Positions 1 to 64,000 of a stretch of DNA of 64,000 nucleotides are shown piece by piece. The position numbers were made by a program, and so were the translations under genes. This stretch comes from Verrucomicrobiota bacterium (GTDB lineage Bacteria > Verrucomicrobiota > Verrucomicrobiia > Limisphaerales > UBA11358). The notes under the pieces were generated by a model. It had not been told where the DNA came from. It saw only the letters and a list, made by a program, of their open reading frames with translations, and did no database searches. The DNA lies in NCBI GenBank assembly GCA_049516255.1, contig JBEKTH010000005.1, positions 7,798 through 71,797 of the forward strand. Reading direction: 5' to 3'. The first letter of the stretch is position 1. Every line of letters starts with the position of its first letter.

Positions 1-921
1 TTCCGGTGTACGGATGCCGGCCACGACGTCTTCGCCCTGCGCGTTGATGAGAAATTCGCCGTAGAAAACCTTTTCACCAGTCGCCGGGTCGCGGGTGAAG
101 GCCACGCCGGAACCGGAATTTTCGCCGGTATTGCCATAAACCATGGCCTGGACGTTGACGGCGGTGCCCCATTCGGCGGGAATGCCGTATTTGCGGCGAT
201 AGACAATGGCGCGGTCGTTCATCCACGAGCCGAACACGGCGCCAATGGAACCCCAGAGCTGCTTCCACGGGTCCTGCGGAAATTCGCTGTTGGTGCGCTC
301 CTTGATCAGCGCCTTGAACCGTTTTACCAGTTCCTTCAAATCGGATACGGTTAGCTTGGTGTCCTCGATTTCGGTTTTGTAACGGTCATGCTTGAGTTTG
401 TGGATGACCACTTCGAAAGGCTCGTGATCTTCGTTGGCGCTCTTCTGCACGCCCATGACCACGTCGCCGTACATCTGGATGAACCGGCGGTAACAATCCC
501 AGGCAAACCGCTCGTTCTTGGTGGCCTTGACCAGCGCGAGCACCGTTTCGTCGTTGAGACCGAGGTTCAAAATCGTGTCCATCATGCCGGGCATGGAGTC
601 GCGGGCGCCGGAACGGACCGAAACCAGCAGCGGCATGGCGGTCTGGTCGCCGAATTTCGTGCCCATGATTTTTTCGATCTGGGCGACACCGGCCTCGACC
701 ATCGGTGTCAGCGCCTTGGGATAGGTTTGTTTGTTGGCGTAATAATAAGTGCAGACCTCGGTGGTGATGGTGAAGCCCGGAGGCACGGGCAGGCCGATGC
801 GGGCCATTTCGGCGAGATTCGCCCCCTTTCCGCCCAGCAATGGCTTCATGCCGCCGTTCCCGTCGGCCGTCTTGTTCCCGAATTGATATACGTATTTTGA
901 GGTCTTCGATGCTTTAGCCAT
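1..921 (-). CDS. ppdK: Pyruvate, phosphate dikinase, N-terminal portion (rest of gene lies beyond the left window edge)
   Basis: Open to the window edge, so absent from the ORF track. Hand translation of the reverse strand from the ATG (complement of 919-921) gives [57 protein letters not shown], the conserved PPDK N-terminal signature. Confidence 0.85.
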
Positions 922-1313
922 AAATTTTCAATTGGTCGTTTGTGTGATTTTCACTGGCGAAATAAAAAACCAAATCTCGCTTACTGAATTAAGTTTTGCA
1001 CATCCGCCGGACGGCTCTCCACATATCTTGGCAATACCTTCACTTTTTCTGACGGTGCCCAGTGATGTCGCCCCTTGCCCGTCGACCGCCGGTTGGGGTC
1101 GCCGGCCGGCCGCCGATGCCTTGCGGCTTCTGGAAAAACCGGAAGTATATCAGATCGCGGGAAATCCACGACTCTTTTCCACCGGCAAAAAATGTGCACA
1201 CAAAAACAAATTGCGGGAAGAGCCGGTGACCCGCCGGTCTTAAATTAATTTTGATTAAAGTTGTGAGACGATTAAGTAGTTGATTCAATTTACGAAATGG
1301 CAGGTCGGGTTTT

Positions 1314-1835
1314 ATGGTACCAACTCTCTTACACGAAAAACAGAAGGCGGCGGACCGGGTGATGCAGCACGCCAGTGGCGACAAGCGTTTCAAGATCCTT
1401 GAGGTGCACATGAAGAAGCACCAGTTCAAGCAGGACGCATTGATCGAGGTGTTGCACAAGGCGCAGGAATTGTTCGGCTATCTGGAGGACGATCTGCTCC
1501 TCTTCGTTGCCTACAAGCTGAAACTGCCCCCCAGCCGCGTTTATGGCGTTGCGACCTTTTATCATTTCTTCACGCTCAAACCCCAGGGCAAGCACACCTG
1601 TGTCGTCTGCCTCGGCACGGCCTGTTACGTGAAAGGTTCCGCCAAGGTGCTCGCCGCGATTGAAGAACGGGCGAAAATCAAGAACGGCGAGACCACGCCC
1701 GACAACCAGCTTTCCTTGTTGACCGCGCGCTGCATCGGCGCCTGCGGCATTGCGCCGGCGGTGACTTACGATGGCCAGGTGGCGCCCAAGCAAACGCCGC
1801 AAGCCGCCCTCGAACACATCGGAAAATGGATTTGA
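1314..1835 (+). CDS. hoxE: Bidirectional [NiFe] hydrogenase diaphorase subunit HoxE (NuoE-like 2Fe-2S protein)
   Basis: 173-aa ORF with the NuoE/HoxE cysteine pattern (CVVCLGTACYVKG ... CIGACGIAP). It is the first gene of a hoxEFUYH-ordered cluster. An alternative start at Met-17 is possible. Confidence 0.85.
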   Translation: MVPTLLHEKQKAADRVMQHASGDKRFKILEVHMKKHQFKQDALIEVLHKAQELFGYLEDDLLLFVAYKLKLPPSRVYGVATFYHFFTLKPQGKHTCVVCLGTACYVKGSAKVLAAIEERAKIKNGETTPDNQLSLLTARCIGACGIAPAVTYDGQVAPKQTPQAALEHIGKWI

Positions 1836-1838
1836 ATT

Positions 1839-3485
1839 ATGCAACTGGACGATCTCAACGCGATTGCTGAAAAGCACAAAAGTTCCCGCAAGAAAATTTG
1901 TCTGCGCTCCTGCATGTCCGCCGGTTGCATGTCGTCGCAAGCCGACGTCATCAAGAAAAATCTCGAAGCCGAGGTCAAAGCGCAGGGCTTGGAGGCCGAC
2001 GTCGAAGTGCGCCGGGTTGGTTGCATGGGTTTTTGCGGGCAGGGCCCGCTCGTCGGCGTGGACCAGAATGGCAGCCACGGCCTTTGGGAATTTGTGAAGT
2101 CGGAAGACGCGCCGGCCATTGTCGGTGCGCTCAAGGGCAGCCCCTGTAGCGTGCAACGCGGCGATCCCAACCACCCGTTTTTCGCCAAGCAAATGCATAT
2201 CGTGCGCGCGAACGGCGGCATCGTTGATCCGGAACGCATTGAGGATTACATCGCCATCGGCGGTTACAAGGCTCTGCACCACGCGCTCACGGAAATGGAA
2301 CCGGCACAGGTTGTCGAGGAAGTGACGAAGAGCGGTTTGCGCGGCCGCGGCGGCGCGGGCTTTCCGACCGGGCTGAAATGGGGCACGGTTGCCAAATCTC
2401 CCGGTGCAAAAAAATATGTCGTCTGCAACGGCGACGAGGGCGATCCGGGCGCCTTCATGGACCGCAGCGTGCTCGAAAGCGATCCGCATCTCGTGCTCGA
2501 AGGCATGGCGATTGCCGCGTATGCCATCGGCGCGGACCAGGGATTTCTTTATGTCCGCGCGGAATATCCGCTGGCAATTTCACGTCTGCAAACCGCGATC
2601 AAGCAGGCGAAGCAACTGGGCCTGCTGGGCGGCGGAATTTTTGAATCGCCGTTCACGTTTAACGTGGACATCCGCATCGGCGCCGGCGCCTTTGTTTGCG
2701 GCGAGGAAACCGCCCTGATGGCCTCCGTCGAGGGCAAACGCGGCACGCCCCGTCCACGCCCGCCGTTTCCGGCGGAAAGCGGGTTGTGGGGCTGTCCGAC
2801 CTTGATCAACAACGTCGAGACCTTCGCGAACATCACGGCCATCATCAGCCGCGGCGGCGCGTGGTACGCCGGCATCGGCACGGAGAAAAGCAAGGGCACA
2901 AAGGTTTTTGCGCTTACCGGAAAAATCAAAAACAACGGTCTCATTGAAGTGCCGATGGGAATACCGTTGCGCCAGATCGTCGAGGAAATGGGTGGCGGCG
3001 CGTCGGACGGCGGAAAAATCAAGTCCGTTCAGACCGGCGGCCCTTCCGGCGGTTGCATTCCCGCCGAATATCTGGACACGCCGGTGGATTACGAATCGCT
3101 CACCAAACTCGGCTCGATCATGGGTTCGGGCGGCATGGTGGTGATGGATGACAGCACGAACATGGTCGAGATCGCCAAGTTTTACATGGAATTCTGCATG
3201 GACGAATCGTGCGGCAAGTGCATTCCCTGCCGGGCCGGCACGGTGCAGATGTTCCATCTGCTGGAAAAGATTCTCAATCGCCAGGCCACCGCGCGCGACC
3301 TGGCCAAACTCGAGGAGCTTTGCGACATGGTCAAAAACACCAGCCTTTGCGGCCTGGGCCAGACCGCGCCGAACCCGGTCATGAGCACGCTGCGGTTTTT
3401 CCGCAAGGAATACGAGGAACTGCTCCAGCCGGATGAATTTGGTCCGCGCGACAGCGGCGAATTGAAAAAAGAAACGACCCGATAA
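1839..3485 (+). CDS. hoxF: Hydrogenase diaphorase subunit HoxF (NuoF-like, FMN/NAD(H)-binding)
   Basis: 548 aa. N-terminal thioredoxin-like 2Fe-2S domain, GRGGAGFPTGLKW FMN/NADH motif, and C-terminal ESCGKCIPCR 4Fe-4S motif. Confidence 0.9.
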   Translation: MQLDDLNAIAEKHKSSRKKICLRSCMSAGCMSSQADVIKKNLEAEVKAQGLEADVEVRRVGCMGFCGQGPLVGVDQNGSHGLWEFVKSEDAPAIVGALKGSPCSVQRGDPNHPFFAKQMHIVRANGGIVDPERIEDYIAIGGYKALHHALTEMEPAQVVEEVTKSGLRGRGGAGFPTGLKWGTVAKSPGAKKYVVCNGDEGDPGAFMDRSVLESDPHLVLEGMAIAAYAIGADQGFLYVRAEYPLAISRLQTAIKQAKQLGLLGGGIFESPFTFNVDIRIGAGAFVCGEETALMASVEGKRGTPRPRPPFPAESGLWGCPTLINNVETFANITAIISRGGAWYAGIGTEKSKGTKVFALTGKIKNNGLIEVPMGIPLRQIVEEMGGGASDGGKIKSVQTGGPSGGCIPAEYLDTPVDYESLTKLGSIMGSGGMVVMDDSTNMVEIAKFYMEFCMDESCGKCIPCRAGTVQMFHLLEKILNRQATARDLAKLEELCDMVKNTSLCGLGQTAPNPVMSTLRFFRKEYEELLQPDEFGPRDSGELKKETTR

Positions 3486-3489
3486 AATT

Positions 3490-3978
3490 GTGAATGGAAC
3501 ATCAAAAATCGCCGGATTGATTGTAACACTCACCGTGCTTCTAACCGCTTTGAACTTATGCGCAGCCGAAAGCATCATTACTCCGGCAATGGTTGGTCAT
3601 TGGGAAGGAAATGCGCGAATCATCGTTTCCTGGTGTCACCAGACAAACCTCACCGTGGCGGTGGACATCCACGCAGACGGAAGCGTGACGGGAAAAATTG
3701 GCGATGCCACACTCGTCGCGGGTCATTTCCTGTCGCATCGCAGCTGGCCGTGGCGGCACACCATGGTCACGGGCAAACTTGATGGCGCCATCGTGGCTGC
3801 CGAAGGCATTACGCGTTCGTATGTGACGATGATATGCGATTTTAGCAACGGTTCTTTCACAGGGCAAATTGACACCAACGGATCCTTGTGTGTGTTTGCT
3901 TCCGAAAAAACGATGAAAGAGAAAATGGCGCTGACCGCCGTTGGTCTCAAATTGATTCGTTCACAATCCAGCGCTTAA
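3490..3978 (+). CDS. Hypothetical secreted or lipoprotein-like protein inserted between hoxF and hoxU
   Basis: 162-aa ORF with a GTG start and an N-terminal hydrophobic signal (IAGLIVTLTVLLTALNLCAAES). I recognise no family. The segment is visibly more AT-rich than the flanking hox genes. Confidence 0.55.
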   Translation: MNGTSKIAGLIVTLTVLLTALNLCAAESIITPAMVGHWEGNARIIVSWCHQTNLTVAVDIHADGSVTGKIGDATLVAGHFLSHRSWPWRHTMVTGKLDGAIVAAEGITRSYVTMICDFSNGSFTGQIDTNGSLCVFASEKTMKEKMALTAVGLKLIRSQSSA

Positions 3979-3986
3979 AATTCTTT

Positions 3987-4703
3987 ATGGCCGCCAAAAC
4001 TTTAACCATTGATGGAAAACAGGTCAGCGCCGAGGAAGGGGCGACCATTTTGAAAGTCGCCACCGACGCCGGGATCAAAATCCCGACGCTCTGTCACCTT
4101 GAAGGTGTTTATGATGTGGGCGCCTGCCGCCTCTGCCTCGTGGAGGTCACGGGCGTGTCCAAATTGCTGCCCGCCTGCACGACCAAAATCAGCGAAGACA
4201 TGGAAGTCAAGACCGACAGCGAGCGTCTGCGGAAGTATCGCCGCCTGACGCTTGAGTTGCTCTTCGCCGAACGCAACCACGTCTGCGCCGTGTGTGTGGC
4301 CAACGGTCATTGCGAGCTGCAAACGCTCGCCTACAGCCAGGGCATGGAGCACGTGCGTTACGACTATGGTTTCCCGAAATGGAGCGTGGACATGACCCAT
4401 CGGCTGTTCGGCATGGATCACAACCGTTGCATTCTTTGCGCCCGCTGTGTGCGGGTCTGCTGGCATATCGAAGGCGCCGGCACCAAGAATGTCGCCGGCC
4501 GCGGCTCCACCGCCAAAATCATTTCCGATCTCAATCAGCCCTGGGGCGATTCCGAGACCTGCACGGCCTGCGGCAAATGCGTCATGTCCTGTCCGACCGG
4601 CGCGCTGTTCTACAAGGGTTCGACGGTGTCCGAAATGGAACGCGACCGCACCAAACTCGAATTCATCGTCAACGCACGGGAGAAAAAAGAATGGAACGTT
4701 TAA
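3987..4703 (+). CDS. hoxU: Hydrogenase diaphorase Fe-S subunit HoxU (NuoG N-terminal-like)
   Basis: Start moved to ATG 3987 (MAAKTLTIDGK) inside ORF 3888..4703. 2Fe-2S and 4Fe-4S cysteine motifs are present (CRLCLVEV, CILCARCVRVC, CTACGKCVMSCP). Confidence 0.88.
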   Translation: MAAKTLTIDGKQVSAEEGATILKVATDAGIKIPTLCHLEGVYDVGACRLCLVEVTGVSKLLPACTTKISEDMEVKTDSERLRKYRRLTLELLFAERNHVCAVCVANGHCELQTLAYSQGMEHVRYDYGFPKWSVDMTHRLFGMDHNRCILCARCVRVCWHIEGAGTKNVAGRGSTAKIISDLNQPWGDSETCTACGKCVMSCPTGALFYKGSTVSEMERDRTKLEFIVNAREKKEWNV

Positions 4704-5239
4704 AAGTAGCCACGGTCTGGCTGGGCGGCTGTTCCGGCTGTCACATGTCATTCCTCGACCTGGACGAGTTCCTCATCGAACTCGCGGGCAAAATTGATCT
4801 CGTTTACAGCCCGATCATGGACGTGAAGGAATATCCGAAAAATGTGGACGTCTGCCTCATCGAGGGGGCCATTTGCAACGAGGACAACCTCGAAATCCTT
4901 CACCAGATCCGCGCGCGAACGAAAGTGCTGGTCTCCTTTGGCGATTGCGCCGTCACCGGCAACGTGCCCGCCATCCGCAACCAGCTTGGCCTGCGCAACG
5001 ATGAGAATGTGCTCCAGCGCGCCTACATCGACAGCGCGCAGGACAATCCGTGCGTGCCGAAAGCCGATGGTATTGTGCCGGCCCTACTCAAACGCGTGAT
5101 GCCTGTGCATGAGGCGGTCTATGTCGAATACTTTTTACCCGGCTGCCCGCCGCCAGCGGATCGCATCAAGGCGCTGATGGTCCAGGTGTTGGGCGGCGCG
5201 ACGCCGAAACTGGAAGGAACGCAGTTGAAATTTGGCTGA
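4691..5239 (+). CDS. hoxY: [NiFe] hydrogenase small subunit HoxY
   Basis: Start at ATG 4691 (MERLKVATVWLGGCSGCHMSFLD) inside ORF 4292..5239, overlapping the hoxU stop. Carries the GGCSGC, GDCA and PGCPP cluster motifs. Confidence 0.88.
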   Translation: MERLKVATVWLGGCSGCHMSFLDLDEFLIELAGKIDLVYSPIMDVKEYPKNVDVCLIEGAICNEDNLEILHQIRARTKVLVSFGDCAVTGNVPAIRNQLGLRNDENVLQRAYIDSAQDNPCVPKADGIVPALLKRVMPVHEAVYVEYFLPGCPPPADRIKALMVQVLGGATPKLEGTQLKFG

Positions 5240-5296
5240 GGTAGGGCGCGTCACTCCGTGCGCGCCGCCTGCGGGCCGAGAACTGCCCGCCCTACC
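5240..5296. repeat. REP-like 57-nt structured element (outer stem GGTAGGGCG/CGCCCTACC with two internal GC hairpins) in the hoxY-hoxH spacer
   Basis: Hand inspection: 5240-5248 is complementary to 5288-5296. Internal pairs are GGCGCG..CGCGCC and GCGGGC..GCCCGC. Confidence 0.7.
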
Positions 5297-5307
5297 TGAA
5301 AAGATTT

Positions 5308-6732
5308 ATGTCAAAACGCATCGTCATTGACCCCGTGACCCGCATTGAGGGCCACGCCAAGATCAGCATTTTTCTGGACGACGCGGGCAACGTGTCTGAC
5401 GCCGTGTTCCATGTCGTGGAGTTCCGCGGCTTCGAGAAGTTTTGCGAAGGCCGGCCCTACGATGAAATGCCCGGTATCACGCCGCGCATTTGCGGCATCT
5501 GCCCGGTCAGCCATTTGCTGGCCTCGGCCAAGGCCGGCGACGCCATCATGGCTGTCAACATCCCGCCCGCCGCCGACAAGTTGCGCCGGTTGATGAACCT
5601 GGGCCAGATGGTCCAGAGCCATGCGTTGAGCTTCTTCCACCTGAGCGCCCCCGATTTCCTGATGGGCTGGGACACGCCGCCGGCGCAACGCAACGTGTTT
5701 GGTTTGATTGCCTCTAACGCCGACCTTGCCCGCGCCGGCATCCGCCTGCGCCAGTTTGGCCAGGAAATCATCGAAATTCTCGGCGGCAAAAAAATTCATC
5801 CCGCGTGGGCCGTGCCCGGCGGCGTTCGCAACCCGCTGACGAAGGAGGCACGCCGGTGGATCAAGGCGTGGCTGCCGGAGGTTTACACCACCACCAGTGC
5901 CGGCCTGGAGCTGTTCAAGAAAACACTCGAAACGCATCAGCGCGAAATCCGGATTTTCGGGGATTTTCCGTCATTGTTCATGGGCCTCGTAACGCCCGAT
6001 GGCATGTGGGAGCACCATGGTGGGAAACTCCGGTTCACCGACGGCAGCGGCAACATCGTCGCCGACCAACTCGACCCGCAGAAATATTACGAGTTTATCG
6101 GTGAATCCGTCCAAAACTCGTCCTATCTCAAATCACCTTATTACCTGCCGTTGGGCCTGCCGAACGGCATGTATCGGGTCGGCCCGCTGGCGCGGCTGAA
6201 TATTTGCAAACACATGGGCGTGCCCAAAGCCGACGCGGAACTGGAACATTTCAAGAGTTTTGGGCGCGGCGCGGTCACGTCGTCGTTCCTTTACCACTAC
6301 GCGCGGCTTATTGAAATTCTGGCGTCGCTCGAATACATCGAACGTTACCTGGATGACGCGGATTTGTTCAGCGCCGACGTGCGGGCGGAGGCGGGCATCA
6401 ACAGCCGGCGTGGCGTGGGCGTGAGCGAAGCCCCGCGCGGCACGTTATTTCACGATTACACCGTGGACGCCAACGGCCTGCTCCAGAAGGTCAATCTCAT
6501 CGTCGCCACCGGCCAGAACAACCTGGCGATGAACCGGACCGTGGCGCAAATCGCGAAGCATTACGTTCACGGCAAGGATATTCCCGAACCGATGCTCAAC
6601 CGCATCGAACACGGCATCCGCTGTTACGATCCGTGCCTGAGCTGCTCGACGCACGCCGTCGGCCAGATGCCGTTGCTGGTGCGGCTCGTTGCGCCCGATG
6701 GCACCGTGCTCAACGAAGTGGCGCGCGGATAA
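5308..6732 (+). CDS. hoxH: [NiFe] hydrogenase large subunit HoxH (group 3, bidirectional type)
   Basis: 474 aa with the N-terminal [10 protein letters not shown] and C-terminal DPCLSCSTH Ni-Fe ligand motifs, in a hoxEFUY context. Confidence 0.92.
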
Positions 6733-6739
6733 ATCTGGC

Positions 6740-7157
6740 GTGTCTCCGAACGCGTTCATAAACAAACCGAAGCCGCCGACCGCTACAGAACTGGCAACCG
6801 CCCTTGGCCCGGCAAGCGGTTTGGGATCAATGGCTGACCGAGTTGACCCGGGAATGCCGCGCGGATATCCAGGAGTGGAACAGCTATTCGCCCAAAGCCG
6901 GCTGGTCCCTGCGCGTGAAACGCAAGACGCGGACCATTGTGTGGCTTGCTCCGTGCCTGGGTTGCTTCCGGGTGGCTTTCATTTTCGGAGACAAGGCGAT
7001 GTCGGCGGCGCGGCAAGGCAAATGGCCCAGACGTGTCATCAAAGTGATGGACGAAGCCCCCAAATACCCGGAAGGAACCGGCATTCGGCTGGAGGTAAAA
7101 TCGCCAAGGGAAATTGGGGTGCTGAAGAAACTCGCCGCCATCAAGCTGGCGAACTGA
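6740..7157 (+). pseudogene. DUF3788-like protein gene with an apparent +1 frameshift near 6810-6822
   Basis: From GTG 6740 one frame reads VSPNAFINKPKPPTATELATALGPASG. The family-typical continuation VWDQWLTELTRECRADIQEWNSYSPKAGWSLRVKRKTRTIVWLAPCLGCFRVAFIFGDKA is in the next frame (ORF 6804..7157). This could also be a sequencing error. Confidence 0.6.
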
Positions 7158-7385
7158 GCGGTTATCAGCCGGGGAATACTTCGCGCGGCGACGGTGTCGG
7201 CTCCGCATGGCCGGGGCCATGGGGGATGTGAATCAGTCTGGTATACGCACGCCGTCGGCCGGCAGGGATTCCCCACGCCACCGGTCGTCGAACGCAAGGG
7301 AAGTGGATTAAAAGCCAAATTGCGGGGAGGCAGTTGCCTGGGGCGGGCTGAAACTGTAATCAGGCATGTCCTGCCCGTAGGTGAA

Positions 7386-8902
7386 ATGGAAACGCTCCGA
7401 ATTTGCGAGTCTTGCAAGACAGAGCTTCCTGCGGATTCAACGCAGAGGTTGTGTCCCAGGTGCCTTGCGGGCGGCAGGGCCATCGGGTCGCCGCCCTGCC
7501 CGGACGCCGGTTTTTCTCCCCCGCACCCCGACGCGTTAAGAGGTCTTTTTCCCCAACTCGAAATCCTGGGCCTGCTCGGTCGTGGCGGCATGGGCGCGGT
7601 TTACCAGGCGCGCCAGCGCGGACTCAACCGGCGGGTGGCGCTCAAGATCCTGCCGCCCCGGATTTCCACCGAACCCGCCTTTGCCGAACGGTTCGCCCGC
7701 GAAGCGCAGGCCCTGGCCCGGCTCAGTCATCCGGGCGTGGTCACGGTGATTGATCTCGGGCAATCCGGTTCGCTCTATTACTTTCTCATGGAATTCGTGG
7801 ATGGGGTGAATCTGCGCCAGATGCTGCAGGCCGGTCCGCTGGCGCCACGCGACGCGCTGGGCCTGACACTGCAAATCTGCGAAGCGCTCGAATACGCGCA
7901 CGGCGAGGACATCGTTCATCGCGACATCAAGCCGGAGAACATTTTGGTGGACAAAAAAGGTCACGCCAAGATCGCCGATTTCGGACTGTCCAAACTGCTG
8001 GGGGCGGCCCGGCCGGACGTGCAGTTGACGCTGTCCAACCAGGTCCTAGGCACGATGCACTACATGGCGCCGGAACAAATTGAAAAACCACTTGAGGTGG
8101 ACCAGCGCGCCGACCTCTATTCCCTGGGGTCATGTTCTATGAAATGCTGACCGGCGAATTGCCGCTCGGCCGGTTCGAATTGCCGTCCCGGAAATCCGCG
8201 GTGGACACGCGGGTTGACGACTTGGTGCTCAAAATGTTGGAACGAAATCCCGGACGCCGCTGCCAGCACGCCAGCGAAATCCGGCTGCAACTGGAATCGG
8301 TTGCCGGCGTGGCGTCAAAACTGTCGCCGGAAGTGAGCCGCAAACTCAGTTACGAATACCGCTCACAGGCCACGCTGTTCGGCTGGCCGCTCTTGCATGT
8401 GGCGATGGGCGTGGATCCGGCGACGGGCTGCAAACGGAGTGCAAAGGGAATTATCGCGCTGGGATCCCGGCCAATTGGGGTGATTGCCTTTGGCGACGTG
8501 GCCGTGGGAGTGATTGCCTGTGGTATTTTTGGCTATGGCTTGATTTCCATCTCGGTCGTGGCGGTCGGGGTGTTCGCACTCGGCAGCGCGGCGGCGGGGT
8601 TGTGGCTGGCGATGGGCGGAGTGGCGCTTGCTCCGATCGCCATCGGCGGCGCCGCATTCGGTTATTACGCCAACGGTGCGATGTCGTTTGGAAAACACGC
8701 CATCGGTCCCGGGGTTTATGATCTGGTGGCCGACAAGTTTTTCAATCCATGGGTTGCGAAATACATGCGGTGGGTATTCATCGGGTCCATCGGTTGTATT
8801 CCGCTGTTTCTGGCGCTCGGTTTTATTCCGGCCCTGATGGCGAGAATTTCCGAGAAACGCCGGAGCAAACGCTTTCAGCCGGACAAATCAAAGTCCATTT
8901 AA
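7386..8902 (+). pseudogene. Ser/Thr protein kinase (zinc-ribbon N-terminus, Hanks kinase domain, glycine-rich multi-pass membrane C-terminus) broken by a 1-nt frameshift in a G run at 8126-8129
   Basis: Motifs GRGGMGAVY, HRDIKPENIL and DFGLS are present. Subdomain IX reads DLYSLG then shifts frame. The text continues as (V)MFYEMLTGELPLG in ORF 8132..8902, and a fifth G would restore it. Pseudogene or homopolymer sequencing error. Confidence 0.8.
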
Positions 8903-8903
8903 C

Positions 8904-9794
8904 GTGATCAAATACATCGGGAAAATTATTCTGTGCGCACTGAGCGCGACGGTCGGCACGCTGGTTGGCGGGATGTTCTCGACCGCCCTGCATCTGGAGC
9001 AGCCCAAACTGCCCGCGCCGATGAATTTGCCGTTGCTGGGTGTCCCCTGCCTCGCCGCCGGAATTGTGCTTTCCATCGCGCTGGCGGCGTTGTCGCAACG
9101 GCTTCCGGGAAATCGCGGGGTGCGTTTTGTCACCATCGCCTGGTTTGTGTTCGCCTGGCTGGGAATCAACAACACCATTGAAGCCAGTATCTTCACCACC
9201 GTCGGTGGCGCACCGGCGATCGTGGTGACCATGCTGTTTCCGTGTCTGTTCGTGGCCGGTGCTGTTGTCCTGTTGTTCAGCCGTCGCGAATCCGGAACAC
9301 TGTTTTCCAGGGGCCCCGGCGAATTTGTTGCCGACCGGACCGCCGCCCAGTGGATCATCCGGCTGTCGGCTGCCTGGCTCGCCTTTCCCATTGTGTATTT
9401 TGTCTTCGGCATGCCGGTGGGCCTGATGGTCGGGAAATTTTACCAGGCTCAAGCCTTCGGTCTGCAGATGCCGTCCCTGGGCGTGGTCATCGGCGTGCAA
9501 TGCCTCCGCAGCCTGATCGCCCTGCTGGCGGCAGTGCCGATTCTCATCGTCTGGCCGGGGTCGCGGTCGCGGTTTGCCCGGACGTTCGGCTTGGTCCTGT
9601 TCGTGGTTTCCGGGCTTTATGGGTTGGTCCAGGCTTACTGGATGCCGTGGACCCTGCGCAGCATTCACAGCGTCGAACTCCTCCTGGATTCCCTGGCCTA
9701 TGGGTGGTTGCTCGCCGTATTGTTTCTATCCCGCGCACCGGCGCCGCGCTCTGGGCCGGTTGACCCGGCCACCATTCCAAATTACAACATTTAA
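8904..9794 (+). CDS. Hypothetical multi-pass membrane protein
   Basis: 296-aa ORF with a GTG start 1 nt after the kinase stop. About 8 hydrophobic segments; no family recognised. Confidence 0.6.
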   Translation: MIKYIGKIILCALSATVGTLVGGMFSTALHLEQPKLPAPMNLPLLGVPCLAAGIVLSIALAALSQRLPGNRGVRFVTIAWFVFAWLGINNTIEASIFTTVGGAPAIVVTMLFPCLFVAGAVVLLFSRRESGTLFSRGPGEFVADRTAAQWIIRLSAAWLAFPIVYFVFGMPVGLMVGKFYQAQAFGLQMPSLGVVIGVQCLRSLIALLAAVPILIVWPGSRSRFARTFGLVLFVVSGLYGLVQAYWMPWTLRSIHSVELLLDSLAYGWLLAVLFLSRAPAPRSGPVDPATIPNYNI

Positions 9795-9803
9795 ATTTGT
9801 CCC

Positions 9804-10262
9804 ATGAGCAAACAAGAATCACCACCTGAAATGACCGGACTCCTGGTCATCGGCTACGGCAATCCATTGCGTTGTGACGACGGGGTCGGCCCGAAGGTGG
9901 CCGAAGCGGTGGAAGCGCTTCAACTGCCCGGCGTACGCACGCTCGTCTGCCAGCAGCTTTCGCCCGAACACGCCGAACCGATCTCCCGCGCGCGGGTGGT
10001 GGTGTTTGTGGACGCCGCCATGGACACGCCGACGGAAGTGCAGTTCCGGAAACTTGAACCCGGCGAGACCTCCCAGCTCATGGCCCACGCCGCCGACCCG
10101 CGCACGATGCTGGCCCTGGCGCGGGACGTGTTCGGCCGCGCGCCCGAAGCGTGGTGGCTGACCATTCCCGCCGTGAAACTGGCCTTCGGGACGGACTTTT
10201 CACCCGCCGCCCAGCGCGGTTTCGAAGTGGCCCTGGAAAAAATTCGGGAAATCTGCCGTTGA
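9804..10262 (+). CDS. hoxW: Hydrogenase maturation endopeptidase (HoxW/HycI family)
   Basis: 152 aa with the LLVIGYGNPLRCDDGVGPKV N-terminal motif typical of [NiFe] large-subunit C-terminal proteases. Confidence 0.85.
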   Translation: MSKQESPPEMTGLLVIGYGNPLRCDDGVGPKVAEAVEALQLPGVRTLVCQQLSPEHAEPISRARVVVFVDAAMDTPTEVQFRKLEPGETSQLMAHAADPRTMLALARDVFGRAPEAWWLTIPAVKLAFGTDFSPAAQRGFEVALEKIREICR

Positions 10263-10272
10263 AGTCGGGTCC

Positions 10273-10645
10273 AACGCAAAGACGCGAAGAGGTTTAACCA
10301 CGGATTAACACGGATGAACACTGATTCCTTGCGCTGAAGGCGCTACGGAAATTAGCCCGGGGTTGGAACGCAGTGATTACCCCACGACCCTCACCTGTCC
10401 TCCGGACATCCTCTCCCGTTCCCACGGGCGGGGAATTTATTTTTGGGACGTTTTCCCAGGGTAGCTCGGTCCGAGCCGGACGGGACACCTCGCAACCCTG
10501 GGCTAATATCTGTCAGCCTTAGAGGCTTTCAATCAGTGTGAATTAGTGCAATTCGTGTCAGTGCTTTACACCTTTGCAACTTGGCGTCTTTGCGTTGAAT
10601 TCGACTCCCATCCCATCCGTGTTAATCCGTGTCCATCCGTGGTTG
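10273..10645. repeat. Nested inverted-repeat complex filling the hoxW/hypB convergent spacer
   Basis: AACGCAAAGACGCGAAG (10273-10289) pairs with CTTGGCGTCTTTGCGTT (10580-10596). AACCACGGATTAACACGGATGAACACTGATT (10296-10326) pairs with 10535-10543 plus 10607-10645. An inner pair at 10331-10364 versus 10495-10531 is matched by hand alignment. ORFs 10294..10488 and 10546..10779 only translate these repeats. Confidence 0.7.
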
Positions 10646-10648
10646 AAA

Positions 10649-11419
10649 TCAAGCCGCTTGTTTCTCGACCAAAAAATCCAGCCAGGCCTTCATACCGTCG
10701 CCGGTTTTTGCCGACAGTTCAAAAATCCGCGCGTGATGGCTCACCCGCTCCAGATTTTGCAACGCCAGTTCGCGATTGAACCCCGCCGCCGCCGCCATGT
10801 CGCTTTTCGTCACCACGGCGACCTGTGCCGAATGGAACATCGGCGGATATTTCAGCGGTTTGTCCTCGCCTTCCGTGACCGACAACAGCACCACGCGCAA
10901 ATCCTCGCCCAAATCGTAGTCGGCGGGGCAGACGAGGTTGCCGACGTTTTCAATCACCAGCACGTCGAGCTGGTCCAAATTCATTTGCGCCGCCGCCTTC
11001 GCAACCATGTCCGCGTCCAGATGACAGACCGTGCCGGTGGTGATTTGCACCACGGGAATCCCGGCAGTGCGCAGCCGGGCGGCGTCGTTGTCCGTCGCGA
11101 GATCGCCGACAATCACGCCCACGCGCAATCGGCCCGCGAGTTTCGCCGCCGTTTCACCGATGAAGGTGGTTTTGCCCGAGCCCGGTGACGAAACCACGTT
11201 GAGCACCAGCAATTTTTTGGCGCGGAAGAACCCGCGGTTTTGTTCCGCCAACCGGTCGTTCTTCTCAAGCAGCGAGAGGTTCAGGCTCACGGTTTTTCCG
11301 CCAAGCGGATGTCCATGGCCGTGATGATGTCCATGGCCGTGATGATGGTCGTGATCATGGGAATGACCGCCGATTTTCACATCGCCGCCGCCGAGACCGC
11401 ATCCGCATTCTTTGCACAT
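10649..11419 (-). CDS. hypB: Hydrogenase nickel-incorporation GTPase HypB
   Basis: MCKECGCG N-terminus, His-rich tract HSHDHDHHHGHGHHHGHGH, and P-loop SSPGSGKTT. Confidence 0.92.
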   Translation of the reverse strand: MCKECGCGLGGGDVKIGGHSHDHDHHHGHGHHHGHGHPLGGKTVSLNLSLLEKNDRLAEQNRGFFRAKKLLVLNVVSSPGSGKTTFIGETAAKLAGRLRVGVIVGDLATDNDAARLRTAGIPVVQITTGTVCHLDADMVAKAAAQMNLDQLDVLVIENVGNLVCPADYDLGEDLRVVLLSVTEGEDKPLKYPPMFHSAQVAVVTKSDMAAAAGFNRELALQNLERVSHHARIFELSAKTGDGMKAWLDFLVEKQAA

Positions 11420-11436
11420 ATAATCTTAAAATACTG

Positions 11437-11540
11437 TAGCAGCGGATGTCAGTCCGCTCCAGTTTTTCACACAAAGTCAGAGCCGACTCACGTCCACCCT
11501 CCGCAGTATTGCTACGGAGGACGGGTCGGCTGCTACGATT
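11437..11540. repeat. Structured ~100-nt element in the hypA-hypB spacer
   Basis: Outer stem GTAGCAGC/GCTGCTAC; internal hairpins AGCGGA..TCCGCT and CCTCCG..CGGAGG; AGCCGAC/GTCGGCT pairing. All by hand inspection. Confidence 0.55.
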
Positions 11541-11547
11541 CAGAGAT

Positions 11548-11889
11548 TCAATTTATCTCCACCGAGGCGATTTCCAGTTCCCGCCCGCGCCGCAACTCGC
11601 CATTGGGATTGTGGCAGCGGGGACATTCGTTGATGAAATCCGCGCATTGAAATTCCGCGCGGCAGGCCGGGCACCAGCCGGTGGCGGGTACGGATTCCAT
11701 TTCCAAACTCGCGCCCTCGGCAATGGTATCGCGACAAACCACGTCAAATGCAAAGCGCAGCGCCTCCGGCACCGCGCCGCTCAACGTCCCCACGCGCAGG
11801 CGCAAGGCCAGCACGCGGCTGGCGCTCGCCGACTTCGCGGCTCCTACCGCGGTCCGCACCGCTTCTTCCATGATTGAAACTTCGTGCAT
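11548..11889 (-). CDS. hypA: Hydrogenase nickel insertion protein HypA
   Basis: 113 aa from MHEVSIMEEA inside the longer ORF 11548..12366, with the CPAC ... CPRC zinc motif. Confidence 0.88.
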   Translation of the reverse strand: MHEVSIMEEAVRTAVGAAKSASASRVLALRLRVGTLSGAVPEALRFAFDVVCRDTIAEGASLEMESVPATGWCPACRAEFQCADFINECPRCHNPNGELRRGRELEIASVEIN

Positions 11890-12016
11890 TGGACTCCACC
11901 AGACAGATTCCATCCGAATCCGCCATTGCGCACACCTTCTTTTGACAATTCCTGTGCAAAGATTGGCAACCATGGTTAAGGGCTGGGCTGAATTGGGTGT
12001 AGAATTGAAGTGGCGA

Positions 12017-14671
12017 ATGAAACCATCCCTCACCACTTCCGTTGCCGGGAATACCCGGCTGAAGCTCGCCGTTCGCGGCGCGGTGCAGGGCATGGGCTTC
12101 CGCCCCTTTGTCTTCCGGCTCGCCACCGGCCTCGGCCTGGCCGGCTGGGTCAGCAATTCTTCCCAGGGCGTCTTTATCGAAGCTGAAGGCCCGCGCGCGG
12201 CGCTCGAACAGTTTCTCCTGCGACTCGGGGCTGAAAAGCCCACGCACAGTTTCATCCAAAGCCTGGAAGCGTCATGGCTCGATGCGGTTGGCTTCAAGGC
12301 GTTCGAAATCCGGCCGAGCGAAGCCGGCGGCGACAAGACCGTCCTGGTGTTGCCGGACATCGCCACGTGCCCGGATTGCCTCCGTGAAATCTTCGATCCG
12401 AAAAATCGTCGCTACCGTTATCCGTTTACCAATTGCACCCACTGCGGCCCGCGCTTCAGCATCATCGAATCCTTGCCCTATGACCGCGCGAACACCTCGA
12501 TGAAAAAATTCACGATGTGCCCGCAGTGCCGGGCGGAGTACGATGACCCGCGCGACCGCCGGTTTCATGCGCAACCCAATGCCTGTCCGGTTTGCGGCCC
12601 GCGGTTGGAATTGTGGCAAGGTAGGACAGGCTTCCAGCCTGTTTCTGACTCCAATAAAAATGGAGACAGGCGCGACGCCTGTCCTACGGACAACGATGCC
12701 CTGCTCGCCGCCGCCCAGGCGATTCGTGAGGGAAAAATCGTCGCGGTCAAGGGACTGGGCGGTTTTCACCTGATGGCTGATGCGCGCAACGACAAGGCCA
12801 TTCAGTTGTTGCGCGAGCGCAAGCAGCGTGAGGAAAAACCCTTCGCTCTGATGTTCCCGTCACTGGAAAGCGTGAAAGCCGAATGTGAAGTCTCGCCGTT
12901 GGAAGAGCGGCTGCTGTGCTCGCCCGAAGCCCCGATTGTTTTGCTGAAGAGGTTGGTCCGCCCTCGCCCCGGCCCTCTCCCCCAGGAGAGGGAGAATCAT
13001 CTGCCGCTTGACCGCGAAAATGTGACTGCGGGCCATCCAGGCGAGGTAAAACAAATTGAGGCACACGAAGTCTGTTCCCTCTCCCCGGGGGAGAGGGTCA
13101 GGGCGAGGGCGGGTGTTGAACACAATTGCCTGCGGGTTGCTCCATCTGTCGCACCCAATAATCCTTATCTTGGCGCGATGCTGCCTTACACGCCGTTGCA
13201 CCATCTGCTGCTGGCTGAACTCGGTTTTCCGGTCGTTGCCACCAGTGGCAACCTGAGCGACGAACCGATTTGCACGGACGAACGCGAAGCCCTGGAGCGG
13301 CTCGGTGGCATCGCCGATGTTTTTCTCGTCCATGACCGTCCGATTATCCGGCACGTGGACGATTCGATGGTGCGTGTGATGCTCGACCGCGAACTCGTGC
13401 TGCGCCGCGCCCGCGGTTACGCCCCCTTGCCAATCATTCTGAACTCCGAACTCCGAACTCCGAACTCCGAAATTATTCTCGCCGTCGGCGCGCACTTGAA
13501 AAACGCCATCGCCTTGTCCGTCGGCCCGCAGGTTTTTATCAGCCAGCATATCGGTGATTTGGAGACGGAACAGGCGCATAACGCTTTCCGACGGGTCATC
13601 GCCGATTTTGAAAAACTCCACGACGCCAGGCCTCGAATCGTCGCCACCGATTTGCACCCGGATTATCTTTCGACCCGGTTTGCCCTGGAGATCGGTAGGG
13701 CTGAGCTGCCGCCCGGCCAGGACGCGCAGCAACGCGTCCCTGCCAGGGTTGGCGTTCAACACCACATCGCCCATGTCCTGTCCTGCATGGCGGAAAATGA
13801 ACTATCGCCCCCAGCGCTGGGTATTTCTTGGGACGGCACCGGTTATGGGCTGGATGGCACCATCTGGGGAGGTGAATTTTTCCTCGTCACGGACAAAACC
13901 GTCAAGCGCGCCGCTCACTTGCGTCCGTTCCGTTTGCCCGGTGGCGAGCAGGCGGTCAGGGAACCGCGCCGCACCGCGCTCGGTCTGCTTTATGAAATAT
14001 TCGGTGACGTCCTTTTCGAGCGGAACGACCTTGCGCCCGTCGCCGCCTTTGCTCGAACGGAACTGGCGGCGTTGAAAACGATGCTCGCGAAGCAGTTGAA
14101 TTCGCCCATCACTTCCAGCCTGGGCCGGTTGTTCGACGCGGTGGCCTCGCTCGTCAACCTCCGCCAGCAAATGCGGTTCGAAGGCCAGGCCGCCATGGAA
14201 CTGGAGTTTGCGCTCGATGGTGTGAATACGGATGAAGCCTATGAATTGCCGATTGCGGTTCGTGGGGATCGCCGCAGAGCGGGACAGGCTGCTCGCCCCA
14301 CCAAAACTCCGAACTCCGAACTCCGAACTCCGAACTCCGGAATGATTTTGGATTGGTCGCCGGCGGTGGAAGCGATCTTATCGGACGTGCAAAATGGTGT
14401 TGCCACTGGCAAAATATCGGCGAAGTTCCACAATGCGCTGGCGGAAGCCGTGGTGGCCGTGGCCGAAAGAATTGGTGAGCGGCGTGTGGTGTTAAGCGGC
14501 GGATGCTTTCAAAATCGCTATTTGACCGAACGGACGGTGCGGCGTTTGCAAGCAGAGGGCTTCCAGCCATATTGGCACCAGCGCATCCCCCCCACTGATG
14601 GCGGGATTGCCCTCGGCCAAATTGTCGCTGCCTTTCGCGTGCAGCATGAAATCGTAAATCAAAAATCATAA
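12017..14671 (+). CDS. hypF: Carbamoyltransferase HypF, carrying several in-frame repeat-derived insertions
   Basis: Acylphosphatase-like VQGMGFRPFV, two zinc-finger pairs (CPDC..CTHCGPRFS, CPQC..CPVCGP), YrdC-like VKGLGGFHL, and a Kae1-like C-terminal half. Start set at ATG 12017 because ORF-track start 11681 would overlap hypA. Confidence 0.9.
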   Translation: MKPSLTTSVAGNTRLKLAVRGAVQGMGFRPFVFRLATGLGLAGWVSNSSQGVFIEAEGPRAALEQFLLRLGAEKPTHSFIQSLEASWLDAVGFKAFEIRPSEAGGDKTVLVLPDIATCPDCLREIFDPKNRRYRYPFTNCTHCGPRFSIIESLPYDRANTSMKKFTMCPQCRAEYDDPRDRRFHAQPNACPVCGPRLELWQGRTGFQPVSDSNKNGDRRDACPTDNDALLAAAQAIREGKIVAVKGLGGFHLMADARNDKAIQLLRERKQREEKPFALMFPSLESVKAECEVSPLEERLLCSPEAPIVLLKRLVRPRPGPLPQERENHLPLDRENVTAGHPGEVKQIEAHEVCSLSPGERVRARAGVEHNCLRVAPSVAPNNPYLGAMLPYTPLHHLLLAELGFPVVATSGNLSDEPICTDEREALERLGGIADVFLVHDRPIIRHVDDSMVRVMLDRELVLRRARGYAPLPIILNSELRTPNSEIILAVGAHLKNAIALSVGPQVFISQHIGDLETEQAHNAFRRVIADFEKLHDARPRIVATDLHPDYLSTRFALEIGRAELPPGQDAQQRVPARVGVQHHIAHVLSCMAENELSPPALGISWDGTGYGLDGTIWGGEFFLVTDKTVKRAAHLRPFRLPGGEQAVREPRRTALGLLYEIFGDVLFERNDLAPVAAFARTELAALKTMLAKQLNSPITSSLGRLFDAVASLVNLRQQMRFEGQAAMELEFALDGVNTDEAYELPIAVRGDRRRAGQAARPTKTPNSELRTPNSGMILDWSPAVEAILSDVQNGVATGKISAKFHNALAEAVVAVAERIGERRVVLSGGCFQNRYLTERTVRRLQAEGFQPYWHQRIPPTDGGIALGQIVAAFRVQHEIVNQKS
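12620..12688. repeat. 69-nt palindromic element inside hypF, translated in frame as GRTGFQPVSDSNKNGDRRDACPT
   Basis: Outer stem GTAGGACAGGC (12621-12631) / GCCTGTCCTAC (12677-12687). Internal hairpins are ACAGGC-ttcca-GCCTGT and ACAGGCG-cga-CGCCTGT. Confidence 0.75.
12958..13112. repeat. MITE-like ~155-nt element with ~37-nt terminal inverted repeats inside hypF, translated in frame
   Basis: Left arm CCGCCCTCGCCCCGGCCCTCTCCCCCAGGAGAGGGAG (12958-12994). Right arm TCCCTCTCCCCGGGGGAGAGGGTCAGGGCGAGGGCGG (13076-13112). A related arm occurs at 37884-37926. Confidence 0.75.
13441..13474 (+). repeat. (GAACTCC)x4 heptanucleotide tract inside hypF (translated NSELRTPNSE)
   Basis: Four perfect GAACTCC units at 13441-13468 plus a partial unit. 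ATTCT occurs on both sides (13436-13440 and 13475-13479). Confidence 0.9.
13694..13744. repeat. Probable repeat-derived insertion in hypF (GGTAGGGCT... with a CAGGACGCG/CGCGTCCCTG hairpin), translated AELPPGQDAQQRVPA
   Basis: It starts like the 5240 element (GGTAGGGC) and contains a hairpin. It sits where HypF proteins normally run directly into the conserved GVQHHxAH motif. There is no second copy in this window. Confidence 0.4.
14261..14338. repeat. Composite insertion in hypF: a copy of a dispersed repeat (14261-14305) followed by five heptanucleotide units (AAACTCC plus GAACTCC x4, 14304-14338)
   Basis: The reverse complement of 14261-14305 matches 36917-36961 at 41 of 45 positions by hand alignment. 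The heptad tract is perfect after its first unit. Confidence 0.85.
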
Positions 14672-14681
14672 ATCGAAAATG
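14648..14681 (+). repeat. Solo heptad arm (AAATCGT AAATCAA AAATCAT AAATCGA) forming the hypF stop and the hypC start region
   Basis: Same unit family and orientation as the right arm of the four-helix-bundle cassette (43093-43128). The hypF TAA (14669-14671) lies inside it. Confidence 0.75.
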
Positions 14682-14933
14682 TGCCTCGCCATTCCAGGAA
14701 AGATTGAGAGCATCAGCGGCGGTGACCCGTTGACGCGCATGGGCAGGATCAACTTCGGCGGCATTCTGAAGGAGGCCTGCCTGGCCTATGTACCGGAGGC
14801 CAAGGTCGGCGATTATGTCATCGTCCACGTGGGTTTCGCCCTGAGCCGGCTGGATGAGGACGAGGCGCAAAAGGTTTTCGAATATTTGAAGCAGATTGGG
14901 GACCTGGGCGAGTTGCAGGAGAATGGTCCATGA
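14679..14933 (+). CDS. hypC: Hydrogenase assembly chaperone HypC
   Basis: 84 aa with the MCLAIPGK N-terminal signature. Confidence 0.9.
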
Positions 14934-16018
14934 AATACCTCGACGAATACCGTGACGGCGGACTCGCGCAAAAAATTGCGCGCGAGGTGCACCGCGTCAC
15001 CACCCGGCCCTGGAACATCATGGAAGTCTGCGGCGGCCAGACGCACGCCATCGTCAAATTCGGCATTGATGAGTTGCTGCCCAAACTCATAACGCTCATC
15101 CACGGCCCCGGCTGCCCGGTTTGTGTCACCCCGCTGGAAATCATTGACCAGGCGCTCGCCATCGCCGCGCGGCCCAATGTCATTTTCACGTCGTTCGGCG
15201 ACATGCTGCGCGTGCCGGGCAGCACGACGGATCTGCTTTCGGTGAAAGCCAAGGGGGGCGATGTGCGCATCGTTTATTCGCCGCTCGATGCCGTGAAACT
15301 GGCGGAACAAAATCCGGCGAAGGAGGTCGTCTTCTTCGGGGTCGGTTTCGAAACCACGGCGCCCGCCACGGCCATGGCGGTCTATCAGGCCGCGCACAAG
15401 CAGCTCAAAAACTTTTCCCTGCTCGTTTCGCATGTGCTGGTGCCGCCTGCGATGGAGGCGTTGCTGTCCTCGCCGGATTGCCGGATCCAGGGCTTTCTCG
15501 CCGCCGGACACGTCTGCACCGTGATGGGTTTTGAGGAGTATTTTCCGGTCGCGGCAAAATACCGGGTGCCGATTGTGGTGACCGGCTTTGAACCGCTGGA
15601 TATTTTGCAGGGCGTGCTGATGGTCGTGCAGCAACTGGAATCCGGCCGGGCCGGGGTCGAAAACCAATACGCGCGCTCGGTGCGCCGCGAAGGCAACCTG
15701 CCGGCGCAGAAATTGATTCGCGAGGTGTTCCGCGTCGTTCCGCGCAAATGGCGTGGCGTGGGTGAAATCCCGCAGAGCGGCCTGGGCTTGAGCGAAGCGT
15801 ACACAACGTTCGACGCCGGGAAAAAATTCAGGGTGGCGGAACATCAGGTCCTCGAACCGGCCGAATGCATCAGCGGCCTGGTGTTGCAGGGCTTGAAGAA
15901 ACCGCAGGAATGTTCCGCCTTCGGCGCGAAATGCACGCCGGAACATCCGCTCGGCGCGACGATGGTCTCCAGCGAAGGCGCGTGTGCGGCGTATTACCGT
16001 TATCGCAGGCACCATTGA
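14930..16018 (+). CDS. hypD: Hydrogenase formation protein HypD
   Basis: 362 aa with ATGA overlap to hypC and the GPGCPVCV motif. Confidence 0.9.
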
Positions 16019-16030
16019 ATCAAACGTGAA

Positions 16031-16135
16031 GAAACATTCAACATTCAACGTCCAACGCTCAACCTCGAACGAGTGGATTCGACGCGCCACCAGAATTGAA
16101 AGTTCGATGTTGAAGGTTGAAGGTTGAATGTTTTC
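16031..16135. repeat. Imperfect ~105-nt hairpin built from TTCAACN / GTTGAAG heptads between hypD and hypE
   Basis: Left arm 16031-16070 (GAAACATTCAAC ATTCAAC GTCCAAC GCTCAAC CTCGAAC). Right arm 16096-16135 (GTTCGAT GTTGAAG GTTGAAG GTTGAATGTTTTC). The terminal 12-13 nt pair almost perfectly. Confidence 0.8.
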
Positions 16136-16144
16136 CCTTTGATT

Positions 16145-17188
16145 ATGAATTTCATCCCGACCTGCCCGATTCCCATCTCGCAATATCCGCACGTGCTGCT
16201 CGCGCATGGCGGCGGCGGCCGGTTGATGCACCAGCTCATCGGCCAGATGTTCCTGGCGGCGTTCCGCAATCCGTTGCTCGAAACGCAGCACGATTCGACG
16301 GTGGTGGAATGGACCGGCAAAAAACTCGCCTTCACGACGGACTCCTACGTCGTGCGTCCGTTATTTTTTCCGGGCGGCGATGTCGGCTCAATGGCCGTTC
16401 ATGGCACGGTGAACGATCTGGCCATGAGCGGCGCGCGCCCGCTTTACCTCAGCGCCGCGTTCATCATCGAGGAAGGCCTGCCGATGGAAACGCTCTGGAA
16501 AATCGCCTGCTCGATGTCGGAGGCGGCCACCCGTTGCGGCGTACAAATCATCACCGGTGACACCAAGGTGGTGGACAAAGGCAAGGGCGACGGCGTGTTC
16601 GTCAATACCGCCGGGATCGGCATCGTCGAACACGACCGGATAATCGCACCGCAAAATGTGCGGCCCGGTGACGCCGTCCTGGTGAGCGGCGATCTGGGCC
16701 GGCACGGCATGGCCATCATGGCCGTGCGCGAAGGATTGCAATTCGAGAGCGCGATCGAAAGCGATTCCGCGCCCGTTCACGATCTCGTTTTGGAATTGCT
16801 CAAGGCCGGAATTGAAATTCACTGTCTGCGCGACCTGACGCGCGGCGGGCTGGCCAGCGCGCTCAACGAAATCGCCGAGGCGGCGCGCGTGCGCATCGAG
16901 ATCGTGGAAAAAACCGTGCCGGTGCGTGAAGACGTCCACGCCGCGTGCGAAATGCTGGGCCTGGACCCCCTGCACGTCGCGTGCGAAGGACGGTTTGTCG
17001 CGTTTGTGGCGGGCGCCGATGCGGACCGGGCGCTGGCCATCATGCGCGGCCATGCGTTGGGCGCGGGGTCGGCGGCGATTGGCCGGGTGGCCGAAAGTTC
17101 CGCGCCGCTCGTCACGTTGAAAAGCGCGATTGGCGCGAGCCGGATTCTCGACATGCCCAGCGGCGAGCAGTTGCCGAGGATTTGCTAG
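16145..17188 (+). CDS. hypE: Hydrogenase maturation protein HypE
   Basis: AIR-synthase-like fold, N-terminal LLAHGGGG, and the C-terminal PRIC ending typical of HypE. ATG 16145 is preferred over TTG 16124, which lies in the hairpin arm. Confidence 0.88.
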
Positions 17189-17943
17189 TCCGTCAGGACG
17201 CCATTAAGCGCCACCAGGGTGCGCTGGAAGGTTTCCTCCGGCGTGCCGCCGGCGATGATGGGCACCAGCAGGCCGCGCTCCCGATAAAATTTGATCAACG
17301 GCCGGGTGCTTTTTTCGTAGGCCGCCATGCGCACGCGGACGGATTCGGGCCGGTCATCTTCGCGTTGGAACAATTTCCCGCCGCAATTGTCGCAAACATT
17401 CTTCACGCGAGGCGGCCGTGAAACGGCGTGATAGACCGCCTTGCAGTTGGAACAGGTGCGCCGGCCGCTGATGCGGGCCACGATTTCTTCCAGCGGCAAC
17501 TCATAATTGAGCACGGCCGTCATCGCCACCTCCTCCCGTTGCATTAATTTCTCCAGGGCCTCGGCCTGGACCACGGTGCGCGGAAAGCCGTCGAGCAGAA
17601 ATCCGCCGCAGCAATGCAGGCAGCGCAGGCGCTCACTCACCATGTCCAGCACCGTTTGGTCCGGTACCAGATCGCCGCGCCGCATGAAATCCAATGCGCA
17701 GTCCATGGCCGGACTTCTTTGCCCGTCCGGCAGGGTTTTGGCCGCGCGAATGACGTCGCCGGTGGACAGGTGACAGGCGCCCAATCGTTCGTGGAGCAAC
17801 TCCGCCTGGGTCCCTTTGCCGACGCCCGGCGCGCCCAGCAAAATCAGCCGCCAGGCCTTGACCGGAGCCCGGAGCGGGGGATGAGAACAGGTTGCTTTGC
17901 CGGCTTTCAGCCAGGCCGCCCGATCATTTTTTATCGCACTCAT
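17185..17943 (-). CDS. adk: Adenylate kinase (Cys4 lid type) with an N-terminal extension
   Basis: [15 protein letters not shown]-loop and CSNC ... CDNC lid. The start is uncertain. Confidence 0.85.
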
Positions 17944-18153
17944 GCCATCAGTGTACCTGAAATTTATTTACTAACAATAAACTTGGGTGATATTCCCAAA
18001 AGATGTTCCGTCTTTGCCAAAATCCGCGAAACGGCGTGGTCACGTCACCGGCTAAACAACTTTGCTAAACCTCCCCATTAACTCCTGCAAGGTATGGCGA
18101 AATTTTGACAATAACCGTGTAGTGCCCGGCGCATCCCGGTTTTAGAGTGCCTT

Positions 18154-19071
18154 GTGAGAATTGTGGAAGAACCAAAGACCAGACCCTTGACGGGAATCGG
18201 GCAACCGGAAAAGAAAAATCACATCCCGGCGCGTGAAGCCGCGTTTGACCGCCCGCGTGATTTTCTCAACAACCGCTTTGTCTACGCCGTCATCTCGTCC
18301 CGCGCGCACGGGCTGTCGTTGGGGGTGAACATGAACCCCGACAAGCTGTGCAACTTTGACTGTCTATACTGCGAGGTGGATCGCCGCACGCCGTCCGCGG
18401 AAACGACTTTGGACGTGGGCGTCATGGGGGAGGAACTCCAGCGGACGCTCACCTATGTGCTGCAGGGCCGGTTGCATGAACGCCCGCACTACCAGTCGTT
18501 GCCGACCGAGCTGCTGCAGTTGCGCCACGTGGCGTTGAGCGGCGACGGCGAGCCGACCCTGGCGCCGAATTTTGCCGAAGCCCTGCAGGAAGTGATTCAT
18601 GTCCGGGCGCTCGGCGGCTTTCCGTTTTTCAAAATCGTCCTGATCACCAATGGCACCGCCCTGGACCGTCCGCAGGTGCTGGAAAGTCTCAAACGTCTCA
18701 CCAAGTCGGATGAAATCTGGGTGAAGCTCGACGGCGGCACGCAGGATTATTTGAACAAGGTGGACCGGCCCACCGTTCCGTTGGACAAGGTGCTGGCCAA
18801 CATTCTGGCGGTGGGCCGCCAGCGTCCGGTGGTCATTCAAAGCCTGTTCCCGGCCATCAACGAAGAGGAGCCGTCGCTGGAACAGATCGAACAATTCGCG
18901 CAGCGGCTCAAGGAATTGAAGGTCCGGGGCGCCCAGATTTCCCTCGTGCAAATTTATTCCGCCGCGCGGCCCATGTCCCACGCCGAATGCGGACACCTGC
19001 CCTTGAAGACGCTGTCGCACATCGCACAACTCGTCCGCCAGGTCACCGGCCTGAAAGCGGAAGTTTTTTGA
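18154..19071 (+). CDS. Radical SAM protein, function unknown
   Basis: CNFDCLYC (CxxxCxxC) cluster motif near residue 68 of the 305-aa ORF. Confidence 0.7.
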   Translation: MRIVEEPKTRPLTGIGQPEKKNHIPAREAAFDRPRDFLNNRFVYAVISSRAHGLSLGVNMNPDKLCNFDCLYCEVDRRTPSAETTLDVGVMGEELQRTLTYVLQGRLHERPHYQSLPTELLQLRHVALSGDGEPTLAPNFAEALQEVIHVRALGGFPFFKIVLITNGTALDRPQVLESLKRLTKSDEIWVKLDGGTQDYLNKVDRPTVPLDKVLANILAVGRQRPVVIQSLFPAINEEEPSLEQIEQFAQRLKELKVRGAQISLVQIYSAARPMSHAECGHLPLKTLSHIAQLVRQVTGLKAEVF

Positions 19072-19142
19072 GGCCGCGTTCGGAAAGCGGAACGCAATGT
19101 CGCCGGGTCTCGGATGTTGTCACCGGGTTTTCCTCTCGCCAA

Positions 19143-19191
19143 TCCCGGACCCCGGACGCGAAGTCCCAAACGCTAGGCCCAAAACTCCGCC
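19143..19191. repeat. Possible degenerate heptad tract (TCCCGGA CCCCGGA CGCGAAG TCCCAAA CGCTAGG CCCAAAA CTCCGCC)
   Basis: Period-7 pattern seen by eye just downstream of the patatin gene stop. Weak. Confidence 0.3.
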
Positions 19192-19199
19192 GTGGCGCG

Positions 19200-20069
19200 T
19201 CATCCCTCCCGCTTGGCCTGTTCCAGCGCCTCATCGTGTCCCAGGGCCAGGGCGGCCTCGATGCGTTTTTGCTCGATGGTGAAGGAGCCGACGGGCAGCG
19301 GCCGGAGCGGGCTGAATACCTGGATGCGCACACCCGTTGGCGGGTGCTTCATCAGATCGAGCGCGTCGTTGTAATTGACATTTTGCCGGGCGGTCCAGAC
19401 CCGGGCCACCCGGGGAAATTTCGGGTAGGCAACCCGCCCCAGCCAGCGCGGTATCGGTTTGAGCTGGAAGGTCAGTTTATGCGTGAGCACCACGGTGATG
19501 TCCGTGGCGCCATCCAGGATCGCGCGCCGGACGGGAATGGGGTCCGCCACCCCGCCGTCGGCAAACGGATGGCCGTCCACGAAATCAAACCCCCGCGTCG
19601 CGAGGGCCAGGGAGGAAGTGGCGCGGAGGGCGGCAAAGACCCGGTCATCACAAACGCGGAAATAAACCGGCCTGCCGGTGTGACAGTCCGTTAACACGAT
19701 GAAAAAGCGGGTGGGCGTCTTTTGCAGCGCTTCAACCGAAAGCGGAACGTGTTGCCGGATGACATGGTCCACCAGGTAGGCGAGATCGATGATGGGTTTA
19801 TGGTGGAGAAAATTGGCTTTGCGCACCACCTTGCTGGCCAGTTCGCGCCAGATGGTCAGACCCGGTTCCCACAGGCCGGCGACAAAATAAGCCGCCGAAC
19901 AGGCGCCGGAAGAAGCCGCGTAGACGAGATCGTATTGCCGACGCCCGGTCTCATGCAGAAAGGCCAGCACCCCGGCCGCCCACGCCCCGCGCATGGCTCC
20001 ACCCTCCACAATCAACGCCGTTTTGCGCTGACTTCCCCGTCCGACGATTCCCGCTGTCGGTAACAACAT
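19200..20069 (-). CDS. Patatin-like phospholipase
   Basis: GGAMRGAWAAG oxyanion motif, ASSGA serine motif and FADGG aspartate motif. Confidence 0.8.
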   Translation of the reverse strand: MLLPTAGIVGRGSQRKTALIVEGGAMRGAWAAGVLAFLHETGRRQYDLVYAASSGACSAAYFVAGLWEPGLTIWRELASKVVRKANFLHHKPIIDLAYLVDHVIRQHVPLSVEALQKTPTRFFIVLTDCHTGRPVYFRVCDDRVFAALRATSSLALATRGFDFVDGHPFADGGVADPIPVRRAILDGATDITVVLTHKLTFQLKPIPRWLGRVAYPKFPRVARVWTARQNVNYNDALDLMKHPPTGVRIQVFSPLRPLPVGSFTIEQKRIEAALALGHDEALEQAKREG

Positions 20070-20298
20070 GCATTTCCTTTCACCACTGACCGATTTCCGT
20101 TTTCTCCCGGCGTCATTTTTCTTTCAGCTTTCCACCCTCTGGCGCGGCGGAGTGAAGCAGAGACGGCTCCACTTCCAACGTACACCCGAACCTTTGGGAC
20201 ACAAATGATATCTGGCCAAATCCGGACGTTGCAAATTGTGAGTGCAAGCGCCTGCTGTTGGAGACGCCGTTGCACATCACTAAAATCTTGCGCCGGGG

Positions 20299-20326
20299 TT
20301 GACAGCGCGCGGTCGGTGCGTAATGT
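20299..20326 (+). promoter_or_regulatory. Candidate sigma70-like promoter for the pirin gene (TTGACA, 16 nt spacer, TAATGT)
   Basis: Hexamers at 20299-20304 and 20321-20326, about 40 nt upstream of ATG 20368. Confidence 0.3.
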
Positions 20327-20367
20327 TTCCGCGGCGGTCGCATTATAACTGAATCCGGGAGAACACC

Positions 20368-21273
20368 ATGTCCATCCGACCCATCAAGCGTTTGATCAAG
20401 GCGAAGCCAACCCTCGAAGGCGCGGGCGTGCATCTGCGCCGCGCGTTCGGCTTCGGCAACACGTCCGATTTTGACCCCTTCCTCCTGCTCGATGATTTCC
20501 GCAACGACATTCCGGACGATTATCTGGCCGGCTTTCCGTGGCATCCGCATCGCGGCATCGAAACCATCACCTACGTCCTCGCCGGCACCGTCGAGCACGC
20601 CGATAGTCTCGGCAATCGCGGGGCCATCGCCCCCGGCGACCTCCAGTGGATGACGGCGGGCCGCGGTATCATTCACCAGGAAATGCCCAAGGGCGACCCG
20701 CTCGGCCGCATGCACGGATTCCAGTTGTGGGCGAACCTGCCGTCCTCGCTCAAAATGACCGCGCCGCGCTATCAGGAAATCAAGGCGCTGGAAATTCCCG
20801 AGGTGACCGAGGACGACGGCACGCAGGCCCGGATTATTTGCGGCAGTTTTTGGGGCAAACGCGGCCCGGTGGAGGGCATTGCCGCCGACCCGACCTACCT
20901 TGACGTGACCGTGCCGCCCGGCAAGCGCAAGCGGTTGCCCGTCGAGAAGACGAGCCATGCCTTCGCCTATGTTTTTTCCGGCAGCGGCAAGTTCTGCAAC
21001 GCGTCCGCTCCGCTGGCGGTGCCGACCGAAAGCCTCGGCTGGGCCGACACCGCGCTGCCCACGGAGGCTGACAATCGTTCGCTCATTCTGTTTGACTCCG
21101 GCGACGACGTGGAAGTGCAGGCTGGCGAGGACGGCATCCGGTTTCTGCTCGTATCCGGCAAACCGCTTCAGGAACCGGTGGCATGGTACGGACCCATCGT
21201 GATGAACACCCAGGCCGAACTGCAACAGGCGTTTGAGGAATTGCAAAAGGGGACTTTCCTGAAAAAAACCTGA
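20368..21273 (+). CDS. Pirin family protein
   Basis: HPHRGIETITYVLAG cupin metal motif; 301 aa. Confidence 0.85.
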   Translation: MSIRPIKRLIKAKPTLEGAGVHLRRAFGFGNTSDFDPFLLLDDFRNDIPDDYLAGFPWHPHRGIETITYVLAGTVEHADSLGNRGAIAPGDLQWMTAGRGIIHQEMPKGDPLGRMHGFQLWANLPSSLKMTAPRYQEIKALEIPEVTEDDGTQARIICGSFWGKRGPVEGIAADPTYLDVTVPPGKRKRLPVEKTSHAFAYVFSGSGKFCNASAPLAVPTESLGWADTALPTEADNRSLILFDSGDDVEVQAGEDGIRFLLVSGKPLQEPVAWYGPIVMNTQAELQQAFEELQKGTFLKKT

Positions 21274-21422
21274 GCCGACAAAATACTTTGACACGGATTT
21301 CACGGATTAACACGAAATAAACCGTGAACCATGTGGACCGCGTTTCCCTGGACGGAACAGGTGTGGACGGCCTGCCCTTTAAGGTTGTTTTCTCAAGCCG
21401 GAGGTGAATAAATGAAGCGCGC

Positions 21423-24400
21423 ATGATTCAACGCAACATTCCCCTCGTTCCCGTATGGACGCGTCGCACCCTGATGGTCGCATCCGGCATCGCCGCGGCG
21501 GGGGCGGGAATGATCCTCCTGATGGCAACGGCGCGGGCGGATTCGATCGAGGACGGCTTTCGTCATCCGCCTGATTCTGCAAAGCCGCAGATTTGGTGGC
21601 ATTGGATGAACGGCAATATTACCCGGGAAGGCATCACCGCGGACCTTGAGTCCATGAAACGCGTGGGCATCGGCGGGGCGACGATTGTCAACGTGGATTG
21701 CGACATTCCGCCGGGGCCGGTGAAGTTTATGAGCCCGGAATGGCGCGCGATGATGCGGTACGCGGCCCAAGAGGCGAACCGATTGGGACTGGAACTCTGT
21801 TTGGAAAACTGCGCCGGTTGGTCCAGCAGCGGCGGTCCCTGGAACACTCCGGAGCACGCCATGCAACGCGTCACCACCAGCGAACTGAAGGTGAAAGGCC
21901 CGATGCATTTCAGCGCGGTGCTGCCTGCACCCCCGGTCACACTCGGCTTTTACCGCGACATTGCCGCGCTGGCATTCCGTACCCCAAAAGGCGAAGCCGT
22001 TGCGGGGGAACCGGCCGCGATTGAAGACCTTGACGCCAAGAGTGGTGCGAATGGGCAGTTTGTTTTGTCTTCACCCGCCGCTGACCACGCGGCAGCGGAC
22101 CAGGTCGTGCCCCGCACCAACATCGTGGATCTGACCGATGAAATGCACACCGACGGCCACCTCGAATGGGACGTGCCCGCCGGGGATTGGACCATCGTGC
22201 GCCTCGGGCACACACCCACGGGCGTGGAGAATCATCCGGCCCCGGTGGAAGGCACCGGCCTGGAATGCGACAAGTTCAGCCGGGAAGCCCTGGACGCGCA
22301 TTGGGCAGGGTTCGTCCAGAAAGTCCTCGACGACCTCGGGCCGCTGGCCGGCAAAGGGAAGACCTTGAACAATGTGCTCATCGACAGTTATGAGGTGGGC
22401 GGACAGAACTGGACGCCCCAATTCCGGTGGGAATTTGAAAAGCGCCGGGGCTACGACCCGCTGCCATTTCTGCCGACGCTGACCGGCCGGGTGGTGGACA
22501 GCCCGGAGGTGTCGGAACGGTTTCTTTGGGACTTGCGGCGGACAATCGCGGATTTGTTTGCCGATGACTACTACGGTCATTTTCAGGAACTTTGCCATCA
22601 GCATGGGTTGAAGGCCGCCTTCGAGCCTTACACCGGGCCCTTCGAATCGTTGCAATGCGGCGAGGCGGCGGACATTCCCATGGGCGAATTCTGGGCCGGC
22701 GGCGCACCGGACCCGTCCGTCAAACTCGCTTCTTCCGTCGGTCACATCTTCGGTCAGCCAATCATCGGCGCCGAGTCCTTTACCGCGGCGCCCGGCCCGC
22801 AACACGGACGCTGGCTCGACGATCCCTATTCGCTCAAGGCCCTGGGCGACGAGGTCTTCTGCCAGGGCATCAATCGATATATCTTCCACCGCTTTGCCAT
22901 GCAACCGTGGACCAACCGCTGGCCCGGCATGACCATGGGCCAGTGGGGCACGCACTTCGATCGCACCTCCACCTGGTGGGAACAGGGCCGCGCCTGGCTT
23001 CAGTATGTCACCCGCTGCCAATACCTCCTCCAGCAGGGCCGCTTCGTGGCCGACGCCGCCTATTTTTGCGGCGAAAGCGCCCCGGTCGAAACCCGCGCCG
23101 GCGACCCCGCCCTGCCGGCCGGTTATGACTATGACGACGTCAACGCGGACGTCCTGCTTCACCACGCCGCGATGCAGGACAACCGGCTGGTGCTTGACAG
23201 TGGTATGAGTTACCGCGTGCTCATCCTGCCGCCGTCCGACCCGGACATGACGCCGGACCTGCTCCGGAAACTGGCGGGATTTGTCGCCGACGGCCTGGTC
23301 GTGGTGGGTCGGCCGCCCCGGGCTTCGCCGAGTCTCGAAGGATATCCGGCCTGTGACGTTGAGGTGCAGGAACTGGCAACCCGGATCTGGGGCGACGGCG
23401 ACGGCCGGACCGTTACCGAACACACGTTCGGCCGCGGCCGGGCGGTTTGGGGCCGAAGCCTGGTCCAGGTGCTTGGCGACCTGAACCTGGAACCGGACTT
23501 TGCATACCCCGCGCCGGACAACGCCCAGCTCGACTACATCCACCGACGCGATGGTGCAACGGAAATTTATTTCGTCTCCGATCAGCGAAACCAGTTTGAC
23601 ACGGTCGAGTGCAGCTTCCGCGTCCAGGGACTGCAGCCGGAACTTTGGAACCCGGAGACCGGCGACATCCAGACGGCGCCCGTCTGGCGCGAAGAAAACG
23701 GTCGGACCGTGGTCTCCCTGTCCTTTGGACCATCGGGTTCGGTGTTTGTCGTGTTCCGCGCCAAAGCACAGGGCGACCATCTCGTCGCCGTCGAGCGTGA
23801 CGGGCCCCCGGTTGTCGAAGCGACGGAGCCGGCGGTGGATTTGCGCATTCTCAAGGCCGTTTACGGGGTCGTCCCAAGTTGGAGCGACGTGACCGCCACG
23901 GTCAAATCCCTTGTCGCCGGCGGCGCGCGTCAGATTCCCGCCAGCAACGACATGGCAGGAGACGACCCGGCCCCGAATATCGTCAAGCAATTGCGCGTGA
24001 CCTATAGCCTGAACGGCCGGTGGCAAACCAATGAGGTGACGGAAGGCCAGGCCCTCGAGCTCCCGGCCGGTGCGGAGGTGAAGCAGGCCCTCTACGGTCG
24101 GTTACCATCGTCATCCAACCAGGGCGACCAGCAGTTGGACCTGACCGCGAAACTCTCGGCCCGGGTCAAACACGGTGCGTTGAGTGTTCGCATCGACAAC
24201 GACTTCGCGGGCGGTGATCCGGCCATCAACGATTTCAAGGAACTGGGGGTGGATTATACCGTCGATGGCATTCGCAAGCGCGCCACGATTCCGGAACATG
24301 AAATGTTGACCCTGCCCGAAACCACGCTTCCCACCGGCGCCTGGCGGCCCTACGTTTTCCTCGCCGGAACGAATCAAATCCGGTTGCTGGCCCTGGCGCC

Positions 24401-25034
24401 GGGCAGGTTCACGCTGCATTGGGCCTCCGGTCAAAAGACCAGGGCCCGGTGCCATTCCGTGCCCGCGCCGTTCGTGATTGGCGGGCCTTGGGAAGTCAGC
24501 TTCCCGCCCGGATGGAACGCGCCGGCCAAAACCACATTTGCGGAGTTGTCATCCTGGACGGACAACGCGGATCCCGGCGTGAAATATTTCTCCGGCACGG
24601 CCACTTACTCCAGGGTATTCGACCTGCCGGCGGACCTGCCCGGTTCCCGGCGCGAACTGTGGCTCGATCTGGGCGCGGTCAAAAATCTGGCGGAAGTCTC
24701 GCTGAACGGAAAATCCCTCGGCATTCTCTGGAAACCGCCGTTCCGGGTCAATGTGACCGCCGCAGCCCGGCCCGGGCGGAATACGCTCGAAATCAAGGTC
24801 ACCAACCTCTGGCCCAACCGTCTCATCGGCGACGAGCAGCTTCCGCCGGACTGCGAATGGAATGGAAAAGCATTGAAAAGCTGGCCGCAATGGCTGCTGG
24901 ACGGCAAGCCCAGTCCCACCGGCCGCGTCACCTTTACCACGTGGCATCACTGGGGCCCGGACGCAAGCCTGCTGGACTCCGGCCTGCTCGGACCGGTGAC
25001 GGTCCACGCCGCTGAGGAAATCACCCTCCGTTGA
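21423..25034 (+). CDS. Large secreted glycoside hydrolase (GH106-like N-terminus, C-terminal GH2-type sugar-binding jelly roll)
   Basis: Signal peptide, FRHPPDSAKPQIWWHWMNGNITREGITADLESMKRVGIGG, and C-terminal YFSGTATYSRVFDLP ... LEIKVTNLWPNRLIGD. The family call is from motif memory only. Confidence 0.6.
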   Translation: MIQRNIPLVPVWTRRTLMVASGIAAAGAGMILLMATARADSIEDGFRHPPDSAKPQIWWHWMNGNITREGITADLESMKRVGIGGATIVNVDCDIPPGPVKFMSPEWRAMMRYAAQEANRLGLELCLENCAGWSSSGGPWNTPEHAMQRVTTSELKVKGPMHFSAVLPAPPVTLGFYRDIAALAFRTPKGEAVAGEPAAIEDLDAKSGANGQFVLSSPAADHAAADQVVPRTNIVDLTDEMHTDGHLEWDVPAGDWTIVRLGHTPTGVENHPAPVEGTGLECDKFSREALDAHWAGFVQKVLDDLGPLAGKGKTLNNVLIDSYEVGGQNWTPQFRWEFEKRRGYDPLPFLPTLTGRVVDSPEVSERFLWDLRRTIADLFADDYYGHFQELCHQHGLKAAFEPYTGPFESLQCGEAADIPMGEFWAGGAPDPSVKLASSVGHIFGQPIIGAESFTAAPGPQHGRWLDDPYSLKALGDEVFCQGINRYIFHRFAMQPWTNRWPGMTMGQWGTHFDRTSTWWEQGRAWLQYVTRCQYLLQQGRFVADAAYFCGESAPVETRAGDPALPAGYDYDDVNADVLLHHAAMQDNRLVLDSGMSYRVLILPPSDPDMTPDLLRKLAGFVADGLVVVGRPPRASPSLEGYPACDVEVQELATRIWGDGDGRTVTEHTFGRGRAVWGRSLVQVLGDLNLEPDFAYPAPDNAQLDYIHRRDGATEIYFVSDQRNQFDTVECSFRVQGLQPELWNPETGDIQTAPVWREENGRTVVSLSFGPSGSVFVVFRAKAQGDHLVAVERDGPPVVEATEPAVDLRILKAVYGVVPSWSDVTATVKSLVAGGARQIPASNDMAGDDPAPNIVKQLRVTYSLNGRWQTNEVTEGQALELPAGAEVKQALYGRLPSSSNQGDQQLDLTAKLSARVKHGALSVRIDNDFAGGDPAINDFKELGVDYTVDGIRKRATIPEHEMLTLPETTLPTGAWRPYVFLAGTNQIRLLALAPGRFTLHWASGQKTRARCHSVPAPFVIGGPWEVSFPPGWNAPAKTTFAELSSWTDNADPGVKYFSGTATYSRVFDLPADLPGSRRELWLDLGAVKNLAEVSLNGKSLGILWKPPFRVNVTAAARPGRNTLEIKVTNLWPNRLIGDEQLPPDCEWNGKALKSWPQWLLDGKPSPTGRVTFTTWHHWGPDASLLDSGLLGPVTVHAAEEITLR

Positions 25035-25112
25035 TTCTCCGAGGCAGAACGCTCCGTTCGCCGCGGGTCCAATTCACTTTAACCGCCACTTGTCGCGCCG
25101 GAATGGAGTGAA

Positions 25113-25145
25113 GGCGGAAGGCGCCAAGAACGCCAAGGTGGGGCG
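25113..25145. repeat. CGCCAAG-type short repeat (GGCGGAAGGCGCCAAGAACGCCAAGGTGGGGCG)
   Basis: Reverse-oriented relative of the repeats at 26768, 27293 and 30631. Confidence 0.6.
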
Positions 25146-25231
25146 CCCGTCCTCTCCATCCTCCGTCGAGCCTGACTTAAATTCAGCCCTTGGTCTGTCT
25201 GCCGGGCCATCGCGAAGCACGGCGGGAGTGT

Positions 25232-25942
25232 TCAACCTTCAGATCTCATTTGCGGGCCCCGACGGCGCAAACACAAGGCGAGGCTGCCAAGGCAAAGAAA
25301 AACCAGCGGGGACGGCTCTGGTACCAGTTGGTAATTGATCGAAAAGGCCATATTGATTGGGGCTCCGCTCCAGGACAGCGCGAACAGGTCGTTAATACCA
25401 AGGTGGTAACCGGCCACATCGTAATACTGTCCATCGGTGTAGGCGCCATTCCCGACCGCGCCGACAAATGTGTTATAAGCCGCGCTGGTTGTTACAAAGG
25501 CGTTGGGTGAGAGAAAGAGAACATACTCCTGGCCCTGATTCAGTATCAGGTTGTTCGGCGTCAGGGTAAAGGTCTGCCAATTGTTTCCTCCGGCAACCAG
25601 GGTACCGCTCAAGTACAACAAAGAACCCGTTGGCTGTGTGCCATTCCACGCGGCCACGCCGACTTGAAAATCAGCCGCGGCCGCCTCGGCGTAAAGTGGG
25701 AAGGAAATGCTGCTGACAAGGGCATTTCCGTTATTGATGTGGAATGTCTGACCGACGGTAAGGTCCCCTCCACCCGTGTCTATCCCAAATCCGGTAAGTG
25801 CCGAGCCGTACCAACTGCCCATGTCGCCGACCGTATAGATAACCGCCTGGCACGGTTGCACTGTGAGCAGCAACCCAACAACCGTAACCGCTGCTGGAAT
25901 GACAAGCCGTTTAATGCCTCGACCATTAATTCCGACCTTCAT
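25232..25942 (-). CDS. PEP-CTERM sorting-domain protein
   Basis: N-terminal signal peptide. C-terminal VPEPSPLVFLCLGSLALCLRRR, i.e. PEP motif, TM helix and basic tail. Confidence 0.85.
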   Translation of the reverse strand: MKVGINGRGIKRLVIPAAVTVVGLLLTVQPCQAVIYTVGDMGSWYGSALTGFGIDTGGGDLTVGQTFHINNGNALVSSISFPLYAEAAAADFQVGVAAWNGTQPTGSLLYLSGTLVAGGNNWQTFTLTPNNLILNQGQEYVLFLSPNAFVTTSAAYNTFVGAVGNGAYTDGQYYDVAGYHLGINDLFALSWSGAPINMAFSINYQLVPEPSPLVFLCLGSLALCLRRRGPQMRSEG

Positions 25943-26303
25943 GAGTTCGTATCAAAATTAGCAAGTCAATTTGACCGAGTCAAGAAGTTTGGCGTGGACA
26001 CACTCCGGGACCAACCCTTTTGATCAACCCTCAACCTTTAGCCACCATTCCCGGCCGCTTTTTGCGCCACTGCCTGGAGCGACTGGGCCGGTTTTCCAAC
26101 GACCCCTTCGGTGTCCGGGCACCGATGCCATGCCGGTTTGTTATAGGAGCTCCCAGATGCCGGACGCCACAGCCTGCCTCGCCGAAGCGGAGAGCGCGAA
26201 GGTGGTACCCAAGACCCCCGGATACCAGACCCCAAAAGACCCCGGACGCCAGGCATTGGACCCCAAAAAGCTGGCACGAGATATGCGATTTAGGCCCAAT
26301 TAT

Positions 26304-26711
26304 ATGGTAACGATGACGAACCAGACGACGACCCAGCGCAATGGCCGGCAGAGACACATACTGGTGGTGGACGACGAACCGCTCGTCAGCTACACCATCC
26401 AATTACTGCTCCAGGGCGACGGTTATGCCATTGACCGGGCCAATAGCGGCGCCGAGGCACTGGCCAAGTTCGAGCCCGGCAAGTTCGACATGATTTTCAC
26501 CGACTACTCCATGCCGGAGATGAAAGGCGACCAGTTGGCCGCTGCCATCAAGGAGCGTTCACCCAAACAGGCCGTCGTCATGATCACGGCCTTTCCGGAA
26601 AAGCTTCAATCGTCCGCCTGCGCCCTCGGTGGCGTTGATTCCTTCATCTGCAAACCGTTCGAGGTTGACACCCTGCGGGCGGCCATCGCCAAATACGGTC
26701 CCGCCGCCTGA
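26304..26711 (+). CDS. Single-domain response regulator (receiver only), copy 1
   Basis: Start at ATG 26304 inside ORF 25971..26711. HILVVDDEP ... DMIFTDYSMPEMKG ... ITAF ... KPF receiver motifs. Confidence 0.85.
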   Translation: MVTMTNQTTTQRNGRQRHILVVDDEPLVSYTIQLLLQGDGYAIDRANSGAEALAKFEPGKFDMIFTDYSMPEMKGDQLAAAIKERSPKQAVVMITAFPEKLQSSACALGGVDSFICKPFEVDTLRAAIAKYGPAA

Positions 26712-26767
26712 ATCGGGAGAGCGGTTTACCGCAAAACACGCCGAATTTGGTTTCCTCCTATGGAAGA

Positions 26768-26807
26768 CAGATTTCGCGTTCCTGGCGCCTTGGCGGTTAA
26801 AAAATCC
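26768..26807 (+). repeat. CTTGGCG-type 3' repeat (CAGATTTCGCGTTCCTGGCGCCTTGGCGGTTAAAAAATCC)
   Basis: Closely resembles 30631-30668 by hand alignment. Confidence 0.7.
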
Positions 26808-26835
26808 AAAGAACTGGTATGGATTATGCGTTTGC

Positions 26836-27225
26836 ATGGGGACGATGATTAAACGCACTGACCGGCAAAGACACATTCTGGTTGTGGACGACGAATCGCT
26901 CGTCCGCCGGAGCGTCCATATTCTGCTCCAGGGCGAGGGACATCTCGTGGACGTGGCCCGGAGCGGCGCCGAGGCGCTGGCCCTGTTTGAGCCCGGCAAG
27001 TTCGACATGATTTTCATCGACTATTTGATGCCGGAGATGAGAGGCGATGCGTTGGCCGCGGCCATCAAGAAGCGTTCACCCCAGCAGCCGGTTGTGATGC
27101 TTACGGCCTTTATTGAAAAATTTCAGTCTGCCGATTGTCCCCCCGGTGACGTGGATTCCTATATCGGCAAACCCTTCGCGCTGGAGGCCCTGCGCGCGGC
27201 GATCGACCGCTACGCTCCCGCTTGA
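26836..27225 (+). CDS. Single-domain response regulator (receiver only), copy 2 (tandem paralog)
   Basis: Start at ATG 26836 inside ORF 26629..27225. HILVVDDESL ... DMIFIDYLMPEMRG ... LTAF ... KPF; collinear with copy 1. Confidence 0.85.
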   Translation: MGTMIKRTDRQRHILVVDDESLVRRSVHILLQGEGHLVDVARSGAEALALFEPGKFDMIFIDYLMPEMRGDALAAAIKKRSPQQPVVMLTAFIEKFQSADCPPGDVDSYIGKPFALEALRAAIDRYAPA

Positions 27226-27235
27226 AACCCCTGCC

Positions 27236-27335
27236 GGTTGAAGGTTGAAAGTTGAGTGTTGAGTGTTGAAAGTTAAAACGGCTCGTCGATAGCCTCGCCC
27301 CACCTTGGCGTTCCTGGTGTCTTGGCGGTTGATCC
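27236..27335 (+). repeat. Composite repeat: GTTGAAG-type heptads (27236-27281) plus a CTTGGCG-type repeat (27293-27335)
   Basis: GGTTGAA GGTTGAA AGTTGAG TGTTGAG TGTTGAA AGTTAAA, then CCTCGCCCCACCTTGGCGTTCCTGGTGTCTTGGCGGTTGATCC. Confidence 0.8.
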
Positions 27336-27509
27336 AGATCAATTGCTGTTTTAAACCGCAATGAAACATGCTATTTTATTGGCAATGAATCCCCGGTCTT
27401 TTTCAGGTTCCGTCGCCGGCACGGCTCAATGGAAAGCAGCCCGCGGGTATCGAACTTTGAGCATTGACCAAAACCTCATCAACCCTGCCTTAAACCTTCG
27501 ATTCGACTT

Positions 27510-30497
27510 ATGAAATCCGGCCATCAAATGGCAGCCCTGGTCATCGTGCTCGCTGGCTTTGCCGTCACCGCCCCGGCACAGACAACAATATTCGACGAGA
27601 ACTTTGACGGCGGATATACAGGCTATTTCGGCACCGGTTCGTATTCGGGTGGCAGCCCCACCGCCACCAACAACGCGGTGATCACGACGGGCGGAAATCC
27701 GGGCGGCGCCTGGCAGGAAACCATGACGGCCACGACCTGGAGCGACTATTACGGCGGGATGGTTCAGTTGATGACGGTTTCCGGGAACACGGATCCGAAC
27801 CCGTCGGACTATATATTGTCCTTCGATGCCAAAGGCAGCCAGGCGGCCACCATTCCGCTTACCATCCAGACCTGGCCGGGTGATTATTATGCCGGTTCGG
27901 GGCCGGTCATAAACGCAACGGTCAACGAGACATTGACGGCTGCCAATACCTGGCAGACTTTCAGCGTAAACCTCGGCAGCATCACGACGGCCCCGCCAAT
28001 CGGCGCAACCTGGCAGTTGATCTTCCCGCTCGATTCCTGGTTATGGAACGGCCCCGGCTTCACCGACACCCTGACCATCGACAATATCAAGCTGGTGAAT
28101 ATTGGTAATCCCATTGCGCTCACCTCCTCATTCAACCCTTCTTCGTACGGCGGCGGTGTCACGTTTACCGCCACGGTCCTGACCAACGGGATCGCTGCCG
28201 GCGATGCCACCGGTCAGGTGGTTTTTTCCTCTGCCAGCGGTCCGTTCAGCACCAACACGGTGATTGGCGGCGTCGCCACCAGTTCTCCGATTACCAATCT
28301 CCCGTCGGGGACGGATGTGATTACCGCGACTTACTCCGGCGGCAACTATCCGGGCAGCGCCAATACGCTCAACCAACTCGTCGCCCCCGCCCCGGGCATC
28401 GCACAAAACAATCTTCCGATCTACACCGACAATCTGGTGAACGGATTTCAAAATTGGAGTGGGGCAACGGTGAATCTGACGAACACTTCGCCGGTTCATT
28501 CGGGCACCTATGCCATCAGTGTTACCGATGGCGGCAACTACCAGGCGCTGGTTTTTGAGCATCCGGACTTCAATACCGGCCTCTACAACTATTTCAGTTT
28601 TTGGATCAATGGCGGCAGCTCTGGCGGACAAAAGGTGCAAATATGGGGATTGCTGGATGGCACCAATCAGTCGGCCTATTCCCTGGGCGCATTGCCGGCC
28701 AACACCTGGCAGCAGGTGACCATTCTGCTCGCCTCCCTGGGCGTGGGCCACAAGCCGAATTGCACCGGCTTCGAGATTCAGGGCAACGATGGCGGCGCGG
28801 CCCAACCGACTTTTTACGTGGATGATGTCCAACTGGGAGCCGCGCCGGCGCCGGCCACGGTCCACCTGGGGGTTGACGCGGGGCAGGCCTTGCAAACCGT
28901 GGATGCGCGCCAGTTCGGACTCAACACCGGCACCTGGGACGACAGTCTGACCAATGCCCAAACGTTGCCAGAGTTTGAAGCCAGCGGTTGTTTGAACTTG
29001 CGCTGGCCGGGTGGTTCAACTTCCGATCAATACCATTGGGCCGGTGATCCGACCGGGAATGCCACTTTTCGCAACATCGCCACCAATCTGGGCGCCCAGG
29101 TTTTCACCACGGTCAATTACGGCACCGGCACGGCCGGTGAGGCGGCCGCCTGGGTGATCTCGGCCAACCAAACCAATCATTGCGGTTTCACGTATTGGGA
29201 AATTGGCAATGAATGCTATGGCACGTGGGAAACCGATTCCAATGCGGTCCCTCATGATCCTTACACGTATGCCACCAACGCAGCGGCTTACATTCAGCAA
29301 ATGAAGGCGGCTTACCCGGCCGTACCCATTCATGTGGGCATTGTCGTCGCGCCGGGAGAAGGAAGCTATTCCAACAACGCGACGCATTTTGCCATCAACC
29401 CACGCACGGGAACGACCAACTATGGCTGGACGCCCATCGTCTTGTCCGAGTTGAAAACCCTTGGAGTGATGCCCGATTTCCTCATTTACCATTTTTACTG
29501 GCAATACACCACCTATGGCTGGACGCCTTACTCGGAATCCGAAGACAGCGACGCCCTTCTGTTGCAGGTGGCCGGCAACCCGTGTCCCGTGGTGTGGAGC
29601 GACTGGGCCAGCGCCGCCGCCAACCTGCGCCAGCAAATCAGCGATTACCTCGGACCCGCCGGCAGCAACATCGAACTGTGTGTGACTGAGAACAACAGCG
29701 ACGCCGGGGCCGTGGGCCGGCAATCCACCAGCCTGGTCAACGCCCTTTACCTCGCCGACAGCACCAGCCAGCTCATGAAAACCGAATTCCGATCCTATCT
29801 CTTTTGGGATTTCCAAAATGACGAACCGGGGGCGGGCGGCGATTATGACCCGACGATCTATGGCTGGCGGGGGGTTGGTGATTACGGGATCGTGAATGGG
29901 CCAAGCACCCTGTATCCCACCTTTTACGCCGAAAAATTACTTCAATATTTTGCGCGGCCCGGCGATTCCGTCCTCAATGGCACCAGCGATTCGCTCCTGC
30001 TTTCCGCCTATGCCGTTCATCGCACCAACGGCGCCCTTACGCTGCTCGTCATCAACAAGGACATGACCACGAACCTCAATGCGCAAATCGGGCTGACCAA
30101 TTTTGCGCCATGGACCACCGCGACGATTCAATCCTACGGCATCCCGCAGGATCAGGCGGCGCAAAACAATGCCGGGGCGGCACAGCAGGATATTGCGACG
30201 ACGAATTTCCCGACCGCCGGCACGAACTTCACCTATTCGTTTCCACCCTTGTCACTGACGCTCTTCACGTTTGAACCGGAAGCTTCGACGCTCTCCGTGT
30301 CGGGCCTCCAGCCAGGAGAGGTACAACTGCTGCTGCAAGGCCAGCGCGGCACGCCTTATGTCATTCAAAATTCGCCGGATTTGACGACGTGGACCGCCAT
30401 CTCCACCAACACGCTCGTGGGGAGCACTTCGAACATCACCATCCTGGTTTTACCGGGTTCTCCGCAACAGTTTTACCGTGCTGTTTGGCAACCTTGA
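27510..30497 (+). CDS. Secreted clan GH-A glycoside hydrolase with N-terminal CBM-like and Ig-like modules and a C-terminal ~70-aa beta domain
   Basis: Signal peptide, LRWPGGSTSDQYHW, YWEIGNECYGTWE (acid/base Glu) and LCVTENNSD (nucleophile Glu). Paralog of 38010..40319. Confidence 0.7.
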   Translation: MKSGHQMAALVIVLAGFAVTAPAQTTIFDENFDGGYTGYFGTGSYSGGSPTATNNAVITTGGNPGGAWQETMTATTWSDYYGGMVQLMTVSGNTDPNPSDYILSFDAKGSQAATIPLTIQTWPGDYYAGSGPVINATVNETLTAANTWQTFSVNLGSITTAPPIGATWQLIFPLDSWLWNGPGFTDTLTIDNIKLVNIGNPIALTSSFNPSSYGGGVTFTATVLTNGIAAGDATGQVVFSSASGPFSTNTVIGGVATSSPITNLPSGTDVITATYSGGNYPGSANTLNQLVAPAPGIAQNNLPIYTDNLVNGFQNWSGATVNLTNTSPVHSGTYAISVTDGGNYQALVFEHPDFNTGLYNYFSFWINGGSSGGQKVQIWGLLDGTNQSAYSLGALPANTWQQVTILLASLGVGHKPNCTGFEIQGNDGGAAQPTFYVDDVQLGAAPAPATVHLGVDAGQALQTVDARQFGLNTGTWDDSLTNAQTLPEFEASGCLNLRWPGGSTSDQYHWAGDPTGNATFRNIATNLGAQVFTTVNYGTGTAGEAAAWVISANQTNHCGFTYWEIGNECYGTWETDSNAVPHDPYTYATNAAAYIQQMKAAYPAVPIHVGIVVAPGEGSYSNNATHFAINPRTGTTNYGWTPIVLSELKTLGVMPDFLIYHFYWQYTTYGWTPYSESEDSDALLLQVAGNPCPVVWSDWASAAANLRQQISDYLGPAGSNIELCVTENNSDAGAVGRQSTSLVNALYLADSTSQLMKTEFRSYLFWDFQNDEPGAGGDYDPTIYGWRGVGDYGIVNGPSTLYPTFYAEKLLQYFARPGDSVLNGTSDSLLLSAYAVHRTNGALTLLVINKDMTTNLNAQIGLTNFAPWTTATIQSYGIPQDQAAQNNAGAAQQDIATTNFPTAGTNFTYSFPPLSLTLFTFEPEASTLSVSGLQPGEVQLLLQGQRGTPYVIQNSPDLTTWTAISTNTLVGSTSNITILVLPGSPQQFYRAVWQP

Positions 30498-30597
30498 AAA
30501 AATTAGCGCGACCGGTTTTTCCTGGTCAAACGGCATCGCTGCCCGAGACAAACGGTTGAGTGCATTTCGGCGCGGCAAGTTGCGGTTGATCTGCGGC

Positions 30598-30668
30598 TGA
30601 AAGTTGAAGGTTGAAGGTTGAGAATGAAAACAGATTTCGCGTGTCCGGCGTCTTTCGCGGTCAAAACC
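30598..30668 (+). repeat. Composite repeat: GTTGAAG-type heptads (30598-30631) plus a CTTGGCG-type repeat (30631-30668)
   Basis: TGAAAGT TGAAGGT TGAAGGT TGAGAAT, then CAGATTTCGCGTGTCCGGCGTCTTTCGCGGTCAAAACC. Same order and orientation as 27236-27335. Confidence 0.8.
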
Positions 30669-30686
30669 TTTGCCCCTTTGCTGAAT

Positions 30687-33590
30687 TTATTGCACGCCGA
30701 CGCGGTAGAAAACGGAATCGCCGTTGTTGGCCGTGGTGTCCGTGTAGCTGGTGGTGATGGGTTGGCCGGTAATATTGGTTTGAATGGTCGTGAACGCCGG
30801 TTGCGCGCCCAAATCCGTGCCGCGTTGGAGGTAATAAGTTATACCGCTGACGCTTTCCCAGGTGACGGTGGTGCCGGAAACTCCGTTGGGTACGATAGAC
30901 GTCAACTTCAGGACGGACGTGGGGTCCAGGGGATCCGTGCCGGCAATCCATTCCTGCCAGTTGTTCATGCCGTCATCGTCCGAATCAATGTAATCGGCTG
31001 AACCATCGAGCGGCAGGCCGTAACGCCGAAGCCACGGAATGGGGATGGGCAGCCCCAGGTTCGAACCCTGAAACTCATAAGCGCCCATGTCCTCGATGCC
31101 TCCGACGATGCGCGGGTTGCCGTCCAGGTCCGTGAGGATGATCGGGGCCGTGGGCGCAAGGTTGATGCCGCCATTGATGGTCGGCGAATTGGTTTGCTGG
31201 TGATAATCGCCGGTGGCCGGATTCACGAAGACCGGCGGGTTGGTGAAGCTGTCCACGTCGGGTGCGGCCGGGACCGTGCAGCAGTAGCTGAAGGAGCCGC
31301 CGGACCAGTTGGAACTGGCGGGCGCAACATTGTAATAAACGATGGTGTTGTAATGCGAACAGCCAAACGTTCCGCCGCTACTGATGGCTGCCGTATTGCT
31401 GCAAACCGTGCAATTGTAAAGCGTGGCATTCTCGGCGCCGCCGCCATTGGTGGCGGTATTTCCGTACAGAAGGCAGTTGTACAATATCCCGCTCAGGGCG
31501 CCACCGCCATTGCCGGACGAGTTGGCAGTGAAGATGCAGTTGGAGGACATCCCGGCGTTGGCGCCGCCGCCGTCGCTGCCGGAATTTTCCGACAACGTGC
31601 AGAAATAATTTGTGGATTGATAGGCCCCGCCGGAGTTGCCGTGATTGTGGCTCACGATGCAGTAATTCAACGCGCTTTGGTAGGCGCCGCCGCCGGAAGA
31701 AGCGGCCGTGTTCGAGATGACCAGGCAGTTGAACAGCGTGCTTTGGTAGGCGCCGCCGCCGGGACCGCCGGTGCTTGAATTCGTGGAGATTGTGCAATTA
31801 TAGAGTGTGCTCCGATAAACGCCGCCGGCGCCGTAATAGGACCAATTGGCCGTGATCACGCAGTTGGAGGCCGTTGACTGGTACAGTCCGCCGCCAAAGT
31901 GTCCACCGGCATGCCAGGAATTGTTCACGACCGTGCTGTTGTAAAGCACCGCCATGGCCGCACCACCGCCATACGCCGCGTTGTTGTTCGTAAGCATGCT
32001 GTTGTAAATTGTGCCACCGAAGACGCCGCCACCGAAACCGTAACTGGGACCGGCGTTATCCCCGACCACAATGCAATTGGACACCACCCCGCCGGGGGCG
32101 CACCAGGCGCCGCCACCGCTCTGTTCGTTCGTGATGTCTCCGCCAATCACCCCGCTGCCATTCCCATTGGTCAGCGTAAATCCCATCAGGACGGCGTTGG
32201 TGCCGACATAAACGCAGCGTGTCTGCGATCCGCCCGCAATCACCGCCGCGCGCGGTCCTCCCGAACTGACCAGCGTGATGGCGTTGGTCAACGCCACGCG
32301 ATTGGTTTCCGCGCCGTAAACCACCGCGCCGCTGTTCATGTACACGCCGTCACCGGCAATGACAAATTCCCCCGCCTGGGCTGAGGCGACGGCGTCCTGC
32401 AGGTTGGTGGCCGCCGTCGGCCAGTTCGTGTAAGGCGCGACGGGATTGGTGCTGGTCAAACTGACATAGTGCGCGGTTCCCGAAAACGGCGATTGGTTTT
32501 CATAAGCGCCCATGTCCACGGCGGCGCCGACGATGCGCGGGTTGCCGTCCAGGTCCGTGCTGTTGGTGGCGACGGCATTGTTGCCGGCGTCAATGCAGCG
32601 GGACCATGGCGTCAGATGAAAATCGCCGGCATCCGGGTTCACAAAGCCGGGCGCGTTGCTGATGCTGTTGTTCGGCACGGTGGGGTTGCCGAGTCCCAGA
32701 GTCGTGCAGCAATTGGTCAGGCGGCACATATAACAGTCGGCGTAGATCCCGTTGACGTTGTAATAAATGATGCTGTTGTTCAGGTTGCAATCGTCCGCTG
32801 CGCCCAGAATGCGCGAGAAATTTCCCGCGAGCGTGCAATTGTACAGGGTGCTGAGGTAGGCGGCGCCGCCGTCGCTGCCGGTGACATTGTTGGTGCTGCC
32901 GTTGCCGGTGAGGAGGCTGTCATAGACTGTGCAATTGCCAATGCCGCCGCCGTTGGCCGCGACATTGTTGCTGACAATGCAATTGACCAGTGTGCTGCCG
33001 TAGGCTCCACCGCCTGACCCGCCGCTCATTGCGATATTTCCGCTCAGGACACAATTCACCAGCAGACTGTTGTTGAACGATTCGCTGCCCGCGCCGTTGC
33101 CGGCGGACGCGTTGCCGGTGATGACGCAGTTGCTGATGACGCAAAACGTTTCCGAAATCACACCGCCGCCGTAGCCGGAACCCGACGCGCCGTTCGTCAA
33201 CGTGAAACCGGACAGGGAGGAAAATTCAGTCAGATAAACACAACGGACCGCGCTGGGCCCGTTCGTGGTGCCGGGAACCTGATAGCCCATAATGAAAGTC
33301 ACCGCGGGGCCATTCACACTTTGCAGCGTCGCCTCGTTGATGACATGAACCCGGTTGGATCCGGAAAACGAGTCGCCGCCGTATTGATAAATGCCATTCG
33401 TAACCAGGACGAGGTCGCCGGCGCCGGTGGTACTCATCGCATCTTGAATGTTTGTCGCCGCCGTGGCCCAGCTCGTGTACGGCACAACGGGGTTCGTGCC
33501 GCCGGCGTCCACATAATGCGTCGTGATCGCCGGGGCGGTATAAACCAACAGCACGGAACAAGCTGCCGCCAGGGGCAACGTGGATTTCAT
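30687..33590 (-). CDS. Secreted right-handed beta-helix protein (choice-of-anchor-Q-like repeats)
   Basis: Signal peptide and many GGGAY..S.L.NC beta-helix repeats. Two DLDGNPRIVG..DMGAYE motifs, DSDDDGMNNWQEWIAGTDP, and a C-terminal domain ending FYRVGVQ. Confidence 0.7.
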   Translation of the reverse strand: MKSTLPLAAACSVLLVYTAPAITTHYVDAGGTNPVVPYTSWATAATNIQDAMSTTGAGDLVLVTNGIYQYGGDSFSGSNRVHVINEATLQSVNGPAVTFIMGYQVPGTTNGPSAVRCVYLTEFSSLSGFTLTNGASGSGYGGGVISETFCVISNCVITGNASAGNGAGSESFNNSLLVNCVLSGNIAMSGGSGGGAYGSTLVNCIVSNNVAANGGGIGNCTVYDSLLTGNGSTNNVTGSDGGAAYLSTLYNCTLAGNFSRILGAADDCNLNNSIIYYNVNGIYADCYMCRLTNCCTTLGLGNPTVPNNSISNAPGFVNPDAGDFHLTPWSRCIDAGNNAVATNSTDLDGNPRIVGAAVDMGAYENQSPFSGTAHYVSLTSTNPVAPYTNWPTAATNLQDAVASAQAGEFVIAGDGVYMNSGAVVYGAETNRVALTNAITLVSSGGPRAAVIAGGSQTRCVYVGTNAVLMGFTLTNGNGSGVIGGDITNEQSGGGAWCAPGGVVSNCIVVGDNAGPSYGFGGGVFGGTIYNSMLTNNNAAYGGGAAMAVLYNSTVVNNSWHAGGHFGGGLYQSTASNCVITANWSYYGAGGVYRSTLYNCTISTNSSTGGPGGGAYQSTLFNCLVISNTAASSGGGAYQSALNYCIVSHNHGNSGGAYQSTNYFCTLSENSGSDGGGANAGMSSNCIFTANSSGNGGGALSGILYNCLLYGNTATNGGGAENATLYNCTVCSNTAAISSGGTFGCSHYNTIVYYNVAPASSNWSGGSFSYCCTVPAAPDVDSFTNPPVFVNPATGDYHQQTNSPTINGGINLAPTAPIILTDLDGNPRIVGGIEDMGAYEFQGSNLGLPIPIPWLRRYGLPLDGSADYIDSDDDGMNNWQEWIAGTDPLDPTSVLKLTSIVPNGVSGTTVTWESVSGITYYLQRGTDLGAQPAFTTIQTNITGQPITTSYTDTTANNGDSVFYRVGVQ

Positions 33591-33704
33591 GGTCAGGGTT
33601 GGCCCTTTTCTAACATTTCATGAACTTATATTCAAGTTAAAACCATGAAACGTTAGCGGGTGGATGGGTTTTCAATCCGGGTTTTCCACCGTTTCCCCGT
33701 AAAA

Positions 33705-35321
33705 TTAATCCTCCGCGTCTTCGCCCTTCCCGTGTCGCAACCGCGCTTCCGCCAGATCGATGTCCCGCTGGATGCGGCGCAGAACTTCGTCGCTGATAAC
33801 GCCATCGTTACGAAGTTGCAGGATGGTCTTCCGTTCCTCCATCAGCGTTTCTTGTGACAGATGTTCGTATTCGGAGGAAAACAGGTGGCGTGGGGTACTG
33901 GCCTTTTCCGTTTCGGTGACCTCCAACTGGCGGATGCGGTCCTCGTATTCGATGCTCAATCGCCGTTTTGCGTCCGCCTTCGACGGGTTGTGTTCGGGAA
34001 TTTGTTTGAGCCGGGCAAGGGCGGCTTGATTGGCTTTGAGCCGGGCTTCGCGTTCCTCCCTGGCGACAGACCCATCGTCCTTGATGCCGAGCCGGCGAAT
34101 CAGCAGGGGCAGGCTCAAGCCCTGCACCACCAGCGTCGCCACGATCACAATGAAGGTGAGGAACAGGATCAAATCGCGGTATGGAAAAGGATCGCCGCCC
34201 TGAATCGTGAGCGGCAACGCCAGGGCCGCGGCGAGTGAAACCACCCCGCGCATGCCCGTCCAGGCCACAATCGTGACGTGACGCCAGGACGGGTACGGAT
34301 CCTTTTCCCGGATGCGCTTGAACAGCAGGCGCGGCAGATAGGACGCAGGGAACACCCAGAGGATGCGGATGAGAATCACCGCCAGGCTGATGACCAGCGC
34401 ATACCACACGAGCTGGCCGATGGAATAATTCGTATGGTCGGACAACGCGCGCAACACTTCGGGCAGTTGCAATCCGATCAGGATGAAGACGAAACCGTTC
34501 AGGAGAAATTCCACCATTTCCCAGACCGGCCCGGCCTGAAGCCGGGTCCGGAAACTGATGAGTTCGGGCATGCGCCGGCCGAGATACAGGCCGGCGGTCA
34601 CGACGGCGAGCACCCCGGAAACGCCGAGATGTTCGGCTGACAAATAGGCGACAAATGGCGTCAGCAGTGAAACGGTGATTTCAATCGGCGCATCGTCCAC
34701 GCGCTTGTGGAACTGCGTCGCCAGCCAGCCCACCGCCAGACCGACCAATATGCCGCCGACACCGACGACCACGAATTCCCCGCTGGCCCGGGTGAGGGAA
34801 AACGAACCGGTCGCCACGGCCACCACCGCAAAGCGATAGGCGACCAAGGCGGTCGCATCATTGACCAGACTTTCGCCTTCCAAGACGGTAACGATCCGGC
34901 GCGGAACGTTCAGCCGTTCGGCGATCGCCGTGGCGGCGATGGCGTCAGGCGGGGAGATGATGGCACCCAGAACAAACCCAACCGCGAGCGGCAGATGGAA
35001 AAAAAGGAACGCCAGCCACGCGACCGCGACCGTGGTAAAGAGGACGAGCCCGATGGCGAGCAGCGAAATGGGACGGAGGTTGGCGCGGAAATCGCGCCAT
35101 GAGGTGAACAGCGCCGCCGGGAAAAGGAGTGGCGGCAGAAAGAAAAGAAAAACCAGTTCCGGATCGAGCCGGACCTTGGGCAACCCGGGAATCAAACCGA
35201 TCAACACTCCGCCAATGACGAAAAAGATGGGATACGGGATATGCAAGCGGCGGGCCAGCAGCGCCAGAACCGCCACGGCCAGCAACAATCCCACAAAAAT
35301 GTCGACGATGTACCCCGTCAT
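33705..35321 (-). CDS. Na+/H+ antiporter (CPA1/NhaP type) with a cytoplasmic C-terminal tail
   Basis: Start at MTGYIVDIFVG inside ORF 33705..35372. About 12 TM segments with the AIISPPDAIAA and VLEGESLVNDATALV motifs. Confidence 0.8.
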   Translation of the reverse strand: MTGYIVDIFVGLLLAVAVLALLARRLHIPYPIFFVIGGVLIGLIPGLPKVRLDPELVFLFFLPPLLFPAALFTSWRDFRANLRPISLLAIGLVLFTTVAVAWLAFLFFHLPLAVGFVLGAIISPPDAIAATAIAERLNVPRRIVTVLEGESLVNDATALVAYRFAVVAVATGSFSLTRASGEFVVVGVGGILVGLAVGWLATQFHKRVDDAPIEITVSLLTPFVAYLSAEHLGVSGVLAVVTAGLYLGRRMPELISFRTRLQAGPVWEMVEFLLNGFVFILIGLQLPEVLRALSDHTNYSIGQLVWYALVISLAVILIRILWVFPASYLPRLLFKRIREKDPYPSWRHVTIVAWTGMRGVVSLAAALALPLTIQGGDPFPYRDLILFLTFIVIVATLVVQGLSLPLLIRRLGIKDDGSVAREEREARLKANQAALARLKQIPEHNPSKADAKRRLSIEYEDRIRQLEVTETEKASTPRHLFSSEYEHLSQETLMEERKTILQLRNDGVISDEVLRRIQRDIDLAEARLRHGKGEDAED

Positions 35322-35399
35322 GCCGGGCAAAAGATAGCAAGGCCGAACGCAGAAGCCATCCCCCTTCGCCAAGGCTATAGTGGACAGGGAAGGAAGCGG

Positions 35400-36851
35400 T
35401 CAGGAGCCGGGAGAAAAGTGCAGGATGGTCGCCGAGGCGGCCGCCACCTGAACCGTCAGGTTGCCGGAATCAACGTCTTTGATTTTTTCCCACTGGCCCG
35501 ACCAGGTTCCCTGCGGGTCAATGGCAGCGCCACCGAGCATCACGCCCGTTTTGGCGGCCACATCCTGATTTGTCTGCACCAGATCCATTTGTTGCCATGT
35601 GCCTGAGCCCGAGCCGGGGAGCAGCCGGAGGGAAACCGACGCCGTTTGTGCCTCGTCGCCGTAGCTCTTGTTGATCAGGGTCACATAAACAGAGTTGTCG
35701 CGGTCGCGATAGGCGTAGGCATTGAAATTAAACCTGGGTGCCGTTTGAATGTTCACGCCGAGGGGTCGTCCCTGTGCACCCTGGCTGAAAGCCAGCAAGG
35801 CATAGGCTTGCGGTCGCATGGCAATGCCATGGCCATCCGGCTGATGCACGAACGCGGCATAGTTCGCGGCACCAAACCCGCCATCCCGCCCCACCTTTTC
35901 TCCGGTGTGATAATTCACGCCGAGGATGTGGTGCGCCGCCCACCAATGGGTGCAATCCAGCGCCCACAAGGTGGAAGCGTAGGTGTCGCTCGAATCTTTG
36001 GCCCCGCCATTGTAGCAACTGTTCATCTCATCTATCCGGTAAGGCACCCCCTGGGTGGCCAGCACCGCGCCGACCTGGGCATAGTCTCGTTCGTATTCGC
36101 CATCGAGACGGTTGGAAAGAAAGCGGGCCCGGGACGCGGGCGGGTCTTTTTCAGCCGCCCGGCCAGAGCCCAGAAAATAATAGTGATCGCTTGCCATCGC
36201 CAGGTGTCCGTCCGCAAACAGGACCTTGGCCAGGTTCAACGCATAGCTTCCGCTGGCGCTCGGTCCGTCAATCTGCGCCTCAGGTACGGCCTTCAGAATG
36301 GCGTCATAGTGGGGTTTCCATTGTGCAAAAAAGGTCTCAAAGGTTTTGAAATAAAAATTGGGCTCGTTGCCGATGGAATAGCAGTCGAGGGCATCGGTAT
36401 CATGGGCTGCAATATAACCGGCCAGTCGCGCCGATTCGGACGGATCGCCATTTTTCAGGCGGAACGAATAAATCACCGTTACCCCGGCTGCCCGCGCGAA
36501 TTTAAACAGCATGTCGATGTCCTTTTCCTGCGGCACCGGGATGCGCGGATCGTCCACCGCATTGGCGCCGACGCGCAGGCTTTTGATGCCGAGGGTCTGG
36601 AAGGCATTGACCAGCGCCTGATCGTCGGGGTCAAAATAGTATCGCCCGTTCGCGGGCAGCAGCATGGACATCTCGTAGCTCAGGCCCAGAAAACGGGGTG
36701 CCAGTTCGGGACCATTGCCATCGGTCGTCACGGTGATGGCCACAGGCTGGGTCTGGGCCGTGGCGACATGTGGAATCAGCAGCGTCAGGGCGAGCAACGG
36801 AAGCGAGAAAAGAAATTTCCCCGGGCACTGGTTCAAAAAAAGGCGGTTCAT
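35400..36851 (-). CDS. Secreted glycoside hydrolase, GH79-like
   Basis: Signal peptide, RFLGLSYEMS, LRVGANAVDD, YSIGNEPNFY. The family assignment is tentative. Confidence 0.55.
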   Translation of the reverse strand: MNRLFLNQCPGKFLFSLPLLALTLLIPHVATAQTQPVAITVTTDGNGPELAPRFLGLSYEMSMLLPANGRYYFDPDDQALVNAFQTLGIKSLRVGANAVDDPRIPVPQEKDIDMLFKFARAAGVTVIYSFRLKNGDPSESARLAGYIAAHDTDALDCYSIGNEPNFYFKTFETFFAQWKPHYDAILKAVPEAQIDGPSASGSYALNLAKVLFADGHLAMASDHYYFLGSGRAAEKDPPASRARFLSNRLDGEYERDYAQVGAVLATQGVPYRIDEMNSCYNGGAKDSSDTYASTLWALDCTHWWAAHHILGVNYHTGEKVGRDGGFGAANYAAFVHQPDGHGIAMRPQAYALLAFSQGAQGRPLGVNIQTAPRFNFNAYAYRDRDNSVYVTLINKSYGDEAQTASVSLRLLPGSGSGTWQQMDLVQTNQDVAAKTGVMLGGAAIDPQGTWSGQWEKIKDVDSGNLTVQVAAASATILHFSPGS

Positions 36852-36918
36852 GGGCCGTGATTTTAAATGAGGCTGTCTCTGGTGACAATTATGATAATTT
36901 TAAGGTGGTGGCACAGTT

Positions 36919-37009
36919 TGGTGGGGCAAGCAGCCTGTCCCGCTCTGCGGTGATCCTCGCGAGCCGTCTTGCCGCGCAAAGGCCGACGCGTCAGTCGCCT
37001 CGCCCCACC
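36919..37009. repeat. ~90-nt hairpin-type dispersed repeat (outer stem GGTGGGGCAAG / CTCGCCCCACC)
   Basis: Its left half (36917-36961) is about 91 percent identical to the reverse complement of hypF 14261-14305. Confidence 0.75.
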
Positions 37010-37070
37010 GGACCGCACCATTACGAAATGCTTCTGGTGTTCAACCCCCCGATGGTGCACAATCATAATC

Positions 37071-37616
37071 ATGGAACAATCATCGCATCAAAAAATGTCT
37101 TTACCGTCGCCCGTGTCCGGGCCGGAAATGGCCCCCCCAAAAACCGGTTACGGGGACGCGGAGGTGCAATTCGGCATGGGATTGAAGTTTGCGGCCGACC
37201 CGGGGGCGGCCCAGGATTACCGGCAGGCCGCAGAGTGGTACCACAAGGCGGCGGAACAGAACCATTCCATGGCACAATTCAATCTCGGAGTGATGTATGC
37301 CCGGGGACAGGGTGTCAACCGGGACGCCGCCCAATCGGCGATGTGGTTTGGCAAGGCTGCGCACCTGGGAGACGCCGGAGCCCAGTATCATCTGGGGGAC
37401 AGTTGTCACCGTGCCAGCATTGTTCAGGCACCGGCGGAGGCCGCTGAATCAAGGATTGAAGCTTACAAATGGTATCGTCTGGCCGCCGCGCAAGACTACC
37501 GCAACTCGATCATGGCCTGGTCCAATCTGACGCTCAACATGAGCCGGGCGGATGTTGCGGCCGGCGATCAGCGCGTGGCTGAATTTGAGATCACCAAGAC
37601 GGCAGTCGGTGGTTAG
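37071..37616 (+). CDS. Sel1-repeat (SLR) protein
   Basis: Start at ATG 37071 inside ORF 36969..37616. Repeats such as AAEWYHKAAEQNHSMAQFNLGVMYARGQGV and AMWFGKAAHLGDAGAQYHLG. Confidence 0.8.
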   Translation: MEQSSHQKMSLPSPVSGPEMAPPKTGYGDAEVQFGMGLKFAADPGAAQDYRQAAEWYHKAAEQNHSMAQFNLGVMYARGQGVNRDAAQSAMWFGKAAHLGDAGAQYHLGDSCHRASIVQAPAEAAESRIEAYKWYRLAAAQDYRNSIMAWSNLTLNMSRADVAAGDQRVAEFEITKTAVGG

Positions 37617-37664
37617 TCGTCAGTGGTCGGCAACCAAGGCTGGGGCGTTTCCAATTATAACGTA

Positions 37665-37930
37665 GCAAGTAGCGCAGGCTTTCCAGCCTGCGGGTTTTGG
37701 CGACTTTCCAGTCGCCACGTTTATGCAGAAAAACACGGGACCAGAAAGTCCCACAGACCCGCAGACAAGAATGTTGCATTGTAGAAACCATCGCCCGACA
37801 CTGCAACGGTCGTTTCCCTCGCCCCGCAGCAAAGCGCGGGGAGAGGATGTCGCGCAGCGACCGGAGAGGGGATTTCAACACCACCTCGCCCCGGCCCTCT
37901 CCCCCAACTGCGTTTGCGGAGAGGGAGTTC
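37665..37930. repeat. Cluster of short hairpin repeats
   Basis: Twin TTTCCA-loop hairpins: GCAGGC-tttcca-GCCTGC and TGGCGAC-tttcca-GTCGCCA at 37672-37718. Also CCTCGCCCCGC..GCGGGGAGAGG at 37816-37846 and CCCTCTCC..GGAGAGGG at 37884-37926. Confidence 0.7.
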
Positions 37931-38009
37931 AAATGGGGCGTCCTCAACTGTTTCGATGGTTTCTACAAACCAACAAGAATGTCCGCACTACATCAAAGCT
38001 GAAACCGCT

Positions 38010-40319
38010 CTAGGGCAGCCAGATTGCCCGCCAGAACTGCGTCGGGACGGATGGATTCACGGAATTGGTGATGTTCAGCGTACCGGCCAGGGGGGTGTTG
38101 GTGCTGATGGAGGTCCACGTAATCAGATTGGTTGAGTTCTGAATGACATAAGGAACACCAGCCTGACCCTGGAGTTGAAAGACGAACTGGCTGGCGGCCG
38201 GTGGGACCAGCAGGGCCAGCAAGGTTGCCGGTGCCGGTGAGAGCGACAGGATCGTGGCCGAGTACGGCGGGAAGGCGTAATTGAAGTTGGTGCTCGCGCC
38301 GGAAAAATTCGTCGTGGCGATGTCCTGCAAGGCGGGACTCCCGTTGGTTTCGGCAGCGTCATCCTGAGGGATTCCGTAAGAGTAAACCGTGCCGCTTGAG
38401 GCCGGAGTGAAGCCGGCCACGGCCACCTGACCCGTGGAAGTAAGGGACGGGTCCTTGTTGATGGCCAGCACCGTCAGGCTGCCATCCAGCCGCCGGACTG
38501 CATAAACCGAGAGCAGTGAGTAATCGCTGGTTGCCGTCAGCACGGTATCGCCGGGTTGAACGAAGTGTTGCATGAGTTTGAAGGTGTAGAACGTCGGATA
38601 GAGCGTGTTCAGGTTGCCGATGATGCCCAGGTCACCGTTGGTGCGCCAGCCGTAGAGCGAAGCCGAAAAGTCGCCGCTGGTGTCCGTGCCATTCCGCAGA
38701 TCCCACCAGACGAAGGAATTGAACTCCGTCTTCGTCAACTGCGCGAGGCTGTCCGCCAGATAAAGGCCGTTGACGAGGCTCGTGGATTGTTTGCCTTCCG
38801 GGCCGGAATCGGCATTGTTCTCCGTGGCCAGCAGTTGAATGTTGGTGCCCGGGCTGCCGATATAATCCGTGATTTGCTGGCGCAGACTGGCGGCGTCGGA
38901 GGCCCAGTTCGCCGAAGCCTGCAGCAGGGCCGAGTCGTTGTCCGAGCCGGATTCGGAATAAAAGTGGTCCACCAGAAAATCCGGCGTCACGCCGGATGAA
39001 CTCAAGGTGGCAAGCATCACGGGCGTCCAGCCATTGTGATAAACCCCTTCGCGCGAGTTATACGCCGGATGGCTGGTGTTGTTGACGTAACTGTCCTCGC
39101 CGGGCGCGGAGACCACGCCGACTATGATCGTTGGGTCCACGGCTTTCATCAAGCCGATGTAATTCGTGGCGCGCAAGGCATAGGTATAAGGGTCGTTGGG
39201 CACGGCGTTGCTGTCGGTTTCCCACGTGCCATAAACCTCGTTGCCAATCTCCCAATCCTTCAAGCCCAGCGGCGCAGTCCGCGAGATGCGGAGGAAATTT
39301 TTGCCATCGTCCGTCCCCAACGGTGCGGCGGCGCGCAACGAGGCCCAAACTCCCGCCGTCTGCCAGTTGATGCCATTGGCATCCAAGCCCAGGGACACCG
39401 TGCTGGCGGTGGTGGCATTGCAATAAGCCACCCAAGCGGCCGCCTCCTGCGGCGTGCCGGTGCCGTAGTTGACGGTGATGATGGTCTGGGCATTGACGCT
39501 GGCATTGGTGATGACGTGGATGAAATTGGCGAACGACGTTGCCCACTGCCAGGTGTTCGCCAACGTCGTGTTCGAGACCCAGTGGTATTGGTCGGAGAGC
39601 GAACCCCCCGGCAGGCGAAGGATGCGCGTGCCCAGCTGGTTGAGCAGCGAAACCGTCGTGGAGGTGTCGTAGTAACTGTCCCACGTGGCGGCGTTCAGTC
39701 CGAACCAGCGCGTGTCGGCGGTGCGGAGGGGCTGGCCGGCATTGATGGCAAAATGCGTCAATGTAGGCGGCGGCACGACGGCATTGAGCTGGATGTCATC
39801 CAGGTAGAAGGTGGATTCGGTCGAACCGGCAGCATCCTGAAGGGCGAAGCCGGTGAAGTCGTTCGTATTGGCCACGCCGAGGGCCGACAGGGAAACCGTG
39901 TATTGCTGCCAGCTGTTGGCCAACGGCGTCGCCAGATGATAGCGGGCGCTTTGCGTGCCCGAGCTCAGATTGCCATACAACTGGAGCTGTTGACCGCCGA
40001 CGGTTCCGCCATTGAGCCAGAAGCTGATGCTGGCAAACCCGGTGGTGGTCAGGCTGGAATGATTCAACTGAATACCGCCGTAGGCGTTGGTGATGGTGAC
40101 GCTGATGGAATGGCTGCTTCCGGTATAGACCGGTGAAGTATTGGCGTAGTTCAATGTGACATTATAGCTGCCGTCCGACCAGCCGTTGACCAGCGAATTG
40201 GTGTAAATGGCCATGTTGGTCTGGGCCAGGGACAACACCGGCACCGTCAGTGAAAAAGCCAGAATTAATTTCGAAATGGTCAGAGGGATTCCTCCCGGAA
40301 CCTGTTTTTGCGGAGTCAT
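38010..40319 (-). CDS. Secreted clan GH-A glycoside hydrolase, paralog of 27510..30497
   Basis: LRLPGGSLSDQYHW, DWEIGNEVYGTWETDSNAVPNDPYTYA, LLATENNADSG. The C-terminal domain ends FWRAIWLP. Confidence 0.7.
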   Translation of the reverse strand: MTPQKQVPGGIPLTISKLILAFSLTVPVLSLAQTNMAIYTNSLVNGWSDGSYNVTLNYANTSPVYTGSSHSISVTITNAYGGIQLNHSSLTTTGFASISFWLNGGTVGGQQLQLYGNLSSGTQSARYHLATPLANSWQQYTVSLSALGVANTNDFTGFALQDAAGSTESTFYLDDIQLNAVVPPPTLTHFAINAGQPLRTADTRWFGLNAATWDSYYDTSTTVSLLNQLGTRILRLPGGSLSDQYHWVSNTTLANTWQWATSFANFIHVITNASVNAQTIITVNYGTGTPQEAAAWVAYCNATTASTVSLGLDANGINWQTAGVWASLRAAAPLGTDDGKNFLRISRTAPLGLKDWEIGNEVYGTWETDSNAVPNDPYTYALRATNYIGLMKAVDPTIIVGVVSAPGEDSYVNNTSHPAYNSREGVYHNGWTPVMLATLSSSGVTPDFLVDHFYSESGSDNDSALLQASANWASDAASLRQQITDYIGSPGTNIQLLATENNADSGPEGKQSTSLVNGLYLADSLAQLTKTEFNSFVWWDLRNGTDTSGDFSASLYGWRTNGDLGIIGNLNTLYPTFYTFKLMQHFVQPGDTVLTATSDYSLLSVYAVRRLDGSLTVLAINKDPSLTSTGQVAVAGFTPASSGTVYSYGIPQDDAAETNGSPALQDIATTNFSGASTNFNYAFPPYSATILSLSPAPATLLALLVPPAASQFVFQLQGQAGVPYVIQNSTNLITWTSISTNTPLAGTLNITNSVNPSVPTQFWRAIWLP

Positions 40320-40482
40320 TACCGCCCATTATAACCCACATCAGTGCTAAAGTCCAAATCAGTTTGAACCGGGTATTCGGTCCGATTTACCGGCCGGCCC
40401 ATGGCCAGCCGCTCGGCGCTTGCTGCCACCGGGTCGGTTGATATAGTCGCGGCCGTAGTGGCGTACCAACGAGGACCCGACC

Positions 40483-41484
40483 ATGTTACGACCGCCATCC
40501 TTGACCCAGGTGCTGCGATACCCGGTGACGACGTTTGTCGCGGGGCTGGCGCTGGCCGTTACGGGCATGTGGTGGTCGGGACAAAACATCGACGGGATGG
40601 TCATGAACGGCCGGGTATGGGCGGATTGGGAGTTGTGGCGCGCCCTGACCTGCACCTTGCCCCATGTCAACCTCTTCCACCTGGCGTTCAACCTGTATTG
40701 GTTCTGGACGTTTGGGACCCTAGTGGAACGGGTGTACGGCCATCTGAGGTGTGCCGGGATTTTTTTGCTGCTGGCGTTCGGTTCGTCGCTCGCGGAGTTC
40801 ACATTTTTCTCCGGCGGGGTGGGTCTGTCCGGGGTGGGCTACGGACTTTGGGGCATGTTGTGGGTGCTGGAGAAGCGGGATGCGCGGTTCACCGATGCGG
40901 TGGACCAGCAGACGTCGCAACTGTTCATTTTCTGGTTTCTCCTTTGCATCGTGCTGACCCTTGCCAACGTGATGCCGGTGGCGAATGTGGCGCATGGCGT
41001 GGGGGCGGGCATGGGAGCGCTGCTGGGATTGGCCGCGAGCAGCCGGGGCGCGGTGCGGTGGCGGAGCGTTGCGGGTCTGGCGGTTGCGGTGATTCTGGGT
41101 CTGGCCGGCTCCACCGTGTTCTGGCCCTGGGTCAATCTTACGTCCTATGCCCAACCGGTGGTCGAACAGGCCGGACTGGAGGCATTGAACCGGAACGACA
41201 GCCCGCGCGCGGTGAAATTGCTGGAAATATCCGCGCGGATGCGGCGGGCGCCGGCCCGGGCCTGGTACAATCTTGGCGCCGTCTATCGAGTTCTTGGGAG
41301 GGACAATGACGCACTTACTGCCTACGAACACGCCGCCCAAATGCCCGACGCCGACAGCGACATGCAGCAGGCGGCGCAGCAGATGAAGGATTATCTGGCC
41401 TGGAGAAATGGCAATTCAGGACAGGAACCAGGATCCCCAACCAATACCGTCCCGGCGGTTTCAAGCCCGCCAACCAATCAATAA
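40483..41484 (+). CDS. Rhomboid-family intramembrane serine protease with a C-terminal TPR-like region
   Basis: HVNLFHLAFN, GLSGVGYG (GxSG) and ANVAHGVGAGMG (catalytic His) motifs. Confidence 0.8.
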   Translation: MLRPPSLTQVLRYPVTTFVAGLALAVTGMWWSGQNIDGMVMNGRVWADWELWRALTCTLPHVNLFHLAFNLYWFWTFGTLVERVYGHLRCAGIFLLLAFGSSLAEFTFFSGGVGLSGVGYGLWGMLWVLEKRDARFTDAVDQQTSQLFIFWFLLCIVLTLANVMPVANVAHGVGAGMGALLGLAASSRGAVRWRSVAGLAVAVILGLAGSTVFWPWVNLTSYAQPVVEQAGLEALNRNDSPRAVKLLEISARMRRAPARAWYNLGAVYRVLGRDNDALTAYEHAAQMPDADSDMQQAAQQMKDYLAWRNGNSGQEPGSPTNTVPAVSSPPTNQ

Positions 41485-41685
41485 ACCATCGCGCGTTCCC
41501 GTGCGCGGATTTTCGTCAAAAAAAAACCGCTCCTCCCGCAACGTGGGAAGAACGATTTTGATTCCGGCAATGGTCGCCAAAATGACGGCCTCCGTTGTTC
41601 AGGTTTATGACGTCGGCAGAGGGTTGCGCCCTCCGCGACACCTGCGGCTGACACCAACCGGGGAGTGAAATTTCCGATTCCGGAC

Positions 41686-42693
41686 CTACCGGTTTACCGG
41701 GGGCAGGGGATAGCTGGATAGCGCCCGCATGTATTGCGCCCGTTCAAACGTGGCCGGGTCGGCGCAGTTTTTCTGGCTCAAACTGCCTTTGAGCTGGGTC
41801 ACGGATTCGTATTCGTGTTCCTCCAGCCACGCGACCATTTCCCGCTCGATCACGCCGATTTGCTGGACGCCATGCCGGATGAGCACGGAACAGAGCATCG
41901 TCACGTCCGCGCCGGCCATGAGCATTTTCAGCACGTCGGTGGCGCGATGCAGGCCGCTAGTCGCTGCCAGACTGGCATTCAGGCGGAGGTAAAGAATCGC
42001 GATCCAGCGCAACGGCAGCCGCATCGCCATCGGGGTGCTCAGCAGGATGTTCGGTTTCACCTCCAATGTTTCCAGATCAATGTCCGGCTGGTAGAACCGG
42101 TTGAACAGCACCAGGCCGTCGGCGCCCGCTTCGTCGAGCCGCTTGGCCATGTTCGCAAAATTGCTGAAGAAGGGGCTGAGTTTGACGGCCACGGGAATCG
42201 TCACCTGGGATTTCACGGCCTTGAGGATGTCCAGGTAGGTCTGCTCCACCTTCGCGCCGGTCAGCTCGAAATCCGTCGGGATGTAATAAATGTTCAGTTC
42301 CATTGCGTCCGCGCCGGTCTGTTCAATCTGTTTCGCATATTTTGTCCAGCCGCCGGTCGAGGAACAGTTCAGGCTCGCAATGATCGGAATGCGCGTCGCC
42401 TTTTTGGCCCGGGCGACGTGGTGGAGGTATTCCTCGGGGCCGATATGAAACGACTCCGGTTCGGGGAAATAGGTGAGCGCTTCGGCGAAACTTTCGGTTC
42501 CCTGCTCCAGATGATGCGCCAGTTCGGCGCGTTCCAGGCGCAGTTGCTCCTCGAACAGGGAATACAGCACCACTGCCGACGCCCCCGCGTCTTCCATCCG
42601 TTTGATGTTGTCAATTTCCTCCGACAATGGCGACGCTGCGGCGACGAGCGGCGTCCGCAGTTTCAAGCCGAGATAAGTGGTGTTCAGATTCAT
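41686..42693 (-). CDS. Dihydroorotate dehydrogenase-like (class 1 DHOD fold) protein
   Basis: 335 aa with N-terminal [18 protein letters not shown] and a TIM-barrel flavoenzyme pattern. Lies downstream of nifJ on the same strand. Confidence 0.7.
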
Positions 42694-42694
42694 G

Positions 42695-42730
42695 GTATTT
42701 ATGATTTACGATTTATAATTTATGATTGCG
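42695..42730. repeat. Left heptad arm of the four-helix-bundle cassette
   Basis: Its reverse complement, CGCAATCATAAATTATAAATCGTAAATCATAAATAC, matches the right arm at 27 of 31 aligned positions. Confidence 0.85.
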
Positions 42731-43069
42731 AGCCGTTCGTCTCGTGGCGCTGAAAATTTTGGTCAACTCAACTGCTTCCGTCTGCAATTCACCGACCTGT
42801 TTTGGCGGGACCAACGCGGCTCGTTTTGCCAATTCAATCCACAAATCCGTTTCGTCAGCTTCCTCCAGAACGATTGTAATTTTGTTTATGAAATCCGCGC
42901 GCGATTTTCCGCGCAGCGCCGAGCGATAATTCGACGCCTCCGAACAGCCGCTGCGCGCAATCTGATCGGCAATCGTTCTTCCTGATGGTTTGTTTGGAAG
43001 GGCGTCGGCAAATTTGAGAACCCGGACGGCGAATTGAATGGTCCTTTCTTTAAGTTCAATTGGATTCAT
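42713..43069 (-). CDS. Four-helix-bundle protein (23S rRNA intervening-sequence protein family)
   Basis: 118 aa: ERTIQFAVRVLKFADALP ... IADQIARSGCSEASNYRSA ... FINKITIVLEEADETDLWIEL. The last codons (RNHKL) and the stop lie in the heptad arm. Confidence 0.8.
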   Translation of the reverse strand: MNPIELKERTIQFAVRVLKFADALPNKPSGRTIADQIARSGCSEASNYRSALRGKSRADFINKITIVLEEADETDLWIELAKRAALVPPKQVGELQTEAVELTKIFSATRRTARNHKL

Positions 43070-43092
43070 ATGCCCTCAAAATTGATCCGGTA

Positions 43093-43128
43093 AAAAATCA
43101 TCAATTATAAATCATCAATCACAAATGA
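43093..43128. repeat. Right heptad arm of the four-helix-bundle cassette
   Basis: AAAAATCATCAATTATAAATCATCAATCACAAATGA, ending 2 nt below the nifJ stop codon (complement of 43131-43133), i.e. immediately downstream of nifJ. Confidence 0.85.
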
Positions 43129-43130
43129 CT

Positions 43131-46100
43131 CTACGGTTGTTGATCCGCCGTGGCGGCGGGTTTGGGTGTCGCCGTGACGGTTGCGCCGTTGCTGTTCGTC
43201 TTCAAATCGCGTCCGCCCAGATACTGGTAAAATTTCCAGCGCCGTTCGGAATCGGCCTGGGCCTGGGCAAAAAACTGTTTGGCCGCCTCCGGTTTGCTCT
43301 TGGTGAGCATCTTGAAGCGGTTTTCCGACAGCAGAAAATCCTGCACCTTGGCCTTCGCCGCCGGGGAATCCATTTGCAACGGATTTTCCCCGCGCTCGGT
43401 CCGGCGTGGATCGAACCGGTACAGCAGCCATTGACCGGAATCCACCGCCAGCTTCTGCTGCCGCGCGCCCACGCCCATGTCCACCGCGATGCCGTGGGCA
43501 ATACAATGGCTGTAGGCGATGATGAGCGAGGGGCCGGGATAGGATTCCGCCTCGACGAACGCGCGGAGCGTCTGCTCGTCCTTGGCGCCCAACGCCACGC
43601 TCGCCACGTAGATGTGGCCGTAGGTCATGGCGATAAGGCCGAGGTCTTTCTTGCCCATGGCCTTGCCGCCGGCGGCAAACTTGGCCACCGCGCCGCGCGG
43701 CGTGGACTTGGACATCTGCCCGCCGGTGTTGGAATAAACCTCCGTGTCGAGCACCAGCACATTCACGTCGCGCCCGCTGGCCAGCACGTGGTCCAGCCCG
43801 CCGTAGCCGATGTCGTAGGCCCAACCGTCGCCGCCGACAATCCACACGCTCTTCTTCACCAGTTGATCGGCGAGGCCCAGCAGCAATTTGGACTCCGGCG
43901 AACCGAGCCTCGCCAATTTTTGCTTCAACGCGGCCACGCGCTCGCGCTGGTCGTGGATGCCGGCCTCGTCGGATTGATTGGCATTGATGAGGCCCGCCAC
44001 GAGCTCATCGCCGAGTTGCGGCGCGAGTTTCTTCGCCAGTTCAACGGCAAATTCCCGTTGTTTGTCAATCGAGACACGGAAACCAAGGCCGAACTCCGCG
44101 TTGTCCTCGAACAACGAGTTGCACCAGGCCGGGCCGCGGCCCTCGGCATTTTTCGCGTAAGGCGTCGTGGGCAGGTTGCCGCCGTAAATCGAGGAACAAC
44201 CGGTGGCGTTGGCGATGACGGCGCGGTCACCGAACAATTGTGACAGCATTTTGAGATAAGGTGTCTCGCCGCAACCGGCGCAGGCGCCGCTGAATTCGAA
44301 CAGCGGTCGCAGGAGCTGTTGCTGGCGGAGCTGCGTCAGCTTGACCTTGCGCCGGTCCAGTTCGGGCAGATTGAGGAAGAAATTCCAGTTCTCGCGCTCC
44401 GGCAATCGCAGCGGCGCCTGCGGCCGCATGTTGATGGCCTTGAGTTTGGCCTCGGTTTTGTTGCGCGCCGGGCAGACGTCCACGCACAACGAGCAGCCGG
44501 TGCAATCCTCCGGTGCCACCTGCAGCGTGAACTTCCAGCCCTTGAACTCGGGATTGCGACTGTCCACGCTCTTGAACGTTGCGGGCGCCTGGGCGAGCGC
44601 CGCCGGCTCAAACACCTTCGCGCGGATGGTCGCATGCGGGCAGATGGCCACGCACTTGGCGCATTGGATGCAGATTTTTTCGTCCCAGACCGGGATCTCG
44701 ACAGCGAGATTGCGTTTCTCGTATTGGGCGGTGCCGGTGGGAAACGTGCCGTCGGCGGGGAACGCGCTCACGGGCAGTTCGTCACCTTCCCCGGCGGTGA
44801 GCCGGCCCAGCACGTTCTTCACAAAGGCCGGGGCGTCGGGCGAGAGGGGTGGAAGCAGGCCGCCGCTGCCGTTCACGCGGTTTGGGATCGGCACCTCGTG
44901 GAGGTGCTCCAGCGTGTTGTCCACGGCCTTGAGGTTCATGGCCACGACTTCCTCGCCTTTTTTACCGTAAGTTTTCTTGATGGAATACTTGATGGCTTCG
45001 ATGGCCTGGTCGCGCGGCAGCACGCCGGACAGCGCGAAGAAACAGACCTGCATGATGGTGTTGATGCGTCCGCCCATGCCGCTGTCGCGCGCCACCTTCG
45101 TCGCGTCGATCACATAAAACTTGACCTTCTTGGCAATCAGCGATTCCTGCACCGGCGTCGGCAGTTGGGACCAGATTTCGTCCGGGGAGTGGGGCGTGTT
45201 GAGCAGGAACGTCCCACCGGGCACCAGCGGTTTGACCATGTCGAATTTCTCCAGAAACATCGGCAGATGACAGGCCACAAAGTTCGCGCGCGTAATCAAA
45301 TACGTCGAGCGAATCGGCTTCGGCCCGAACCGCAGATGCGACACCGTCATGCTGCCGGACTTCTTGGAGTCATAGACGAAGTAACCCTGCGCGAAATTGC
45401 CGGTGCCTTCGCCGATGATTTTGATGGAATTTTTGTTCGCGCCCACCGTGCCATCCGCGCCCAGACCGTAGAACAACGCGCGAATCACGTCGTCGGATTC
45501 GGTTGAGAAGTTGTGATCCACCGGCAGGCTGGTGTGGGAGACGTCGTCGGTGATGCCGACGGTAAAATGGTTCTTCGGTTTCGCGGCGGCGAGATTGTCG
45601 AACACGGCCTTGACCATGGCCGGGGTGAATTCCTTGGAGGACAAACCGTAGCGCCCGCCGTACACCTTGGGCAGCCATTTGAGGTTGCCCCAGCCGTTGG
45701 CCATGCCTTCAAGAATCGCCGCGACGCAGTCCTGATAGAGTGGTTCGCCGGTGGCGCCCGGTTCCTTGGTGCGGTCCAGCACCGCCACCGATTTGGCCGA
45801 CCGCGGCAGTGCCTCGACAAACCGTTTGCTGTCAAACGGCCGGTACAGGCGCACCTTGATCAGGCCGAGCTTGGCGCCCTGCTGGTTCAGATGCTCCACG
45901 GTCTCGTGTGCGGTTTCGCAGCCTGAACCCATCAACACGAGGATGTGTTCCGCGTCCGGCGCGCCGACATATTCAAACAGATGATATTCTCGCCCGGTGT
46001 ATTGGAGGAATTCGTCCATGACCTTTTGCACGAGGTCCGGGCATCTGGCGTAAAACGGATTGGCCGCCTCGCGGCCCTGGAAGAACGCGTCGGGATTCTG

Positions 46101-46763
46101 CGCCGTGCCGCGCAGCACCGGCCGGTCCGGCGTCAGGCCGCGGGTGCGGATCTCGGCAATCAATTTGTCGTCAATCAGCGACCGCATGACGTCTTCGGAC
46201 AGCATTTCAATTTTTTGCACCTCGTGCGACGTGCGGAACCCGTCGAAGAAATGGATGAAAGGCAGGCGGGCGCGCAGGGTGGCGGCCTGGGAGATGAGCG
46301 CAAAATCCGCCGCCTCCTGCACGGACGCCGAACCGAGCATCGCCCAGCCGGTGGACCGCGCCGCCATGATGTCGCTGTGATCGCCAAAGATGGAAAGCGC
46401 ATGAGTGGCCACCGCGCGGGCGGTGACGTGAAAGACCGCGGGCAGCAGTTCGCCCGCGATCTTGAACATGTTGGGAATCATCAACATCAGTCCCTGTGAA
46501 GCCGTGAACGTGGTGGCGATGGAGCCGGTCTGCAACATGCCGTGGACCGCGCCCACCGCGCCGCCTTCGCTTTGCATTTCCACGATGGCCGGAATGGTGC
46601 CCCAGAGATTTTTTTTGCCTTCGGATGCCCATTGATCGCACCACTCGGCGATGGTTGAGGACGGAGTGATGGGGTAAATCGCCATGACTTCATTCAGGCG
46701 ATAGGCTGTGTGGGCGACCGCCTCGTTGCCGTCCACGGTCAGTAACGTCGTTTTGGCATTCAT
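43131..46763 (-). CDS. nifJ: Pyruvate:ferredoxin (flavodoxin) oxidoreductase
   Basis: 1210 aa with N-terminal TVDGNEAVAHTAYRLNEVMAIYPITPSS, twin ferredoxin motifs CIQCAKCVAICP and CTGCSLCVDVCP, and TPP motif GGDGWAYDIG. Confidence 0.93.
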   Translation of the reverse strand: MNAKTTLLTVDGNEAVAHTAYRLNEVMAIYPITPSSTIAEWCDQWASEGKKNLWGTIPAIVEMQSEGGAVGAVHGMLQTGSIATTFTASQGLMLMIPNMFKIAGELLPAVFHVTARAVATHALSIFGDHSDIMAARSTGWAMLGSASVQEAADFALISQAATLRARLPFIHFFDGFRTSHEVQKIEMLSEDVMRSLIDDKLIAEIRTRGLTPDRPVLRGTAQNPDAFFQGREAANPFYARCPDLVQKVMDEFLQYTGREYHLFEYVGAPDAEHILVLMGSGCETAHETVEHLNQQGAKLGLIKVRLYRPFDSKRFVEALPRSAKSVAVLDRTKEPGATGEPLYQDCVAAILEGMANGWGNLKWLPKVYGGRYGLSSKEFTPAMVKAVFDNLAAAKPKNHFTVGITDDVSHTSLPVDHNFSTESDDVIRALFYGLGADGTVGANKNSIKIIGEGTGNFAQGYFVYDSKKSGSMTVSHLRFGPKPIRSTYLITRANFVACHLPMFLEKFDMVKPLVPGGTFLLNTPHSPDEIWSQLPTPVQESLIAKKVKFYVIDATKVARDSGMGGRINTIMQVCFFALSGVLPRDQAIEAIKYSIKKTYGKKGEEVVAMNLKAVDNTLEHLHEVPIPNRVNGSGGLLPPLSPDAPAFVKNVLGRLTAGEGDELPVSAFPADGTFPTGTAQYEKRNLAVEIPVWDEKICIQCAKCVAICPHATIRAKVFEPAALAQAPATFKSVDSRNPEFKGWKFTLQVAPEDCTGCSLCVDVCPARNKTEAKLKAINMRPQAPLRLPERENWNFFLNLPELDRRKVKLTQLRQQQLLRPLFEFSGACAGCGETPYLKMLSQLFGDRAVIANATGCSSIYGGNLPTTPYAKNAEGRGPAWCNSLFEDNAEFGLGFRVSIDKQREFAVELAKKLAPQLGDELVAGLINANQSDEAGIHDQRERVAALKQKLARLGSPESKLLLGLADQLVKKSVWIVGGDGWAYDIGYGGLDHVLASGRDVNVLVLDTEVYSNTGGQMSKSTPRGAVAKFAAGGKAMGKKDLGLIAMTYGHIYVASVALGAKDEQTLRAFVEAESYPGPSLIIAYSHCIAHGIAVDMGVGARQQKLAVDSGQWLLYRFDPRRTERGENPLQMDSPAAKAKVQDFLLSENRFKMLTKSKPEAAKQFFAQAQADSERRWKFYQYLGGRDLKTNSNGATVTATPKPAATADQQP

Positions 46764-47087
46764 TTTTATTGATGAAAAAGTTGAAAATCCATGCGCCGTG
46801 AAACGGCACCGGCCATCGCAACGGCTCTGAAATCACAGTAGGCCGCCGCGCCGCGCCGGCCCTCACCTTTTTTGCTAAAGAAGCAACATGGGTTGCTTCA
46901 CCCGTCGGGAGGCCGGAAAAAACATCGTTCAAGCAGACGATTTCAACCTGAAAAACATCCTCTGGCAGCACCTCCGCGTCCATTCGTGGGGACGATCTGC
47001 CCGGGGAAATGCCGCCGTCCGGGGCTTCCGGGCGGAACGCCTGTCGACATCACAACCGGGCCGAAATCTGGGTTGAAAGACCGGCGC

Positions 47088-49844
47088 TTAGAAAACGTAT
47101 TCCGCGACGTACTCACGGTCGCCGGGATGGGCGGTCAACCGAAAGCCGACCTTTTTGCTGACCTGGTGCATGGCATGGTTGTCGGCCATGATTTCGGCGG
47201 AGAGGTGCGTGAGTTTCTCGTCCCGTCCGATTTCCACGAGGCGTTTGAGCAGCTCGGTGCCGAGCCCCTGTTTTTGCCAATGGTCGTTGACGAGCAGGGC
47301 GAACTCGCCTTCGTTCAGGCCGTGTTCCTTGCTCAACCGGCCCACACCGAGGATTTCCCCCTGTCTGGTTTTGGGGTCCTTGCGTTCAACCACGAGCGCG
47401 ATTTCCCGGTCATAATCGTTGAAACAGATGCGGGTCAGCCGTTCGTGCGCGATGCGCTGGTCCAGTTTCAACTGGGTGAAATAGCGGTGATACACGCTTT
47501 CTTCGGAGAGGGTTTCGTGGAACCGGACCAACAACGGCTCGTCCTCGGGCTGGATCGGGCGGATGATGACCGGCGTACCGTCCCTCAGCTTCCATTTTGA
47601 AACGTACCGGGTCGGGTAGGGACGAATGGCCAGCCGGGGCAGCCGGTCTTCCGTCGTCTTCGGATCATGCAGGATGACCCGGGCATCGAGCGCCACCAGC
47701 TCGTCCGCGGAGGCGAACAGGGGGTTGATGTCAATTTCCTTGATCCAGCGTTGTTCGGCCACGAGCTGGCTGAACCCGACCATCAATTTTTCGAGCGCGG
47801 CCAGATTGACCGATTTGCGGCCGCGGACGCCCTTGAGCGCGCTGTAAATTTTGGTCGTTTCCATCATGCGCCGGGCCAGCGTGGTGTTCAGCGGCGGCAA
47901 CGCCAGCGCCTTGTCCTTGAAAACTTCGACCAACTGGCCGCCCATGCCGAACAGGAGCACCGGCCCGAATTGCGGGTCAATGCTGCTGCCGAGGATGATT
48001 TCGTAACCATCACTCAGCTTGATCATCTTCTGGACGGTGACACCCTGAAAATGCTGCGCCCCGGCCTTTTCCGTGCAGGCGGTCTTGATGGCCTTGAACG
48101 CGCGTTTGACCTCGGCTTCGTCCTTGAGATTCAACTGCACGCCGCCCACGTCGGTCTTGTGCGTGATGGTTTCGGAATAAAGTTTCAGCACGATGGGGTA
48201 GCCGATTTCCGTGGCGAGTTTGACGGCCTCATTCTCGGTTGCCGCAATTTTGGTGACCACGGTCGGGATGTTGTAACAGGCGAGCAGCTCCTTGGATTCG
48301 GATTCGGTGAAGATGGTGCGACCGGTTTTCCGGACGGATTCAATCAAGGTTTGGGCCCGGGCGCGTCCGGATTTCAGGTCGTCGGCATCGGCGGAGGGCA
48401 CGGGGGTTTCGTACAGCGCCCGGAGATTGTCAGCGTAACGCCACATGGACGTAAACACGCGCGCCGCGGTATCGGGATAGGGAAAGGTCGGGATGCCGGC
48501 GGCATTGAGAATCTGTTCGCCTTCGGCGACGTCCTTGCCGCCCATCCAACTGGCGAGCACGGGCTTGCCTTCGATATGGCCGAACGCCTTCAATTTCTCC
48601 GCCGTGTTGGTGCATTCGGTCATGGACTGCGGCGTCAAAATAACGAGCAGACCGTCGCTGTTGGGATCGCGCCCGGCGATTTCGAGTGTCCGGGCGTAAA
48701 CTTCAGCGCTCGCATCGCCGAGCACGTCCACCGGATTGTTGCGCGACCAGGAAGGAGGTAGAAACTTGTTCAGTTCCTCTATGGTGCCCTTGGAGACTTC
48801 CGCCAGTGCGCCCCCGGTGGTGATCAGCGCGTCGGTGGCCAGCACCCCTGGACCGCCGGCATTGGTGATCATGGTCAGGCGGTTGCCCCGGGGCCGCGGC
48901 TGCCGGCCCAGCACCTCGGACATGTAAAACAGATCGGAAATGTTGTTCACCCGCAACACGCCGCAACGTTTGAACGCGGCCTCCAGCACGTCGTCGCTGC
49001 CGGTCAATGAACCGGTATGCGAGGCCGCGGCCTTGGCGGCGCCCTCCGTGCGACCGGGCTTGATGACGATGATGGGCTTGGTGAGCGCGACTTCGCGGGC
49101 GGCGGACAGGAACGAACGGGCGTCACCGATGGTTTCCATGTAGATGACGATGCTCTTGGTGTTCGGGTCATCCCCCAGGTAATAAATCAAATCGCCCCAG
49201 CCGACATCGAGCATCGAGCCGAGCGAGGCGAAGCAACTGAACCCGACGTTTTCCTTGAGGCTCCAGTCGAGCACGGCGCAACAGAGCGCGCCGCTTTGAC
49301 TGAGAAAGCCGACGTTCCCGGGCCGGGCGATGGTGGCCGCGAAACTAGCGTTGAACCCGATGTTCGGCATCTGGACGCCGAGGCAGTTCGGCCCGACAAT
49401 GCGCATGCCGGCGGCGCGCGCGTCGGCGAGGATTTGTTGTTCCAGTTTCACGCCTTCGGGGCCGGTCTCCTTGAAACCTGCGGAAATGATGATGACCCCG
49501 GCCACCCCGGCCTTGGCGCAATCCTTGATCAGGCCCGGCACGGTTTTGGCCGGCGTGCAAATGACCGCCAGGTCCACCTTTTCCGGCATGGCGTCGATGC
49601 TGGGATAAGCCTTGACGCACAGGACGGAGGCGCGCTTCGGGTTGACGGGATAGACTACGCCGCTGAAGCCGCCGCGACCGAGATTCTCAAACAGCATCCG
49701 TCCGACACTGCGAGGTTTGTCCGTGGCGCCGATCACCGCGACCACCTTTGGGGCGCATATGGGATCCAAGGGATGCTTGCGTGTCTGGTGCAGGATGTCG
49801 TGCGCGGGCTCAAGGCGTTGCGGTGCGGGTGTGACGGTGGTCAT
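47088..49844 (-). CDS. Pat-like fusion: NDP-forming acyl-CoA synthetase domains plus a C-terminal GNAT acetyltransferase
   Basis: Start at MTTVTPAP inside ORF 47088..49940. CoA-binding [17 protein letters not shown]-grasp region, and C-terminal GNAT ([17 protein letters not shown]). Confidence 0.8.
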
Positions 49845-50192
49845 GATTGATCCAAAATGTTTGCTTGTTTTTATATTTATAAATGCCGGTCCGGCTCCGG
49901 CTTCAAAAGCCGGCCAATCCGGCCGAAATCGATTTGGCATCGGGTCCGGGGCATAAAAAATACCATCCCCACAACTTCATCCTTTTGCGCAAAACTACTT
50001 ACCAAACCTTGTTGAAGACTTTACCAATCTTGCAGAGCTTGGCCAACGGGATATAAAAACAACCCGGTGCAGGTGGTTTCCTGGACCGAATTCCCCCTCA
50101 TGGCATAAAATAACGTATTCTTCTATTATTATTTTTACATTTCAGTTATACTCATCTATGCTTAGTGTCGAAGCAGGCAACGAAAGGTTTTT

Positions 50193-50777
50193 ATGATACT
50201 GGACTATGCGTTGGAAAAGTTTCCGTTCCATGTGAAATTGCGCGACGGCACGGAATGCGTCGTGCGCCCGCTGGGCAAACGGGACGCCGCGCGGCTGCAT
50301 AAATTTTTTCTCGCGGTGCCGGAGGAGGAACGGCTGTTCATCAAGCAGCCGGTTTCCGACCGGGCCCTGTTCCAGGAGTGGTGCCGCGACGCCGACTTCG
50401 AGCGCAACCTGCCGCTGCTCATGTTACACCGGGAAAAGATCATCGGTGAAGCGACGCTGCATCAACGTCTCGGCGGCTGGAAACGCCACATCGGTCTCGT
50501 CACGGTCCTGACGCACCCGCAATATCGTGGGCGCGACGTGGCCAAATTTCTGGTGACCGAACTGGTGGAAGTCGCGCGCTCGCTGGGGCTGCGCCGGCTG
50601 GAGGCGGAGTTGAACGGCGAACGCAAGGTGGCCATTCGCGCGCTGGAGCAACTCGGTTTCAGCCAGTTGATGCGTTTGCCGCAGCATGTCCTGGACATGA
50701 AAACCGTTCCGCATGATTACGTGTTCATGGGCGCGGACCTGCACCTGAACGAGGAATACGCCGGCGTGGGCGAGTGA
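50193..50777 (+). CDS. GNAT family N-acetyltransferase
   Basis: 194 aa with the VLTHPQYRGRDVAKFLV acetyl-CoA-binding motif. Confidence 0.75.
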   Translation: MILDYALEKFPFHVKLRDGTECVVRPLGKRDAARLHKFFLAVPEEERLFIKQPVSDRALFQEWCRDADFERNLPLLMLHREKIIGEATLHQRLGGWKRHIGLVTVLTHPQYRGRDVAKFLVTELVEVARSLGLRRLEAELNGERKVAIRALEQLGFSQLMRLPQHVLDMKTVPHDYVFMGADLHLNEEYAGVGE

Positions 50778-50780
50778 ACG

Positions 50781-51458
50781 TCAGGCGCCGGACTCCTCGG
50801 TTTCCAGCCAGCGGACGGCATGGCGGACGAGATCCGTCGCCGTCTTCAGTTTTAATTTTTTCTTGATGTTCAGGCGGTGGACTTCGACGGTCTTGGCGCT
50901 CAAGTGCAGGTGCGCGGCGATTTCGCGCGTGCTCTTGCCCTGGCCGATCAGTTGAAACACTTCAAACTCCCGGTCGGATAGCTGTTGGACCGGGGAAACG
51001 GCCGCCTCGGCTTGCCGCCCGGAAAAGGTTTCCAGGATCCCCGCGGACATTTTTTCGCTCACGTAAATCTGCCCGTTCAACACCTGGCGGATGGCCTGGA
51101 GCAGTTTTTTACCGCCTTCCTGTTTCATGATATAGCCGCGCCCGCCGGCTCGGAGGACGCGTTCGGTGTACAGCGATTCGTCGTGCATGGACACCACGAG
51201 GATGGGCAGGCCGGGCTTGAGTGCCCGGAGGTCCTTGATGAGTTCCAGGCCGCTTTTGTCGGGCAGGGAAATGTCGAGCAGGATCAAATCGAGCGTCTGG
51301 CCGACGGCGATGTCGAGCGCTTGGCCGGCGTTGTCGGCCTCGGCGCAGACTTTCAGATCCCTCTCGTTATCGATCAATTGCGCCAGCCCGGTGCGCATCA
51401 TCGGATGGTCGTCCACGATGAGCAACCGTTTTACGGAGGGTTTAGTTTTTGCGGGCAT
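50781..51458 (-). CDS. NarL/LuxR-family response regulator
   Basis: Receiver domain (LLIVDDHPMM, DLILLDISLPD) plus a C-terminal LuxR HTH (LSDREFEVFQLIGQGKSTREIA). Confidence 0.9.
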   Translation of the reverse strand: MPAKTKPSVKRLLIVDDHPMMRTGLAQLIDNERDLKVCAEADNAGQALDIAVGQTLDLILLDISLPDKSGLELIKDLRALKPGLPILVVSMHDESLYTERVLRAGGRGYIMKQEGGKKLLQAIRQVLNGQIYVSEKMSAGILETFSGRQAEAAVSPVQQLSDREFEVFQLIGQGKSTREIAAHLHLSAKTVEVHRLNIKKKLKLKTATDLVRHAVRWLETEESGA

Positions 51459-52596
51459 GTGGGTTGCTCGTTTTTTGCCGGACGGCCACGTTCGGGGTTC
51501 TGACGGTCACGCTCGTGCCGCCGGCGGCGTTCCGTTCGATGGCCAGTGTGCCGCCGATCATCCCGGCCCGGGATTGCATGATGCGCAAACCCATGCCTTT
51601 CGACTTCGGACGTTGCGGGGAGAACCCCGAGCCATTGTCAATCACACTCAGAATCATCTGTCCCCGTTCCTCTTTCAATCGAATTAAAATCCGCTTCGCC
51701 TGGCCGTGCTTGAGGGCATTGGAAACCGCCTCCTGCGCCAGCCGGAACAGATGGGTGGCGGCGGGAAAATCCGAGACCAGCACTGGCGGGTCGCAGTCGA
51801 ACCGGCAGGTGACGCGGAAGATTTTTTCCGTGCTCAGGGCCAGTTCCTGCAACGCGGACATGAGTCCCTCCGATTCCAGGGTGACAGGCGAAAGGCCGCG
51901 CGCCAGCAGGCGCGTGTGGCCGATGGCTTCGCGGACGTTTTTGGCGATGTCGCTTGCGCGGGCGGCGGCGGCTTTCGAGCGCCGGGCCAGTTTTTGTTCC
52001 AGCACCTGGCTCATGAGCTCAATCCCGGCCAGATGCTGGCACAGGCCGTCGTGCAGATCGTGTCCAATGCGCCGTTGTTCGCGCTCGCTGATTTCCAGGA
52101 TCTCCTTCTCGAGCCGTTTGCGTTCGGTGATGTCGCGGATGAATCCGGTGAACAAACGCCGGTCGGCCAGCCGCACTTCGCTCACGGAAAGGTCCATGGG
52201 AAACACCGTGCCGTTCTTCCGGCGGGCGACAATCTCGCGGCCGATGCCGATGATTTTGGCGTGGCCGGTGTGAAGGTAATTGCCCAGGTAAGTATCATGT
52301 TGTTCCCGATGCGGCGACGGCATGAGGACGCTGACGTTCTTGCCAATGACCTCTTTCGCCCGGTAACCAAAAATCCGTTCCGCCGCCGGATTGAAGGACT
52401 CGATGATGCCGCGCTCGTCAATGGTGATGATGCCTTCCACCGCCGTTTCCAGAATGGCGCGGAGTCGCTCGGCGCTGTCGCCCAACGCAGTCGCCGCCCG
52501 CCGGCGCTGGGTGCGGGTGCGCATGACATGCCGGGAGCGAAGCTGGCGGATCCACGCCAGCAATTCGGCCTTGGACATTTTCCGATAGTCCTTCAT
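51442..52596 (-). CDS. PAS-domain sensor histidine kinase (HisKA_3 type)
   Basis: PAS region (EGIITIDERGIIESFNPAAERIFGY), H-box RIGHDLHDGLCQHL, and HATPase motifs. Start at Met-38 of ORF 51442..52707 is preferred but uncertain. Confidence 0.85.
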   Translation of the reverse strand: MKDYRKMSKAELLAWIRQLRSRHVMRTRTQRRRAATALGDSAERLRAILETAVEGIITIDERGIIESFNPAAERIFGYRAKEVIGKNVSVLMPSPHREQHDTYLGNYLHTGHAKIIGIGREIVARRKNGTVFPMDLSVSEVRLADRRLFTGFIRDITERKRLEKEILEISEREQRRIGHDLHDGLCQHLAGIELMSQVLEQKLARRSKAAAARASDIAKNVREAIGHTRLLARGLSPVTLESEGLMSALQELALSTEKIFRVTCRFDCDPPVLVSDFPAATHLFRLAQEAVSNALKHGQAKRILIRLKEERGQMILSVIDNGSGFSPQRPKSKGMGLRIMQSRAGMIGGTLAIERNAAGGTSVTVRTPNVAVRQKTSNPHARKN

Positions 52597-52734
52597 TTCG
52601 AGAGCGAAGAAACTATCGGGAAAACCGGCGCTGATGCCAACCTCAAACGCGTGACCGGTGGCCGGTGGCCGGTGACGAGAACCGTACGGTGTGGCTTTCC
52701 TGGTCACGTCACTGGTTACCCGTACTGGTCAAAG

Positions 52735-53781
52735 TTAGTGCGTCAGCAACTGTGCCCGGTACTCGGTGGGGGACTGGCCCAGAAGTTTTTTGAACACCCG
52801 GTTGAAATGCGTCAGTGATTGGAAACCGACCTCAAACGCGATTTCGCTCACGCGCAGGTTCGGGTTGAGCAGGAGATTTTTGGCTTTTTCGATGCGCACC
52901 CGCGAGAGGTAATCGGTGAAGTTGATGCCCGTGACCCGCTTGAACATCTTGCAAAAATAGAACGCGCTCATGTTGACCGCCTTGGAGACGTGGCCGAGTG
53001 AAAGTTTCTCGGCCTGGTGTTCGCAAATGTAATCCTTCGCCCGCTTGATGACGGGCGATTCCGAATTTTCCTGCTGGATAAAAACCTGGTTGCTGATCAT
53101 GGCCAGGTGTTGGGCGAAAATCGTGAGCAATTTGACAACCGAATCATGCTCCTTGACGGACACCACTTTGCCGGCAAAATAAGCCTTCTTCAGGGTATCG
53201 CGATTTATCTCCAGGCCCCATTCCGACACCTGTTTGGCCACCCGCCCAAACTGGGCCTCGGTCGGTTTCTTGCGGAATAGTTGCCCGGTTTGCAAATAAC
53301 CGATCAACCGGTCGCTCAACCGCACCGGGACGGCGGTTTCGCAAAGGCCGGAGTGACAGGAGATTGACTGCGGTTCGAGCGTCGCCTTTTCACACAGGCG
53401 CTCCCGCGTCTGCAAACAGGCCGCGCAGGCGCGGCTTTTCTGCGACATCAACGCGCAAAACGGGTTCTCATTACGCCGGCCATGATACGGCAACTGCCAG
53501 GTTTCAATCGGCTGCAACACCATCGGCAAACCGGTCATGTCGCCAAAGGCGCGCTCGTATTCCTGATAAACCTTGGAGCCGATGAGCGCCTCGATCAGGG
53601 AGCGGTTGGCGTTGCCATTCCCGTTGCCGTTGCCATTGCCGGTCGGTGCCGCCGTGCCGGCTTTGCTCACCGTCACCCCCGTGTCCCGCGCCGGCAACTG
53701 GGGCGCGGCGGGGGAATGTCCTTGAAAACCAGCGGGAGCCGGGTGACTGCCTGAATCCTGCCTAACAAATGTTGTTTGCAT
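52735..53781 (-). CDS. AraC-family regulator with a PocR-like sensory domain
   Basis: Cys-rich PocR-like region (FCALMSQKSRACAACLQ ... ISCHSGLCETAVPV) and a C-terminal AraC HTH. The N-terminus contains GNGNGNGNGN. Confidence 0.8.
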   Translation of the reverse strand: MQTTFVRQDSGSHPAPAGFQGHSPAAPQLPARDTGVTVSKAGTAAPTGNGNGNGNGNANRSLIEALIGSKVYQEYERAFGDMTGLPMVLQPIETWQLPYHGRRNENPFCALMSQKSRACAACLQTRERLCEKATLEPQSISCHSGLCETAVPVRLSDRLIGYLQTGQLFRKKPTEAQFGRVAKQVSEWGLEINRDTLKKAYFAGKVVSVKEHDSVVKLLTIFAQHLAMISNQVFIQQENSESPVIKRAKDYICEHQAEKLSLGHVSKAVNMSAFYFCKMFKRVTGINFTDYLSRVRIEKAKNLLLNPNLRVSEIAFEVGFQSLTHFNRVFKKLLGQSPTEYRAQLLTH

Positions 53782-53986
53782 GACGACAAATTAAGTGAAG
53801 GAGCCAATTCCGACAATTGGTGCCCAGCCTGATTGCGTACAAGGAAAAAGCACTAGCCACCTAAGGGAAAACGGTAGTGGTGCGTAAGGGTGTTGATTGA
53901 GGGTGGAATGGCTGAATCAGGCTTGCTAGGAGCATGGGGAAGGCATTTTATATCGCAAAGACGCTTAACCCCGAACTATCCTGATA

Positions 53987-54208
53987 ATGACTGAAGACGA
54001 CAAAAAGGCTCTTTTGGAAAAGAGAGTGCAGGAAATGAGAAAAAAGCGCGATGCGGCTTGGGAAAAAGGTGAATCATGGCCACCCCAGCCTGAGCAAAAT
54101 CAGGATATTCCAGTTTTCACATGGATTCTAACAATCGTTGTCGTGGTGAATGTTATTATGGTAATTGTCGCGTTTGTAAAATTTGTTCTGTTCTGGGATT
54201 TTCATTGA
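53987..54208 (+). CDS. Small hypothetical membrane protein (charged N-terminus, one C-terminal TM helix)
   Basis: 73-aa ORF in an AT-rich islet. Its stop abuts the next ATG (TGAATG). Confidence 0.45.
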   Translation: MTEDDKKALLEKRVQEMRKKRDAAWEKGESWPPQPEQNQDIPVFTWILTIVVVVNVIMVIVAFVKFVLFWDFH

Positions 54209-54589
54209 ATGAACGTTGAGATTTTAACCGTTTGCGATTTTGCAGCGAATCATGACGGTTAGTTGGACATAAAAGGCGCTTCATGTGTGTTCCGGGCCGA
54301 TCAATCCCCAGCCAAGTTGCAATTTTACATTGTAGCCAGAGTCCGGTATGAACCATCAGAGGCAGGCATCCACCCCATTAAAATCTCAATTGTGAATCAG
54401 GACGGGAATTATGTGATCCCCCCAGCAATGCGGGAAAATACTATCCAGTTTTCAGAAGCCGGTTGCGTGGATGAAATTCTGCTTAACATTAAGGAAATCA
54501 CTTTTGAATCTTTCGGCGAATACAGCGTCGTTTTGCAGGTGGACGGGGAGCCTCTAGCGTCCCAACCGTTGTATGTCCTTCCTGCTTGA
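54209..54589 (+). pseudogene. Hypothetical protein gene interrupted by an in-frame TAG at 54260-54262
   Basis: ATG 54209 reads MNVEILTVCDFAANHDG, then TAG, then LDIKGASCVFRADQ... continuing as ORF 54263..54589 in the same frame. The N-terminal pattern (hydrophobic-CDFA-x5-G-[stop]-L-I-G) resembles a small conserved DUF family; this is from memory, unverified. Confidence 0.5.
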
Positions 54590-54729
54590 AAGTCCATTTT
54601 AAATGCCTGTTTGCGTGGTAAACTTGGCTGGATTTGATTTCATCCACAAATTCAGCCAGTCAATCCGGAACAGAAGTAAAAACACAAGGGTGGTTGACCC
54701 AAGGATTTTCATGTGAGATCAACCGATTC

Positions 54730-55149
54730 TTAATGCGTAAGACGCCAAATGAAATATCCGGCAATGATTGTTCCGACAATGCCGAAAAACCACCAGTAAA
54801 AGTGAAACCGATTTTGCTTTATCAATCCAATGGAGGTCTGTGCTTCCGCCTTTTTATTCAATTCTTCAAGGTGTGCCCTACCGGCTGGTTTGATCTCCAT
54901 ATTAATGAGATAACAAACTTGCCCGACCGCATCTCGCCCCAAATCGGTTGTTGAAATGAAACGGCCTAAATACAATTCTGTTAATGCTCTTAAATCATCT
55001 AGTGATGTATTCTCATCCGTAGAAACCGGGCCATCGGCATTGGAAAGAATGGTCAACAACCTGATAAACCTACTCTCTACCGTTTCATTGCGTATGCCAT
55101 TTGACCATGAAAAACCTTTGCTCTCTGGTGTGTTGTGCGGGCTGGTCAT
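54730..55149 (-). CDS. Hypothetical protein with a C-terminal TM anchor
   Basis: 139-aa ORF in the AT-rich islet with C-terminal FHFYWWFFGIVGTIIAGYFIW. Confidence 0.5.
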   Translation of the reverse strand: MTSPHNTPESKGFSWSNGIRNETVESRFIRLLTILSNADGPVSTDENTSLDDLRALTELYLGRFISTTDLGRDAVGQVCYLINMEIKPAGRAHLEELNKKAEAQTSIGLIKQNRFHFYWWFFGIVGTIIAGYFIWRLTH

Positions 55150-55333
55150 TTTAATGGCATTGCATCTGTATTTGACGTGGAACGTGTCGCCGTAGGTATA
55201 AAGCTACTAATTCGATTGCGCCAGCATTTCCTCAATCGTCCACTGGTGGTTTGACTAGCTCCAACTGAGGATATTATGGGTTTAAACCAAAATACTTCCG
55301 CGCCCGGCGGACTTTGCGCTTTGAACTCGCGGG

Positions 55334-56278
55334 TTGGCCGCATATAAATCTCGCGTGTCACAACCCGGCCAGCCCGCCATCAATGCCGCCACGCGCTGTT
55401 GCGCGGTTTTGGGTTTTCCCATCGGCCATTCCGCGTCGCCGGCCATGCACAACGCCGCCTTCGCCGCCCTCGGTCTGAACGGGCGTTATCTCGCCTTTGA
55501 AGTGCGCCCCGATGATCTGCCCGCCGCCATCGAGGGCGCCCGTGTTATGGGGTTTGCCGGCCTAAACCTGACCGTGCCGCACAAACTGCTGGCACTGAAG
55601 CTGGTGGATGCCTTGGATGTGTCAGCAAAAGTTTGGGGCGCAGTTAATACAATTCTTTTTGAAGGCCGACATGCTCGTGGTGGCTGGCAGCCGTTACGGG
55701 AATTTAAACAAGACTCGCCCGTCGAGATTCGCACGCGCGGATTTAACACGGACGCTGATGCGATTGTCGTCGCGGTACGAACGGATTTAGAAATCGAGTT
55801 GCGCGGAAAAAAGGTTTTGTTGCTTGGCGCGGGCGGGGCGGGGCGGACGGCGGCATTGCGTTTTGCTGCGGAAGGAGTCTCGGAGTTATTTTTAGTCAAT
55901 CGCACATTTGGCAAAGCTCAAAAAATCCGGATAGAGATCACAAAACAATTTCCTTCTGTATGCGTCAATCTCGGTTATCCCAAAACCGAAGTCGATCTTG
56001 TGGTTAACGCCACGTCGTTGGGCTTGAAGCCGGGTGACCCGTTGCCGTGTGATGGAAGGCAATTTTCACTGAAGCAGGCGGGAGCGGTTTACGACCTGAT
56101 TTATCGTCCGGCGGAAACTCCGTTGTTGAAGGCCGCCCGGAAGGCCGGGTGCCAAACCGCCAACGGCCTCGGTATGTTGTTGCATCAGGGCGCGAAGGCA
56201 TTTGAAATCTGGACGGGCAAACCCGCGCCGCTCGCCGTGATGCGCCGCGCGCTGGAACAAAACGTCTATGGGCATTGA
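55334..56278 (+). CDS. aroE: Shikimate dehydrogenase
   Basis: VLGFPIGHSASPAMHNAAF, GLNLTVPHK, NTD and LLGAGGAGR motifs. The start is uncertain (TTG 55334 or GTG 55355). Confidence 0.85.
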   Translation: MAAYKSRVSQPGQPAINAATRCCAVLGFPIGHSASPAMHNAAFAALGLNGRYLAFEVRPDDLPAAIEGARVMGFAGLNLTVPHKLLALKLVDALDVSAKVWGAVNTILFEGRHARGGWQPLREFKQDSPVEIRTRGFNTDADAIVVAVRTDLEIELRGKKVLLLGAGGAGRTAALRFAAEGVSELFLVNRTFGKAQKIRIEITKQFPSVCVNLGYPKTEVDLVVNATSLGLKPGDPLPCDGRQFSLKQAGAVYDLIYRPAETPLLKAARKAGCQTANGLGMLLHQGAKAFEIWTGKPAPLAVMRRALEQNVYGH

Positions 56279-57383
56279 ACCGATTTTCGACGCGCACACC
56301 TGGGAGCTGGTGCCGTTCCATTTTTGGTCGCTGGTCTTCTTTGTGTTCGGCTGCATCGTCGGCAGTTTCCTGAACGTGTGCATTTACCGGCTGCCGCTGG
56401 GCATGAGCATTGTCACGCCGCCGTCGCATTGCCCGCACTGCCAGTACTCCATTCCTTGGTACCTTAACGTACCGCTGGTGACCTGGCTGGTGCTGCGCGG
56501 CCGCTGCAAAAACTGCGGCGCGCCGATTTCACCGCGTTATTTCATTGTCGAACTGCTGACCGGCGCGACCTTTTTAAGCTGCTGGCTGGCCTTTGGAAAG
56601 GTGTCGCCGGTCATTGCCATTATTTACGACATCCTGCTCGCCGGATTGATTGTGGCCACCTTCATTGACTTCGAACATTTCATCATCCCCGACGAAATCA
56701 CGTACGGCGGCATGGCCGCCGGTCTCATCGGGTCGTTTCTATTTCCAGTACTGCACGATGCGCATACGCTGACCGCGGGAATGTGGCAGGGTGTGCTCGG
56801 TATGGGCGCCGGGGCGGGAATCATTTACGCGATTCTGCGGCTGGGGAAATTGTTGTTTGGGCGGCAGCGATTGAAACTGCCGGTGGACACGAAAATTGTC
56901 TTCACCGAAACATCCGTGCATCTGCCCGACCGGGAGATTCCCTACGACGAATTGTTTTACCGCCAGTCGGACGTGATTACGCTGCGGGCGCGGACGGTGG
57001 AACTGGTGGATCGCGGTTACTCGGACGTGCGGGTGCGGCTGGCGCTCCGGTCGGGCTGGCTGGAAATCGGCGGGGAACGGCTGAATCCCGAGTCCGTGCC
57101 GTTCCTGGAGGCGGTCAGCGCGGAAATTGTGTTGCCGCGCGAGGCGATGGGCCTGGGCGACGTGAAATTCATGGGCGCCATCGGTGCGTTTGTCGGCTGG
57201 CAGGGCGTGGTGTTCTCGTTGATGGTCAGCTCGATGATCGGTGCGGTGATTGGCATGGCGCTCATCGTGATGCGGCGGCGCGAATGGTCATCGCGGATGC
57301 CGTATGGCCCTTACATCGCGCTCGCGGCGGCGATCTGGATTTTTGGCGGAAAGCAAATCGTCCACGCCATTTTCGCCATGTAA
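56268..57383 (+). CDS. pilD: Prepilin peptidase (A24 family) with an unusually long insert between the catalytic Asp motifs
   Basis: CPHCQ..CKNC zinc motif, IPDEITYGG (first Asp) and GLGDVKFMGAIG (second Asp). Confidence 0.85.
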   Translation: MGIEPIFDAHTWELVPFHFWSLVFFVFGCIVGSFLNVCIYRLPLGMSIVTPPSHCPHCQYSIPWYLNVPLVTWLVLRGRCKNCGAPISPRYFIVELLTGATFLSCWLAFGKVSPVIAIIYDILLAGLIVATFIDFEHFIIPDEITYGGMAAGLIGSFLFPVLHDAHTLTAGMWQGVLGMGAGAGIIYAILRLGKLLFGRQRLKLPVDTKIVFTETSVHLPDREIPYDELFYRQSDVITLRARTVELVDRGYSDVRVRLALRSGWLEIGGERLNPESVPFLEAVSAEIVLPREAMGLGDVKFMGAIGAFVGWQGVVFSLMVSSMIGAVIGMALIVMRRREWSSRMPYGPYIALAAAIWIFGGKQIVHAIFAM

Positions 57384-57390
57384 ACGCCGG

Positions 57391-57517
57391 CTACCGGAAC
57401 TGCAAATAAACCCGGCTGCCGTCGCTGCGCACGCCGCCGGTCTGATTCTCCGTCAGAAACAGCCGCGAAGCCTCCACCTTGCCCGTCGACAGAATGTAGG
57501 CGCGCACGGCCTTGGCG
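57391..57517 (-). pseudogene. Orphan 3' fragment duplicated from the DUF748 gene
   Basis: 57393-57517 is identical to 59703-59827 except for 2 mismatches. It would encode AKAVRAYILSTGKVEASRLFLTENQTGGVRSDGSRVYLQFR plus a stop. The upstream part of ORF 57391..57798 has no counterpart. Confidence 0.75.
57393..57517. repeat. 125-nt direct repeat, copy 1
   Basis: Hand alignment with 59703-59827 gives 123 of 125 identical. Confidence 0.9.
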
Positions 57518-57580
57518 TTTTCGGGCGATTCCGGGCGCGGTTGACTGACCGCTGCCAGTGACGGGCCGGTCACCACAAGG

Positions 57581-59518
57581 TTATGGTCGTGCCTGTTGCA
57601 ACAGGATACAAGCCGGTTGCACGCCCAGGTTGCAGGCCTGCTCCAGCAGCGCCTTCGCCCGTTGCTCGTCTCGAGGCACACCGTCGCCATTGTGATACAG
57701 CCGGGCCAGATACAGGCAGCTCTGGCCGTCCTGAAGGTCGGCGGCTTTTTGCAGCCAGAGCGCGGCGGCGGCGTGGTCGGGCGGACCGCCTTCGCCATTG
57801 AGCTGCATTCGAGCCAGATTTTTGTATGCGTTCAAATCCCCGAGTGCAGCCGCTTGCCCGTAGAATTTGCGGGCCTTGGCTTTGTCCACCGGATGACCGC
57901 GGCCGACGTCGTAAGCATAGCCCACCAGGAAAGATGGCAATCCGTTGGTGGATTGCAGACAGGTTTGCTCGAGAGTGGCCAACGCCTGCTCCATGCCGGC
58001 CTGGGTTTCGAGCCTCTCGGAAAAGAGATATTCAATGGCGAGGTGGGTGCAGGCATCCGGGTTGCCATGCTCACAACCTCGAAGGAAATAGTGAATGGCT
58101 TCTGCCGAATTGGTGGGGACGAATTTTCCCTCCGCGTAAATTGAACCTATTTGGTCGTCCAAAATGCCGATGGCCTGCTCACGGTTGAGTGGTCCCGTGG
58201 CGCTGGTGTTGCCGACCGGCTTGGAGGGGTCATCCAAATCCTCCCGGGTCAGGCGGTCCAGGATGAGCCGCAGGTTGGCCACCGCACGGGGCCGTTTTTC
58301 CTCGGCTGCCTTCCACCAGAATCCCAACGTCGAGCCGGGGTGTGGTGCCTGCACAAAACCGGTGGCCAGCATGACCAGAAAAAGCGCCACCCAGCCGCCC
58401 ATGTAGGCCAGGTTCATCTTGCGCTGGCCAATCAGCATTTCCCAGCGCCCGAATCTTCCCATGACGCCGAGCCCGGCCAAACGATCCAGCAGCGGCGTCA
58501 ACAGGTTTAGCAACGGCACCAGCAACAACTTGTCATAAAATGTCGGCGCCCCGAGGACATCGAGAACGATGTAGGCGCCAAACACGCCCGCGCCGTAGAG
58601 GCTGCCGAACAGGATTTTTCCCAGGCTGCTGCGCGGTGTGGTCGCCGGATCCGTCATCAACAGATGCAACCCCAGAAAGACCGCGATGGGGATGTTCGAG
58701 TCGATGAAGAGATAAACGCCGGTTACCCTGAGGTAAAGCAGGCTGAGCAGGCCGAGCGCGGCGGCCGCCGAAAAAGTCATCAACGTGACGAGAAAGAAAT
58801 ACTGGACCACCAGCCCGCATAAAAAGATTTCCGTGTAAAGGTAAGGGGGAAGACCCTGGGTCAGGGCAATCGGTTCGCCCCAGGTGCAGCCGGTGTTTTT
58901 CGTGCAAATCAGAACCAGTGAAAAGAGCGTCAGGGCAAAGGCGGAGGGATTGAAAATATGGGTTATCTTCCCATCCCGCCGCCAGCGGATAAAATGCTTG
59001 GCCAGCACCCCCGTGGCGACCATCAGGAATTGAAACACATACCAGTCATCCCGAAACCACAGGAACAGGTTGGTGCTGAAAATAATCGGCCACGGCCCGA
59101 AACCCAGCCGCCAGGGTTGCCCCCGGGACCAGGTCAACAATGCGTCGAAGATGTAAAAGAAGACCACCTGCGAAAGGATCAGCGGTGCTTCCGTGTAAAC
59201 CTCCCGCCAATACCAGCCCCAGTAGACATAGATGGCGAACTGTACCGTTGCTTGGACATAGTGCGATGGTACCGGTACAAACTCCCATCGCAAGCCGGGC
59301 TTATTGCGCCCGGTCACCAGAAACAGAACCAACTGCCAGCCCGCCAGAAACCCCGCAACCCCGCAGAATGTCCATGCCAGATGCGGATTGGTTCGTCCGC
59401 GAGAAATAAAGCCCAATGCCAGAAACACTCCCGTCAGCAACAGCAACATGGCCAATGGGCGGCGCACGCGAGGTTCCGGCGAAGGGGTGTTCGGTTGCGG
59501 GCTCATCAACGATGGCAT
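57581..59518 (-). CDS. Fusion protein: N-terminal polytopic membrane domain (RnfD/NqrB-like) plus C-terminal Sel1 repeats
   Basis: 645 aa with about 10 TM segments and LLMTDPATTP, reminiscent of the RnfD/NqrB motif. The C-terminal third has Sel1 repeats (KFYGQAAALGDLNAYKNLARMQLNGEG, LWLQKAADLQDGQSCLYLARLYHNGDGV). Confidence 0.65.
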   Translation of the reverse strand: MPSLMSPQPNTPSPEPRVRRPLAMLLLLTGVFLALGFISRGRTNPHLAWTFCGVAGFLAGWQLVLFLVTGRNKPGLRWEFVPVPSHYVQATVQFAIYVYWGWYWREVYTEAPLILSQVVFFYIFDALLTWSRGQPWRLGFGPWPIIFSTNLFLWFRDDWYVFQFLMVATGVLAKHFIRWRRDGKITHIFNPSAFALTLFSLVLICTKNTGCTWGEPIALTQGLPPYLYTEIFLCGLVVQYFFLVTLMTFSAAAALGLLSLLYLRVTGVYLFIDSNIPIAVFLGLHLLMTDPATTPRSSLGKILFGSLYGAGVFGAYIVLDVLGAPTFYDKLLLVPLLNLLTPLLDRLAGLGVMGRFGRWEMLIGQRKMNLAYMGGWVALFLVMLATGFVQAPHPGSTLGFWWKAAEEKRPRAVANLRLILDRLTREDLDDPSKPVGNTSATGPLNREQAIGILDDQIGSIYAEGKFVPTNSAEAIHYFLRGCEHGNPDACTHLAIEYLFSERLETQAGMEQALATLEQTCLQSTNGLPSFLVGYAYDVGRGHPVDKAKARKFYGQAAALGDLNAYKNLARMQLNGEGGPPDHAAAALWLQKAADLQDGQSCLYLARLYHNGDGVPRDEQRAKALLEQACNLGVQPACILLQQARP

Positions 59519-59700
59519 TTGCTCAAATTCAATGCGCGGATAATCACCGGCAAAGGCATAGGGTTGAAAACATACTGGCTTGGAAATGGTAAAATTTGAA
59601 GTGAAATTTCCAGAGATCCTTTTCCATTGTATCAGGTAATTTTATAAGACCACCGAAGGGCCCTGAATTGCGGGTTCCACCACCGCAACGGCTGTTGGTG

Positions 59701-62700
59701 TCACCGGAACTGCAAATAAGCCCGACTGCCGTCGCTGCGCACGCCGCCGGTCTGATTCTCCGTCAGAAACAGCCGCGAAGCCTCCACCTTGCCCGTCGAC
59801 AGAATGTAGGCGCGCACGGCCTTGGCGCGTTCGGTCGCCAGGGCTTCGAAGTCGTTGTCGGTGACGGGAATTGACGCCAGCAATAAAACCTCCAACGGGT
59901 CGGCGGGTGGCGCGAGTTTCGGCTGTCCCGGTGCAGCAGTCATGTTGCCGGAAGTGGATGACGCGGAGGGGTGCAAGCTGTTCATCATAATCGTCACGTC
60001 TTTTTGAACTTTTGGTGATCGAGATTGGATCTGGGCCATCGCGGCCACGAGATTCGTATTTGCGGCCAGCACGGCCGGTGTGATTTGGCCATCGGCCCAC
60101 GCTTTGGCATACAGCTTTTTCACCAAACTCGCGTGCTCTTCCGGTGTCAGCGTGACCTGCTCGGGCGTCAGGGTGGCCTGCTCGGATTTGCGGAGTGACA
60201 GCCATTTCTTGACGTGGAGTTGTTTTTCCAGGAAGACGCGCTGCAATCCGTCCTTGTCGGCGACCAAATCGTCACTGCCGGAAATTTCCAGGTTAACTGC
60301 CGGGTGCACGTAGAGTCCCTTGACCAGGGTATCCAGTTTTTGTTTGTCGGCGGGTGTCAGCTCCGCGTTGCCGGTGGCGAAATCTTCGTAGCTCAATTCC
60401 TCGCCACCGCCGAAGGCGGCGCCAATCAGCGAGAAGGGCGAGGTGGCGACCTTGGTGAGAATGTTTACAATGGCGCGGGTGACAACCTTGCTGATGCGGA
60501 ATTTAGGGTCATCGAGGCTGCCTTCCACCGGCACGTCCAGGACAATCTTTCCATTACGGTCCTTGAGAATCGCGATGGCGAGGCGCACGGGCAAATGCGT
60601 CGCGTCGGGACTGTTTACCCGTTCGCCGAAGGTGAACTGGTCCAACGTAATGACATTCTTTGACTTCAATTTTTGCCCCACCAGATCGTACGCGAGGTCC
60701 AGGTTCAGTTTGCCCATGGCAATGCGGTAGCCGGCGAACTTCGCCGCGTAGGGACTCGCGGGTGTCAAATCCACGTTTTTCACCGAAACCTGTAAATGAT
60801 TCGTTTCGGTGCCGCTGAACGGATTGATCTGGCCGGTGACGTCCACCGGGCCGACCCCGTCCACGGCCGCGTGCAGGTTCACGTCGGCGTGCTGAAGTTC
60901 CTCGGAGGAAATACCCGCAATCGTCCCGCTGGCCTGCAAAACGGTCAGGTGCACGTTGGGCGTGAGCGAGCGGTCGGTGAAACTGAGCGTGGCATTGGAA
61001 ATGACAATGTTATCCACGGAGATTTTCGGCAGCGACAAGGCCGGCGATGCGGAAGTTGTGGTGGTGGACTTTTGGGCGGCCACGACGGCATTAGTGGCGG
61101 CGGGTGCGTTGGCTTCGGCCGGGTGCAACGCCGTCAGCAAATTGATGGTGTGATTGGTTTCGATCACGACGCGCGCATAGGCGTTGTCCAGGGCAATTTC
61201 CTTTATGGCGACGGACTGGGGATTCAGGTTCGCTGCGATGCCGCTAAACCGCAGGGAATCCCATTTCAACAAGTCCTGGCCCATCACGCCGTCCACGGTG
61301 CGGAAATCGTCGAGCCGCGCGTCGCCGTTGAACGTGACTCGCGGCAGTTCGTTTTCCGGCGTGCGCAGACTGATTTTTCCGTCCAGCCCGAGCCGGCTGC
61401 CGAGGATGAACAGGTTTACCTTGGGTTCGAGATAGGGATCGAGCGTGCCGAGGTCCAGATTGGAGAGCGACAGTTGGAAGTCGGCGGTCGTTGGCGAAAA
61501 GGTGGCGGCGATTTCCGTATGGATGGCGCCGTTGGTGTTCCAGCGCAGGGACAGGTCGGCGGTCAGGTTCGTGTGCGGAAGATTGGAAATGTTTTTGGCC
61601 GTGAACGTGATGTCATCCAAATCCAGCCGGGCCGGGCGCGAATTCACCAGGTCTTCGAGATGCAACGCGCAATTTGTGAAATCCACGTCGTGGATGGTCC
61701 CGCTCCACTGGTTCGTGCTGTTGAGCAGCATGGCGACGGCGTTGGTGACCGAGCGCAACAGCAACAAAATGCCGCCCGGGGCGTTCGTCGCGGTCTCAAC
61801 CGATTTGGCGGCTTCCAGGGCGTTGATGGAAGCGTCCTTGTCGCGTTGCAAAAACAACTGCGCGCCGCCGGCGGACAACGAATCCACCTCCGCCTGCCGC
61901 GCCTCCAGATCCACGCTTGCGCCGGTCACGGCGAAGTGCGTCAAGTCGACGATGTCGTTGCTGGCACCCGTTTGGGCGAGCCGGAAATCGCGCAGAGAAA
62001 AATCGGTGTTCGTGACCGCGGCGACGCGGTTGCTCACGCTGAGTTCAAAGCGGTAATCCGACTTCACGCCAACCACGCCGCTGCGGATTTCAAAGTGCAC
62101 GAAGTCCTGGTACAACGGCGCATATTTGTTAAGGGTGAGGTCGTCGAGCGTCAGCTCGCCCTGGGAACGCAACGGGTCCAGGTAAAAAAAGCCGCTCCAC
62201 GCGAACCGTTCACCCGCATCGGTGGTGCCGGCGAACGAATAGGGATTTTTATTGTCCGGGGCGGTGCGGAAATTTTGCAGCGTTACATTGAGCGGGCCGA
62301 TGACCCGTTTGAACGGTTCGCGCGTGGTGTAGTCACTGAACGAGGCCGAGGCGCCGGTGATTTGCAGCCGGCCGACGCGCAGTGCCAGCGGCTTGGCCGG
62401 CACAGCCGGCGCGGTGGTGGGCGCATTCGTCGAGAATTTGGCGACCAGGTCGGAAAAATTCAGTGTGTAATCCTTGTTGATCTGCATTCGGGCATAGGGC
62501 TTGGTCACGCGGATTTCCTTGAAAACCCAGGCATGGCCAAGGAAGGATGACAACTGGAAGTTCACATAAACCTCGTCCCACGAGATGAACGGCTGGCCGT
62601 CCTTGTCCTTGATGAGCAGCCCGCGCACGGTCGTCGAAAGCACGAACGGATTGATTTTGACCTTTTCAATCGTGACCTCGCGGTCGAGCTGCCGGGACAA

Positions 62701-62850
62701 CTGTTTGACGGCAACGGCGCGGAGGATCGGCGGCAGGATGAAGAAGCCGAGAATGGCGTAGAACAACAGCAGGCCGAGAATCCAGCGCACGACTTTACGC
62801 CGTCGCGGCGAAACCGGACTTCCAAGGTCGGTCTTAATCATTGCAGCCAT
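59701..62850 (-). CDS. DUF748-domain (AsmA-like) large envelope protein with an OmpA-like C-terminal tail
   Basis: 1049 aa. N-terminal TM helix followed by ILPPILRAVAVKQLSRQLDREVTIEKVKINPFVLSTTVRGLLIKDKDG, typical of DUF748. Confidence 0.7.
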   Translation of the reverse strand: MAAMIKTDLGSPVSPRRRKVVRWILGLLLFYAILGFFILPPILRAVAVKQLSRQLDREVTIEKVKINPFVLSTTVRGLLIKDKDGQPFISWDEVYVNFQLSSFLGHAWVFKEIRVTKPYARMQINKDYTLNFSDLVAKFSTNAPTTAPAVPAKPLALRVGRLQITGASASFSDYTTREPFKRVIGPLNVTLQNFRTAPDNKNPYSFAGTTDAGERFAWSGFFYLDPLRSQGELTLDDLTLNKYAPLYQDFVHFEIRSGVVGVKSDYRFELSVSNRVAAVTNTDFSLRDFRLAQTGASNDIVDLTHFAVTGASVDLEARQAEVDSLSAGGAQLFLQRDKDASINALEAAKSVETATNAPGGILLLLRSVTNAVAMLLNSTNQWSGTIHDVDFTNCALHLEDLVNSRPARLDLDDITFTAKNISNLPHTNLTADLSLRWNTNGAIHTEIAATFSPTTADFQLSLSNLDLGTLDPYLEPKVNLFILGSRLGLDGKISLRTPENELPRVTFNGDARLDDFRTVDGVMGQDLLKWDSLRFSGIAANLNPQSVAIKEIALDNAYARVVIETNHTINLLTALHPAEANAPAATNAVVAAQKSTTTTSASPALSLPKISVDNIVISNATLSFTDRSLTPNVHLTVLQASGTIAGISSEELQHADVNLHAAVDGVGPVDVTGQINPFSGTETNHLQVSVKNVDLTPASPYAAKFAGYRIAMGKLNLDLAYDLVGQKLKSKNVITLDQFTFGERVNSPDATHLPVRLAIAILKDRNGKIVLDVPVEGSLDDPKFRISKVVTRAIVNILTKVATSPFSLIGAAFGGGEELSYEDFATGNAELTPADKQKLDTLVKGLYVHPAVNLEISGSDDLVADKDGLQRVFLEKQLHVKKWLSLRKSEQATLTPEQVTLTPEEHASLVKKLYAKAWADGQITPAVLAANTNLVAAMAQIQSRSPKVQKDVTIMMNSLHPSASSTSGNMTAAPGQPKLAPPADPLEVLLLASIPVTDNDFEALATERAKAVRAYILSTGKVEASRLFLTENQTGGVRSDGSRAYLQFR
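59703..59827. repeat. 125-nt direct repeat, copy 2 (3' end of the DUF748 gene)
   Basis: See copy 1. Confidence 0.9.
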
Positions 62851-62946
62851 TCCGGTGCGAAAGCATCCGCGGAAGCGGGCGGGCCGTCAACTCTTTCGGC
62901 GGGGTTGCGTTGTCCGTTCAAATCACAAAGCCGGGCTGATCCGGTT

Positions 62947-64000
62947 TCACGGCTCGTCCGGCAGAAGTTTGACGAAATACACGTCGTTCTGCCGCATGGG
63001 GAAGGTTCGGACAAAGGGTTTGCCCGCTTCAATCTGGATGGTCTCCACCGTTTGGGGCGACCCGCTGCTCTGTTCGCGCAGAATCGCGACCTGGGCCGGC
63101 GTCAATTGCGACGGTGACCCGAGATCAAGATAACCCGTGAAGACATCATTAACGCGGTAACCGGTCTGGTAAATCTCCAGCGTATAGCTTCCGGCCGTAA
63201 GATTGGTGATGCAGAGCTGAACCCGGCCGTTTTCCCTGGCAGGTATCTCGTGTTGATAGAACTGCTGATCGTTCATTCCCGACGGTGGCACAATGGGTGT
63301 GTAATTCCAGAAAAGTGCCTGGACGGAATGGTCCGGGTTCTGACATACCCAGGAGGCCGGGTCAGGATTGACCAGTTCAGATTGACCCAGTTCGTTCAGG
63401 AACTTGAACGCGTAGAACGCGGGCTTTTTCAAATCCTGGTAATTGATCAGCCCGAAACCGCCGTGGAACGGAGTCATCCGCGGACCGCCTTCTTCAAATA
63501 TATCGGTGAACACCCAGTAAGACATCGAGTCCACGGACTGGTAGGCGCCTTTGACCTTGCTCAGGATGAAGGCCGCCTGCTGGTAGGTGTCGTGCATGAA
63601 ATCGGTGGGCGTGTAGGCCGAACTCCATTCCGTGAAATGCAACGGGAGGCCGGGCATCGGTGAATGATCAATCATCTGCCGCTCGCCGACCATCCGGCCA
63701 ATGACCGAATTGGGATCGGCATCAATCACCGTTCCGTGCTGGCCGGTTTCATCCAAATACCCCTCCTTGACGCCATAAGAATGGCTGGACACGAAGTCGA
63801 GCGGCACGTTGTTGCTGTGACAAAAATCAATGAATGATTTGTCCCACTGGCCTATCGCCGTGGCCGGACCACCCACGCGATAATCCGGTGAAACGCCCTT
63901 GATGGCCCCGGCGGTGACGGCATACAGCTTGAAATAATCGTCCTTCGTGCCGGTCCAGAAGCCGTCATGCAAATCGGGTTCATTCCAAACCTCGAAATAC
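62947..64000 (-). CDS. GH39-like glycoside hydrolase (beta-xylosidase family), C-terminal part; the gene continues past the right window edge
   Basis: PLDFVSSHSYGV and LHFTEWSSAYTPTDFMHDTYQQAAF motifs. The reading frame stays open to position 64000. Confidence 0.7.
   Translation of the reverse strand, partial: YFEVWNEPDLHDGFWTGTKDDYFKLYAVTAGAIKGVSPDYRVGGPATAIGQWDKSFIDFCHSNNVPLDFVSSHSYGVKEGYLDETGQHGTVIDADPNSVIGRMVGERQMIDHSPMPGLPLHFTEWSSAYTPTDFMHDTYQQAAFILSKVKGAYQSVDSMSYWVFTDIFEEGGPRMTPFHGGFGLINYQDLKKPAFYAFKFLNELGQSELVNPDPASWVCQNPDHSVQALFWNYTPIVPPSGMNDQQFYQHEIPARENGRVQLCITNLTAGSYTLEIYQTGYRVNDVFTGYLDLGSPSQLTPAQVAILREQSSGSPQTVETIQIEAGKPFVRTFPMRQNDVYFVKLLPDEP

Follow-up and report, generated by a model that had tools for sequence, protein, structure and literature searches.

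In-frame repeat elements in five loops of hypF in a peat-soil Verrucomicrobium

Introduction

How can the gene of a conserved maturation enzyme take up repeat after repeat and still be read from end to end? The question is raised by hypF in the window, a 64-kb stretch (64,000 nucleotides) of DNA from a free-living Verrucomicrobium of peat soil that was analysed as a whole. A first-pass annotation had located the gene correctly and had proposed that it contains five repeat-derived segments, (a) to (e), all in frame and free of stop codons. The positions of the five segments are borne out here with small corrections of their borders (Table 1). The explanation that we favour, and consider very probable, is that small non-autonomous repeats of the host have colonised the inter-domain linkers and surface loops of a working hypF gene.

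The hypF gene

The hypF product has a complete architecture. Pfam matches to Acylphosphatase, zf-HYPF (twice), Sua5_yciO_yrdC, HypF_C, and HypF_C_2 lie above the curated cut-offs and in the correct order, corresponding to an acylphosphatase domain, two Zn-finger motifs, a YrdC-like domain, and a Kae1-like domain. The protein matches solved HypFs with E = 4e-190 (PDB 3VTH) and 1e-139 (4G9I), and the CxxC cysteines, QHHxAH, WDGTGYG, GGCFQN, and DGG are invariant in the hypF products of 62 relatives. Upstream lie hypB and hypA, downstream hypC, hypD, and hypE, and hoxF/U/Y/H-like genes are close by. The gene core has a dN/dS of 0.09-0.14 in comparisons with six relatives, in agreement with the earlier view that selection keeps HypF functional. 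To judge from its sequence, hypF is an intact, selected carbamoyltransferase gene under strong purifying selection.

Where the extra residues lie

The size of each insert was taken as the number of residues between conserved anchors, in the window HypF versus about 100 distant HypFs. Site (a) has 30 residues where 15 are usual (+15), site (b) 69 versus 13-16 (+54), site (c) 17 versus 12 (about +5), site (d) 29 versus 15 (+14), and site (e) 43 versus 16-20 (+23 to +27). Relative to two solved structures and to this set, which comes from other phyla, the window HypF has about 115 extra residues in total, at exactly five places, and the same five gaps are seen when it is aligned to 3VTH and 4G9I. 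The first estimate of about 130 residues was thus somewhat high, a difference that is narrowed by a 7-residue C-terminal tail, which derives from a further heptad tract (Table 1) and which only part of the relatives have.

Two of the sites fall between domains: (a) separates the second Zn finger from the YrdC-like domain, and (c) separates the latter from the Kae1-like domain. The other three, (b), (d), and (e), interrupt Pfam domain matches where HypFs of other phyla likewise differ in length. These Pfam splits, the gaps relative to 3VTH and 4G9I, and the length variation among the distant HypFs support the proposal that the insertions went into tolerant loops. The segments themselves are not conserved among the roughly 100 distant HypFs; unrelated phyla sometimes lengthen the same loops, but with other sequences. 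Insert (e) is predicted to be a disordered excursion in a structure model of the window HypF whose mean pLDDT is 48, and it is the one site with such support; the other sites are assigned to loops or linkers by sequence alignment. The poor quality of the AlphaFold model reflects a shallow, insert-rich alignment.

Table 1. Coordinates of hypF, its inserts, and related features in the window
Feature	Position	Strand	Remarks
GTAG-REP doublet (GGTAGGGCG...CGCCCTACC), intergenic	5239..5297		between hoxY and hoxH
hypF coding sequence	12017..14671	+	884 aa; alternative upstream start of gene callers at 11972 gives 899 aa
Insert (a), inverted GTAG-tagged REP doublet (REPIN-like), 69 nt	12620..12688	+	encodes aa 202-224, GRTGFQPVSDSNKNGDRRDACPT
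Insert (b), MITE-like, 153 nt / 51 codons	12959..13111	+	family-based borders; ~35-bp inverted arms
Insert (c), (GAACTCC)4.4 heptanucleotide array	13441..13471	+	TRF, 100% matches; encodes NSELRTPNSE
Insert (d), REP-like doublet, 51 nt (GGTAGGGC... / ...GGACGCGCAGCAACGCGTCCCTGCC)	13694..13744	+	encodes GRAELPPGQDAQQRVPA
Insert (e), left part, REP-like core	14256..14305	+	with the following heptads encodes ...VRGDRRRAGQAARPTK-TPNSELRTPNSG
Insert (e), right part, (AACTCCG)5 array	14305..14339	+	TRF, 100% matches
(AAATCAT)-type heptad tract	14649..14680	+	TRF; covers last hypF codons (EIVNQKS), stop codon, and hypC start
Copy of (e) core, intergenic	36917..36966	-	90% reverse-complement match; upstream of gene at 35400-36851
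Partial copy of (b) left arm, intergenic	37883..37906	+	within a cluster of small hairpins

The inserted elements

Insert (a), first described as a 69-nt palindrome, indeed consists of two inverted 22-nt units, GTAGGACAGGC-N5-GCCTGT, at 12621-12642 (+) and 12666-12687 (-), and folds into a hairpin of -39.4 kcal/mol (z = -5.4). The 23-bp composite stem is retained in 6 alleles with one compensatory pair, and codon periodicity is absent across alleles. The family occurs in at least 120 stretches from many phyla, versus about 17 expected by chance, and inverted pairs are frequent. It is mainly extragenic, with long ORFs spanning 29 of 128 copies versus 51% of random positions. The hypF copies belong to an intragenic minority, other members of which lie in frame inside DnaE, GlnRS, Mfd, and ValRS of other genomes. 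At one locus elsewhere (L212), units of the family flank an IS200-like Y1 transposase (Y1_Tnp, 24.7 bits; cut-off 23), and at another (L175) a homologue of this transposase is flanked likewise; no RAYT or Y1 transposase is present in the window.

Insert (d) is a REP-like doublet whose left unit is GGTAGGGC and whose right unit is GCAGGGAC in the window and GTAGGGAC in relatives. The coordinates first given for it stand. It has a 7-bp GGACGCG/CGCGTCC stem, but the hairpin is weak, with a fold only slightly better than that of shuffled sequences (z = -1.6). Like (a), it diverges evenly over the codon positions. Two other MAGs have the element in frame within a PurL-like protein, it recurs at two more loci, and its family, like that of (a), is abundant outside the window in other genomes. 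A doublet of the same kind as (a) and (d) is present at the usual extragenic position, between hoxY and hoxH (Table 1).

Insert (b) is small, has terminal inverted repeats and many dispersed copies, and contains no ORF of its own. Its arms (about 12959-12996 and 13076-13111) each contain one small hairpin and enclose a variable centre. The element folds with z = -4.3, and its long stem is retained across alleles with one compensatory pair. The inverted termini had been recognized in the first pass; the borders and arm length in Table 1 replace its 12958-13112 and ~37 nt. At least 120 stretches, mostly of Verrucomicrobia, carry the family arm, and 16 paired elements have arms 137-248 nt apart. 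Full-length homologues with 70-76% identity lie at non-hypF loci, and the family is mostly extragenic, with one copy in frame in a HoxF/NuoF-like protein. No target-site duplication was found in the flanks of the 16 copies, which extend the palindrome (acgct...agcgt) and contain no direct repeats, and a search for a parent or related autonomous IS found none; for these two reasons, the element is termed "MITE-like".

Inserts (c) and (e) contain heptanucleotide arrays. The (GAACTCC) array of (c) lies where it was first reported, but it ends at 13471 rather than 13474 and has 4.4 units rather than 4. The array is the same in the three closest alleles, and other heptads or heptad-REP-heptad composites occupy site (c) in relatives. 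Insert (e) has the composition first proposed, a dispersed repeat followed by five heptads, within revised borders (14256-14339 in place of 14261-14338). It shows no significant fold, and its core is also present in hypF of two relatives (L083 and L098). At least 120 stretches from different phyla contain the (AACTCCG) array. In other genomes, at least 133 heptad arrays of 3-20 units each were found; 33 of 105 lie within long ORFs, including those of ValRS, ArgJ, and ThiE, and in relatives heptad arrays act as arms of heptad-REP-heptad palindromes.

Relatives of (b), (e), and the heptads had been claimed within the window itself. This holds for the (b) arm and the (e) core (Table 1) and, more loosely, for the heptads, which are represented by related AAC-type arrays at 16033, 16109, 27237, and 30598 (TRF). 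No second copy of (a) or (d) and no other (GAACTCC)n array occurs within the 64 kb, and the repeat status of these three comes from other genomes. Each of the five families was recovered at unrelated loci of other genomes, as expected from the repeat origin proposed in the first pass.

Turnover and recombination of alleles

Among 120 close relatives, the inserts vary in presence, and the same five loops hold alternative fillers, 9-15 types per loop. The fillers of the window allele occur in 39 (a), 48 (b), 53 (d), and 44 (e) of the 120. None of the alternative alleles offers a clean empty site with a target duplication; they have other repeats at the same spots. The hypF alleles have been shuffled by recombination, and the insert combination of the window allele was assembled between alleles: the presence patterns of (a), (b), (d), and (e) conflict with one another, and identity to one relative (L082) is 96-100% over 12377-13230 versus 54-73% over 14184-14671. 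The picture of five independent hits is therefore incomplete, since the MITE alleles at site (b) seem to go back to one insertion and the combination has been recombined. Drops in identity between alleles frequently begin at insert sites.

The divergence at codon positions 1, 2, and 3 was computed among 8 MITE-bearing hypF alleles. It is 0.14, 0.08, and 0.41 in the gene core; 0.43, 0.40, and 0.39 in the MITE centre; 0.02, 0.10, and 0.05 in the left arm; and 0.09, 0.11, and 0.11 in the right arm. The centre drifts neutrally, and the arms are conserved at the nucleotide level. Over the 8 alleles, the centre has 0 stop codons in the hypF frame versus 10 in each of the other two frames, which is what translation predicts, although the alleles were recruited through intact proteins. 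Simple tolerance leaves the strong nucleotide conservation of the arms unexplained.

How the inserts may persist

In the explanation that we favour, the colonising elements would be GTAG-tagged REP doublets, the MITE-like element, and heptanucleotide arrays with REP-like cores, all of a kind that normally resides between genes. A copy within a gene would persist only if its length were a multiple of three, if it were free of stop codons in the frame that it hit, and if its peptide were harmless to folding and catalysis. Surviving copies would be transcribed and translated as extra loops, probably disordered and probably neutral for enzyme function. The insert peptides would not be under selection, and the palindromic arms are maintained at the nucleotide level. 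Homologous recombination between related lineages then shuffles the segments, which would explain why each allele has its own combination of fillers and why there are many alternative occupants across the clade. Since only in-frame, stop-free insertions can be observed under purifying selection, the probability of (1/3)^5 that the first-pass annotation had assigned to five frame-preserving insertions is uninformative; it describes survivorship, not coincidence.

It is conceivable, though unlikely, that the embedded palindromes are retained for a role of the nucleic acid rather than merely tolerated. A 33-bp stem in hypF mRNA could, for instance, be cut by RNase III or make ribosomes pause, and in this way adjust hyp expression or the folding of the protein domain by domain; alternatively, the elements could be hot spots of DNA recombination. 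At all three codon positions, the divergence of the MITE arms is 3-8 times lower than that of hypF synonymous sites, and it is not explained by a younger age, because the adjoining centre has diverged like synonymous sites. Such a role would also accommodate the presence of long stems in all alleles, each with its one compensatory pair, and the drops in identity that start at insert sites. However, about half of the close relatives have a short heptad linker instead of the MITE, which is thus dispensable, and most stem pairs are invariant and hence uninformative on structure. Arm-to-arm correction or conversion from other genomic copies could also contribute to the conservation; the right-arm variant CCCTGACCC of insert (b) occurs at other loci as well.

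Selection at the protein level, with insert peptides kept as HypE or HypC interaction surfaces or as regulatory tails, is very unlikely. Several fillers are widespread, with the frequencies given above, and are never broken by stops, but (a), (b), and (d) lack the codon-position signature of such selection, and the dN/dS-like ratios of the inserts are 0.4-0.8 versus 0.1 for the core. The 9-15 fillers that each loop accepts are unrelated to one another, and identical peptides are present in unrelated enzymes.

Could the two heptad tracts be contingency loci, in which gain or loss of a 7-nt unit frameshifts HypF and switches hydrogenase maturation off and on? Both are perfect tandem repeats within the ORF, with 4.4 and 5 units, and at site (b) one relative (L072) shifts frame within a heptad tract. 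We consider this highly improbable. The arrays are short, their unit number is exactly equal in the three closest alleles, and the same arrays occur in single-copy ValRS, ArgJ, and ThiE, where switching would be lethal. In addition, frame changes among the relatives were found only in an N-masked stretch or in long-read MAGs such as L072 and L070, where indel errors are common.

Excision before or after translation (introns or inteins) and assembly artefact, for which the oddity of the sequence alone speaks, can be dismissed with near certainty, given that Rfam yields no intron or other family at the gathering score and no intron family at E <= 1, that Pfam detects no intein domain in HypF, that the inserts are 5-54 aa and far below intein size, that dozens of relatives share inserts with divergence, and that at least 4 samples yielded the identical HypF protein, on at least 8 contigs in all; removal at the RNA level had already been called the more exotic explanation in the first pass, and the possibility of artefact had been raised there.

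Relation to known repeat systems

Intragenic GTAG- and CGTC-tagged REPs are most abundant in Opitutus terrae and Rickettsia conorii (Di Nocera et al. 2013, PMC3733652). They typically encode 20-30 residues, and their placement in linkers or loops has been argued; some of the catalogued genes have two REP inserts, and the catalogue includes the O. terrae HypF, Oter_4514, with an insert only at residues 3-9 (PMC3733652). The heptad arrays and the 153-nt MITE of hypF fall outside this catalogue (PMC3733652). As in O. terrae, which belongs to the same phylum, GTAG-tagged stem-loops, often inverted dimers, lie in frame in known proteins. In contrast to the catalogued cases, one gene here has five inserts of at least four element classes, all internal, and across the clade the loops are re-used with 9-15 alternative fillers and evident shuffling of alleles.

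Rickettsia palindromic elements (RPEs) were reportedly found inserted in frame in protein genes by Ogata et al. in 2000 and Claverie and Ogata in 2003. RPEs are palindromic, 100-150 nt long, and translated, and are thought to be surface-exposed without destroying protein function. The RPE studies are cited in PMC3733652. The palindromic repeats of hypF resemble RPEs in being in frame in a protein whose function is apparently kept, and they are probably translated as well. RPEs, however, are CGTC-tagged or unrelated in sequence, and their host has the reduced genome of an obligate intracellular bacterium, whereas several families are present here in a free-living soil bacterium.

REPINs and RAYT systems are said to have been described by Nunvar et al. 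in 2010 and Bertels and Rainey in 2011. REPINs are by definition extragenic. RAYTs, the REP-associated tyrosine transposases, are described in PMC3733652. Insert (a) is REPIN-like in that two inverted REPs form one long hairpin and in that, at two loci elsewhere, units of its family stand on either side of an IS200-like Y1 transposase. Unlike REPINs, it is intragenic, and the window holds no RAYT; mobilisation by RAYT-type or other transposases may account for its spread and that of the other elements.

Bacterial MITEs inside genes have been described in Coxiella burnetii (PMC5896051), and prokaryotic MITEs have been reviewed (PMC10969869). Insert (b) shares with MITEs its long terminal inverted repeats and its lack of coding capacity, as well as a family of many dispersed copies that are similar in length and now and then lie in frame within a gene. 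Unlike in a classical MITE, its internal region varies strongly among copies, and in this it is closer to REP dimers with variable spacers.

Mazel reportedly described the cyanobacterial STRR heptanucleotide tandem repeats in 1990. GGGAATC-type heptanucleotide repeats are known from Xanthomonas and Nostoc (PMC4692102). The heptads studied here share with both the 7-nt unit, a preference for about four units, and a dispersed, mostly intergenic distribution near gene ends. In contrast to them, the unit AACTCCG is not G-rich, and the arrays here lie in reading frames as 7-residue peptide repeats.

Implications

Tolerated in-frame invasion by repeats has precedents in Rickettsia and Opitutus, and this hypF stands out by the unusual density and variability of its inserts. 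Since intragenic REPs have been described before, most abundantly in Opitutus terrae, the gene is a rich example of a known phenomenon. A more far-reaching possibility, which we regard as doubtful, is that the HypF loops are not just passively tolerant but are insertion hot spots in which heptad arrays and REP hairpins serve as landing pads for later repeats, and that the long stems are selected as mRNA or DNA signals. If so, coding regions of these bacteria would hold "repeat cassettes" that are maintained, turn over, and give rise to new peptide sequence; in-frame heptad arrays would then form a class of cassettes that spans phyla and had not been characterised before.

As an instance of tolerated invasion, the hypF locus provides a natural tolerance map of a four-domain maturation enzyme, in which five loops accept fillers of up to about 60 residues; such a map can guide HypF engineering and help in assessing odd length variants among metagenomic proteins. 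The habit is general rather than specific to hypF. Soil Verrucomicrobia and several other phyla routinely have REPs, MITE-like elements, and heptads inside housekeeping enzymes, including DnaE, aminoacyl-tRNA synthetases, a PurL-like protein, ArgJ, and ThiE, and such in-frame repeats affect gene calling, homology scoring, and structure prediction. The conservation of MITE arms at the nucleotide level inside a coding sequence is a point of interest in its own right.

The hypF gene and its five inserts

All five Pfam models of HypF match the product of the hypF gene above their cut-offs and in canonical order. The gene is flanked by hypB and hypA (minus strand) on one side and by hypC, hypD, and hypE downstream, and a few kb upstream are HoxF/U/Y/H-like genes of a group 3 [NiFe]-hydrogenase. 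The nearest named relatives of the protein come from Verrucomicrobiota/Limisphaerales MAGs. The identical protein is assembled on at least 8 contigs from at least 4 independent samples; thus, an accident of assembly, a possibility raised in the first-pass annotation, does not explain the sequence. The source material is peat (JGI samples 3300018038, 3300018034, and 3300017948; ENA ERZ27249970).

Alignment of HypF to the solved structures 3VTH and 4G9I is interrupted at five points, which agree with the coordinates of the five proposed in-frame insertions. The extra length is slightly less than the 130 residues first estimated: when the residues that separate conserved anchors are counted across 148 HypF genes extracted from DNA (see table), sites a to e together exceed the usual length by about 115 residues. 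Site c gains only about 5 residues, despite its 31-nt repeat tract. Sites a and c fall between Pfam domains, and sites b, d, and e interrupt domain matches. An AlphaFold2 model (62 close relatives in the alignment) has a mean pLDDT of 48, at which surface placement of sites a to d is not possible and the C-terminal domain alone is usable. There, in the confident part of the model, two short strands are connected by a low-confidence excursion at site e.

HypF proteins of other phyla now and then enlarge the same loops with unrelated sequence, indicating that these positions are generally permissive. The hypF core has a dN/dS of 0.09-0.14 against six relatives and is under strong purifying selection. 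These two results uphold the earlier suggestion of tolerant loops combined with selection for an intact frame. The accompanying figure of (1/3)^5 for five in-frame events is uninformative, because insertions that break the frame of a selected gene are never seen.

Expansion can exceed that of the window. In a HypF of an unrelated lineage (L043, MAG 'bacterium Yes70-08', JASEGY010000100.1), 34 (a), 67 (c), 80 (d), 39 (around residue 672), and 75 (e) residues separate the anchors. The position around residue 672 is a sixth hot spot, empty in the window and filled in 18 of 120 relatives, for example by RREGAPNSTRGACAP.

Positions of hypF, its inserts, and related repeat features in the window
Feature	Position	Strand	Description	Residues between anchors	Usual residues
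GTAG-REP doublet	5239-5297		GGTAGGGCG...CGCCCTACC, hoxY-hoxH spacer		
hypF	12017-14671	+	ORF, ATG at 12017, 884 residues		
Insert a	12620-12688		REP doublet	30	15
Insert b	12959-13111		MITE-like element	69	13-16
Insert c	13441-13471		(GAACTCC)4.4	17	12
Insert d	13694-13744		REP doublet	29	15
Insert e	14256-14339		REP-like core and (AACTCCG)5	43	16-20
Heptads	14649-14680		(AAATCAT)-type, over hypF stop and hypC start		
Heptad-armed palindrome	16032-16133		between hypD and hypE		
REP-like core	36917-36966		intergenic copy of left part of e		
Inverted heptad arrays	42697-42727 and 43095-43126		(AAATCAT)n, bracket 118-aa gene		
118-aa gene	42713-43069	-	small, A+T-richer		

Repeat families that supply the inserts

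The proposed repeat origin of all five segments is borne out: they consist of REP (short GTAG-tagged stem-loop repeat) doublets, a MITE-like element, heptad arrays, and a REP-like core. Element (a) is composed of two 22-nt GTAG-tagged stem-loops, inverted to each other, which form one long hairpin (z = -5.4). Its unit, GTAGGACAGGC-N5-GCCTGTC, is present in at least 120 reference-genome stretches vs a chance expectation of about 17 matches, often as inverted pairs, in Verrucomicrobia, Acidobacteria, Planctomycetes, Cyanobacteria, and Chloroflexi. At two loci, family (a) units lie on both sides of an IS200-like Y1 transposase, as would be expected of REPs mobilized by a REP-associated tyrosine transposase (RAYT). 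Element (d), likewise a GTAG-type doublet, folds more weakly and has copies at four other loci. A generic hairpin scan of the window gave a count barely higher than its shuffle control (34 vs 14) and was set aside as evidence, except for the REP doublet that it exposed in the hoxY-hoxH spacer. Closely matching copies of this doublet are found near the hyp genes of relatives (L004, L072, and L083).

Element (b) is 153 nt long with inverted arms of about 35 bp, which can pair into a 33-bp stem. At least 120 stretches, nearly all from Verrucomicrobia, contain the arm, and in 16 of them it forms paired elements of 137-248 nt. At non-hypF loci, full-length relatives are 70-76% identical to the hypF copy. 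A target duplication and a parent IS were sought and neither was found, and thus the element is termed MITE-like. A right-arm variant, CCCTGACCC, was considered as hypF-specific, which would have proved that there is no exchange with other copies; this was ruled out by its presence at 12 other loci. The intergenic region 37616-38010, which has a partial MITE arm and dense small hairpins of several kinds (GCAGGCTTTCCAGCCTGC, GGCGACTTTCCAGTCGCC), looks like a repeat nest.

Perfect heptad arrays make up (c) and the right part of (e). At sites c and e, relatives often have a full composite in which a REP-like core separates a heptad array from its inverted counterpart. The palindrome between hypD and hypE has the same architecture of heptads around a REP-like core; its arms, (AACATTC)n and the complement (GAAGGTT/GAATGTT)n, are 88% complementary. 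The 118-aa gene with its bracketing arrays looks like a cassette inserted between two longer genes.

The window also contains repeats of other kinds. A 135-nt direct repeat (57393-57527 and 59703-59837, 96% identity, 2.3 kb spacing) lies near the ends of two neighboring minus-strand genes, and the gene at 30687-33590 has internal 63-nt periodic repeats. Long inverted matches between 29094-30441 and 38066-39491 (70-79% identity) point to a pair of diverged paralogs that lie about 8-10 kb from each other in opposite orientation.

Sequence evolution of the inserts

Mean pairwise divergence at codon positions 1/2/3 among eight MITE-bearing hypF alleles is 0.14/0.08/0.41 in the hypF core and 0.43/0.40/0.39 in the MITE centre. 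The centre thus drifts at the synonymous-site rate, indicating no selection on its peptide. The two arms, at 0.02/0.10/0.05 and 0.09/0.11/0.11, are conserved at the nucleotide level. A flat codon-position pattern, as in the MITE, is also seen for elements (a) and (d). Both long stems are retained in all alleles, with one compensatory pair each; since most pairs never vary, this retention says little about structure.

Across the eight MITE alleles, which were found through intact proteins, there are 0 stops in the hypF frame and 10 in each of the other frames, a pattern consistent with translation of the element. Predicted peptides that derive from inserts or span their borders include TGFQPVSDSNK, ENHLPLDR, AELPPGQDAQQR, and TPNSELR. 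Excision of the inserts from RNA or protein is not supported. An Rfam search found nothing at threshold; its sub-threshold matches were a spurious miRNA and whalefall-1, a metagenome-derived RNA motif, which scores 23 and 21 bits on the MITE arms (12960-12994 and 13075-13110) vs a gathering score of 37. Whalefall-1 itself may represent an arm of a REP/MITE. As for protein splicing, a Pfam search of HypF finds no intein domain, and the length of the inserts is insufficient for one.

Turnover and recombination

In the set of the 120 nearest proteins (68-88% identity, 790-953 aa), 9-15 unrelated fillers are seen at each of the five loops, and the window's own filler is found in 39, 48, 40, 53, and 44 relatives at sites a, b, c, d, and e, respectively. 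The three closest alleles have no clean empty sites or target duplications; the same spots hold other repeats. The presence patterns in these alleles are mutually incompatible: L081 shares a and d with the window, L082 shares a and b, and L083 shares e. A sliding comparison accounts for this, because identity to each allele switches along the gene. For L082 it is 96-100% over 12377-13230 and 54-73% over 14184-14671, and the other close alleles switch similarly. The alleles are therefore recombination mosaics, and the five-insert set was built from segments rather than by five separate hits in one lineage.

Phase variation of hypF through the heptad arrays is unlikely. Frame changes are seen in three relatives, at sites a, b, and e, and were considered as evidence for phase variation or out-of-frame insertion; they were discarded because one is in an N-masked stretch and two are in long-read MAGs. 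The closest alleles do not differ in heptad unit number. In the two long-read MAGs (L070:3520-3680 and L072:2420-2560), hypF shifts frame exactly at insert sites a and b (the shift in L072 lies inside an (AAATCGC)n tract), and true alleles are indistinguishable from sequencing indels.

The same families in other genes

In other genomes, DnaE, GlnRS, Mfd, and ValRS contain family (a) in frame, a HoxF/NuoF-like protein contains family (b), and ValRS, ArgJ, and ThiE contain the (AACTCCG)n array. Two MAGs carry family (d) at an identical position of a PurL-like protein. Such in-gene copies are a minority: long ORFs span 23% of family (a) copies vs 51% of random positions, and 31% of heptad arrays vs 47%. 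In a Verrucomicrobia MAG (L212:1525-2136, VFJO01000280.1), the valS frame runs stop-free through REP units and the IS200-like Y1 transposase segment that they flank, placing an entire REP-transposase unit within a tRNA synthetase ORF.

Relation to known intragenic repeats

Heptameric repeats are over-represented in bacteria and little studied (PMC4692102); a literature search for heptanucleotide repeats in Verrucomicrobia was without result. MITEs inside genes are known from Coxiella (PMC5896051). Di Nocera et al. described GTAG- and CGTC-tagged REPs inside genes and counted the most in Rickettsia conorii and the verrucomicrobium Opitutus terrae; these REPs are often dimers, encode 20-30 residues, sometimes occur twice per gene, and are argued to occupy linkers or loops (PMC3733652). 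An O. terrae HypF is among the proteins in their table; its REP covers residues 3-9 (PMC3733652).

The hypF case belongs to this known kind of intragenic repeat insertion. It differs from the known examples in that a single gene holds five inserts drawn from at least four classes of element, the hot-spot loops are shared and can be filled in many alternative ways, heptad arrays are found again in frame in housekeeping genes across phyla, and the MITE arms within hypF are conserved at the nucleotide level.

Follow-up and report, generated by a model that had tools for sequence, protein, structure and literature searches.

[quoted passage not shown] Tandem heptamers of the sequence GACAGAT occupy its 5' region, and RNase III cuts at mid-stem, at the start of the first heptamer repeat (PMC4990558). 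Heptanucleotide repeats are also described in other bacteria, where the TAACTGA repeats of Beggiatoaceae form similar arrays that are read as regulatory (PMC4679880), as are the paired heptanucleotide "global regulator sites" of Geobacter metallireducens (PMC2700814). A homologous four-helix-bundle (4HB) protein family (PF05635 / cd16375) includes Avd, the accessory protein of diversity-generating retroelements (DGRs) (PMC10053308), and 4HB genes have been reported as CRISPR-linked owing to their location inside cas operons (PMC3936711, PMC10910872).

Between two metabolic genes of the 64-kb stretch of DNA analyzed here (the window), a small conserved gene occupies the loop of a long hairpin with both arms composed of 7-base repeats (Table 1). 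This arrangement, a 4HB gene within a heptad-repeat stem, belongs to a widespread class not previously recognized as one, with the architecture of the ORF-bearing 23S rRNA IVSs. We consider it probable that the locus is an IVS-type cassette, subject to gain and loss, in which the gene resides in the loop of a stem formed by inverted heptad arrays and the whole is lodged in the intercistronic junction of an operon.

Architecture of the nifJ|DHOD cassette

Table 1. Coordinates of the cassette, its host genes, and two heptad elements elsewhere in the window.
Feature	Positions	Strand	Details
Whole cassette (5' arm, spacer, 4HB ORF, 3' arm)	42697..43126	(-)	430 nt
5' arm (on sense RNA)	43096..43126	(-)	ATTTGTGATTGATGATTTATAATTGATGATT, ~4.4 heptads of ATGATTK
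Spacer, 5' arm to ATG	43070..43095	(-)	U-run (TTTTTT), then ACCGGATC, then GAGGG
4HB gene, 118 aa	42713..43069	(-)	PF05635/TIGR02436
3' arm (on sense RNA)	42697..42727	(-)	AATCATAAATTATAAATCGTAAATCATAAAT, AAATCRT heptads
nifJ, pyruvate:ferredoxin (flavodoxin) oxidoreductase (PFOR), upstream host gene	43131..46763	(-)	TIGR02176, 1838 bits
Dihydroorotate-dehydrogenase (DHOD)-like protein, downstream host gene	41686..42693	(-)	PRK07565, 2e-154
Solo AAATCRT heptad array	14649..14680	(+)	Forms hypF stop region, ends 1 nt before hypC ATG
ORF-less heptad hairpin (AACATTC arm and GTTGAAG arm)	16033..16133	(+)	Fills hypD|hypE junction

The original prediction placed arms of degenerate 7-nt units at 42695-42730 and 43093-43128, matching at 27 of 31 positions. 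A repeat finder agrees, with the slightly tighter coordinates 42697-42727 and 43096-43126. The arms are 31 nt each, 87% complementary (27/31), and 368 nt apart, and TRF reports a period of 7 (or 14) in both. Reading the four remaining positions from the sequence, the sense-RNA stem would carry two G.U pairs and two G.A mismatches. The cassette fills the gap between its host genes as had been proposed, wherein the 5' arm begins 4 nt past the nifJ stop codon and only 3 nt separate the end of the 3' arm from the DHOD-like ATG. Likewise, the 4HB gene ends inside its own arm. Its stop codon (42713-42715) falls at mid-stem within the 3' arm, which thereby encodes the C-terminus (...ARNHKL*). A ribosome that reaches the end of this ORF has to open one half of the stem, which counts against the stem reading.

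The GC content of the whole cassette is 0.45, compared with 0.59 for the window, and that of the arms is 13-19%. The GAGGG of the spacer resembles a Shine-Dalgarno motif and is located 5 nt ahead of the 4HB start codon. Scans of the region found no sigma-70 promoter and a single terminator-like site, which lies inside nifJ on the opposite strand. An Rfam scan of the region matched no rRNA or other RNA family and gave a single snoRNA hit below threshold.

The assignment of the 118-aa protein to the 23S rRNA IVS protein family is correct, as it scores above the cut-offs for both PF05635 (E=1.3e-14, 54.8 bits, cut-off 33.8), its sole Pfam match, and the TIGR02436 "four helix bundle protein" model (E=8e-22, 77.5 bits, cut-off 24). 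An AlphaFold2 model built from a 31-sequence alignment was too poor for a fold search (mean pLDDT 53.5), and therefore a sequence match to PDB 2RLD (E=2e-23) was used instead. The protein is under purifying selection, with dN/dS near 0.1 among orthologues, and the composition of its gene is foreign-looking. GC3 is 0.50 for the 4HB gene and 0.77-0.81 for the neighboring genes, and it is below that of the neighbors in all 79 related cassettes. From the homology to Avd, we might guess that the protein binds RNA or DNA at the heptad stems.

Folding of positions 42680-43140 (-) supports the predicted hairpin. The arms form the closing stem of the minimum free energy structure (z=-3.3), and none of 100 shuffled sequences folds as well. 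The duplex energy of the arms is -25.2 kcal/mol for the sense strand versus -17.3 for the antisense strand, and the inner 10 pairs are independently predicted by RNAalifold. In an alignment of 63 sequences, pairing holds for 87.7% of cells, whereas slid controls reach no more than 46%. Double changes occur in 18 pairs of this alignment versus 7.2+-1.8 in shuffles, and none of 500 shuffles reaches 18. Whole units switch in complementary fashion between the arms (ATTGCAG/CTGCAAT, ATTCTTG/CAAGAAT, ATTAATG/CATTAAT, GACTTAT/ATAAGTC, and GAATGAA/TTCATTC), and the arms are conserved and co-varying in both orthologues and paralogues. A G.A mismatch in the inner heptad, which the stem reading leaves unexplained, is kept in 45 of the 63 sequences.

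Because the arms are A/T-rich tandem repeats, several pairing registers are possible, and one might therefore attribute the pairing to chance complementarity between two low-complexity stretches. We give this explanation practically no weight, since it is refuted by the random-position and shuffle controls and by the co-variation of units, and since the arms hold a conserved position and recur in other phyla. The co-variation could also be produced at the DNA level by gene conversion between the inverted repeats, without selection on RNA pairing. One further test was rejected as evidence of RNA-level selection. On the sense strand, G.U outnumbers A.C in the stems of all cassettes (86 versus 40), but this excess is gone in cassettes co-oriented with the operon (18 versus 16). 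Choice between TCG and TCA codons in the 3' arm may be a simple cause and can account for the excess.

We propose that the cassette is transcribed together with nifJ and the DHOD-like gene and that a stem of ~31 bp, rich in A and U, forms in the RNA. By analogy with the Coxiella IVS, RNase III would cut this stem, which would free the 4HB mRNA and separate the flanking cistrons, and thus the insertion might be tolerated. Alternatively, the closed stem could put the nifJ stop codon beside the DHOD start codon and so preserve coupling. The inverted heptad arrays might also act as DNA, promoting inversion, slippage, and precise deletion mediated by hairpins.

Recurrence and history of the cassette

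The proposal that heptad arms regularly bound 4HB genes outside rRNA holds well beyond this locus, and other 4HB genes do carry such arms. Inverted heptad arms occur at the matching relative position in 74 of 79 related Verrucomicrobiota cassettes, each of the 74 exceeding the 99th percentile of random-position controls. For the 79 cassettes, the lag-7 autocorrelation of the arms is 0.55-0.58 versus ~0.25, and the 5' arm is kept at positions -59 to -27 from the ATG in most of them. The arms adjoin the neighboring genes to within ~5-10 nt. Their unit sequence varies by lineage, with complementarity retained, and even copies inside one genome differ in everything except the 7-nt period and the complementarity. 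Seven of eight plasmid 4HB genes (from cyanobacterial, Chloroflexota, and Treponema plasmids) carry inverted heptad arms as well, and on Nostoc and Planktothrix plasmids (2 x 50 kb), 10 of 13 heptad arrays are found on the flanks of the three 4HB genes.

In Verrucomicrobiota and relatives, at least 10 different gene junctions hold the cassette in either orientation. The most common is ABC permease|ATPase (~38 loci), followed by nifJ|DHOD (14), fam5|rnc (7), fam6|fam7 (6), cvpA-like|gatB (5), dnaJ|rsmE (4), moxR|DUF58 (2), and others. Cassettes with their own arms are also found between cas2 and cas1 and between drmD and MmeI, within cas and DISARM operons. Roughly half of the cassettes lie on the strand opposite to their host operon, and thus expression by operon read-through cannot be general. 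The 4HB proteins cluster by site whatever their orientation, with the nearest neighbor at the same site for 66 of 74, which points to inversion of the cassette in situ at three sites.

Such behavior invites comparison with a MITE-like DNA transposon, whose terminal inverted repeats would be the heptad arms, recognized by a trans-acting transposase or recombinase, with the RNA stem being incidental. The spread to many junctions fits this model, as do the inversion in situ, the occurrence at different sites of 4HB proteins with 90% identity (L040 versus L041), tandem amplification of the cassette in L086, and near-precise excision in the lineage L120. However, any long inverted repeat is expected to give inversion and deletion, and the lack of conservation of arm sequence between copies is not what a sequence-specific transposase needs. 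Moreover, no transposase was found in the flanks of cassettes, and no target-site duplication was seen by eye between filled and empty sites at the nifJ junction or at the ABC junction, which is empty in L090. Copies inside one genome are only ~75% identical, and thus there has been no recent burst. Apart from the L086 tandem array, the 10-kb flanks of related loci hold no extra PF05635 copies, and the 64-kb window holds no other PF05635 gene. A search for phage carriage found no relative in IMG/VR and two weak matches in GenBank phages. We therefore regard a transposon of this type as improbable. The failure to find a transposase, target-site duplication, or phage carrier also weighs against the IVS-type reading.

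The nifJ|DHOD junction itself offers a detailed record of gain and loss. The order nifJ-4HB-DHOD is shared by 14 reference genomes and by many metagenome contigs, including those with different downstream synteny. Within a clade, the cassette has passed vertically at this site and has not been recently mobile there. Nevertheless, the sister lineage L120, whose DHOD is 97% identical, has a clean empty site with a 12-nt gap. This site is nested inside the 4HB-bearing clade, so comparison of the junctions indicates that the cassette was cleanly lost there. Hairpin remnants consisting of heptad arms and no ORF are present in L129 and L131, the former of which still contains the "accgg(c)gatc" piece of the spacer, and only a solo arm is present in L138, L141, and L146. 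In other cases, unrelated hairpin elements are found in the cassette's place at this junction. The nifJ stop codon overlaps the DHOD-like ATG (ATGA) in distant relatives and outgroups, an arrangement that is the ancestral state. Among 68 scorable metagenome nifJ|DHOD junctions, 33 are empty, 8 have ORF-less heptad arrays, 26 have other inserts, and 1 has the cassette. This natural series, from ATGA overlap through empty site, solo arm, and arm-only hairpin to full cassette, lends itself to the study of how coupled cistrons cope with DNA inserted between them.

The conserved gene order might be taken to mean that PFOR or the DHOD-like protein is a functional partner of the 4HB protein, with the arms being an ordinary intergenic hairpin. 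This partnership is very unlikely given that homologues up to 79% identical reside in unrelated operons, that the gene has been cleanly lost in sister lineages, and that 67 of the 68 scorable junctions lack it. The protein also matches no PADLOC defense family and no other functional family.

The same record tempers the original view of the cassette as a selfish portable element. Its presence at many junctions and the existence of empty sites, even in a sister lineage, agree with portability, and vertical inheritance, the absence of recent movement at this site, and purifying selection qualify it. Strong purifying selection and long vertical residence also fit a host-useful gene.

Heptad repeats with and without the gene

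The original prediction treated heptad arms as the boundaries of 4HB cassettes. Although the arms are a regular feature of the family, they are not specific to it. The motif AATCATAAAT occurs 11 times in the window with no more than one mismatch, versus 2.0+-1.5 expected, and about nine other heptad arrays in the window lack a 4HB gene. One of these, at hypF|hypC, also has no inverted partner, whereas the hypD|hypE element folds as a hairpin (-37.2 kcal/mol). In 1.21 Mb of DNA, we found 239 heptad arrays versus 7 after shuffling; a period of 8 gave 6 arrays and a period of 6 gave 40. Outside of primary cassettes, 119 heptad arrays remain in 1.2 Mb, many of which are ORF-less inverted pairs, and gene-less heptad hairpins are much commoner than gene-bearing ones. 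In L090, L094, and L097, arrays share their unit with the arms of the local cassette. Heptad repeats, whether as arrays or as hairpins without an ORF, form a repeat class found throughout the genome, and therefore the arms do not belong to the 4HB gene alone.

This abundance raises the possibility that heptad hairpins, with or without the gene, are punctuation that serves the host by regulating expression of neighboring cistrons, and that the 4HB protein is a domesticated factor acting on them. Regulation might proceed through RNA stability, processing, presentation of translation start sites, or protein binding. Heptad arrays directly precede the start codons of hypC, hypE, and an ORF at ~30624, ORF-less heptad hairpins occupy other operon junctions, and the regulatory reading of similar arrays in Beggiatoaceae and G. 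metallireducens (PMC4679880, PMC2700814) gives this idea precedent. The low dN/dS and the long residence of the cassette at its site are in keeping with it, as is the fact that seven cassettes adjoin rnc, a gene present in the related genomes. However, close relatives do without any insert at nifJ|DHOD (the 12-nt gap of L120 and the ATGA overlap of outgroups), unrelated hairpin elements can replace the cassette, and both orientations are tolerated at a single site. Its composition is foreign-looking, and the host junctions (PFOR, ABC transporter, dnaJ, gatB, and cas and DISARM operons) are functionally unrelated. In view of these characteristics, we consider host punctuation unlikely relative to an IVS-type cassette.

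A broader and more speculative proposal is that TIGR02436 4HB proteins are dedicated partners of heptad-repeat hairpins across bacteria, where they might bind, process, or help copy the stems. Such a pairing of gene and repeat would parallel RAYT/REPIN, or Avd and its RNA. ORF-less hairpins, solo arrays, and the short tandemly repeated repetitive (STRR) sequences of cyanobacteria would then be footprints of this system, and 23S rRNA IVSs would be one landing site. We offer this only tentatively. If true, it would provide a common explanation for the STRR/heptamer repeats and for a very large protein family of unknown function.

Even the narrower finding has consequences. A fixed module at operon junctions in at least four phyla is a testable handle on PF05635/TIGR02436, and it joins observations that have long been separate, namely rRNA intervening sequences, cyanobacterial STRR heptamers, and Geobacter paired heptanucleotide sites. 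It also calls for caution in assigning function through guilt by association, since 4HB genes are located alike in cas, drmD|MmeI, PFOR, ABC-transporter, dnaJ, and gatB contexts. A gene found with its own arms in so many unrelated junctions looks like an inserted cassette rather than a component of any one system.

Relationship to known systems

Like MITEs and IS elements, the cassette is short, bounded by inverted repeats, dispersed, and polymorphic for presence or absence. Unlike them, it lacks both a transposase and a conserved terminal sequence, no target-site duplication is visible, and its copies are old and diverged. Its protein shares a fold family with Avd of DGRs, but no reverse transcriptase is present among the called genes within +-10 kb, and the cassette is alone inside its hairpin.

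The REP/REPIN-RAYT systems of Pseudomonas and E. coli likewise consist of short hairpin repeats dispersed between genes. In both cases the associated gene has inverted copies of the repeat on either side, and many other copies of the repeat lack the gene. However, RAYT is a Y1 (IS200/IS605-like) transposase, whereas the 4HB protein is not an enzyme of this type and contains no known catalytic motif. REP/REPIN elements are conserved in sequence, whereas the cassette repeat is defined by its 7-nt period and complementarity. Also in contrast to RAYT and REPINs, nothing ties the 4HB protein to the spread of heptad hairpins.

The cassette arms resemble cyanobacterial STRRs, the Beggiatoaceae TAACTGA repeats, and the G. 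metallireducens sites, which are tandem 7-nt intergenic units. All often stand immediately ahead of a start codon or form inverted pairs between the genes of an operon, and they sometimes lie inside genes (PMC4679880, PMC2700814). The arrays found here share the defining features of STRRs, being tandem 7-nt units that are mostly intergenic and present in many copies per genome. The term was coined for cyanobacteria, and thus we use it here by analogy. Unlike in the published accounts of heptad repeats, arrays here and on the Nostoc and Planktothrix plasmids are concentrated around 4HB genes. The STRR, Beggiatoaceae, and Geobacter papers that we searched draw no link to four-helix-bundle genes or IVS elements. 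More generally, the impression that this arrangement had not been described is upheld in part. Beyond the Coxiella note, we found no literature linking 4HB genes to inverted heptad arrays, which is weak evidence given that the search covered few subscription journals, and the Coxiella IVS heptamers and the paired Geobacter sites had already been noted.

The ORF-bearing 23S rRNA IVSs of Coxiella and Leptospira are the known elements with the same architecture, as the original comparison of topology had suggested. They differ from the cassette in several respects. IVSs insert in helix 9, 25, or 45 of the rRNA, whereas the cassette is located between protein-coding genes. Cassettes run either with or against the host transcript, and their processing by RNase III is presumed from the IVS example. 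The 4HB ORF is intact and under purifying selection in the cassette, whereas that of the Coxiella IVS is decaying. In other respects the correspondence is close (PMC4990558). Both elements encode a PF05635-family protein in the loop, both are of like size (428-444 versus 430 nt), both end in an inverted-repeat stem of ~28-31 bp, and both carry tandem heptamers in the stem region.

Anatomy of the cassette in the nifJ operon

The original prediction placed a four-helix-bundle (4HB) gene between inverted arms of heptanucleotide units inside the nifJ operon. This observation is accurate because the gene assignments, the arms, their abutment on the neighboring genes and the predicted fold all agree (see table). 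Both arms have a period of 7 or 14 nucleotides according to Tandem Repeats Finder. In the sense RNA, the 5′ arm is ATTTGTGATTGATGATTTATAATTGATGATT and the 3′ arm is AATCATAAATTATAAATCGTAAATCATAAAT, and the sequence gives four non-Watson-Crick positions in the stem, comprising two G·U pairs and two G·A mismatches. The 5′ arm begins 4 nucleotides after the nifJ stop codon, whereas 3 nucleotides separate the end of the 3′ arm from the DHOD ATG. The 4HB gene does end within its own arm, as had been proposed, with its stop codon located midway along the 3′ arm. When positions 42680-43140 of the minus strand are folded, the arms form the closing stem of the minimum free energy structure (-142.4 kcal/mol, z=-3.3). 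The isolated arm duplex is predicted to be more stable for the sense strand (-25.2 kcal/mol) than for the antisense strand (-17.3 kcal/mol).

Genes and heptad arrays in the window
Feature	Position	Strand	Details
nifJ (PFOR)	43131-46763	minus	TIGR02176, 1838 bits
4HB ORF, 118 aa	42713-43069	minus	PF05635 E=1.3e-14; TIGR02436 E=8e-22
DHOD-like gene	41686-42693	minus	PRK07565 E=2e-154
Inverted arms of the cassette	42697-42727 and 43096-43126		Repeat finder: 31 nt, 27/31 complementary, separation 368 nt
GAACTCC arrays, perfect x4.4 and x5	13441-13471, 14305-14339		Inside hypF reading frame
Solo AAATCRT array (cassette-arm unit)	14649-14680		hypF stop region; 1 nt before hypC ATG
Heptad hairpin without ORF, arms AACATTC and GTTGAAG	16033-16133		Fills hypD–hypE junction; -37.2 kcal/mol
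GTTGAAR arrays	27237-27278, 30598-30621		One just past a stop codon, the other just ahead of an ATG
GTGGCCG array	52651-52674		In GC-rich stretch

An identical 4HB protein is encoded on at least 22 peat-metagenome contigs, in the arrangement nifJ-4HB-DHOD every time, and close homologues carry the label Verrucomicrobiota/Limisphaerales. Two related proteins (P0017 and P0037, 84-87% identical) occur in the same gene order even with different downstream synteny, and the arms are kept, with variation, at such orthologous loci. The near-invariant 4HB C terminus (ARNHKS, then stop) is coded by the 3′ arm (AATCATAAATCGTAA), and the N-terminal 'MIDDF' extensions assigned by gene callers are translations of the 5′ arm.

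Conservation of the arms and the protein

With each GTDB species represented by one genome, a scan identified 414 relatives, and 80 loci were kept. Fourteen of these are linked to nifJ and the other 66 (52-79% identity) sit elsewhere, including several that share a metagenome-assembled genome with a nifJ copy. At nearly all kept loci the 4HB gene lies between inverted heptad arms at constant offsets, with the 5′ arm spanning about -59 to -27 relative to the ATG and the 3′ arm about -15 to +16 around the stop codon. The expectation that other PF05635-type genes would be flanked in this manner is borne out, as the arm score exceeds the 99th percentile of random-position controls in 74 of 79 cassettes. 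Lag-7 autocorrelation of the arms is 0.55-0.58, versus about 0.25 at other lags (79 cassettes).

In an alignment of 63 sequences the stem is 87.7% paired, compared with at most 46% for slid controls. Double-sided changes occur at 18 pairs versus 7.2±1.8 in shuffles, a number reached by 0 of 500, and RNAalifold alone predicts the inner ten stem pairs. Among distant members, the whole unit swaps jointly in both arms (ATTGCAG/CTGCAAT, ATTCTTG/CAAGAAT, ATTAATG/CATTAAT, GACTTAT/ATAAGTC, GAATGAA/TTCATTC). Such co-variation might reflect an RNA stem, and could equally result from gene conversion between inverted repeats. In 45 of the 63 cassettes the innermost heptad retains a G·A mismatch (columns 73/484 of cassette alignment A2; about 43105 with 42718 in the window).

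The 4HB gene is functional yet foreign-looking. Its within-site dN/dS is about 0.1, and its GC3 is below that of flanking genes in 79 of 79 cassettes (median 0.63 versus 0.78; 0.50 versus 0.77-0.81 in the window). The conservation of the protein argues that it serves the cassette or the cell in some way. Its best solved relative is Bacteroides 2RLD, and the PADLOC families include no match for it.

Gain, loss and inversion at gene junctions

Neighboring genes end or start within about 5-10 nucleotides of the outer arm ends, and therefore the cassette constitutes the intergenic region. The most common site is an ABC-transporter permease–ATPase junction (about 38 loci), where the cassette is antisense to the operon. 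Others are nifJ–DHOD (14 loci), fam5–rnc (7), fam6–fam7 (6), cvpA-like–gatB (5), dnaJ–rsmE (4), moxR–DUF58 (2) and several singletons. In one related locus (L090) the permease–ATPase junction is empty (TGAggttccccATG).

Three sites carry the cassette in both orientations (loci L037/L041/L045/L060 versus L043/L052; L080/L063 versus L047/L048; L035-type versus L054/L072). Similarity among the 4HB proteins follows the site and not the orientation, with the nearest relative at the same site in 66 of 74 cases; among the exceptions is L040, which is 90% identical to L041 from another site. Therefore, the cassette has flipped in place, presumably via recombination between the arms. At the ABC-transporter junction of L086 (10001-11306), four tandem 4HB copies, three of about 104 aa, alternate with AAATCAT arrays, a pattern resembling the product of unequal exchange between such arrays.

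Seven cassettes are directly upstream of rnc, the RNase III gene (Ribonuclease_3 and dsrm domains), five in sense (L035, L038, L039, L044, L075) and two in antisense orientation (L054, L072). Such a location would permit autoregulation should RNase III act on the stem, but it could also be a coincidence.

The cassette is not fixed at the nifJ–DHOD junction. A metagenome scan with DHOD-like proteins yielded 80 further loci with 68 scorable junctions, of which 33 are empty (≤30 nucleotides), 8 lack the ORF and carry heptad arrays, 26 have other inserts and one has a 4HB cassette. In locus L120, where DHOD and nifJ are 97% and 94% identical to those of the window, the junction is TAAggtcATTTATctATG, with the 5′ arm reduced to its first six bases and nothing else of the cassette present. 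A neighbor-joining tree of DHOD places L120 as sister to the window and L022, within the 4HB-bearing clade, and near-precise cassette loss is the simplest reading. L129 (92%) has both arms and an 'accgg(c)gatc' spacer with the ORF gone, L131 is a further-decayed version, and L138, L141 and L146 are left with a solo 3′-type array. Heptad hairpins with other units are present in L113-L116 and L121. Thus, with its empty, remnant and other-hairpin states, the junction is a hotspot for the gain and loss of hairpin elements. In distant relatives the nifJ stop and DHOD start overlap (ATGA).

Among the other inserts are GC-rich, REP-like hairpins from two families unrelated to each other (L117, L122, L144; L118, L127, L137), of 84-98 nucleotides and -38 to -47 kcal/mol.

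Heptad arrays elsewhere and known precedents

Heptads are a genome-wide repeat class, and the window has further arrays without a 4HB gene; the cassette gene is the only PF05635 gene found in the 64 kb. The two GAACTCC arrays share an orientation, are 860 nucleotides apart and are translated (NSELRTPNSE) within hypF, and therefore heptad repeats are tolerated in coding sequence. The solo AAATCRT array encodes the last hypF codons and stop (NQKS, compared with NHKS in the 4HB protein), and could be a lost-cassette remnant or a landing site. The start of hypE is inside the 3′ arm of the hypD–hypE hairpin. At L090, L094 and L097, nearby ORF-less hairpins share a rare unit with the local cassette arms. 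4HB proteins and heptad hairpins might possibly form one system. Elsewhere in the window, a low-GC island (about 54000-55200; 0.43 versus 0.59) holds small ORFs without obvious identity between genes for an AraC-type regulator and a shikimate-dehydrogenase-like protein.

The 4HB genes also occur on plasmids, with tblastn matches in Nostoc, Anabaena, Planktothrix, Gloeocapsa, Chlorohelix (Chloroflexota), Treponema and Bernardetia. Inverted heptad arrays flank 7 of the 8 examined, and the units differ again (for example GATTTTA/TAAAATC, AAATCGT/ACGATTT, AGTAAAA/TTTTACT, GGAAGTC/GACTTCC, GAAAGNG/CNCTTTC). In pNPUN01, a 50-kb stretch contains seven heptad arrays, of which five flank the two 4HB genes; in a Planktothrix plasmid, a 50-kb stretch contains six, of which five flank the single 4HB gene. 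Positions of the plasmid genes include DUF1156–Swt1-HEPN (L102, L103), drmD–MmeI (L104/L111), cas2–cas1 (L105, L106) and other pairs.

Heptad-armed 4HB genes lie inside defence operons on plasmids of cyanobacteria and Chloroflexota. PF05635 genes have been noted within cas loci (PMC3936711, PMC10910872), and such insertions may account for published 'CRISPR-linked' calls of the family. The Planktothrix plasmid locus L111 also carries, between drmA and a DUF1998 gene, an uninterrupted 208-nucleotide (AAATCGT)n array (23465-23672) whose unit is that of the Verrucomicrobial arms; the annotation assigns a hypothetical protein across it.

Inverted pairs of heptanucleotide arrays lying between the genes of operons in Geobacter metallireducens were catalogued as putative regulator sites (PMC2700814), TAACTGA arrays precede start codons in Beggiatoaceae (PMC4679880), and the homology of PF05635 to Avd has been noted (PMC10053308). 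In the literature we searched, which was incomplete, we found no paper uniting these as a general module in which an inverted heptad stem encloses a 4HB gene.

The heptad stem might form within the operon transcript and then undergo RNase III cleavage. Another possibility is that the closed stem brings the nifJ stop beside the DHOD start, the two being ancestrally overlapping. An IVS-type cassette, after the intervening sequences (IVS) of 23S rRNA, is the best description of the feature because of its anatomy, its family-wide recurrence, its history of gain, loss and inversion, and the Coxiella precedent. The Coxiella 23S IVS is 428-444 nucleotides long, with a 28-bp terminal stem that RNase III cuts in the middle and an S23p ORF; GACAGAT heptamers are repeated in it two or three times in tandem, and 5′ cleavage occurs where the first repeat begins (PMC4990558). 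The likeness lies in a PF05635-family ORF in a long terminal stem and in the heptamers, whereas the RNase III cut is a feature of the Coxiella element.
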